32,000 nucleotides of DNA, taken from NCBI RefSeq assembly GCF_001598795.1, contig NZ_BCZP01000015.1:1-32000 (forward strand). Reading direction: 5' to 3'. Below, piece after piece: positions 1 through 32,000 of this stretch. Below the pieces are notes generated by a model. That model searched no databases. It was given only the letters and a program-made list of their open reading frames with translations, and was not told where the DNA came from. The first letter of the stretch is position 1. Each line of letters starts with the position of its first letter. This stretch comes from Delftia acidovorans NBRC 14950 (GTDB lineage Bacteria > Pseudomonadota > Gammaproteobacteria > Burkholderiales > Burkholderiaceae_C). Both the position numbers and the translations under genes were made by a program.

Positions 1-251
1 AAATCGGCCGGCTGACGCTGCAGGGCAGCAGCGAGGTGTACTCGCTGGGCCAGCTGGCGCTGGCCTGGCTGGAGCGGCCCGAGGGCCATCGCAATCTGGA
101 GGTGGTGGCCAATGCGCTGCAGGCCATTTGCGGGGCTGCGCAGCGGATGGAGGAGCTGGTGGAGGACGAGGTGAGCTACGTGCATTGCCTGCAGGAAGAC
201 CCGGCGTATCTGCGGCGAATGGCGGCTGCTGCGGTGGCGTTCCAGCGCTGA
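1..251 (+). CDS. 3' end of a CDS running in from the left edge (hypothetical protein, C-terminal ~83 codons)
   Basis: The reading frame is open from base 3 (IGRLTLQGSSEVYSLGQ...) to the TGA at 249-251. Composition is GC-rich and host-like. I recognise no family. Confidence 0.5.
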   Translation, partial: IGRLTLQGSSEVYSLGQLALAWLERPEGHRNLEVVANALQAICGAAQRMEELVEDEVSYVHCLQEDPAYLRRMAAAAVAFQR

Positions 252-276
252 TTCAGGCTTTCTTGTGACAGGCCTG

Positions 277-299
277 CCGGGGCATTGCGCCCCGGGTTT
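277..299. terminator. GC hairpin between convergent genes (possible terminator)
   Basis: CCGGGGC (277-283), loop ATTGC, GCCCCGG (289-295), then GTTT. It lies between the stop at 251 (+) and the stop at 307 (-). Confidence 0.4.
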
Positions 300-306
300 C
301 TGCAAA

Positions 307-588
307 TCAATCCAGGTCAGTTAGTTTCTTGAACCTTCCTGATTTATCCCATCCCCGGCCCTTCTCGCAGGAGACCTGTGCATATCCAAGATCCTTTCTT
401 AGGATGATGTCTTCGCTGATGGCACATATTTCTCCTTTTTCCAACACGAAGGCGACAATCAATGGATGATTGTTGTTTTTATAAATATCCACGGTATCCA
501 TTGCCTCCCATTGGCCCGTTGGCTCATAACTGCAGGCGGTCAATGCTATTGCGGAGATGATTCTGGTAGTGTTGGTGATTATTCTCAT
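307..588 (-). CDS. small lipoprotein, paralog A (candidate immunity protein)
   Basis: 93-aa ORF with a GGGAGA RBS upstream. The signal peptide has lipobox L-T-A-C (IALTAC). About 40 of 68 aligned residues are identical to the neighbouring ORF 713-1006 (hand alignment). DNA is low GC. Confidence 0.7.
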   Translation of the reverse strand: MRIITNTTRIISAIALTACSYEPTGQWEAMDTVDIYKNNNHPLIVAFVLEKGEICAISEDIILRKDLGYAQVSCEKGRGWDKSGRFKKLTDLD

Positions 589-712
589 TAAATAATCTCC
601 CTAAGGTTGGTTCTATTGTTTTGACTATTCAATTTCGAACTGACTTCATGCACTTTTGTCTGATTTTTGAGTGACCGCTATATTTTTTTGATGGCTGCCC
701 AGGTATAGCATC

Positions 713-1006
713 CTATTCACTCAATTTCTTGAATTTTCCTGTTATCTCCCATCCACTCCCCTTTGCGCATGAGACCTGTAAATAGCCCAAGTCTTTTCTG
801 ATAACGGGTTTTTTACTTACAGCGCAAATCTCACCTTTTTCTATAACGAATGCAATTTTCAACGGATGGTCATTTGTAGTGTAGACATACAAATCTTCTG
901 TTGCTTCCCATTGCCCTGCCGGCATGTATTCGTCGGGGTTGCTGCATGCGCTCAGTATGGTGGCAATGCAGGCTGTTGCATATGCTGCGAAAGCTCTTGA
1001 TTTCAT
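713..1006 (-). CDS. small lipoprotein, paralog B (candidate immunity protein)
   Basis: 97-aa ORF whose signal peptide has lipobox L-S-A-C (TILSAC). Its start ATG (1006-1004) overlaps the stop TGA (1005-1003) of the upstream gene as ATGA. DNA is low GC. Confidence 0.75.
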   Translation of the reverse strand: MKSRAFAAYATACIATILSACSNPDEYMPAGQWEATEDLYVYTTNDHPLKIAFVIEKGEICAVSKKPVIRKDLGYLQVSCAKGSGWEITGKFKKLSE

Positions 1007-1776
1007 GGATTCTTCTGGTAATTTATTCTTCTCAAAATTCTATTGGATCTTGAGATTATGATCAATAACTCCTTTGGTGAAACCAGGCGGGAAGTAGATG
1101 GCGACATTTGAAACCGCGGGTCGTGTGCCAGAATCCCAACTGACTCCAATACCTCTGCAACATTGGTTGAGCAACTATTTTCGGTAAGGCTGTACGGTTT
1201 TTGAGCAGCAACCCGCTTTTCAAGTTCTGCTTTGATTTTCGTCTTTTCCTCGCGAGACACTCTCAGCACCAAGCCAGTGACATCTCTTTTGACGGTTGCC
1301 AAATTCGATGAAAGATATTGCTCGCGCTCCAGTACAGCATATCTTGTTGGAGCCTGACTGTAGGTCTTTCCATCAATATCGATTGCAGCATGTCCCCACT
1401 GTGATCCCGGCCTGGTGAGAAGTGCGTCGTAAATGAACACCTCGATCGTAGGCTCCTCGATCATCGGCTCCGACCCCATGAATTGCGCCATACGCCGTTC
1501 ATAGCCAAAGATTGCCGGAGGCTGGGCCAGCAGTTCGAACATGCGGGTCGCTGGTGCAATCCGGCCCTGGGTCATGACGGGCGAGCCGGACAGTTGCTGA
1601 AAGGTGGCGATCGAGCGCTCCAGCGCCCGGGACCATCTGCCGTCCTCGCGCAGCAGTTTGCGGCAGGGATCGCGCTGCATATGTCCGTTGAGCAATTGCT
1701 GGACAGTGAACACGTCTTTGGGATGATTCATTGCCGCCCGCCCCACGGGACCGGAAATTCTTGCAGTTGTTGCCAT
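1003..1776 (-). CDS. peptidoglycan-binding-like domain fused to a permuted papain-like (His..Cys) putative hydrolase; candidate cell-wall toxin/effector
   Basis: 257-aa ORF with GGAGGGAG just upstream of the ATG at 1776. Residues ~20-85 resemble a PG_binding_1 repeat (VFTVQQLL...EDGRWSRALERSIATFQ...GRIAPATRMFELL). Residues ~110-215 carry GHAAIDIDGKTY (H129) followed 73 residues later by YSLTENSCSTNVAEVL (C202). That order and spacing recall PPPDE/DeSI and LRAT-type thiol hydrolases. No signal peptide is present. Confidence 0.75.
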   Translation of the reverse strand: MATTARISGPVGRAAMNHPKDVFTVQQLLNGHMQRDPCRKLLREDGRWSRALERSIATFQQLSGSPVMTQGRIAPATRMFELLAQPPAIFGYERRMAQFMGSEPMIEEPTIEVFIYDALLTRPGSQWGHAAIDIDGKTYSQAPTRYAVLEREQYLSSNLATVKRDVTGLVLRVSREEKTKIKAELEKRVAAQKPYSLTENSCSTNVAEVLESVGILAHDPRFQMSPSTSRLVSPKELLIIISRSNRILRRINYQKNP

Positions 1777-1923
1777 GGTCTCCCTCCGGTATGGACGCCG
1801 GCCGGCTGAAGCCGGCTCTCACGTTGGGGAAGATGCTATGCAAGGCCCTGGTGCAATGGACGGTGCGGTCTGCACTTTCGCGCACGAGAATTGACTGTGG
1901 GCGCAATGACGAATGAAAAAACG

Positions 1924-1962
1924 CCATCCGCATCGTTTTGTTGCGGATGGCGTCAGTGATGA
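1924..1962 (-). terminator. rho-independent terminator of the glucarate operon (minus strand)
   Basis: Perfect 12-bp stem ACGCCATCCGCA (1930-1941) / TGCGGATGGCGT (1951-1962) with a 9-nt loop. An A6 run on the + strand gives a U-tract on the minus-strand transcript. It lies 41 nt downstream of the stop at 2003. Confidence 0.75.
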
Positions 1963-2002
1963 AAGCAGTCGCCAGCACCTGGCGGCTGCTTTGGGTCCAG
2001 CC

Positions 2003-3451
2003 TCAGGCCAGCGTATACGCCGTCTTCACCGTCGTATAGAACTCCTGCGCATAGCGGCCCTGTTCGCGCGGGCCGTAGCTGCTGCCTTTGCGGCCGCCGA
2101 AGGGCACGTGGTAGTCCACGCCGGCCGTGGGAAGGTTGACCATGACCATGCCGGCCTGGCTGTGGCGCTTGAAGTGGGTGGCGTGCTTGAGGCTGGTGGT
2201 GGCAATGCCTGCGGCCAGGCCGAAGGGCGTGTCGTTGGCCACGGCCAGGGCTTCCTCGTAGTCCTTCACGCGGATGACGCTGGCCACGGGGCCGAAGACT
2301 TCCTCGCGGTTGATGCGCATGGCGGCCTGGGTGTCCACGAACAGGGTGGGCGCCATGTAGTAGCCCTGGTTGCCGCTGCCGGTGTGGCAGGCGGCGGCTG
2401 CGCCGCCCGCAGCCAGCACGGCACCTTCGGCCTTGGCGATTTCCACGTAGCTCAGGTCCTGCTCCAGCTGGGCCTGGCTGACCACGGGGCCCATGTCGGT
2501 GCCTGCGGCGCGGGCGTCGCCCACCTTGATCCTGGCCATGCGGGCCTGCAGGGCCTCGATGAAGGCGGGGTAGATCCTGTCGGTGACGATGAGGCGGCTC
2601 GATGCCGTGCAGCGCTGGCCCGTGGAGTAGAAGCCGCTTTGCGCGGACAGCTCCACGGCCTGGGTGAGGTCGGCGTCGTCCAGCACGATCTGCGGGTTCT
2701 TGCCGCCCATCTCCAGCTGCACCTTCTTGCCGCTTTCCACGCAGGCGCGGGCAATGCCGCGGCCCACGCCCACGGAGCCGGTGAAGCTGATGGCGGCCAC
2801 GTCGCTGTGGCGCACCAGGGCATCACCGATGACGCGGCCCGGGCCCATGACGAGGTTGAAGACACCGGCCGGAATGCCCGAGCGGTGAATGATGTCGGCC
2901 AGCGCCCAGGCGCTGCCGGGCACGAGGTCAGCAGGCTTCAGGACCACGCAGTTGCCGAAGGCCAGGGCCGGGGCGATCTTCCAGGCGGGAATGGCGATGG
3001 GGAAGTTCCACGGCGTGATCAGGCCCACCACGCCGACGGGCTCGCGCGTGATTTCCACGCCGATGCCGGGGCGCACGGAGGGCAGGGTTTCGCCGGCCAG
3101 GCGCAGGCATTCACCCGCGAAGAACTTGAAGATCTGGCCTGCGCGGCCGACTTCGCCAATGGCTTCGGGGCGGGTCTTGCCTTCCTCGCGCGCCAGCAGG
3201 TCGCCCAGCTCTTCCTTGCGGGCCAGGATTTCGTTGCCTATCTTGTCCAGGGCGTCGTGGCGGGCCTGGATGCCCGAGGTGCTCCAGGCGGGGAAGGCCG
3301 CGGCTGCCGCGGCGATGGCGGCTTCCACATCGGCGGCATTGCCCTGGGCGTACTCGCCGATCACATCGGACAGGTCGCTGGGGTTGGTGTTGGCGCTGTA
3401 GCCGTCGGCGGCCTTCCATTGGCCGTTGATGAGGTTGTCGTAGCGGGACAT
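2003..3451 (-). CDS. NAD(P)-dependent aldehyde dehydrogenase, probable alpha-ketoglutarate semialdehyde (2,5-dioxovalerate) dehydrogenase
   Basis: 482 aa with a clear ALDH-family sequence (FTGS, ELGGKNP-like EMGGKNP, catalytic QRCTA). The specific function is inferred from being the last gene of the gudD/kdgD operon. Confidence 0.88.
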   Translation of the reverse strand: MSRYDNLINGQWKAADGYSANTNPSDLSDVIGEYAQGNAADVEAAIAAAAAAFPAWSTSGIQARHDALDKIGNEILARKEELGDLLAREEGKTRPEAIGEVGRAGQIFKFFAGECLRLAGETLPSVRPGIGVEITREPVGVVGLITPWNFPIAIPAWKIAPALAFGNCVVLKPADLVPGSAWALADIIHRSGIPAGVFNLVMGPGRVIGDALVRHSDVAAISFTGSVGVGRGIARACVESGKKVQLEMGGKNPQIVLDDADLTQAVELSAQSGFYSTGQRCTASSRLIVTDRIYPAFIEALQARMARIKVGDARAAGTDMGPVVSQAQLEQDLSYVEIAKAEGAVLAAGGAAAACHTGSGNQGYYMAPTLFVDTQAAMRINREEVFGPVASVIRVKDYEEALAVANDTPFGLAAGIATTSLKHATHFKRHSQAGMVMVNLPTAGVDYHVPFGGRKGSSYGPREQGRYAQEFYTTVKTAYTLA

Positions 3452-3487
3452 GAGGTGCTCCGGGAAAGGGGTAACGGAAGGAAGGGG

Positions 3488-4825
3488 TCAGCGGACCATG
3501 CAGGGGCGCTTGTTGTCGAAGGTCCAGCCGGGAATCAGGTACTGCATGGCCATGGCGTCATTGCGCGCGCCCAGGCCGTGCTCCAGGTACAGGGCGTTGG
3601 CGCGCTGCAGCGCGGCGCGGTCCACGGTGACGCCCAGGCCCGGGGTCTTGGGCACCTCGACGAAGCCGCCCTTGATCTGCAGCGGGTTCTGGGTGAGGTA
3701 CTGGCCGTCCTGCCAGATCCAGTGCGTGTCGATGGCCGTGACCTTGCCGGGCACGGCGGCGGCCACGTGGGTGAACATGGCCAGCGAGATGTCGAAGTGG
3801 TTGTTGGAGTGCGATCCCCAGGTCAGGCCCCAGTCGCGGCAGGTCTGGCCCACGCGCACGGAGCCGGCCATGGTCCAGAAATGCGGGTCGGCCAGGGGGA
3901 TGTCCACGGACTGCAGCGACAGCGCATGCACCATCTGGCGCCAGTCGGTGGCGATCATGTTGGTGGCCGTGGGCAGGCCGGTGGCGCGGCGGAATTCGGC
4001 CATGACTTCGCGGCCCGAGAAGCCGTTCTCGGCGCCGCAGGGATCTTCGGCATAGGCGAGCACGCCGTGCATGTCGCGCATGAGGCGGATGGCGTCCTTG
4101 AGCAGCCAGCCGCCGTTGGGGTCCAGCGTGACGCGCGCCTGCGGAAAGCGCCTGGCCAGCGCGGTGACGGCCTCCACCTCCTGCTCGCCGGCCAGCACGC
4201 CGCCCTTGAGCTTGAAGTCGTTGAAGCCGTAGCGCGCGTGCGCCGCCTCGGCCTGGCGCACGATGGCGGCCGGGTCCATGGCGGTCATGTGGCGCACCTG
4301 CGTCCAGTCGTCGCTGCCGCTTTGGTCTTCGCCGGGCTGGACGTAGGGCAGGTCGGTCCTGTCGGTGGGGCCGGTGAAGAACAGGTAGCCCAGCATCTCC
4401 ACGCGGTCGCGCTGCTGGCCTTCGCCCAGCAGGGCCGCCACGGGCACGCCCAGGTGCTGGCCCAGCAGGTCCAGCAGCGCCGATTCCACGGCGGTGACGG
4501 CATGCACGGCAATGCGCAGATCGAAGGTCTGCAGGCCGCGCCCGCCCGTGTCGCGGCCGGCCAGGGCCTGCTGCAGGTTCTGCAGCAGCTTCAGGTGGTT
4601 GCCCACGGACTGGCCGATGAGCAGCGCCTTGCTGTCCTCCAGCGCCTGGCGTATGCCTTCGCCGCCAGGCACCTCGCCCACACCGGTGTGGCCCGCGCTG
4701 TCGTGCACGAGCACGATGTTGCGCGTGAAGTAGGGCGCATGCGCGCCGCTGAGGTTCATGAGCATGCCGTCGCGGCCGGCGACGGGAATGACTTCGATCT
4801 CGGTGATGGTCGGGGTGGAGGACAT
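3488..4825 (-). CDS. gudD: D-glucarate dehydratase (enolase superfamily)
   Basis: 445 aa starting [19 protein letters not shown]. GudD-type motifs are present: FKLKGG, DPNGGW, YAEDP, ATNM, HSNNH. The track ORF 3488-5080 carries an implausible 85-codon Arg/Pro-rich N-extension that overlaps the next gene, so the start is set at ATG 4825. Confidence 0.93.
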
Positions 4826-4868
4826 GGCGTGCTCTTGGATCGTTTGGATCGGTCTCTGGGAAAAAAGG

Positions 4869-5855
4869 CTATGCGGCGGCAGTGGCCGCCTGCTGCGCGG
4901 CGGACCACGGCACCTCGGCCTCGGGCCGGCCCGTGGCGATGAACTGCGCCAGGTTGCGCAGCACGAGGTCGGCCATGGCGCGGCGGGTTTCATGCGTGCC
5001 GCTGGCGATGTGGGGCGCAAGCACCACGTTGTCCTGCGACAGCAGCTCGGCATGGGGGCGTGGCTCGTCCTCGAACACATCCAGGCCCGCGCCTGCGATG
5101 CGGCCCTGCTGCAGGGCCTGGACCAGTGCGGCCTCGTCGACCACGCTGCCGCGCGCCACGTTGATCAGAAAGCCCTGCGGGCCCAGCGCGTCCAGCACCT
5201 CGGCGTTGACCAGGTGCTGCGTGCCGTCGCCGCCTGCGGCCGTGATGACGAGGAAGTCGCTCCAGCGTGCGAGTTCGAGCAGCGAGGGCTGGTAGAGGTG
5301 GGGCGATCCCACGACCGGGCGGCGGTTGTGATAGGCCACCTCCATGTCGAAGCCGGCCGCGCGGCGCGCCACGGTGGAGCCGATGCGGCCCATGCCGAAG
5401 ATGCCCAGGCGCTTGCCGCTGGCGCGCGTGCGGATGCCGAAGCGGCCTCGGCTCCAGTCGCCCCGGCGCACGAAGCGGTCGGACTCGCTCAGGCCACGCG
5501 CCGCATCCAGCAGCAGGGCAAAGGCCATGTCGGCCACGCAGTCGTCCAGCACGCCGGGCGTGTAGCCCACGCGGGCGCCCTGGCGCAGCAGGGACTCGCG
5601 GTCCAGCGCGTCAAAGCCCACGCCGAAGCTGCTCACGAAGCGCAGCCTGGGCAGGGCCTGCACCACGCTCGCGGGCACGCCCATGGCGGCCGAGGTGACC
5701 AGGTATTCGAACTGCGCGCCGTGCTCGGCGAGGAAGCGCTCGCGGTCGGGCTGCTCGGACAGCAGCGTCACCTCATAGGCCTGGGCCAGTTCGGCATCGA
5801 GCTGGGGCAGCGGCATCTTGCCGAACTGTAGAACGCGTGGACGGGAGGTCGCCAT
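4869..5855 (-). CDS. D-isomer-specific 2-hydroxyacid dehydrogenase (glyoxylate/hydroxypyruvate-reductase-like)
   Basis: 328 aa from [12 protein letters not shown]. It has the NAD-binding GIFGMGRIG motif and a catalytic-type ending (ARG...D, HIAS). Start chosen at ATG 5855. Confidence 0.88.
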
Positions 5856-6015
5856 GCCTTGGAATCCTTGGAACTTGCAGGGGCTGGAAGCCCCGGTGAA
5901 AAGGGCCTGCGTGGTGGCAGGCCTGCGGAGATGACCAGAGGCCAACCCGGATTTATCTCAGCTATCCCCTGTGCTCAATGTAGAAAAATCTGTTCAAAAC
6001 TGGCGCACTCCAACA

Positions 6016-6114
6016 TCAGGGACGCCGAGCAAGAGCCGCCTCGCGGCGAGGGCGTCGTCCCCCTCCCTTGCGAAGCAAGTAGAGAGGGGGAAGGCGCGAA
6101 GCGACTCAGGGGGT
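6016..6114 (-). repeat. REP-like structured intergenic repeat, copy A
   Basis: The reverse complement aligns over ~95 nt with 12462-12555 and 19840-19937. Shared core: CCCCCTGAG.CGCTTCGCGCCTTCCCCCT...GGGAGGGGGAC.ACGCC.TCGCCGCGAGGCGGCTCTTGCTCGGCGT. It contains internal complementary C5/G5 arms and begins 9 nt after the tctC stop at 6123. Confidence 0.8.
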
Positions 6115-6122
6115 GCCTCATT

Positions 6123-7082
6123 TCAATCAGCGGTGATTTTTCGGGTCTGAATCAGCTGCTTCCAGCGCTCCGATTCCTGGGCCTGGTAGCGCGTGAATTC
6201 CTCGGGCGTGTTGCCCACGATCTCCAGGCCCTGCTCCACGAAGCGCTTGCGGATGTCGGGCTGCTGCACGGAGGCGATGGCGGCCTTGGCCAGCTTGGCC
6301 TTCACATCGGCGGGCAGTCCCTTGGGCGCGGCCAGGCCTTGCCAGGAGTAGACCTCGGCACCCTTGACGCCGGCCTCGGCCAGCGTGGGCACATCGGGCA
6401 GCACGGGCGAGCGCTGGCTGCCGGTCACGGCGATCGCATGCAGCTTGCCGCTGCGCAGATGGGGCAGCACGGCGTTGACGTTCTGGAACGAGAAGTCCAC
6501 CTGGCCACCGATCAGGTCGGTGATGGCCGGGGCGCCGCCCTTGTAGGGCACGTGCATGCCTTCGGTGCCGCTTTGCTGCCAGAACAGCTCGGCCGACAGA
6601 TGGTCCGAGGAGCCGTTGCCCGAACTCGCGAAGCTGATCTTGCCGGGGTTGGCTTTGAGCGCGGCGATGACCTCGGCCACGGTGCGGGCCTTCTGCGCGG
6701 GGCTGGCCACGAGCACGTTGGGCGCCTGCACGGGGATGGTGATGTAGTCGAAGTCCTTGCCTGCGTCATAGGGCACGTTCTTGACCAGGTGCGGCGTGAC
6801 CACGAAGGGGCCCAGCGAGGCCACCAGCAGCGTGTAGCCATCGGCCGGTGCGCGCTTGACGGCGCCCGCGCCGATGGTGCCGGTGGCGCCCGGGCGGTTT
6901 TCCACCACGAAGGGCTTGCCCAGCTGCTCGCCCATGCTCAGGGCCATGGCGCGCGCCACGGTGTCGGTGGAGCCTCCGGCCGGGAAGGGCACGATGATGT
7001 TGACGGCCTTGTCCGGAAAGCTGCCGGCCGCCTGCGCCGTGAGGGCCAGTGCGGCACCCAGCGTGATCAGAATCTTCTTCAT
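6123..7082 (-). CDS. Bug-family (TctC-like) tripartite tricarboxylate transporter periplasmic solute receptor
   Basis: MKKILITLGAALALTAQAAG signal peptide, then the typical Bug core (PFPAGGSTD, ..YKGGAP). AGGAGACAAG RBS upstream. Confidence 0.9.
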   Translation of the reverse strand: MKKILITLGAALALTAQAAGSFPDKAVNIIVPFPAGGSTDTVARAMALSMGEQLGKPFVVENRPGATGTIGAGAVKRAPADGYTLLVASLGPFVVTPHLVKNVPYDAGKDFDYITIPVQAPNVLVASPAQKARTVAEVIAALKANPGKISFASSGNGSSDHLSAELFWQQSGTEGMHVPYKGGAPAITDLIGGQVDFSFQNVNAVLPHLRSGKLHAIAVTGSQRSPVLPDVPTLAEAGVKGAEVYSWQGLAAPKGLPADVKAKLAKAAIASVQQPDIRKRFVEQGLEIVGNTPEEFTRYQAQESERWKQLIQTRKITAD

Positions 7083-7140
7083 GTTCTTGTCTCCTGGGGG
7101 GCGCAAGGGCCGGACTGGCCCCTGCGTCCGGTCTTGTGGC

Positions 7141-8052
7141 TTATTGCGGGCCGAGCTTGTCGATCAGGGCCTTGAGCTCTTCCAGCTCGGAGGGCTTGAG
7201 GTCCGTCAGCGGGGCGCGCACGGGGCCTGCGTCGTGGCCGACCAGCTTGGCGCCGGCCTTGATGATGCTCACGCCGTAGCCTTCGACGCGGTTGCGGATC
7301 TTCAGGTAGGGCATGAAGAATTCCTTGAGCAGCTTGTGCTGCGTGGCCGTGTCGTCGGTGCGCACGGCTTCGTAGAACGCCATCGCCGTCTTGGGGATGA
7401 AGTTGAAGACGGCTGAGGAGTACACCGGCGTGCCCAGGGCCTTGTAGGCGGCCGCATAGACCTCGGCCGTGGGCAGGCCGCCCAGGTAGGCGAAGCGGTC
7501 GCCCATCTTCATGAAGATGGCGGACATGGTCTCGATGTTGCCCATGCCGTCCTTGAAGCCCACCAGGTTGGGGCAGCGCTCGGCCAGGATGGCCAGCGAT
7601 TCGGGCGTGAAGCGGGTGCGGTCGCGGTTGTAGACGATGACGCCGAACTTCACGCTCTTGCAGACCTGCTCCACATGGGCGATCAGGCCTTCCTGGCCGG
7701 CTTCGGTCAGGTAGTGGGGCAGCAGCAGGACGCCGTGGGCGCCCAGGCGCTCCGCTTCCTGGGCATGGGCAATGGCCGTGCGCGTGGGGCCGCCGGCGCC
7801 CGCGATGATGGGCACCTTGCCGCGGCAGGTGTCCACCGCGGTCTTGATGATCTGGCCGTATTCCTCGCCGTACAGCGAGAAGTACTCGCCCGTGCCGCCG
7901 GCCGCGAACAGCGCGCTGGCGCCGTAGGGGGCCAGCCATTCGAGGCGGGCCGCATAGCCCTTGGCATTGAAGTTGCCGTTGCTGTCGAAGTCCGTCACGG
8001 GGAAGGACAGCAGGCCGGAACTCATCACGTCTTTGAGGTCTTGGGGGGTCAT
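7141..8052 (-). CDS. kdgD: 5-dehydro-4-deoxy-D-glucarate dehydratase/decarboxylase (DapA/NAL superfamily)
   Basis: 303 aa, [23 protein letters not shown]...[11 protein letters not shown]. This is the KdgD-type class I aldolase fold, found in glucarate context. Confidence 0.92.
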
Positions 8053-8098
8053 GGTGCTCTCGGGAATAAGGGTGGGGAAGAAAGAAAAAGGGGTGGAA

Positions 8099-9076
8099 TC
8101 AGTCGAGCTTCAAACCGGCTGTTTGAACCACTTTTTGCCAGCGCTGGCGCTCGGTGGTCAGGAAGCGCGCGGTCTCGGCAGGGTTCATGGTCACGACCTC
8201 GGCGCCCTGGCCCGTGAGGCGGGCGCGCACCTCGGGCGAGCGGATGGCGGTGATCAGGGCCTCATGCAGGCGTTGGACCACGGCCTCGGGCGTCTTGGCC
8301 GGAACGACCACGCCTTGCCAGGTGCCGGTCTCGAAGCCGGGCACGCCCTGCTCGGCGATGGTGGGCACGTTGGCGGCCAGCGGCATGCGTGTGCCCTTGG
8401 ACAGGCCCAGCAGCTTGAGCTTGCCGCTTTGCACATGGGGGTAGGTGGCCAGCATGCCGTTCATCAGCACCTGGGTCTGGCCTGCCACCGTGTCCTGGAT
8501 GGACTGCACGCCGCCCTTGTAGGGCACGTATTCCCAGCGGGCGCCCGTGGCGCGCGCCAGTTCCACGCCGGCCAGGTGCGGGGCGCTGCCCGTGGCGGTG
8601 ACGGCAAAGCTCAGGTCTTCCTTCTTGGACAGGGCCACCAGCTCCTGCAGGTTGTTGGCCGGCACCGAGGGGTGGACCACCAGCAGATGGGGCGAGTAGG
8701 CCAGCATGGCCGTGCCGCGCAGGTCCCGGGACAGGTCGAAGGACAGCTTGGTGTAGAGCGAGGGCGAGATGGCCAGCGCACCCAGGTCGCACAGCATCAG
8801 CGTGTGGCCGTCGGGCTGGGCCTTGGCCACCATGTCGGCGCCCAGGTTGCCGTTGGCGCCGGGCTTGTTCTCGATGACCACGGGCTGCTTGAGTTCTGCC
8901 GACAGCAGCGGGCCGATGGCGCGCGCAATGATGTCCGAGCTGCCACCGGGCGGGTAGGGCACCACCAGGCGCAGCGGGCGCGTGGGCCAGTTGCTCTGGG
9001 CCAGCGCACCGGCGCCGGTGGCCACGAGGGCGGTGGCGCCAGCGGCGCGCAGGAACTGCTTTCGGCTCAGGGTCAT
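8099..9076 (-). CDS. Bug-family (TctC-like) periplasmic solute receptor
   Basis: 325 aa with a Tat-like leader ([23 protein letters not shown]) and Bug core [28 protein letters not shown] upstream. Confidence 0.9.
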
Positions 9077-9102
9077 GCTCTTGTCTCCAGGTTTTATGTT
9101 GT

Positions 9103-9119
9103 CAGTTGTCGTACAACTG
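9103..9119. promoter_or_regulatory. 17-bp palindrome CAGTTGTCGTACAACTG, candidate GntR/FadR-family operator upstream of the tctC-kdgD operon
   Basis: Perfect dyad with the GntR-family GT-N3-AC core (TTGT-CGT-ACAA). It lies 27 nt upstream of the tctC start at 9076. The same core recurs at 10025-10037. Confidence 0.5.
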
Positions 9120-9224
9120 AAGTCGATTTTTAACCGAGATCTGCAAGCAGTGATAAAGGGTTTTCCCTTGGTTGTCTGAATTCCCGTGGCAAAGCCATTG
9201 GCCCCGAAAGGCCCATGGGAGCAC

Positions 9225-10013
9225 TCAGGTGGCGCTGGTCTTTTGCGCCAGGCGCAGGCGCTCGCGGCTGTTGGTCAGGTGGATGCGCATGGCCGCGCGG
9301 GCCGAGTCGGCGTCCTGGCGCTCGATGGCGGCGAGGATTTCCTCATGCTCGCGGTTGACGCGGCGCAGGTAGTCGGGGTCGCGCTGGGGCTGGTGGATGG
9401 AGGCGATGCGCGTGCGTGGAATCAGCTGCGCGCCGAAGTGGCGCAGGATGTCGCCGAAGTAGCGGTTGCCCGTGGCCTCGGCGATCTGGGTGTGGAAGGC
9501 CAGGTCATGGGCCACCGTGTCCTCGCCGCGCGCAAAGGCGATCTCGAAGGCCTGCAGCGCCATGCGTATGCCCTGCAGCTGCTCGGGGCTGCGGCGCAGC
9601 GCGGCCAGGCCGGCGCTTTCGGTCTCCAGGCTGATGCGCAGCTCCAGCACGGCCATCACGTCCACGGCGGCCGTCAGCTCGTCGGCATTGAGCATCAGCG
9701 TGGATGCGGGCTGGGCGGCGCGCACGAAGGTGCCTATGCCGTGGCGCGTCTCCACCAGGCCCGAGGCCTGCAGGCGCGACAGCGCCTCGCGCACCACGGT
9801 GCGGCTGACTTCGTAGGTCTGCACCAGCGACGACTCCGTGGGCAGCTTCTCGCCTTCGGCCAGCAGGCCGTTGCGGATCTTGCTCGCGAACTCGTCGAAC
9901 AGCAGGGCGGCCAGATTGCGGCCGCTGCGACCGGACTTTCCTCGCAGGGGAAGCTCGATCGTTGGGGGTGATGCGGGAAATCCCTTTGCCGAACTTTCCA
10001 TGGTGCTGATCAT
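9225..10013 (-). CDS. GntR/FadR-family transcriptional regulator (wHTH plus FCD domain)
   Basis: 262 aa with KLPTESSLVQTYEVSRTVVREALSRLQASGLVETRHGIGTFV and a helical FCD-type C-domain. GGAG lies 5 nt upstream of the ATG at 10013. Confidence 0.9.
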   Translation of the reverse strand: MISTMESSAKGFPASPPTIELPLRGKSGRSGRNLAALLFDEFASKIRNGLLAEGEKLPTESSLVQTYEVSRTVVREALSRLQASGLVETRHGIGTFVRAAQPASTLMLNADELTAAVDVMAVLELRISLETESAGLAALRRSPEQLQGIRMALQAFEIAFARGEDTVAHDLAFHTQIAEATGNRYFGDILRHFGAQLIPRTRIASIHQPQRDPDYLRRVNREHEEILAAIERQDADSARAAMRIHLTNSRERLRLAQKTSAT

Positions 10014-10024
10014 AATCGCTCCAA

Positions 10025-10037
10025 GTTGTACGACAAC
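10025..10037. promoter_or_regulatory. 13-bp palindrome GTTGTACGACAAC, second copy of the candidate GntR operator
   Basis: Located in the 82-bp divergent region between gntR (start 10013) and the gudD paralog (start 10096). Its reverse complement shares GTTGTCGTACAACT with the site at 9103-9119. Confidence 0.5.
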
Positions 10038-10095
10038 GTATCACAAGACGTCCGCGCCATCGAGTTTTTCTGATCCTCCTGAACCCGCATTCCAG

Positions 10096-11412
10096 ATGAG
10101 CACCACCCACGCGACCCACGCGATCCGCCACATACGCATCACGCCCATTGCCTTCCGCGATCCGCCGCTGCTCAATGCGGCCGGCATCCACGAACCCTGG
10201 GCGCTGCGTTCCATCATCGAGATCGAGACGGCCTCGGGCCTGGTCGGCATCAACGAAAGCTATGGCGACCAGCCCATGCTCGATGCGCTGGCCAAGGCCG
10301 CGCCCGCTCTGGTGGGGCTGTCGCCCTGGGCGCTCAACGAGATGGAGGTCCGCGTCGCGGCCCTGGTGGCGCCGCCTGCGCTGACGGCGTCCGAATTCCT
10401 GGGCCAGCAGGTGTCGCTGGCGCCGGGCACGCATGTGTCCAAGACGGTGGCCAAGGTGGTCAGCGCCTTCGAGGTCGCCATGCTGGACCTGCAGGGCCAG
10501 ATGGCGGGTGCCCCCATCGTGGACCTGCTGGGCGCCGCCGCGCGCGACAGCGTGCCGTTCTCGGCCTACCTGTTCTACAAGTACGCCGAGCACATCGACA
10601 GGCCCTATGGACCAGATTCTTCGCCCGACGCCTGGGGCGAGGCCCTGGCGCCGCAGCAGCTGGTGGAGCAGGCGCGGCGCATGATTGCGCAGTACGGTTT
10701 CCAGAGCATCAAGCTCAAGGCCGGCGCGCTGCCGCCCGAGCAGGAGGCGGCCGGCATCCTGGCGCTGGCCGATGCCTTTCCGGGCACGCCGCTGCGTATC
10801 GATCCCAATGGCAACTGGACGGTGGAGACCAGCCTGAAGATCGTGCAGCAGCTGCAGGGCGTGCTCGAGTACTACGAGGACCCGGCGCCCGGCCTGGACG
10901 GCATGGCCGCCGTGGCACGCGAGTGCGATGTGCCGCTGGCCACCAACATGGTGGTGACGGACTTTGCCGAGTTCCGCCGCAACGCCGACATGGGCTGCCC
11001 CGTGAAGATCGTGCTCAGCGACCACCACTACTGGGGCGGGCTGCGCGCCACGCAGCGCCTGTCCACGCTGTGCCGCACCTTCGACCTGGGCCTGTCCATG
11101 CACAGCAACTCGCACCTGGGCGTGAGCCTGGTGGCCATGACGCACCTGTGCGCCAGCGTGCCCCTGCTGACCTATGCCTGCGACACGCACTACCCCTGGC
11201 AGGACGAGGAAGTCGTCGAGGGCGGCCGGCTGCAGTTCGAGCAGGGCAGCCTGCGCGTGCCCACGGCGCCCGGCCTGGGTGTGCGGCTGGACCGCGAGGC
11301 CCTGGCACGCCTGCATGACAACTACCTGCACTGCGGCATTCGCAACCGCGACGACCTGGGGCAGATGCGCAAGTACGACCCCGCGTTCACCGGCCACCAG
11401 CCGCGCTTCTGA
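10096..11412 (+). CDS. enolase-superfamily acid-sugar dehydratase, divergent member of the glucarate dehydratase subgroup (GudX/GlucD-related)
   Basis: 438 aa from MSTTHATHAIRHIRITPIAF. It shares the GudD catalytic landmarks (IKLKAG, DPNGNW, YYEDP, ATNM, HSNSH) but by eye is only distantly similar to the gudD at 3488-4825. The start has no obvious RBS and is uncertain. Confidence 0.85.
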   Translation: MSTTHATHAIRHIRITPIAFRDPPLLNAAGIHEPWALRSIIEIETASGLVGINESYGDQPMLDALAKAAPALVGLSPWALNEMEVRVAALVAPPALTASEFLGQQVSLAPGTHVSKTVAKVVSAFEVAMLDLQGQMAGAPIVDLLGAAARDSVPFSAYLFYKYAEHIDRPYGPDSSPDAWGEALAPQQLVEQARRMIAQYGFQSIKLKAGALPPEQEAAGILALADAFPGTPLRIDPNGNWTVETSLKIVQQLQGVLEYYEDPAPGLDGMAAVARECDVPLATNMVVTDFAEFRRNADMGCPVKIVLSDHHYWGGLRATQRLSTLCRTFDLGLSMHSNSHLGVSLVAMTHLCASVPLLTYACDTHYPWQDEEVVEGGRLQFEQGSLRVPTAPGLGVRLDREALARLHDNYLHCGIRNRDDLGQMRKYDPAFTGHQPRF

Positions 11413-11462
11413 ACCCGCTTTCACACCATTCCAACGACAAGCCCTTCCCGGAGACAAGCACC

Positions 11463-12461
11463 ATGCAACGCCGCACACTCATCCAACATTCCCTCGCCAG
11501 CGCCCTGCTGCTGGGCACGGCCCTGACCGCCATGCCCGCCGCCGCGCAGGGCAACTGGCCCACGGGCAAGCCCATCACCTACCTGGTGCCGTTCCCGCCT
11601 GGCGGCAATACCGATACGCTGGCGCGCGTGATCGCCCAGCCGCTGAGTAAGGCCCTGGGCACGCCCGTGGTGATCGAGAACAAGGGCGGCGCGGGCGGCA
11701 GCGTGGGCTCGGCCATTGCGGCGCGCGCACCGGCCGATGGCTACACCATCCTGGGCGGCACCATCAGCTCGCACGCCATCAATGTGAGCCTGTACGCCAA
11801 GCTGGACTACGACCCGGTCAAGTCCTTCACGCCGGTCGCCATGCTGGGCTCGGGCCCGCTGGTGCTGGTGGTGCCGGCCTCCAGCCCCTACAAGACGCTG
11901 GCCGACGTGCTGGCCGCCAGCAAGGCCAAGGCGGCGGCGGGCGGCCTGACCTCGGCTTCGCCGGGCAGCGGCACCTCCAACCACATGGCGCTGGAGCTGC
12001 TGGGCTACCAGACGGGCGTGAAGTTCACCCACGTGCCCTACAAGGGCAGCGGCCCGGCCGTGCAGGACGTGATCGGCGGCCAGGTGGACATGATGTTCGA
12101 CACCGCCCTGGTCGTCGGCCCCCATGTGCAGGCCGGCAAGCTGCGCCCCATTGCCGTGACCAGCTCGCGGCGCCTGGAGTCCCTGCCCGATGTGCCCACC
12201 ATCGCCGAGGCGGGCGAGAAGGGCTTCGACATGGGCTCCTGGCAGGCCGTGTTCGCGCCCGCAGGCACGCCGGGGCCCATCGTGGAGCGGCTGCATGCGG
12301 AGATCATGAAGATCGTCGCCACGCCCGAGGTGCAGGCGCGCCTGAAGAACTTCGGCATGCTGCCTTCGCAGATGACGCCGGCCGAGCTGGGCGAGTTCCA
12401 GAAGGCCGAAGTGGTCAAGTGGGGGAAGGTGATCAAGGCTGCTGGAATAAAGGTGGAATGA
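11463..12461 (+). CDS. Bug-family (TctC-like) periplasmic solute receptor
   Basis: 332 aa with signal peptide ...ALTAMPAAAQ and core PFPPGGNTD, YKGSGP. GGAGACAAGCACC RBS upstream. Confidence 0.9.
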   Translation: MQRRTLIQHSLASALLLGTALTAMPAAAQGNWPTGKPITYLVPFPPGGNTDTLARVIAQPLSKALGTPVVIENKGGAGGSVGSAIAARAPADGYTILGGTISSHAINVSLYAKLDYDPVKSFTPVAMLGSGPLVLVVPASSPYKTLADVLAASKAKAAAGGLTSASPGSGTSNHMALELLGYQTGVKFTHVPYKGSGPAVQDVIGGQVDMMFDTALVVGPHVQAGKLRPIAVTSSRRLESLPDVPTIAEAGEKGFDMGSWQAVFAPAGTPGPIVERLHAEIMKIVATPEVQARLKNFGMLPSQMTPAELGEFQKAEVVKWGKVIKAAGIKVE

Positions 12462-12555
12462 CCCCCTGAGGCGCTTCGCGCCTTCCCCCTTCTCGCTTCG
12501 CGGAGGGGGACAACGCCTTCGCCGCGAGGCGGCTCTTGCTCGGCGTTCCTGAGTG
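12462..12555 (+). repeat. REP-like structured intergenic repeat, copy B
   Basis: Starts immediately after the tctC stop at 12461. It aligns with copies A (reverse complement) and C. Confidence 0.8.
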
Positions 12556-12621
12556 GGGACGTGACGGTTGCGAGGGCTGCACTCCGATTGCGACAGGCCC
12601 CTAGAAAATTGAGACATTGCC

Positions 12622-14187
12622 ATGAGTACCCCACTTCCTCTTTCCATCCGCATGCATCCGGCCGACAACGTGGCCATCGTGGCCAATGACGGGGGGTTGC
12701 CTGCGGGCACGGTGATGCCCGGGGGCCTGGTGCTGGTCGACAAGGTGCCGCAGGCGCACAAGGTGGCGCTGGTGGACATTGCCGAGGGCGGCGAGGTGCG
12801 CCGCTACAACGTGGTGATCGGCTATGCGTTGCAGGCCATTGCCGCGGGCAGCTGGGTGCATGAGCGGCTGCTGCGCATGCCGGGGGCGCTGTCTCTTGAG
12901 GGGTTGCCCATCGCCACGGTGCAGCCGCCCGAGCTGCCGCCGCTGACGGGCTACACCTTCGAGGGCTACCGCAATGCCGATGGCACGGTGGGCACGCGCA
13001 ACATCCTGGCCATCACCACAACGGTGCAGTGCGTGGCCGGGGTGCTGGATTTCGCGGTGGGCCGCATCAAGGCCGAGCTGCTGCCGCGCTATCCGAATGT
13101 GGACGATGTGGTGGGCCTGGAGCACAGCTATGGCTGCGGCGTGGCCATCGATGCCGTGGGCGCCGAGATTCCGCAGCGCACGCTGCGCAACATCAGCCAC
13201 AACCCGAATTTTGGCGGCGAGGTGATGGTGGTGAGCCTGGGCTGCGAGAAGCTGCAGCCCGAGCGGCTGCTGCCGCCGGGGTCCTTCCCCATCGTCGATG
13301 AGCGCGAGCCCGCGCTGGACGTGGTCTGCCTGCAGGACGAGGCGCATGTGGGCTTCATGTCCATGGTGGACTCCATCATGGGCAGCGCCAGGGTGCATCT
13401 GGAGCGGCTGAACGCGCGCCGGCGCGAGACCGTGCCGGCCAGCGCCCTGGTGGTGGGCGTGCAGTGCGGCGGCAGCGATGCGTTCAGCGGCGTCACGGCC
13501 AATCCGGCCGTGGGCTTTTGCACCGATTTGCTGGTGCGCGCAGGCGCCACCGTGATGTTCAGCGAGGTGACCGAGGTGCGCGACGGCATCGACCAGCTCA
13601 CCTCGCGCGCCTCCAGCCCCGAGGTGGCCCAGGCCATGATCGAGGAGATGGCCTGGTACGACGCCTACCTGGACAAGGGCCGCGTGGACCGCAGCGCCAA
13701 CACCACGCCGGGCAACAAGAAGGGCGGCCTGTCCAACATCGTCGAGAAGGCCATGGGCTCCATCATCAAGAGCGGCACGGCGCCCATCACCGGCGTGCTG
13801 TCGCCGGGCCAGCGGCTGGCCGACCGGGGCATCCAAAGCGGCCTGGTCTATGCGGCCACGCCGGCCAGCGACTTCATCTGCGGCACGCTGCAGCTGGCCG
13901 CCGGCATGAACCTGCATGTGTTCACCACGGGCCGGGGTACGCCCTACGGCCTGGCCCAGGTGCCCGTGATCAAGGTGGCCACGCGCAGCGACCTGGCGCG
14001 GCGCTGGCATGACCTGATGGACGTGAACGCGGGCCGCATCGCCGAAGGCCAGGCCAGCATCGAGGACGTGGGCTGGGAGATGTTCCGCCTGATGCTGGAC
14101 GTGGCCAGCGGCCGCAAGAAGACCTGGGCGGAGCAGTGGAAGCTGCACAACGCCCTGGTGCTGTTCAATCCAGCGCCCGTGACCTGA
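12622..14187 (+). CDS. garD: galactarate dehydratase (UxaA/GarD family: SAF domain plus GD_AH C-domain)
   Basis: 521 aa with N-terminal SAF-like HPADNVAIV...VPQAHKVAL and a conserved C-domain ([20 protein letters not shown]). Confidence 0.92.
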
Positions 14188-14248
14188 GCCGCGCGCACAG
14201 GCCCCTGTCGGCACAGGCTGACAGGGCGCTGGTGCGCCGCTGAGCACA

Positions 14249-15244
14249 ATGGGGGCCATGCCCTCAGATACCCCGGAAACTCCCCCCGCCTCGTCCTGGT
14301 CCGCACGCCTGCAGCGCCTGATGGAGCTGAACCCGCTGCGCGCCATGTGGAATGCCGTGCAGCTGTGGCTGGACGCCGATGGCCTGCGCATGAGCGCGGC
14401 CATGTCCTTCTACGGCATCCTGAGCCTGGCGCCGCTGCTGCTGCTGCTGGTAGGCCTGCTGGGCTGGTGGGTGGACCGCAGCTATGTGGAGCACCAGTTG
14501 ATCGACCAGGTGCAGGACGTGATCGGCGAGCGCGGTGCCCAGGTGGTGCGCGGCGCGCTGGAAAGCGCCCAGCGGCCCGACGAGGGGCGGCTGGCCTCGC
14601 TGTTCGGCTTCATCCTGCTGATGTCGGGCGCCACGGGTGTCTTCGTGGAGCTGCAGTCCGCGCTGGAAAAGCTCTGGACCTCGAACGGCGAGCCACCGCC
14701 GCCCAAGGCCGTGTGGTGGCGCATGGCTGCGCTGCGGCTGCGCGGCCTGACCTATGTGCTGGCGCTGGGCTTCTTGCTGCTGGTGTCCATGGCCCTGTCC
14801 ACGGCCATCCAGCTGATCACCAACTGGGCCGGCACCAAGCTGCAGATGCAGCCGCTGGGGCCGCTGATCAGCCTGATCAACGAATGCGTGTCCTTCGGCA
14901 TTGCCGTGCTGCTCTTCGTGGGGCTGATGCGCATCGGCAGCGGCCCCAAGCCCCGGCTGCGCTATCTCATCTTCGGCGCCATCGTCGGCGCCCTGCTGTT
15001 CACGCTGGGCAAGCAGGCCCTGGCCTGGTATCTGTCCACGGCGGCCGTGGTCTCGGCCTATGGCGCGGCGGGTTCGCTGGTGGTGCTGTTGATGTGGATC
15101 TATTTCTCGTCGGCCATCCTGCTGCTGTCGGCCGCCACGGCCAAGGCTTTCAGCGACGCCGAGGTGCGCTTCACCCACCCCATCCGCTGGGCGCCGCCCG
15201 CCGGTCCAGCGCAGGCCAGGGACACTTCGGACGGCAAGGGCTGA
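14249..15244 (+). CDS. YihY/virulence-factor-BrkB family inner-membrane protein
   Basis: 331 aa with about six hydrophobic segments and the family-typical MSAAMSFYGILSLAPLLLLL...VSAYGAAGSLVVLLMWIYFSS. The start could be 14249 or 14258. Confidence 0.85.
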   Translation: MGAMPSDTPETPPASSWSARLQRLMELNPLRAMWNAVQLWLDADGLRMSAAMSFYGILSLAPLLLLLVGLLGWWVDRSYVEHQLIDQVQDVIGERGAQVVRGALESAQRPDEGRLASLFGFILLMSGATGVFVELQSALEKLWTSNGEPPPPKAVWWRMAALRLRGLTYVLALGFLLLVSMALSTAIQLITNWAGTKLQMQPLGPLISLINECVSFGIAVLLFVGLMRIGSGPKPRLRYLIFGAIVGALLFTLGKQALAWYLSTAAVVSAYGAAGSLVVLLMWIYFSSAILLLSAATAKAFSDAEVRFTHPIRWAPPAGPAQARDTSDGKG

Positions 15245-15267
15245 GCGGCTGCATTTCGACGAAGATG

Positions 15268-15311
15268 AACGCCTGCGCCGCGGCCCGCAAAGCCGCGGCG
15301 CAGGGCGTTTG
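15268..15311 (+). terminator. rho-independent terminator after yihY
   Basis: ~17-bp GC stem AACGCCTGCGCCGCGGC / GCCGCGGCGCAGGGCGTT with one bulge and loop CCGCAAA, followed by TTT. Confidence 0.7.
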
Positions 15312-15368
15312 GGAGTGGAACAATGCAGCGAAAGTCCCCGGGCACCGAGGCCCGGGGCCAAGGACAAC

Positions 15369-16307
15369 ATGGACCGATTGCAGACCATGCGGGTGTTTCA
15401 GACCGTGGCCGACGAGGCCGGGTTTTCGGCGGCGGCGCGTCGCCTGGACATGTCCGTGCCCACGGTCACGCGCCTGGTGGCCGACCTGGAGCAGCACCTG
15501 GGCACGCGGCTGCTGCAGCGCACCACGCGCAGCGTGTCGCTGACCGAGGCCGGCGAGGCCTATCTGGAGCGCGTGCGCGGCATCCTGGCCGATGTGGAGG
15601 ATGCCTTCAGCCTGGCGCAGGCGCACACGCTGGAGCTGTCGGGCGCCGTGCGCGTGCTCACGCCGCCCGTGTTTGCCGAGCATGTGCTGGCGCCGCTGGT
15701 GGCGGACTTCCACCGCCTGCACCCGCGCATCTGCATCGAGGTCTTCGTGGAGTCGGCCAGCGAGGCCGCCGTGGGCGAGTACGACATCACCTTCCTCAAC
15801 GCCGAGGAGGGCTATGACGGCAACGTGGTGGCGCGGCCCATCGTCACCACCTGCGGCCTGGCCTGCGCCTCGCCCGAGTACCTGGATGCCCATGGCGTGC
15901 CCGCCGTGCCCGAGGATCTGGCGGACCACCAGTGCCTGCTGCGCCGCCGCGCCCAGGGCCGCTCCGACGTGCTGCGCCTGCGCCGGCTCGATGGCAATGC
16001 GGGCGAGGCCGAGGTGGCCGTACAGCCCGTGCTGGTGGCCAACCACACCGGCACGCTGCTGCGTGCCACGCTGGACGGCGCGGGCATCAGCACCCAGCCG
16101 CTGGACCTGATCGCGCGCCACCTGCGTTCGGGCCGCCTGCGCCATGTGCTGCCCGAGTGGACCACGGGCCATTTCACGCTCTACGCCACCTTGCCCACGC
16201 GCAAGTTCATGCCGGCGCGCGTGCGCAGCTTCCTGGACTTCGTGGCCGAGCACACGCAGCGCTCCATGCAGGGCCTGCCCGCCAACTTGCCGGCCCTGTC
16301 CATCTGA
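15369..16307 (+). CDS. LysR-family transcriptional regulator
   Basis: 312 aa from MDRLQTMRVFQTVADEAGFSAAARRLDMSVPTVTRLVADLEQHLGTRLLQRTTR. Start chosen at ATG 15369. Confidence 0.9.
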   Translation: MDRLQTMRVFQTVADEAGFSAAARRLDMSVPTVTRLVADLEQHLGTRLLQRTTRSVSLTEAGEAYLERVRGILADVEDAFSLAQAHTLELSGAVRVLTPPVFAEHVLAPLVADFHRLHPRICIEVFVESASEAAVGEYDITFLNAEEGYDGNVVARPIVTTCGLACASPEYLDAHGVPAVPEDLADHQCLLRRRAQGRSDVLRLRRLDGNAGEAEVAVQPVLVANHTGTLLRATLDGAGISTQPLDLIARHLRSGRLRHVLPEWTTGHFTLYATLPTRKFMPARVRSFLDFVAEHTQRSMQGLPANLPALSI

Positions 16308-16543
16308 GCGCGGCTGTCATCTAGGTTACTGGCGGGGGCCTGAGGGTCTCGGGGTTTCCCAGGTGAATTCCGCTGTGCGGAATCTTCGGGTTGATCGTGG
16401 CGCCACCCCCCTCCTAAGCTGGCCTTGCCTGTCTGCCGCATGCGTTGTCGCGCCGCGCCGGCCGGCCATGCAAAGGAGACAAGACAATGCAAGCACAGAC
16501 CCTGGCCGGGCGCCGAGCCGCGCCTTTCCGCAGGAGGCGTTGA

Positions 16544-17407
16544 ATGGACGTTTTTCTGCAGCAAGTGCTCAACGGCCTGACCCTGGGCGGCATCTACGGC
16601 CTGGTGGCCCTGGGCCTGACCCTGGTCTACGGCATCCTGCACGTGCCCAATTTCGCGCACGGCGGCTTCTACATGATCGGCGCCTTCGTGGCCTTCCAGG
16701 CCATGGTGGCCTGGAGCTGGGGCTACTGGGCGGCCATGCTGACCGCAGCCGTCGCGGTGGCGGTGCTGGGCATCGTCAGCGAGCGGCTGATCTTCCATCC
16801 GCTGCGCAAGGCCTCGCCCCTGCATCCCAAGATCGCCTCCATCGGGCTGCTGCTGTTCCTGGAGGCGGGTGCCCAGGCGCTGTGGGGCGCGGACTTCCAG
16901 CGCATGCCCACGCCCTACACCTCCATCGTGGAGATGGGCGGCATCACGGCGCCCGCGCAGCGCCTGCTGATCATCGGTGCGGCCTTTGCGCTGATGGTGG
17001 CCCTGCACCTGTTCCTGACGCGCACCATCACGGGCGCGACCATCATCGCCATGGCGCAGAACCGAGAGGGCGCATCGATGGTGGGCATCGACGCCAACCG
17101 CGTGTCCATGCTGACCTTTGCCATCTCGGGCGTGCTCGCGGCCGTGGCGGCCACGCTGTATGCGCCCATCAACCTGGTCTATCCGGCCATGGGCCACCTG
17201 GTCATCACCAAGGCTTTCGTGATCATCATCCTGGGCGGCATGGGCAGCATCCCGGGCGCCGTGCTGGGCGGACTGATCATCGGCTTTGCCGAGAGCTTCG
17301 GCGCCTACTACATCTCCACCGACTACAAGGACATCATCGCCTTCGTGCTGCTGGTGGTGATCCTGTCGCTGCGCCCGCAGGGCCTGTTCGCCAAGAGGAG
17401 TCATTGA
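16544..17407 (+). CDS. livH: branched-chain amino acid-type ABC transporter permease
   Basis: 287 aa from MDVFLQQVLNGLTLGGIYGLVALGLTLVYG, the LivH signature N-terminus. AGGAGG RBS upstream. Confidence 0.92.
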   Translation: MDVFLQQVLNGLTLGGIYGLVALGLTLVYGILHVPNFAHGGFYMIGAFVAFQAMVAWSWGYWAAMLTAAVAVAVLGIVSERLIFHPLRKASPLHPKIASIGLLLFLEAGAQALWGADFQRMPTPYTSIVEMGGITAPAQRLLIIGAAFALMVALHLFLTRTITGATIIAMAQNREGASMVGIDANRVSMLTFAISGVLAAVAATLYAPINLVYPAMGHLVITKAFVIIILGGMGSIPGAVLGGLIIGFAESFGAYYISTDYKDIIAFVLLVVILSLRPQGLFAKRSH

Positions 17408-18382
17408 ATGAACGGATTCATCGACTCCCGCATCGCCTGGGGCCTGCTGCTGGCCGCCGGCATCGCCTTTCCCTGGCTGGCGGGCAATGACTACCACCTC
17501 ACGGTGATGAGCACGGCCTACATCTTCGCCATCGCCACGCTGGGCCTGAACCTGATCACGGGCTACACGGGCCAGCTCAATCTGGCGCATGCGGGCTTCA
17601 TGGCCGCGGGCGCCTATACCGTGGGTATCCTCACGGTGGACCATGGCTGGCCGTTCTGGGGCGGGCTGGTGATGTCGGGCGTGGTGTGCGCGGTGCTGGG
17701 CTACCTGATCGGCATCGTCTCGCTGCGCCTGAAGGGGCACTACTTCTCGATCTTCACGCTGTGCGTGGGCTACATCATGTTCCTCGTGATCGAGAAGTGG
17801 GAGGGCCTGACCCACGGCACGGTGGGCATCATGGGCATCCCCGCGCCCGAGGCCCTGGGCGCGCTGAGCTTCGAGTCGCCGCTGGCGCTGTACTACCTGG
17901 TGCTGGCCTTCCTCGTGGCCTCGGTCTGGGTGATGCGGCGCATCGTCCGGTCGCTGCTGGGCCGCACCTTCATGGCCATCCGCAACAGCGACGAGCTGGC
18001 CGAGGCGCTGGGCATCAACCTCATGCGCAACAAGGTGCTGGCCTTCATGCTGAGCGTGGTCTACGCGGGCGTGGCCGGCGGCCTGTACGCCGGCTTCGTG
18101 CGCTTCATCGGTCCCGACATGGCCGGCGTGCACCACACCTTCGACATGATGATCTTCGCCATGGTCGGCGGCATGGGCACGGTGCTGGGGCCGCTGCTGG
18201 GCGCCATCGGCATGCCCTGGATCACGCAGTACCTGCAGTTCCTGCAGGAGTACCGCTTCATCGTCTTCGGCCCGATTCTCGTGATGCTGGTGATCTTCAT
18301 GCCCTACGGCGTGGTGGGCAGCTTCACCGCATGGCGCGCGCGCCGCAATGCCAAGGAGGGCAAGCCGCATGCTCAAGATTGA
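17408..18382 (+). CDS. livM: branched-chain amino acid-type ABC transporter permease
   Basis: 324 aa, multi-TM, LivM-like (LNLITGYTGQLNLAHAGF). The ATG directly abuts the livH stop. Confidence 0.92.
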   Translation: MNGFIDSRIAWGLLLAAGIAFPWLAGNDYHLTVMSTAYIFAIATLGLNLITGYTGQLNLAHAGFMAAGAYTVGILTVDHGWPFWGGLVMSGVVCAVLGYLIGIVSLRLKGHYFSIFTLCVGYIMFLVIEKWEGLTHGTVGIMGIPAPEALGALSFESPLALYYLVLAFLVASVWVMRRIVRSLLGRTFMAIRNSDELAEALGINLMRNKVLAFMLSVVYAGVAGGLYAGFVRFIGPDMAGVHHTFDMMIFAMVGGMGTVLGPLLGAIGMPWITQYLQFLQEYRFIVFGPILVMLVIFMPYGVVGSFTAWRARRNAKEGKPHAQD

Positions 18383-19133
18383 CCGCCTGACCAAGACCTT
18401 CGGCGGGCTGGCCGCCGTGAGCGATGTCAGCACCGTGATCGAGGAAGGCCGCATCAACGCCATCATCGGCCCCAACGGCGCGGGCAAGACCACGTTCTTC
18501 AACCTGATCAGCTGCGTGCACAAGCCCACCTCGGGCACCATCACCTTCAACGGCCAGGACGTGACCTCGCTGCGCACCGACCAGGTGGCGAAACTGGGCG
18601 TGGCGCGCACCTTCCAGACCACGGCGCTGTTCGACCGCGCCACGGTGCTGGACAACCTCATCGTGGGCCACCGGCTGCGCACGCGGTCAGGCCTGTGGGA
18701 CGTGCTGCGCGGCTCCAGCCGCCTGCGCGAGGAAGAGCGCGTGTGCCGCGAGAAGGCGCGCGACGCGCTGGACTTCGTGGGCCTGTCGCATGTGGCCGGC
18801 CGCATTGCGGGCGACATCACGCAGGAGGAGCGCAAGCGCGTGGCCTTCGCGCTGGCCCTGGCCACCGACCCGAAGCTGATGCTGCTCGACGAGCCTGCCG
18901 GCGGCGTCAACCCCGAGGAGACCGAGGGCCTGGCCGAGCTGATCCGCAAGCTGGTGCGCCATGGCATCACGGTGGCGCTGATCGAGCACAAGATGGGCAT
19001 GATCATGAGCCTGGCCGACAAGATCCTGGTGCTCAGCTACGGCGAGAAGATCGCCGAGGGCACGCCCGAGGAAATCCGCCGCAACCCCGCCGTCATCGAT
19101 GCCTACCTGGGGAGCGAGCATGCTGAAGTTTGA
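18369..19133 (+). CDS. livG: ABC transporter ATP-binding protein (LivG-type)
   Basis: [13 protein letters not shown] start, Walker [10 protein letters not shown], Walker [11 protein letters not shown], and the LivG-type C-terminus [10 protein letters not shown]. An alternative start exists at 18348. Confidence 0.9.
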
Positions 19134-19827
19134 GAACGTGTCGCTGCGCTACGGCAGCTTCCTGGCGCTGGACGGGGTCAGCCTGCATGCCGACCGCGGC
19201 GAGCTGGTGGTGCTGCTGGGCGCCAACGGCGCGGGCAAGAGTTCGCTGTTCCTCACGGCCAGCGGCATCCACAAGGCCGCAGGCGGCTCCATCGTCTGGA
19301 ATGGCAGGGAGCTGGCCGGCAGCAAGCCCTCGGCTATCGTGCAGTCCGGCTTGGTGCAGTGCCCCGAAGGGCGCAAGCTGTTTCCCCAGATGTCGGTGCT
19401 GCGCAACCTGCAACTGGGCGCCTACGTGCACCGCCGCGACCCCGGCCCCAGCCAGAAGACGCTGCAGGAGGTGATGGAGCTGTTTCCCATCCTGCGCGAG
19501 AAGCAGCATGACCCGGCCGGCTCGCTGTCGGGCGGCCAGCAGCAGATGGTGGCCATCGGCCGCGCCATGATGGGCCGGCCCCAGGCTCTGCTGCTGGACG
19601 AGCCCTCGCTGGGCCTGGCGCCCCTGGTCATCAAGCAGATGTTCGAGGCCATACAGCGCATCAACGCGGCCGGCACCACCGTGCTGCTGGCCGAGCAGAA
19701 CGCCTATGCGGCGCTGAAGATCGCGCACCGCGCCTATGTGATGGAAAGCGGCCGCATCGTGCGCGAGGGCAAGCCGGCCGAGCTGCTGGCTGACGACTCC
19801 ATCCGAAAAGCCTACATCGGTGCATGA
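19120..19827 (+). CDS. livF: ABC transporter ATP-binding protein (LivF-type)
   Basis: [12 protein letters not shown] start, Walker [10 protein letters not shown], signature LSGGQQQ, Walker [11 protein letters not shown]. It overlaps livG by 14 nt. An alternative start exists at 19099. Confidence 0.9.
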
Positions 19828-19839
19828 CATGACACTGCA

Positions 19840-19937
19840 CCCCCTGAGCCGCTGCGCGGCTTCCCCCTCTCTCTCGCTTCGCGAGGGAGGGGGACGACGC
19901 CCTCGCTGCGGGGCGGCCCTTGCTCGGCGTCCCTGGT
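19840..19937 (+). repeat. REP-like structured intergenic repeat, copy C
   Basis: Begins ~12 nt after the livF stop at 19827 and ends ~68 nt before the binding-protein start. It aligns with copies A and B. Confidence 0.8.
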
Positions 19938-20004
19938 CTGGGCTGCGCCGGATTTATGCGTTGCGTCAGCAGCGATTCGTTCTTCACTATCCAAGGAGAC
20001 AGAC

Positions 20005-21180
20005 ATGACAGCATTCGCACCATTGACCCGCCGCAGGGTGGGCACGCTGGCCCTGGCCTGCGCCGCCGTGGCCGCTGCCGGCCCTGCGCTGGCCCAGGAA
20101 GTCGTCAAGATCGGCTACTCCGGCCCGCTGTCGGGCGGCGCTGCCCAGTACGGCAAGAACGTGCTCGACGGCATGCAGATGGCCGTCTCCGAGATCAATG
20201 CCGCAGCTCCCGAGATCGGTGGCAAGAAGGTCAAGATCGAGATCGTGCCGCTGGACGACAAGTACAACCCGTCCGAGACCGCGATCAACGCCCAGCGCCT
20301 GGTGCAGCAGCACAAGACGGCGGCCATCCTGGTGCCGCATTCGGGCGGCATCTTCGCGCTGCAGACCACCAACGAGCGCAGCAACTTCATCGTGCTGGCC
20401 TACAGCTCGGTGCCGCAGATCACCAACCGGGGCAACAAGCTGACCCTGCGCATCCCGCCCGAGTTCACCTCGTACATCGACCCGTTCTCCAAGTACGTGA
20501 TGGGCCGCTTCGGCAAGAAGGTGGCCCTGGTGGGCGCCGACCACGACTACGCCAAGGCCTGGGTCGCCGCCTTCAAGCCCGGCTGGGAAAAGCTGGGCGG
20601 CACCGTGGTGGCCGAGAACGCCATGAGCTACAACCGCGCCACCGACTTCTACAGCGGCGTGAGCAAGGCCCTGGCCGAGAAGCCCGACGTGCTCTTCGTG
20701 GGCGGTGCCTCCGAGCCCACGGCCCTGGTCGTCAAGCAGGCGCGCGAGCTGGGCTTCAAGGGCGGCTTCGTGGTCATGGACCAGGCCAAGCTCGACGAAA
20801 TGGCCCGCGTGGTCGGCGGCTATGCGCCGCTGGAAGGCGCCATCGGCGTCATGCCCGTGTCCGAGGACACCAAGCCCGAGAACAAGGCCTTCGTCGAACG
20901 CTTCGGCAAGGTCTACCCGGGCCGCATCCCCGGCTCGGAGGCGCAGTGGAACTACACGGCCGTGCACGCCACCGTCAAGGCCATGCAACTGGCCGGCTCG
21001 GCCTCGGACACCAAGGCCATCCACGCCAAGCTCGACGAAGCCTACAAATCCCTGCGCCCCGACGTGAACCCCGGCGGCGTCAAGGGCGTGGATGAGCGCG
21101 GCGGCACCCTGACCACGGAACGCGGCGCCGCTGTGCGCGACGGCAAGATTGAGGCGGTGATGACGGTTGCGAACAAGTAG
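20005..21180 (+). CDS. ABC transporter periplasmic substrate-binding protein (LivK/Leu-Ile-Val-binding-like, type I PBP)
   Basis: 391 aa with signal peptide ...AAAGPALAQ then EVVKIGYSGPLSGGAAQYGK. AAGGAGACAGAC RBS upstream. Confidence 0.9.
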   Translation: MTAFAPLTRRRVGTLALACAAVAAAGPALAQEVVKIGYSGPLSGGAAQYGKNVLDGMQMAVSEINAAAPEIGGKKVKIEIVPLDDKYNPSETAINAQRLVQQHKTAAILVPHSGGIFALQTTNERSNFIVLAYSSVPQITNRGNKLTLRIPPEFTSYIDPFSKYVMGRFGKKVALVGADHDYAKAWVAAFKPGWEKLGGTVVAENAMSYNRATDFYSGVSKALAEKPDVLFVGGASEPTALVVKQARELGFKGGFVVMDQAKLDEMARVVGGYAPLEGAIGVMPVSEDTKPENKAFVERFGKVYPGRIPGSEAQWNYTAVHATVKAMQLAGSASDTKAIHAKLDEAYKSLRPDVNPGGVKGVDERGGTLTTERGAAVRDGKIEAVMTVANK

Positions 21181-21203
21181 AGCGCCGCTCAGTTTTTCGA
21201 CCG

Positions 21204-21246
21204 AAAGCGCCTGGTGCCAGCTTGATCTGGCCCAGGCGCTTTCTTG
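21204..21246 (+). terminator. rho-independent terminator after the ABC operon
   Basis: AAAGCGCCTGGTGCCAG ... CTGGCCCAGGCGCTTT long stem with one mismatch, followed by CTTTCTT. Confidence 0.7.
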
Positions 21247-21272
21247 TGGACTCAGTTGTCCGCTACTTACGT

Positions 21273-21301
21273 TTGACGTTACTGACGCGGTGCGTTATTA
21301 T
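21273..21301 (+). promoter_or_regulatory. sigma70-like promoter of higBA (TTGACG-17 nt-TATTAT)
   Basis: -35 TTGACG at 21273-21278, a 17-nt spacer, and -10 TATTAT at 21296-21301. Only 8 nt separate the -10 from the higB ATG at 21310, and there is no Shine-Dalgarno. Confidence 0.55.
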
Positions 21302-21309
21302 TTGCTTCC

Positions 21310-21591
21310 ATGACGATCCAGTCATTCAAGTGCCCCGACACCGAGCAACTGTTCCAGCAGAGGCGGGTTCGTCGGTGGAGCGGCATTGAAGTGGTTGCGC
21401 TGCGCAAGCTTCGGATGCTGCATGCCGCTCATGTGCTTCAGGACCTGAGGGTCCCGCCCGGAAACCGGCTGGAGGCGCTACAGGGGGATCGCAAGGGGCA
21501 GCACAGCATCCGCATCAATGATCAGTGGCGCGTGTGCTTTGTGTGGACCCATGAAGGCCCGAGTGAGCTGGAGATCGTCGATTACCACTGA
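21310..21591 (+). CDS. higB: type II toxin HigB (RelE/ParE superfamily, 'killer protein')
   Basis: 93 aa, MTIQSFKCPDTEQLF...GNRLEALQGDRKGQHSIRINDQWRVCFVW...IVDYH, the classic HigB pattern. Confidence 0.92.
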   Translation: MTIQSFKCPDTEQLFQQRRVRRWSGIEVVALRKLRMLHAAHVLQDLRVPPGNRLEALQGDRKGQHSIRINDQWRVCFVWTHEGPSELEIVDYH

Positions 21592-21633
21592 AGCGAAAGC
21601 GTTGATCCTGGATCTGGCGCAGGAGTGCTGACC

Positions 21634-21933
21634 ATGAACAAACCTTTGAACCTCCCCACGCCAGGCGAAATCCTGGCCACTGAATTCCTGGAGCCCATGG
21701 GCCTGACGCAATACCGCCTGGCCCAGGCCATCCATGTCCCGCAGACACGCATCGCGGCCATCGTCAAGAACGGCCGCTCCATCACCGCGGATACGGCGCT
21801 GCGCCTTGCGCGCTTCTTTGGCACGTCCGTGGAGTTCTGGATGAATCTGCAAAGCCAGTACGACGCCGACATGGCACGCAAGTCCATCGGCGACGATCTG
21901 GAGTCCATCGAACCGTTTGCCCTGCAGGCTTGA
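21634..21933 (+). CDS. higA: type II antitoxin HigA (XRE-family HTH)
   Basis: 99 aa, MNKPLNLPTPGEILATEFLEPMGLTQYRLAQAIHVPQTRIAAIVKNGRSITADTALRLARFFGTSVEFWMNLQ. AGGAG at 21621-21625 lies 8 nt before ATG 21634. The track ORF starts at GTG 21625. Confidence 0.9.
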   Translation: MNKPLNLPTPGEILATEFLEPMGLTQYRLAQAIHVPQTRIAAIVKNGRSITADTALRLARFFGTSVEFWMNLQSQYDADMARKSIGDDLESIEPFALQA

Positions 21934-21958
21934 AATTACGCCGTACGGCCTCTTGGCC

Positions 21959-22297
21959 TCAGAGGCTGCGCTTGAGGCGCCCGGATTCGATATCCGCGCG
22001 CAGCAATTCGTTGACGCGTGTTTGCCAGCCCTGGCCGGTGGCCTTGAGCGCTTGCAGTACGTCGGGGTCGAAGCGGATGTTGGTGGCGATCTTGGCATCT
22101 GCCTTGACCGAGCCTTGCGGGCGGCCCCGTTTGCGCGAGGCAATCTGCTCGGGCGTGTGCACGGCGGCAAACTGGCCTGTCTTGGCCTCTTGCAGCGCCT
22201 GACGCAGGCCGGGAACCGCCTCGCCCGCGTCGGCCTCGATGGCCTGGGCCAGCTTTTCCGTGTCCATTGCCTGCAGGGCCTTCAGGGACTTCACCAT
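21959..22297 (-). CDS. BrnA-like (DUF4415-type) antitoxin / ribbon-helix-helix protein, solitary
   Basis: 112 aa from MVKSLKALQAMDTEK. The C-terminal KRGRPQGSVKADAKIATNIRFDPDVLQALKATGQGWQTRVNELLRADI matches the BrnA pattern. GAAGGAG RBS upstream. The track ORF 21959-22648 over-extends across a terminator and into the SDR gene. Confidence 0.75.
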   Translation of the reverse strand: MVKSLKALQAMDTEKLAQAIEADAGEAVPGLRQALQEAKTGQFAAVHTPEQIASRKRGRPQGSVKADAKIATNIRFDPDVLQALKATGQGWQTRVNELLRADIESGRLKRSL

Positions 22298-22370
22298 GGT
22301 CAACTCCTTCGGATGTCCTTGGGCAGGAGTTTGTTTGCTCGGCCTTGGCATACAAAGGCTTTTATTGAAA

Positions 22371-22394
22371 CAAAAAGGAGCGCCTCGGCGCTCC
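22371..22394 (-). terminator. rho-independent terminator after the SDR gene
   Basis: Minus strand reads GGAGCGC-CGAG-GCGCTCC followed by TTTTTG. It lies 23 nt downstream of the stop at 22417. Confidence 0.7.
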
Positions 22395-22416
22395 TCTGTG
22401 GTCAGCGCGATGCGCC

Positions 22417-23190
22417 TTACAACAAGCTCGCTCCACCATCCAGCACCAACGCCTGCCCCGTCATGTGCCGCGATGCATCGGACGCCAGGTAGACCACGGC
22501 GCCCTTGAGGTCCTCCTCGCCGCCGATGCGGCGCAGCGGGGCGCGGGCGATGAGCTGGTCGCCGAGCTTGTCGATGAGGCCGTTGGCCAGCTTGCTGGGA
22601 AAAAAGCCCGGGCAGATGGAGTTGACGCGGATGCCGTAGTGGCCCCATTCCGAGGCCAGGGTGCGCGCCAGGTGCACGGCGGCCGCCTTGGAGGTGTTGT
22701 AGGCCACGGTGTTCATGCCGGGCGGCGTGCCCTTGAAGGCCGCGACCGAGGCCGTGATGATCACGTTGCCCTGGCCCTTGGGGATCATCACGCGCCTGGC
22801 CACTTCGCGGGTGAGGAAGAAGGGCGCGGAGACGTTGAGGTTCATGACCTTGTTCCAGGCCTCGTCCGGGTATTCCTCGGCCTTGGCGCCCCAGGTGGCG
22901 CCGGCGTTGTTGACGAGGATGTCGATGTCGCCGCAGCGCGCCAGCACGTCGTCGACCAGGGCGGGGATGGTGTCGAACTTCTGCAGGTCGTTGGTGAAGG
23001 TCTCGACCTGGTAGCCCAGGCCCTGCAGGTGGGCCTTGGCCTCGGCCAGTTCATCGGACTTGCGCGCCGTGATGGCGAGGCGGGCGCCCATCTCGCCCAG
23101 CGCCTCGGCCATCTGCAGGCCCAGGCCGCGCGAGCCTCCGGTGATGAGGGCGGTCTTGCCGGTGAGGTTGAACAGTGCTTTCACGCTCAT
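22417..23190 (-). CDS. SDR-family oxidoreductase (gluconate 5-dehydrogenase / KduD-like)
   Basis: 257 aa with TGGSRGLG cofactor motif, NNAG, and the catalytic S...YNTSK. Confidence 0.9.
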   Translation of the reverse strand: MSVKALFNLTGKTALITGGSRGLGLQMAEALGEMGARLAITARKSDELAEAKAHLQGLGYQVETFTNDLQKFDTIPALVDDVLARCGDIDILVNNAGATWGAKAEEYPDEAWNKVMNLNVSAPFFLTREVARRVMIPKGQGNVIITASVAAFKGTPPGMNTVAYNTSKAAAVHLARTLASEWGHYGIRVNSICPGFFPSKLANGLIDKLGDQLIARAPLRRIGGEEDLKGAVVYLASDASRHMTGQALVLDGGASLL

Positions 23191-23323
23191 GCTGGGTGTC
23201 TCCTGCCTTGGTTTCCTGATGGTTGAGCAACGCCCTCCATGCTAGGGCGGCAGTGCGGCGCGCGCTGTCGTCTTGGCTACTGTGCGGGCGCCTGCGGGAC
23301 AGCCGGCCAGGCCCGGTCTGCGG

Positions 23324-24130
23324 TCAGGCGCGGTCTATGTCCTGCTGCAGCCGCCGCACCATGCGCTGCAGCGCAGGCACGCCGTCCTGGCGCAGCGCAT
23401 CGGCCGTGACGAAGCGCGAGGGCCCGCCCAGGCTGACGGCCATCAGCGGCAGGCCACGCCCCGGCGAGAAGGCCAGGGCGATGGCGTTGACCTCGGGCTG
23501 CCAGTCGCCGAACGAGCACGACAGCCAGGGTTGCGGATGGGTGCTGGCACCGGGCCACAGCGGCAGCTGGGCCTGGGCGGCGGCCCATTGCTCGGGGGCA
23601 TGCGATTGCAGGTAGTCCAGCGCGCGCTGGCGCTCGGATGCGGGGCTGGCGGCCAGCCAGGCGCGGCCCACGGCCGTGGTGGCCAGGGGGATGCGCGAGC
23701 CCATGTCCAGGTCGCGGTGCGTGAAGCGCGCGCTGGGGCAGTGCTCGATGTAGACCATGTTGTGCCGGTCGCGTGCGGCCAGGGCCACCTCGGCATCGGT
23801 GGTGGCGGCCAGCTTTTGCATCAGCGGGCGCGCGATCTGGCGCACGTCCAGGCGCGAGAGCATGGCGCTGCCCAGGGCCAGCGTGGCTGTGCCCAGGCGG
23901 TATTTGCCCTCTTCGGGCACGTGGATGAGGTAGCCCAGCGTGGTAAGCGTGTGCGTGAGGCGCGAAACCGTGGACCTGGGCAGTCCGCAGCGCCTGGCGA
24001 TGTCCTGGTTGCCCAGCAGCTTTTCGCCGGAGCGAAAGCAGGACAGGACATCAAGGCCGCGCGCCAGGGCGACGATGAAGTTGCGGTCATCGTCGCCGGG
24101 CTGGGGCGGCGGGGTGCGGGAGGGCGGCAT
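23324..24130 (-). CDS. IclR-family transcriptional regulator
   Basis: 268 aa from MPPSRTPPPQPGDDDRNFIVALARGLDVLSCF...IARRCGLPRSTVSRLTHTL. Start set at ATG 24130 so that it does not overlap fpr. Confidence 0.88.
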   Translation of the reverse strand: MPPSRTPPPQPGDDDRNFIVALARGLDVLSCFRSGEKLLGNQDIARRCGLPRSTVSRLTHTLTTLGYLIHVPEEGKYRLGTATLALGSAMLSRLDVRQIARPLMQKLAATTDAEVALAARDRHNMVYIEHCPSARFTHRDLDMGSRIPLATTAVGRAWLAASPASERQRALDYLQSHAPEQWAAAQAQLPLWPGASTHPQPWLSCSFGDWQPEVNAIALAFSPGRGLPLMAVSLGGPSRFVTADALRQDGVPALQRMVRRLQQDIDRA

Positions 24131-24174
24131 GCGCCGATTATCGGCAGCCGCCCCGCCACGGGGTGTCGTGGGCT

Positions 24175-24948
24175 TTACTTCTCGACGAAGGCGCGCTCGA
24201 CCACGAAGTCGCCGGGCGTGGTGGTGTTGCCTTCCTTGAAGCCGCGGTGCTCCAGCAGCTCCTTGAGTTCGTTCAGCATGGCGGGGCTGCCGCACAGCAT
24301 GACGCGGTCGGTCTCGGGATTGAGCTCGGGCAGGCCGATGTTCTGCGGGAAGGTGCCGGCCGTGATCTGGTTGGAGATGCGGCCCTGGTTGCGGAAGGGC
24401 TCGCGCGTCACCGTGGGGTAGTAGACCAGCTTGTCCTTGACGATTTCGCCGAGGAACTCATGCTCGGGCAGTTCCTTCTCGAACAGCTCCTGGTAGGCCA
24501 GCTCGCTGGCGTGGCGCACGCCGTGCACGACGACGACCTTCTCGTAGCGCTCGTAGGTCTCGGGGTCGCGGGCCACGGCCAGCCAGGGGGCCAGGCCCGT
24601 GCCGGTGCCGATCAGATACAGGTTCTTGCCGGGCAGCAGGTAGTCGATCAGCAGCGTGCCCGTGGGCTTCTTGCCGACGAGGATGGTGTCGCCGACCTGG
24701 ATGTTCTGCAGGCGCGAGGTCAGCGGACCGTCGGGCACCTTGATCGACAGGAACTCGAGGTGCTCCTCGTAGTTGGGGCTGGCGATGGAGTAGGCACGCA
24801 GCAGGTTCTTGCCGTCGACCTTCAGCCCGATCATCGTGAAATGGCCGTTGGAAAAGCGCAGCGCGGTGTCACGGGTGGTGGTGAAGGAGAAAAGGCGGTC
24901 GGTCCAGTGGTGGACGGACAGCACGCGTTCTTCAAGAAAAGCACTCAT
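24175..24948 (-). CDS. fpr: ferredoxin-NADP+ reductase (bacterial subclass I Fpr)
   Basis: 257 aa from MSAFLEERVLSVHHWTDRLFSFTTTRD, with RAYSIAS FAD motif, GTGLAP NADP motif, and FVVERAFVEK C-terminus. Confidence 0.9.
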   Translation of the reverse strand: MSAFLEERVLSVHHWTDRLFSFTTTRDTALRFSNGHFTMIGLKVDGKNLLRAYSIASPNYEEHLEFLSIKVPDGPLTSRLQNIQVGDTILVGKKPTGTLLIDYLLPGKNLYLIGTGTGLAPWLAVARDPETYERYEKVVVVHGVRHASELAYQELFEKELPEHEFLGEIVKDKLVYYPTVTREPFRNQGRISNQITAGTFPQNIGLPELNPETDRVMLCGSPAMLNELKELLEHRGFKEGNTTTPGDFVVERAFVEK

Positions 24949-25208
24949 GTTGGCAATACGGTGAATTCGGGGCAGGCAGTGCCCGCCGGGACGTTGCAAT
25001 GAGAGGTCAGTGCCATTCAGGCACGCGGTGGCGGGAAGCACAGGGGGCAGGCGCGGTGTGCGCGTTGCCGCTGCTTCGTGGCGGCCGGTGACCGGGGCAA
25101 GGTCGCTATTGTCCGGTAAATGGCGTCAAAAGGGGCAGGCGCGAACCTTTGTCTTGATACGGATTAGTGATAAGCAAAATGACGCTGGCTGAATCGCTGC
25201 AGCGCTCG

Positions 25209-26144
25209 CTAGGGCTTTTCGGCCGGGCCAGCGCCAAGCGTCCAGGGCAGGACCGCTTCGGCCAGCCAATCCATGAGCACGCGCACGCGGCGCGGCAATT
25301 GGCGGCGCTGGGCGTAGATCAGGTGCAGCGGCATGGGCGGCGGCGGGTGGCGGGGCAGCACCTCGACCAGGTCCCCTGCGTCCAGCAGCGGCTGCACGGC
25401 CAGGCGCGGAACCTGGATCAGCCCCAGGCCGGCCTGGCAGGCCGCGAGATAGGCCTCGGCGTTGTTCACGGTGAGCGCGCCCGTCATCGGCAGGTACCGG
25501 GGCTGGCCATCCTCCTCGTACTCGAAGCCCAGCGGCCGCGCGCCCAGCGTGCGCTGGTAGTGCACCAGCCGGTGACCGCCCAGATCCTGCAGCGTGGCGG
25601 GCAGCCCGTGGGCCTGGACATAGCCGGGGCTGGCGCAGGTGGCCAGCGCCACCAGGCCCAGCGGGCGTGCCACCAGGCGGGGCTCGTCCACGGGGCCCAG
25701 GCGCAGCACGCAATCAAAGCCTTCGCGCACCAGGTCCACGCGGCGCTCGGTGCAGCTCAGTTCCAGCTCCAGTGTGGGATGGCTTTGCAGCAGTTGCGGC
25801 AGCAAGGGCATGACGACGTGGCGCGCCAGGCCGGTGGTCATGTCCAGCCGGACCTTGCCCTGCAGCGGCGCGTCGCCGGCCTGTTGGAACTGGCCCTGGA
25901 ACTCGTCCACGTCGGCCAGCAGGTCCTGGCAGCGTTCGTAGCAGGCCTGGCCGTCTTGGGTGAGCTGCACGCGCCGCGTGGTCCGGTGCAGCAGCCGCGT
26001 GCCCAGCCGCGCCTCCAGTTGCTGCACGGCCTGGGAGACGCTGGCCTTGGGCAAACCCATGCTGTCGGCCGCACGCGTGAAGCTGGCCATCTCGGCCACG
26101 CGGCTGAAGATCTGCATCTGCTCCAGAAGCTTGATTGTTTGCAT
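25209..26144 (-). CDS. LysR-family transcriptional regulator
   Basis: 311 aa from MQTIKLLEQMQIFSRVAEMASFTRAADSMGLPKASVSQAVQQLEARLGTRLLHRTTR. It is divergent from the SDR gene at 26238. Confidence 0.9.
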   Translation of the reverse strand: MQTIKLLEQMQIFSRVAEMASFTRAADSMGLPKASVSQAVQQLEARLGTRLLHRTTRRVQLTQDGQACYERCQDLLADVDEFQGQFQQAGDAPLQGKVRLDMTTGLARHVVMPLLPQLLQSHPTLELELSCTERRVDLVREGFDCVLRLGPVDEPRLVARPLGLVALATCASPGYVQAHGLPATLQDLGGHRLVHYQRTLGARPLGFEYEEDGQPRYLPMTGALTVNNAEAYLAACQAGLGLIQVPRLAVQPLLDAGDLVEVLPRHPPPPMPLHLIYAQRRQLPRRVRVLMDWLAEAVLPWTLGAGPAEKP

Positions 26145-26237
26145 GGGGTGAACAAATAAATCAGAAACAGCCAATTTATCCAAAAATAGACCTTCAATAC
26201 AGTCGCTGTCATTGCAAACCACCTAACGAGGTCCGCC

Positions 26238-27029
26238 ATGACAGCTTCTCCTTCGACCGCTTCTTCCCCTGCCGCCCGCCGCATCGTCCTCGTCACGGGC
26301 GGCAGCCGCGGCCTGGGCCGCAATACGGCCGAGCACCTGGCGCGCCAGGGCCTGGACGTGGTGCTGACCTACCGTGAGCGTGCCGACGAGGCCCAGGCCG
26401 CCGTGGCCGCCATCGAGGCGCTGGGCGGGCGGGCCGCCGCCCTGCAGCTGGACGTGGCGCGCAGCGCGGGCTTTGCGGACTTTGCGGCCCGCGTGCGCCA
26501 GGCGCTGGCCGATACCTGGCAGGCCGACCGCCTTGATGCGCTGGTGCACAACGCCGGCATCGGCATCAACGCGCCATTCGCCACCACCACCGAGGCGCAG
26601 TTCGATGAATTGGTCGCCATCCACCTGAAGGCGCCGTTCTTCCTGAGCCAGCACCTGCTGCCCCTGCTGCGCGACGGCGGCAGCATCATCCATCTGTCCA
26701 GCGGCCTCACGCGCTTCACCCAGCCGGGCTATGCGGCCTATGCATCCATGAAGGGCGGGGTGGAGGTGCTGACGCGCTACCTGGCGCGCGAGCTGGGGGC
26801 GCGCGGCATTCGCGTCAACACGGTGGCGCCGGGCGCGATTGCCACGGATTTTGGCGGTGGCCGTGTGCGCGACGATGCACAGGTCGGCGCGGCCCTGGCC
26901 AGCCAGACGGCACTGGGCCGCGTGGGCCAGCCCGACGACATCGGCCCCGTGATGGCCGCCCTGCTGCAGCCCGGCATGGGCTGGGTGCAGGGCCAGCGCA
27001 TCGAGGCGTCGGGCGGCATGTTTCTCTGA
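26238..27029 (+). CDS. SDR-family oxidoreductase
   Basis: 263 aa with VTGGSRGLG, NAG, and S...YASMK catalytic motifs. Confidence 0.9.
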   Translation: MTASPSTASSPAARRIVLVTGGSRGLGRNTAEHLARQGLDVVLTYRERADEAQAAVAAIEALGGRAAALQLDVARSAGFADFAARVRQALADTWQADRLDALVHNAGIGINAPFATTTEAQFDELVAIHLKAPFFLSQHLLPLLRDGGSIIHLSSGLTRFTQPGYAAYASMKGGVEVLTRYLARELGARGIRVNTVAPGAIATDFGGGRVRDDAQVGAALASQTALGRVGQPDDIGPVMAALLQPGMGWVQGQRIEASGGMFL

Positions 27030-27046
27030 AGGCGCCGGGAGGGCCG

Positions 27047-27328
27047 TCAGCGCAGGCGCTCGCGCGCCACCATGGACAGCAGCACGATGGCCGCTGCTGC
27101 GGCGATGTGGCCAAACCAGGCCACCAGCCCCAGCGACCAGGGCTCCACCTGCAGCGCCGCCCACAGCGACAGCGCCAGCAGCACCCAGCCGGCCGCGCGC
27201 AGGCGCCGGGTGCGGGCGGGTGGCAGTTCCTTGCCGAACAGGTCGCTCTGGTGGCGGTCCATCGCCAGGGCCAGGCAGGCGAAGGCGCCCAGGGCCAGCA
27301 GCTGACAGAACAGATGGGCCATGCTCAT
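27047..27328 (-). CDS. small membrane protein, DUF3325-like
   Basis: 93 aa, MSMAHLFCQLLALGAFACLALAMDRHQ..., with about three hydrophobic segments. Its ATG (27328-27326) overlaps the PepSY gene stop as ATGA. It is only the 3' end of the 698-aa track ORF. Confidence 0.7.
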   Translation of the reverse strand: MSMAHLFCQLLALGAFACLALAMDRHQSDLFGKELPPARTRRLRAAGWVLLALSLWAALQVEPWSLGLVAWFGHIAAAAAIVLLSMVARERLR

Positions 27329-29043
27329 GCGCTGGTCTCCGCTGCGGCGGCCGCTGCTGTGGCGGCCACTGCCGTGACGGCTGCTGCAGTGGCGGCTGCC
27401 GTAGGCGCGGGCCGGGCGGCGCGCAGCGGTTTGGCCTTGGGCTGGTGGCGCTGGGTGCGCAGGGCCAGATGGGCATGCAGTGCGGCCAGGGCCAGCAGCA
27501 TGAGGTCCATGCCGGCGAACACCCAGTCGCCCGCGCGCAGGCTGGTGATCAGGCCGCGCTCCGTGGTCAGCGCGTTGACCACGGGCAGCAGGGCCAGGGC
27601 GGCGGCGCCGGCCCACAGCAACTCGATCCAGGCCCGCTTGGCGGGCCGGCCCATCGCCCAGAACAGGGTGGCGCCCCAGGCGATGAACATGGCGTGCACC
27701 TCCCACTCGGCGCGCTGCGCCATCTCCACCGGCAGCAGGCGATTGGCCCAGAGCATGCCGGCCATGCCGATGGACAGGCCGGCGATGGTGGCGATGTTCA
27801 GCCGTTCCACGAGCCGGAAGCCGAAATGCGGCCTGTCCGGGTCGGGCAGCTTGCTGCGCCGCTTCACGTTCCACAGCACCAGTCCCGTTCCCACCATGGC
27901 CGTGCCCGCAAGGCTGACGATGAAGTACAGCCAGCGCGTGGGCAGGTCGCCGAAGCGGCCCATGTGCAGCGCATAGAGCACGCCGCGCGTCTCGGCGGCG
28001 GCGCCCACGCTGTCCTGTGCCTGCAGCAGCTGGCCGCTGACGCCGTCGAACATCATGAACTGCGGGCTGATGGAGACGCGGCCGTTCTCGCCGCGGATGG
28101 CGGTCACGCGCGCATTGGCATCGCCGGGCAGGTTGACGTTCAGGCGTTCCACCTGGCCCGCGCCCCAGCGCTGCTCGGCCTGGCGGACCATGTCGGCCAG
28201 CGGTGCCAGGGGCGCGGCCTGGCCCGAGGGCTTGCCAGCGGGAACAAAGGCACTGAGCTGCTGGCCGGCCACCACGCGCTGCTCGGGCGTCATGGTGGTG
28301 GCCAGATTGGCCCAGGGCATGTACATCAGGGCCAGGGTCACCAGGCCGGTGTACGTGATCATCAGGTGAAAGGGCAGGCCCAGCACGGACAGCGCGTTGT
28401 GCGCGTCCAGCCAGGAGCGCTGGCCCTTGCCCCAGCGGAAGGTGAAGAAGTCGGCAAAGATCTTCTTGTGCGTGATCACCCCGCTGACGATGGCCACCAG
28501 CATGAACATGGCACACAGCCCCGCCAGATAGCGGCCCCAGAGCACGGGCATGTAGTGGAACTGGAAGTGGAAGCGGTAGAAGAACTCGCCGCCGCGCGTC
28601 TCGCGCACCGGGCCTTCGAGGCGCGTGCCGGTGGCCGGGTCGAAGCGGCCGTTCTCGAAGCGGCGCCTGGCGCCCTTTTCGGTCTGCGGCGGGCTCCAGA
28701 ACACCGTGGCCACCGTGCTGCGCGCATCGGGCAGGTTGATCAGCCATTGCGGGCTTTGCGGCGCCACATGCGCCATGGCGTCGCCGATCCGCTGGGCCAC
28801 GAGCGCGGGCTCGCTCGCCTGGCTCTGGTGCGGCTGCTCGGGCTGCATCCACTGCGTGATCTCGTTCCTGAAATAGCTCACCGTGCCCGTGAGGAACATG
28901 GCGTAGAGGAACCAGCCCAGCAGCAGGCCGACCCAGGTGTGCAGGTCGGACATGGTCTGGCGGATGCCGGGCGCCTTGGCGGCTTTCGCGGGCTTGGCGG
29001 GCTTGCCTGCCGTGTTCGTGGTGTTCGTGGTGTTCGTGCTCAT
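27325..29043 (-). CDS. PepSY-associated TM-helix protein (PiuB-like iron-regulated membrane protein)
   Basis: 572 aa from MSTNTTNTTNTAGKPAKPAK... It has the family-typical MSDLHTWVGLLLGWFLYAMFLTGT, FFYRFHFQFH and YALHMGRFG segments and multiple TM helices. Confidence 0.88.
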   Translation of the reverse strand: MSTNTTNTTNTAGKPAKPAKAAKAPGIRQTMSDLHTWVGLLLGWFLYAMFLTGTVSYFRNEITQWMQPEQPHQSQASEPALVAQRIGDAMAHVAPQSPQWLINLPDARSTVATVFWSPPQTEKGARRRFENGRFDPATGTRLEGPVRETRGGEFFYRFHFQFHYMPVLWGRYLAGLCAMFMLVAIVSGVITHKKIFADFFTFRWGKGQRSWLDAHNALSVLGLPFHLMITYTGLVTLALMYMPWANLATTMTPEQRVVAGQQLSAFVPAGKPSGQAAPLAPLADMVRQAEQRWGAGQVERLNVNLPGDANARVTAIRGENGRVSISPQFMMFDGVSGQLLQAQDSVGAAAETRGVLYALHMGRFGDLPTRWLYFIVSLAGTAMVGTGLVLWNVKRRSKLPDPDRPHFGFRLVERLNIATIAGLSIGMAGMLWANRLLPVEMAQRAEWEVHAMFIAWGATLFWAMGRPAKRAWIELLWAGAAALALLPVVNALTTERGLITSLRAGDWVFAGMDLMLLALAALHAHLALRTQRHQPKAKPLRAARPAPTAAATAAAVTAVAATAAAAAAETSA

Positions 29044-29354
29044 GCGCCCAGCCCCTTGCCCCAGGTCCACCACGCGGCAGGCGCCAGCACCAGGGCGGCG
29101 ACCAGCAGCCCGGCCCAGGCGCGCCGGGCGCTGCGCACGGCAAACACCCAGATCACCGCGCCCGCATAGACGGCAAAGCTCAGCAAGGTGCCCGAGATCG
29201 CCGCCTGCGTGCGGTCTGCGGGCAGGGCCAGCACGGCCACGCTGGCCAGCGCCGCCACGGCGTAGCCGCCAAACAGCGCGGCGAGGATGCGGGAGATCAG
29301 CGGCCCGTAGTCACGGAACCAGTCATGGGTGCGGGCAAGAGTGGGAGATGGCAT
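29040..29354 (-). CDS. small membrane protein, DUF3649-like
   Basis: 104 aa with three hydrophobic segments. Its stop overlaps the PepSY start as ATGA (29043-29040). Confidence 0.7.
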   Translation of the reverse strand: MPSPTLARTHDWFRDYGPLISRILAALFGGYAVAALASVAVLALPADRTQAAISGTLLSFAVYAGAVIWVFAVRSARRAWAGLLVAALVLAPAAWWTWGKGLGA

Positions 29355-29412
29355 GGCACGGGGCCTGAAAAGGCTCGAAAAACGCTGGCCGGAGGGGGCG
29401 GCGGTGGCGCGG

Positions 29413-29441
29413 ATGTTATTTGAGAATAAGTCCCATTACAA
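29413..29441 (-). promoter_or_regulatory. candidate sigma70 promoter of the DUF3649-PepSY-DUF3325 operon with an AT-rich dyad
   Basis: Minus strand reads TTGTAA-17 nt-TAACAT. The dyad TTATT-N4-AATAA (29416-29429) overlaps the spacer and -10. This is the only AT-rich patch in the intergenic region. Confidence 0.35.
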
Positions 29442-29500
29442 GCGGTGCAGTCAAGTGCGCCGCCACATCCAGCGCTGCCGCGCGCCAAGCGCCCCGGCGC

Positions 29501-30361
29501 TCAGCCCGCGGGCTGGCGCATGCGGGCCTGCAGGTTCTCGAAGATCTGGCGTGTCACGGGGCTGATCACATGGCTGCGGATGTACAGGCGGTAGGCCAGG
29601 TCCGGCAGCGGCGGCATGCCGTCGCCCGCGCCCAGCACGCGCAGGCCCGGGTCGAGCTGCTCCACGCCGCGCGCCGTCACGCCCAGGCCGGCGCGCAGCG
29701 CCGCGCGTATGCCCACGAGGCTGGTGCAGGTGTGGCGCGGCGTCCAGGCGATTCCGGCCGCATCCAGCGCATCGCAGCCCAGGCGGCGGAAGATGCTGGG
29801 CCCGTCGGCCATGACCAGGGGAACGGGCTTGCCCGGGTCATGGGCATAGCCCGCGCCGCACAGCCACACCGTGGGTGTGGAGCGCAGGGCAAAGCCCTCG
29901 AAGCCTTCATCCTCCCGGTTGGAGATGGCCAGGTCCAGCTCGCCCTGCTTGAGCGACTCCATCAGGAACGGGCTGCGCCCCACATGGATGTCGATCTGCA
30001 TGCCCGGAAAGTTCAGCGCAATCTCCTGCAGCACGGGCGGCAGCATGTTGTCGGCCGCGTCGTGGGGTGCGCCAATGCGCACCAGGCCCTGCACCTGGCG
30101 GAGCTGCAGGTTGCGCAGCGCCTCGTCGTGGATGGCCAGCATGTGGCGCGCATAGCCCAGCAGGCGCTGGCCATGATCGGTGAGGCGTTTTTGCCGGCCC
30201 TGCTTTTCGAACAGCGCGTGGCCGATCTTCTCCTCCAGCCGCTGCATCTGCTGGGTGATGGCCGATTGCGTGCGCCCCATCTGCACGGCGGCGGCGGCAA
30301 AGCTGTCGTGGCTGGCAATGGCGGCCAGGGTGCGCAGCAGGTCCAGGTCAAGCGTCTCCAT
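29501..30361 (-). CDS. LysR-family transcriptional regulator
   Basis: 286 aa, [53 protein letters not shown]. Confidence 0.9.
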
Positions 30362-30382
30362 ACTTCAATTTTATTGAAGTAT
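30360..30382. promoter_or_regulatory. 23-bp perfect palindrome ATACTTCAAT-TTT-ATTGAAGTAT (LysR-type T-N11-A site)
   Basis: 10-bp perfect arms around a 3-nt centre. It contains T-N11-A (TCAATTTTATTGA), abuts the LysR start codon at 30361, and lies in the divergent region toward the cupin gene. Confidence 0.6.
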
Positions 30383-30457
30383 TTATTGGGCATGCGTGGA
30401 TTGTTGCGGGCCGGGCGCCTCACTACAGTGGACTTCAACGACGACAAGGAGCCCCCT

Positions 30458-31060
30458 TTGAACACCATCACCAACACCATCACCGAACAGCGCAGCGCCG
30501 CCGTGACAGCAGCCATCGACAGCATGAAGCAGGCCATTGGCGAGGACGCGGCCACGCGCGCCAGCCTGGACGCCGTGCTCCAGCAACTGCTGGGCCTGGC
30601 CGCGCGCCGCGACTTCTGGCAGCAGGCCGACTACGCTGCGCCCGAAGAGGGCGAGCACCAGGCGCGCTACCTGATCGCCGAGGACGCCGACCAGAGCTAT
30701 GCGCTGTACCTCAACGTCATGCGCCCGGGCAAGCGCATCGTGCCGCACAACCACACGACCTGGGCCTGCATTGCCGCCGTGGAAGGCACGGAGCACAACC
30801 GCGTCTACGAGCGCACCGACGACGGCTCCGTCCCCGGCAAGGGCACGCTGCGCGAGACGGAACTTGTGGTGGTCGCACCAGGCCAGGGCATCGCCCTCAT
30901 GCCCGAGGACATCCACTCCGTGGAGATCCAGGGCGAGCAGGTCATCCGCCACCTGCACATGTACGGCCGCGCGCTGGAGACGCTCAACGAGCGCACCAGC
31001 TACGACCTGGCCACCGGCACCTGCCAGACCATGGCCATCGGCGTGCAGACGCGCCGCTGA
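30458..31060 (+). CDS. cysteine-dioxygenase-like cupin (COG5553-type metal-dependent double-stranded beta-helix protein)
   Basis: About 200 aa with cupin metal motif [16 protein letters not shown] and a second motif DIHSVE. AAGGAG lies 5 nt before TTG 30458. An in-frame ATG at 30392 has no RBS and would leave only 30 nt for the divergent promoter. Confidence 0.78.
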
Positions 31061-31191
31061 GCCCAGGCCTTCCGGCCGCTACCTTCCGCTTCCTGCCTTT
31101 TCACTGTCCATGCCGCAGCGCGCCCCACGGGGCGCGCGTGGCACGGCTTTGCCCGAAATTCCTTGCCGATCTTTTTCCCGGACCGCATGCA

Positions 31192-32000
31192 ATGACCGCA
31201 TCCATTGACGCCCACACCCTCAAATCCTGGCTGCACGACGGCCAGGAGATCGCGCTGCTCGACGTGCGCGAGCACGGCCAGTACGGCGAGTCGCACCTGT
31301 TCTACGCCACGCCCCTGCCCTACAGCCGGCTGGAGCTGGATGTGCCCCGCCTGGTGCCGCGCAGGCAGGTACGCGTCGTCACCTACGACGGTGGCGAGGG
31401 CGATGCCAGCGCGGGCGTGGCCGAGCGTGCCGCGCGCCGCCTCGAAGCCCTGGGCTATACCCATGTCGCCGTGCTCGAAGGCGGTGCCAAGGCCTGGAGC
31501 GCTGCGGGCTACACGCTGTTCGCCGGCGTGAACCTGCCTTCCAAGACCTTTGGCGAACTGGCCGAACACGCCTATGGCACGCCGCGCATCACGGCACAGC
31601 AGCTGGCGGCGCGCCAGGCGGCGGGCCTGCCCCTGGTGGTGCTGGACGGCCGGCCCGTCTCCGAGTTCCACAAGATGAACATCCCCGGCGCCATCTGCTG
31701 CCCCAATGGCGAGCTGGCGCTGCGCGTGAGCCGCCTGGTGCCCGATGCGGCCACGCCCATCGTGGTCAATTGCGCGGGCCGCACGCGCTCCATCATCGGC
31801 GCGCAGACCTTGATCAACCTGGGCATTCCCAACCCCGTCTACGCGCTGGAGAACGGCACCCAGGGCTGGTACCTGGCCGACCTGCCGCTGGAGCACGGCG
31901 GCACGCACCGCTATGGCGACGACTCGGCCAGCAGCGCGCTGCAAGCCCAGGCCCGCGCCCTGGCCGAACGCTTCGACGTGCCCGAGGTCGATGCCGACAC
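31192..32000 (+). CDS. multi-domain rhodanese-like sulfurtransferase (5' part, runs off the right edge)
   Basis: I translated this frame by hand from ATG 31192 and found no stop to base 32000. It reads MTASIDAHTLKSWLHDGQEIALLDVRE...HLFYA (domain 1) and ...VVLDGRPVSEFHKMNIPGAI...VNCAGRTRSIIG (domain 2, with CxxxxxR active-site loop). It is absent from the ORF track because it is open-ended. Confidence 0.85.
   Translation, partial: MTASIDAHTLKSWLHDGQEIALLDVREHGQYGESHLFYATPLPYSRLELDVPRLVPRRQVRVVTYDGGEGDASAGVAERAARRLEALGYTHVAVLEGGAKAWSAAGYTLFAGVNLPSKTFGELAEHAYGTPRITAQQLAARQAAGLPLVVLDGRPVSEFHKMNIPGAICCPNGELALRVSRLVPDAATPIVVNCAGRTRSIIGAQTLINLGIPNPVYALENGTQGWYLADLPLEHGGTHRYGDDSASSALQAQARALAERFDVPEVDAD

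Follow-up and report, generated by a model that had tools for sequence, protein, structure and literature searches.

The g1-g2-g3 gene cluster of Delftia acidovorans NBRC 14950 is best explained as a polymorphic toxin-immunity cassette with an antibacterial role that was acquired horizontally, and in which g1 would act on lipids and lipoproteins would confer immunity, a reading to which we give a probability of roughly three in four. The evidence comes from the gene structure of the locus, the fold and homology relationships of g1, the fusion of its toxin domain to PAAR and Rhs proteins and its adjacency to PAAR genes in relatives, the swapping of C-terminal domains, and the loss of the toxin from genomes that have kept the lipoprotein.

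Gene Organization and Composition of the Islet

An open reading frame check of the window, i.e., the whole 32,000-nt stretch of DNA that was analysed, identified g1, g2 and g3 on the minus strand (Table 1), with the ATG of g2 overlapping the TGA of g1 (ATGA), as expected from the coupled three-gene unit proposed in a preliminary description of this DNA. GC content is 68-69% in the flanks, 61% in the N-terminal and 47% in the C-terminal domain of g1, 43.5% in g2, 36% in the g2-g3 spacer and 45% in g3, which defines an islet of 36-47% GC inside 68% GC DNA. This islet had been placed between two terminators, at 1924-1962 and 277-299. The islet itself and the first of these terminators stand, since a strong hairpin followed by U6 is found at 1952-1916 on the minus strand and delimits the transcription unit of the islet on its upstream side. 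At the second site, on the other hand, there is a weak hairpin that lacks a U-tract, and a canonical terminator after g3 was rejected. A terminator consensus scan called neither of the two hairpins.

The remaining open reading frames of the window encode metabolic enzymes and regulators only, according to Pfam, and neither a T6SS gene nor any other delivery gene was found among them, with the PAAR HMM also giving no match in the window; the absence of a visible delivery apparatus from this stretch had been recognized from the outset. PADLOC returned no match, and a reading of the cluster as an anti-phage defence system was dropped.

Table 1. Features of the g1-g2-g3 locus, in window coordinates.
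Feature	Positions	Strand	Characteristics and basis
Intrinsic terminator of the upstream aldehyde dehydrogenase gene	1916..1952	(-)	11-13 bp stem and U6, -24 kcal/mol, z -7.1
g1, predicted toxin of 257 aa without signal peptide	1003..1776	(-)	Constant N-terminal module and exchangeable C-terminal toxin domain
g1 codons 1-96, divergent PG_binding_1 domain	1489..1776	(-)	Constant module, GC 61%; family-level Pfam and Foldseek
Segment (g1 codons 43-257) that sequenced Delftia genomes precisely lack at this chromosomal site	999..1651	(-)	blastn
g1 codons 97-257, predicted permuted NlpC/P60 (DUF4105/Tox-Act1-like) Cys-His toxin domain	1006..1488	(-)	GC 47%; Lnb_N, Foldseek
His129 codon, GSQWGH motif	1390..1392	(-)	Predicted catalytic base; conservation, model, alignment
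Cys202 codon, NSCSTN motif	1171..1173	(-)	Predicted nucleophile; conservation, model, alignment
g2, 97-aa lipoprotein, predicted cognate immunity protein	713..1006	(-)	Lipobox LSAC, Cys21; coupled to g1
g2-g3 spacer, 124 bp	589..712	(-)	36% GC; no toxin remnant detected
g3, 93-aa lipoprotein, predicted additional (orphan) immunity protein	307..588	(-)	Lipobox LTAC, Cys19; g2 paralog
GC-rich 7-bp hairpin 3' of the g3 stop, weak terminator candidate	277..295	(-)	-18.5 kcal/mol, z -1.9, without U-tract

Domain Architecture of g1

The N-terminus of g1, as read from its sequence, contains no hydrophobic signal sequence, in line with what had been described initially, and the protein has no TM segment. 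Homologs of g1 numbered 50 in one search and 406 in a profile search, and its AlphaFold model reaches a pLDDT of 84.8. On its own, g1 scores an E value of 0.24 against PG_binding_1 (PF01471), 17 of its homologs match this family (best E 5.8e-6), and the N-domain part of the profile pulls out bona fide PG_binding_1 proteins with values of up to 1e-41 on PF01471. Foldseek agrees, as the N-domain of g1 finds the PG_binding_1 modules of CtpB (4c2c, probability 0.99), 1lbu and SleC (9h68). Judged from these matches, the PG_binding_1 domain that had been suspected at the g1 N-terminus holds as an assignment at the family level.

The C-terminal part contains the two putative catalytic residues that had been singled out previously, His129 and Cys202, at the positions and in the His-before-Cys order then noted. 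Both are conserved in at least 90% of 42 homologs (set A1), while in a more divergent set of 41 sequences (A4) the Cys is invariant and the His is conserved in at least 90%. In the AlphaFold model, His129 lies in a strand (127-134) and Cys202 opens a helix (202-212) at its N-terminus. The nearest Pfam profile is Lnb_N/DUF4105 (PF13387), which g1 matches with 21.2 bits (E 2.4e-4), just under the gathering cut-off of 22.2; 39 of the 42 homologs match it at E<=1 (best 1e-8), and the scores of two relatives lie above the cut-off (P0073 with 26.0 bits, P0062 with 27.9 bits). A sequence search against solved structures gave nothing meaningful, and the best solved-structure match of g1 by Foldseek is E. 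coli YiiX (2if6; probability 0.99, E 7.6e-3, TM 0.46 on the target). None of the 42 family members matches PPPDE/Peptidase_C97 (PF05903), LRAT, NLPC_P60 or Peptidase_C92 at E<=1, nor does any of them match the CHAP profile, and the deSUMOylase 2wp7 appears at Foldseek rank 44 with a probability of 0.18.

Taken together, model and profiles support a predicted permuted papain-like fold of the NlpC/P60 superfamily with the His before the Cys, and not a Cys-first Tae family, as the preliminary description had already sensed. Its suggestion of a PPPDE/C97 or LRAT relationship, in contrast, has not survived the profile comparison. The domain, which could not then be assigned to any named toxin family, probably belongs with the permuted NlpC/P60 T6SS toxins of the Tox-Act1/DUF4105 group; since this group was published in 2024-2026, the word "undescribed" goes too far as regards the toxin type of the module.

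Delivery Contexts of the Toxin Domain

In relatives of g1 the C-terminal toxin domain is carried by PAAR, Rhs and DUF6402 proteins. It is fused to PAAR in four of them (P0056, P0068, P0074 and P0075), and forms the C-terminal tip of an Rhs protein, where it starts right after the DPSGE motif (P0078/L042). In addition, the position directly upstream of the toxin is occupied by a PAAR gene or its remnant in 19 of 28 reference-genome loci as well as in L007 and L008, with four intact PAAR neighbours (L007, L020, L021 and L030) being confirmed by Pfam. Members of the g1 type, i.e., those with PG_binding_1, were never found with a PAAR, VgrG or Rhs neighbour at their loci. The association of the toxin domain with antibacterial secretion is therefore present at the family level and absent at the locus of g1 itself; given also the lack of T6SS genes in the window, T6SS delivery of g1 is proposed from paralogous architectures only. 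In this sense the window is indeed devoid of a delivery apparatus, as first reported, and its homologs nonetheless supply one, through fusion to PAAR and Rhs and through neighbouring PAAR genes. It has been established that all 15 of the 15 D. tsuruhatensis genomes analysed harbour a T6SS (PMC9045143).

The distribution of the toxin subfamily is patchy, with members lying in low-GC islets that occupy different sites of the chromosome, and the toxin gene has been deleted or pseudogenised in many genomes.

The g2 and g3 Lipoproteins

Both small genes encode lipoproteins with canonical lipoboxes, ILSAC in g2 and ALTAC in g3 (read against [LVI][ASTVI][GAS]C), which are conserved in most homologs; the claim of two periplasm-facing lipoproteins of about 95 aa is thereby sustained. 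The two proteins share 57% identity (E 1e-36) and are predicted to contain a beta-rich (all-beta) soluble domain, with a pLDDT of 48 for the g2 model. Homologs of the toxin domain are usually followed by a g2-type lipoprotein gene, and this arrangement, with the lipoprotein directly 3' of the toxin, is found in PG_binding-type, PAAR-adjacent and Rhs-tip loci alike (E 6e-18 in L042). Multi-TM proteins are encoded downstream of the toxin in a sister branch (L021 and L027) and after an Aeromonas homolog. On this basis, g2 is predicted to be the cognate immunity protein of g1 and g3 an additional, orphan immunity protein. The g2/g3 lipoproteins would form a new family of small immunity proteins, for which there is no Pfam model.

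Domain Swapping and Toxin Loss

A gene sharing the N-domain of g1 but carrying a different C-domain, followed by a different downstream open reading frame, is found in another locus (P0042/L041). The DNA homology between both genes stops exactly at codon 96, a breakpoint that coincides with the step from 61% to 47% GC inside g1. Orphan modules are also present: in L001, an orphan C-terminal toxin fragment of 87 aa is followed by a second lipoprotein analogous to g3. A comparable toxin 3' fragment in the g2-g3 spacer of the window was considered and ruled out, as the toxin HMM gave no match there and blastn against the g1 3' end returned scattered matches of 8-11 nt only.

Sequenced Delftia genomes have, at this very site, lost the toxin and kept a g2-type lipoprotein. 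In one of them (L009, CP065748.1), whose flanks are 96-97% identical to those of the window by blastn, the deletion joins codon 42 of g1 in frame to a g2 allele, generating a fusion protein (P0050). A constant N-terminal region, alternative C-domains with their own downstream gene and orphan modules are the features that characterize polymorphic toxins, and their presence here supports the view of g1-g2-g3 as a polymorphic toxin-immunity module. Together with the PAAR and Rhs fusions, the lipoprotein pairing and the toxin loss, the C-domain swap also speaks for the initial proposal of a non-Sec toxin coupled to periplasm-facing lipoprotein immunity.

Relationship to Known Systems

The closest known family of the g1 toxin is Tox-Act1, named after a T6SS effector of Salmonella SPI-6 that is one of the permuted NlpC/P60 proteins and is a sister of DUF4105 (Nicastro et al., PLoS Biol 2026, PMC12994826; bioRxiv 2024.09.27.615498). 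It has been demonstrated that Tox-Act1 is toxic in the periplasm only, that it requires its His and Cys, and that it cleaves PG and PE, the intoxicated cells lysing with an intact sacculus (PMC12994826). That work also deals with TseH, a further T6SS effector from the permuted group (PMC12994826). Like Tox-Act1, g1 is a predicted permuted NlpC/P60 protein in which the putative catalytic His comes ahead of the Cys, with GH and N(x)CST motifs, a probable relationship to DUF4105/Lnb_N, no signal peptide and a predicted periplasmic site of action; in both cases family members are fused to or located beside PAAR and Rhs, and the known or predicted immunity gene follows directly downstream and in many cases overlaps the toxin gene. 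Unlike in Tox-Act1, where 108 residues separate the His and the Cys (H43/C151), the spacing in g1 is 73 residues, and g1 has in addition the N-terminal PG_binding_1 domain. Likewise, Imm-Act1 is a two-TM protein, whereas the predicted immunity proteins studied here are lipoproteins of about 95 aa, for which an all-beta domain is predicted.

The sequence comparison was made with a homolog listed in table S3A (WP_182959113.1) and not with Salmonella Tox-Act1 itself; it gave 9.4 bits, the alignment being confined to the His and Cys motifs, and hhalign placed the g1 Cys motif against NNCSTT with a probability of 16%. As a bona fide Tox-Act1 example, the one on the Aeromonas plasmid NZ_AP022111.1 was examined. 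None of the genera carrying the g1 toxin subfamily appears in the homolog tables (S3) of the Tox-Act1 paper, and the published tables contain neither the PG_binding_1 fusion nor the lipoprotein immunity family nor the betaproteobacterial subfamily. In turn, a profile search found none of the table-listed Massilia, Duganella, Aquabacterium or Enterobacterales proteins in the g1 subfamily, a result to be read with the search being word-indexed and incomplete, as it also missed Cupriavidus and Chromobacterium members.

Lnb (DUF4105, PF13387), the lipoprotein N-acyltransferase of Bacteroides, provides the nearest profile and has in common with g1 a conserved His and an N-C-[ST] motif. It is a membrane enzyme with a housekeeping role, with a periplasmic domain joined to a membrane domain and a lipid-metabolism context (PMC12994826), whereas g1 is soluble, lacks a signal peptide and a membrane domain, stays below the Pfam cut-off and has relatives in conflict-system contexts. 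YiiX/YaeF (Peptidase_C92) and LRAT/HRASLS proteins have the same circularly permuted papain-like fold, but they are not toxins, the C92 and LRAT profiles are unmatched, and the YiiX superposition is limited to the TM value given above. A His-before-Cys papain-like arrangement is also found in PPPDE/DeSI proteins (Peptidase_C97), and two entries of table S3A in the Tox-Act1 paper are labelled Peptidase_C97 in Pfam (PMC12994826); this profile, however, is unmatched in the 42 members, and 2wp7 ranks low in Foldseek. Tae enzymes have a Cys-first canonical topology and cleave peptidoglycan. Tae/Tai pairs resemble g1-g2-g3, in the reading proposed here, in being small T6SS cargoes that act in the periplasm and are encoded next to periplasmic or lipoprotein immunity genes; g1 differs from them in being permuted and in grouping with lipid-acting enzymes. 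Finally, the locus shares with polymorphic toxin systems (Zhang et al. 2012, PMC3482391) a constant N-module, a variable C-terminal toxin, downstream immunity and orphan tip/immunity arrays, although g1 is very short and carries none of the recognised trafficking domains, whether Rhs, filamentous, PAAR or another. PGB1 and LysM domains had already been noted inside toxin polypeptides (PMC3482391).

Proposed Mode of Action and Alternative Explanations

In the proposed mechanism, g1, lacking a signal peptide, would be synthesized in the cytoplasm and leave the cell through a contact-dependent apparatus, most likely a T6SS. In the periplasm of the target cell, the PG_binding_1 domain would anchor g1 at the cell wall, where Cys202 as the nucleophile and His129 would probably form an acyl-enzyme and cleave or transfer fatty-acyl chains of envelope lipids. 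The damage would be of the phospholipase A type, like that of Tox-Act1, or possibly affect the acyl chains of lipoproteins, as in Lnb chemistry, and the target cell would lyse. On the periplasm-facing membrane, g2 would bind and neutralise incoming g1, and g3, as a diverged paralog, would probably protect against a related toxin variant of competitors. The cassette would evolve by exchanging, from codon 96 onwards, the block that encodes the C-terminal toxin domain together with its immunity protein.

As regards the substrate, the closest family being a phospholipase and a sister of DUF4105 would make, by analogy, a membrane lipid a more likely target of g1 than peptidoglycan. The same toxin-immunity module could also be built around a peptidoglycan amidase or peptidase that PG_binding_1 positions on its substrate, which we regard as unlikely. 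Many cell-wall amidases belong to the NlpC/P60 superfamily, and TseH, a T6SS effector of the permuted group, is said to have been described originally as a cell-wall hydrolase. Relatives of the g1 N-domain are mostly fused to peptidoglycan hydrolases (M23, SLT, VanY, CHAP and muramidase), which leaves some probability to a peptidoglycan substrate, and lipoprotein immunity fits periplasmic effectors that target peptidoglycan. Against this stand the closest profile, which is the lipoprotein N-acyltransferase domain Lnb_N, the lack of any canonical NLPC_P60 or CHAP match among the 42 members, and the multi-TM immunity proteins of the sister branches, which point to an action at the membrane. Moreover, the characterised permuted relatives (Tox-Act1, YiiX-like proteins, LRAT/HRASLS and Lnb) act on lipid acyl bonds, and the lysis caused by Tox-Act1 spares the sacculus (PMC12994826), so that the peptidoglycan-targeting, Tae/Tai-like inference of the preliminary description is the weaker reading. 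A more speculative and rather improbable variant holds that the PG_binding_1-type toxin is no phospholipase but a weaponised Lnb-like enzyme that, docked on peptidoglycan, would attack the lipid anchors of the target's envelope lipoproteins (e.g., the outer-membrane-to-peptidoglycan tether), with the lipoproteins serving as decoy substrates or active-site plugs and perhaps with an undescribed loading route that dispenses with PAAR.

Two further readings would deprive g1 of its role as a toxin. The modular endolysins of some Gram-negative phages combine an N-terminal PG_binding_1 domain with a C-terminal enzyme and lack a signal peptide. The architecture of g1 resembles theirs and the unit lies in a low-GC mobile islet, which would suit an endolysin- or autolysin-like enzyme with spanin-like or regulatory lipoprotein partners; even so, this is very improbable, since PHROG gave no significant match for g1, g2 or g3, the catalytic domain sits on PAAR and Rhs proteins instead, and the fact that Delftia genomes without the toxin still keep the lipoprotein agrees with immunity rather than with lysis. 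Nor are phage genes present in any of about 40 homologous loci, so that prophage lysis cassettes, which had been named as the setting that would speak against a toxin-immunity module, are not where these genes reside. Scarcely credible at all is the idea of g1 as an envelope-lipid or lipoprotein acyltransferase, whether housekeeping or accessory, that, like Lnb, would modify the cell's own lipoproteins, g2 and g3 included. It would account for Lnb_N as the nearest Pfam family, for the 'Lnb domain-containing' names given by NCBI to close relatives and for the adjoining lipoprotein genes; yet g1, without a signal peptide, TM segment or the membrane domain of Lnb, cannot reach the periplasmic face alone, and neither the patchy occurrence in low-GC islets at different sites, with deletion or pseudogenisation in many genomes, nor the PAAR and Rhs fusions found elsewhere agree with such a function.

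Significance

The toxin-immunity cassette proposed here would extend the class of lipid-targeting permuted NlpC/P60 T6SS toxins to Betaproteobacteria, namely Delftia, Acidovorax, Achromobacter, Burkholderia relatives, Cupriavidus and Chromobacterium. It also brings in a compact and experimentally tractable subfamily that comes in three delivery formats, as an Rhs tip, as a PAAR-adjacent cargo and as a PG_binding_1 fusion. The public label 'lipoprotein N-acyltransferase Lnb domain-containing' attached to close relatives is probably misleading for these toxins. The PG_binding_1 fusion without PAAR raises the question of how such an effector is loaded and of how wall binding affects its substrate or potency. 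Finally, this hotspot represents a natural experiment, in which most sequenced Delftia retain only an immunity remnant while the strain of the window carries an intact toxin.

Organization of the gene unit

The three minus-strand ORFs of the unit, namely a candidate toxin gene (g1) and two lipoprotein genes (g2 and g3, candidate immunity genes), lie exactly where the preliminary description placed them, with the ATG of g2 and the TGA of g1 overlapping in ATGA and with canonical lipoboxes in both lipoproteins (see table). A 124-bp spacer separates g2 from g3, which are paralogs (57% identity, E 1e-36). The islet of low GC is equally evident: GC amounts to 45% in g3, 36% in the spacer, 43.5% in g2, and 47% and 61% in the C-terminal and N-terminal parts of g1, respectively, against 68-69% in the flanks and 67% in the entire window. 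Of the two terminators thought to bracket the unit, the upstream hairpin 1952-1916(-) is strong (-24 kcal/mol, z -7.1, U6 behind the stem) and is the intrinsic terminator of the upstream aldehyde dehydrogenase gene, whereas the one at 295-277, 3′ of g3, is weak (z -1.9) and has no U-tract.

Features of the window
Feature	Position	Strand	Description
g1	1003-1776	minus	257-aa ORF, no signal peptide
g2	713-1006	minus	97-aa ORF, lipobox LSAC, Cys21
g3	307-588	minus	93-aa ORF, lipobox LTAC, Cys19
Other genes	2003-14200 and 23300-29100		Aldehyde dehydrogenase, MR_MLE enolase-type and galactarate/altronate dehydratases
Other genes	2003-14200 and 23300-29100		BrkB-family protein, ABC permease, IclR and LysR regulators, PepSY_TM plus DUF3325

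The other genes of the window serve sugar-acid catabolism, transport and regulation; neither tRNA nor secretion-system genes were found among them, in keeping with the earlier remark that no delivery apparatus is visible. Very long ORFs lacking a Pfam match, e.g., 1913-4942 (+) and 16181-19021 (-), were discarded as artefacts of ~68% GC opposite real genes; one example, of 1009 aa, runs antisense to aldehyde dehydrogenase and dehydratase genes. Neither anti-phage defence models nor phage families gave a significant match to g1, g2 or g3.

Domains and fold of g1

The C-terminal domain of g1 (codons 97-257) falls just below the Pfam cut-off for Lnb_N, the former DUF4105 (E 2.4e-4; 21.2 versus 22.2 bits), a profile matched by 39 of 42 aligned homologs (best E 1e-8). 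The N-terminus of g1 matches PG_binding_1 only weakly (E 0.24), and 17 of the ~21 homologs having this domain match the profile (best E 5.8e-6). Foldseek pairs the N-terminal domain with the PG_binding_1 modules of CtpB, the Zn DD-peptidase 1lbu and SleC, so that the proposed assignment stands at the family level. In an alignment-based AlphaFold model (pLDDT 84.8, and >90 across most of the catalytic domain), His129 lies within strand 127-134 and Cys202 begins helix 202-212, a predicted catalytic layout that is papain-like, circularly permuted and His-first. The top PDB match is E. coli YiiX (2if6, probability 0.99), the archetypal permuted NlpC/P60 protein; Lnb_N is the nearest Pfam profile. 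The kinship with PPPDE and LRAT proteins put forward previously therefore holds for the superfamily but not for the families themselves, as none of the 42 homologs matches the Peptidase_C97/PPPDE, LRAT, NLPC_P60 or Peptidase_C92 profiles and the PPPDE deSUMOylase 2wp7 ranks 44 in Foldseek. Near-invariant positions include E112, D117, GSQWGH(129), D135, NSCSTN (C202) and LAHDPR(218-221), and acyl-enzyme catalysis by Cys202/His129 is the probable chemistry.

Delivery modules and putative immunity proteins of relatives

When 1.84 billion representative proteins were searched with a profile, 406 relatives emerged. P0056, P0068, P0074 and P0075 carry the C-domain fused to PAAR motifs, and P0078 is an Rhs protein with this domain as its C-terminal tip, which starts directly after the core-end motif DPSGE. 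The Rhs locus with this tip (L042:4979-5527 and 11483-12865) is interrupted by IS elements (IstB_IS21, Mu-transposase C, Y1_Tnp), and a further downstream Rhs fragment suggests an orphan-tip array. In the metagenomic P0038 (319 aa), the functionally uncharacterised DUF6402 (PF19940, E 4e-21) is fused in front of the toxin domain; a literature search for it gave no match, and it may represent another delivery or adaptor domain. Among 28 reference-genome loci, all betaproteobacterial, 19 have a PAAR gene or remnant directly upstream of a homolog lacking the N-domain (toxin-only type). In the metagenomic L007 and L008, the PAAR gene stops 2 bp before a 181-aa homolog of this type, itself followed by two small overlapping genes. 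Pfam confirmed intact PAAR neighbours in four cases (L020, L021 and L030 of the reference set, plus L007).

An HMM of g2, g3 and related lipoproteins recovers a homolog immediately 3′ of the toxin in loci with the N-domain (PG_binding-type; L001, L003-5, L012-14, L016), in PAAR-type loci (L007, L018, L020, L028) and in L042 (E 6e-18). The pairing is thus kept across three delivery formats, which at the sequence level is the strongest sign that the pair is cognate. Other branches have longer TM-anchored versions sharing GDxC...CxxGxGW motifs (L015, L017, L019, L032, L033) or multi-TM proteins instead: toxin variants with a ~20-residue insertion precede ~95-100-aa proteins of this kind (L021:10507-10818, L027:10513-10794), and another follows an Aeromonas homolog (L040:3889-4191), indicating that the immunity type switches within the toxin family. 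The g2/g3 family itself is matched by no Pfam model and is rare in databases (6 matches); its structure is predicted as all-beta, at an unreliable pLDDT of 48.

In Acidovorax sp. 99 (L003:9245-9997; likewise L004 and L005), a 250-aa Peptidase_M48 gene (E 1e-25) stops 3 bp before the PG_binding-type homolog P0027, suggesting co-transcription; no equivalent is present in the window or in other PG_binding-type loci.

Module exchange and toxin loss

P0042 (L041) shares the N-terminal domain of g1, but its C-terminal domain is unrelated and another, membrane-anchored ORF lies downstream. DNA homology with g1 stops exactly at codon 96 (window 1489), the point where GC drops from 61% to 47%. In L001, toxin and lipoprotein genes are followed by an 87-aa orphan toxin C-terminal fragment and a second lipoprotein gene, which is a classic array of displaced toxin tip and immunity. 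Such an array could account for the two tandem immunity paralogs; the g2-g3 interval of the window shows no detectable trace of a toxin. In several genomes the copy is a pseudogene or a fragment (L013, L034, L035, L037, L038, L039).

The chromosomal site of the unit, 3′ of the gene for a 482-aa aldehyde dehydrogenase, also exists in Delftia CP065748.1 (L009), with flanks 96-97% identical. Here, g1 codons 43-257 (window 1651-999) are precisely missing, codon 42 runs in frame into codon 4 of a g2 allele that has diverged to 82% identity, and 936 bp with unrelated 183-aa and 67-aa TM ORFs replace the spacer and g3. In the resulting fusion protein, P0050 (L009:6001-6477; 56 member sequences across Delftia), 42 g1 residues precede the lipoprotein signal peptide and the lipoprotein's own start codon is lost. 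Delftia sp. BR1 has a second truncated variant (P0137, 97 aa), and the intact toxin (P0001, 99% identical) was seen in read-level assemblies only. A variable hotspot that has lost the toxin but kept the immunity gene fits the pattern expected of toxin-immunity systems. The two replacing ORFs (L009:6487-7211, corresponding to window 310-708), of which the overlapping 67-aa one has two predicted hydrophobic helices, have no Pfam match and may constitute another toxin-immunity pair.

Function, substrate and delivery

Together, the PAAR and Rhs fusions, the lipoprotein pairing and the loss of the toxin in Delftia support the original interpretation of the unit as an antibacterial toxin-immunity cassette, to which we assign a probability of about 0.85. 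The nearest known family is that of Tox-Act1, an effector of the SPI-6 T6SS in Salmonella (Nicastro et al., PLoS Biol 2026, PMC12994826; preprint 2024). HHpred relates its permuted NlpC/P60 core to DUF4105 and TseH, and its clade, sister of DUF4105/Lnb, comprises Rhs, PAAR, haemagglutinin and LysM fusions along with small stand-alone proteins, two entries being labelled Peptidase_C97. Tox-Act1 is toxic in the periplasm only, requires H43 and C151, and cleaves phosphatidylglycerol and phosphatidylethanolamine; intoxicated cells lyse with an undamaged sacculus. It is countered by an immunity protein of two TM helices (PMC12994826).

The preliminary description favoured peptidoglycan as the substrate of g1, and in favour of this g1 has a PG_binding_1 domain, a module that in most related proteins accompanies a wall hydrolase. 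Nevertheless, the nearest characterised relatives act on lipids and the immunity proteins of sister branches are membrane-embedded, which makes peptidoglycan the less likely target and tips the balance toward an envelope lipid, either a phospholipid or the acyl chain of a lipoprotein. Delivery of g1 itself by a T6SS is slightly favoured, given the ties of the family to PAAR and Rhs and the T6SS loci in each of the 15 D. tsuruhatensis genomes analysed (PMC9045143). Against it, PAAR neighbours, typical for toxin-only members, were found beside no PG_binding-type member, and the window offers metabolic, transport and regulator genes only. The PG_binding_1 module seems to replace a short N-terminal segment that goes with PAAR partnership.

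The listed Tox-Act1 homolog WP_182959113.1 (Aeromonas) resembles g1 in its His (GTGHAFVSI versus WGHAAIDI) and Cys motifs (YDLTGNNCSTT versus YSLTENSCSTN); the ORF next to it on the 3′ side overlaps it and encodes a multi-TM protein rather than a lipoprotein. This one homolog scores only 9.4 bits on the g1-family C-domain HMM, and hhalign aligns the Cys helix only. None of the genera carrying the g1 subfamily appears in the homolog tables of PMC12994826, nor were Massilia, Duganella or Enterobacterales proteins found in that subfamily by a word-indexed, incomplete profile search; close g1 relatives bear the NCBI label 'DUF4105 / Lnb domain-containing'. In our reading, the catalytic domain of g1 would work like Tox-Act1 and would belong to the permuted NlpC/P60 toxin assemblage adjoining DUF4105, the g1 group being a distinct, unlisted subfamily. 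The module would represent a recently described kind of toxin in a new form, set apart by its immunity type and by a novel N-terminal fusion.
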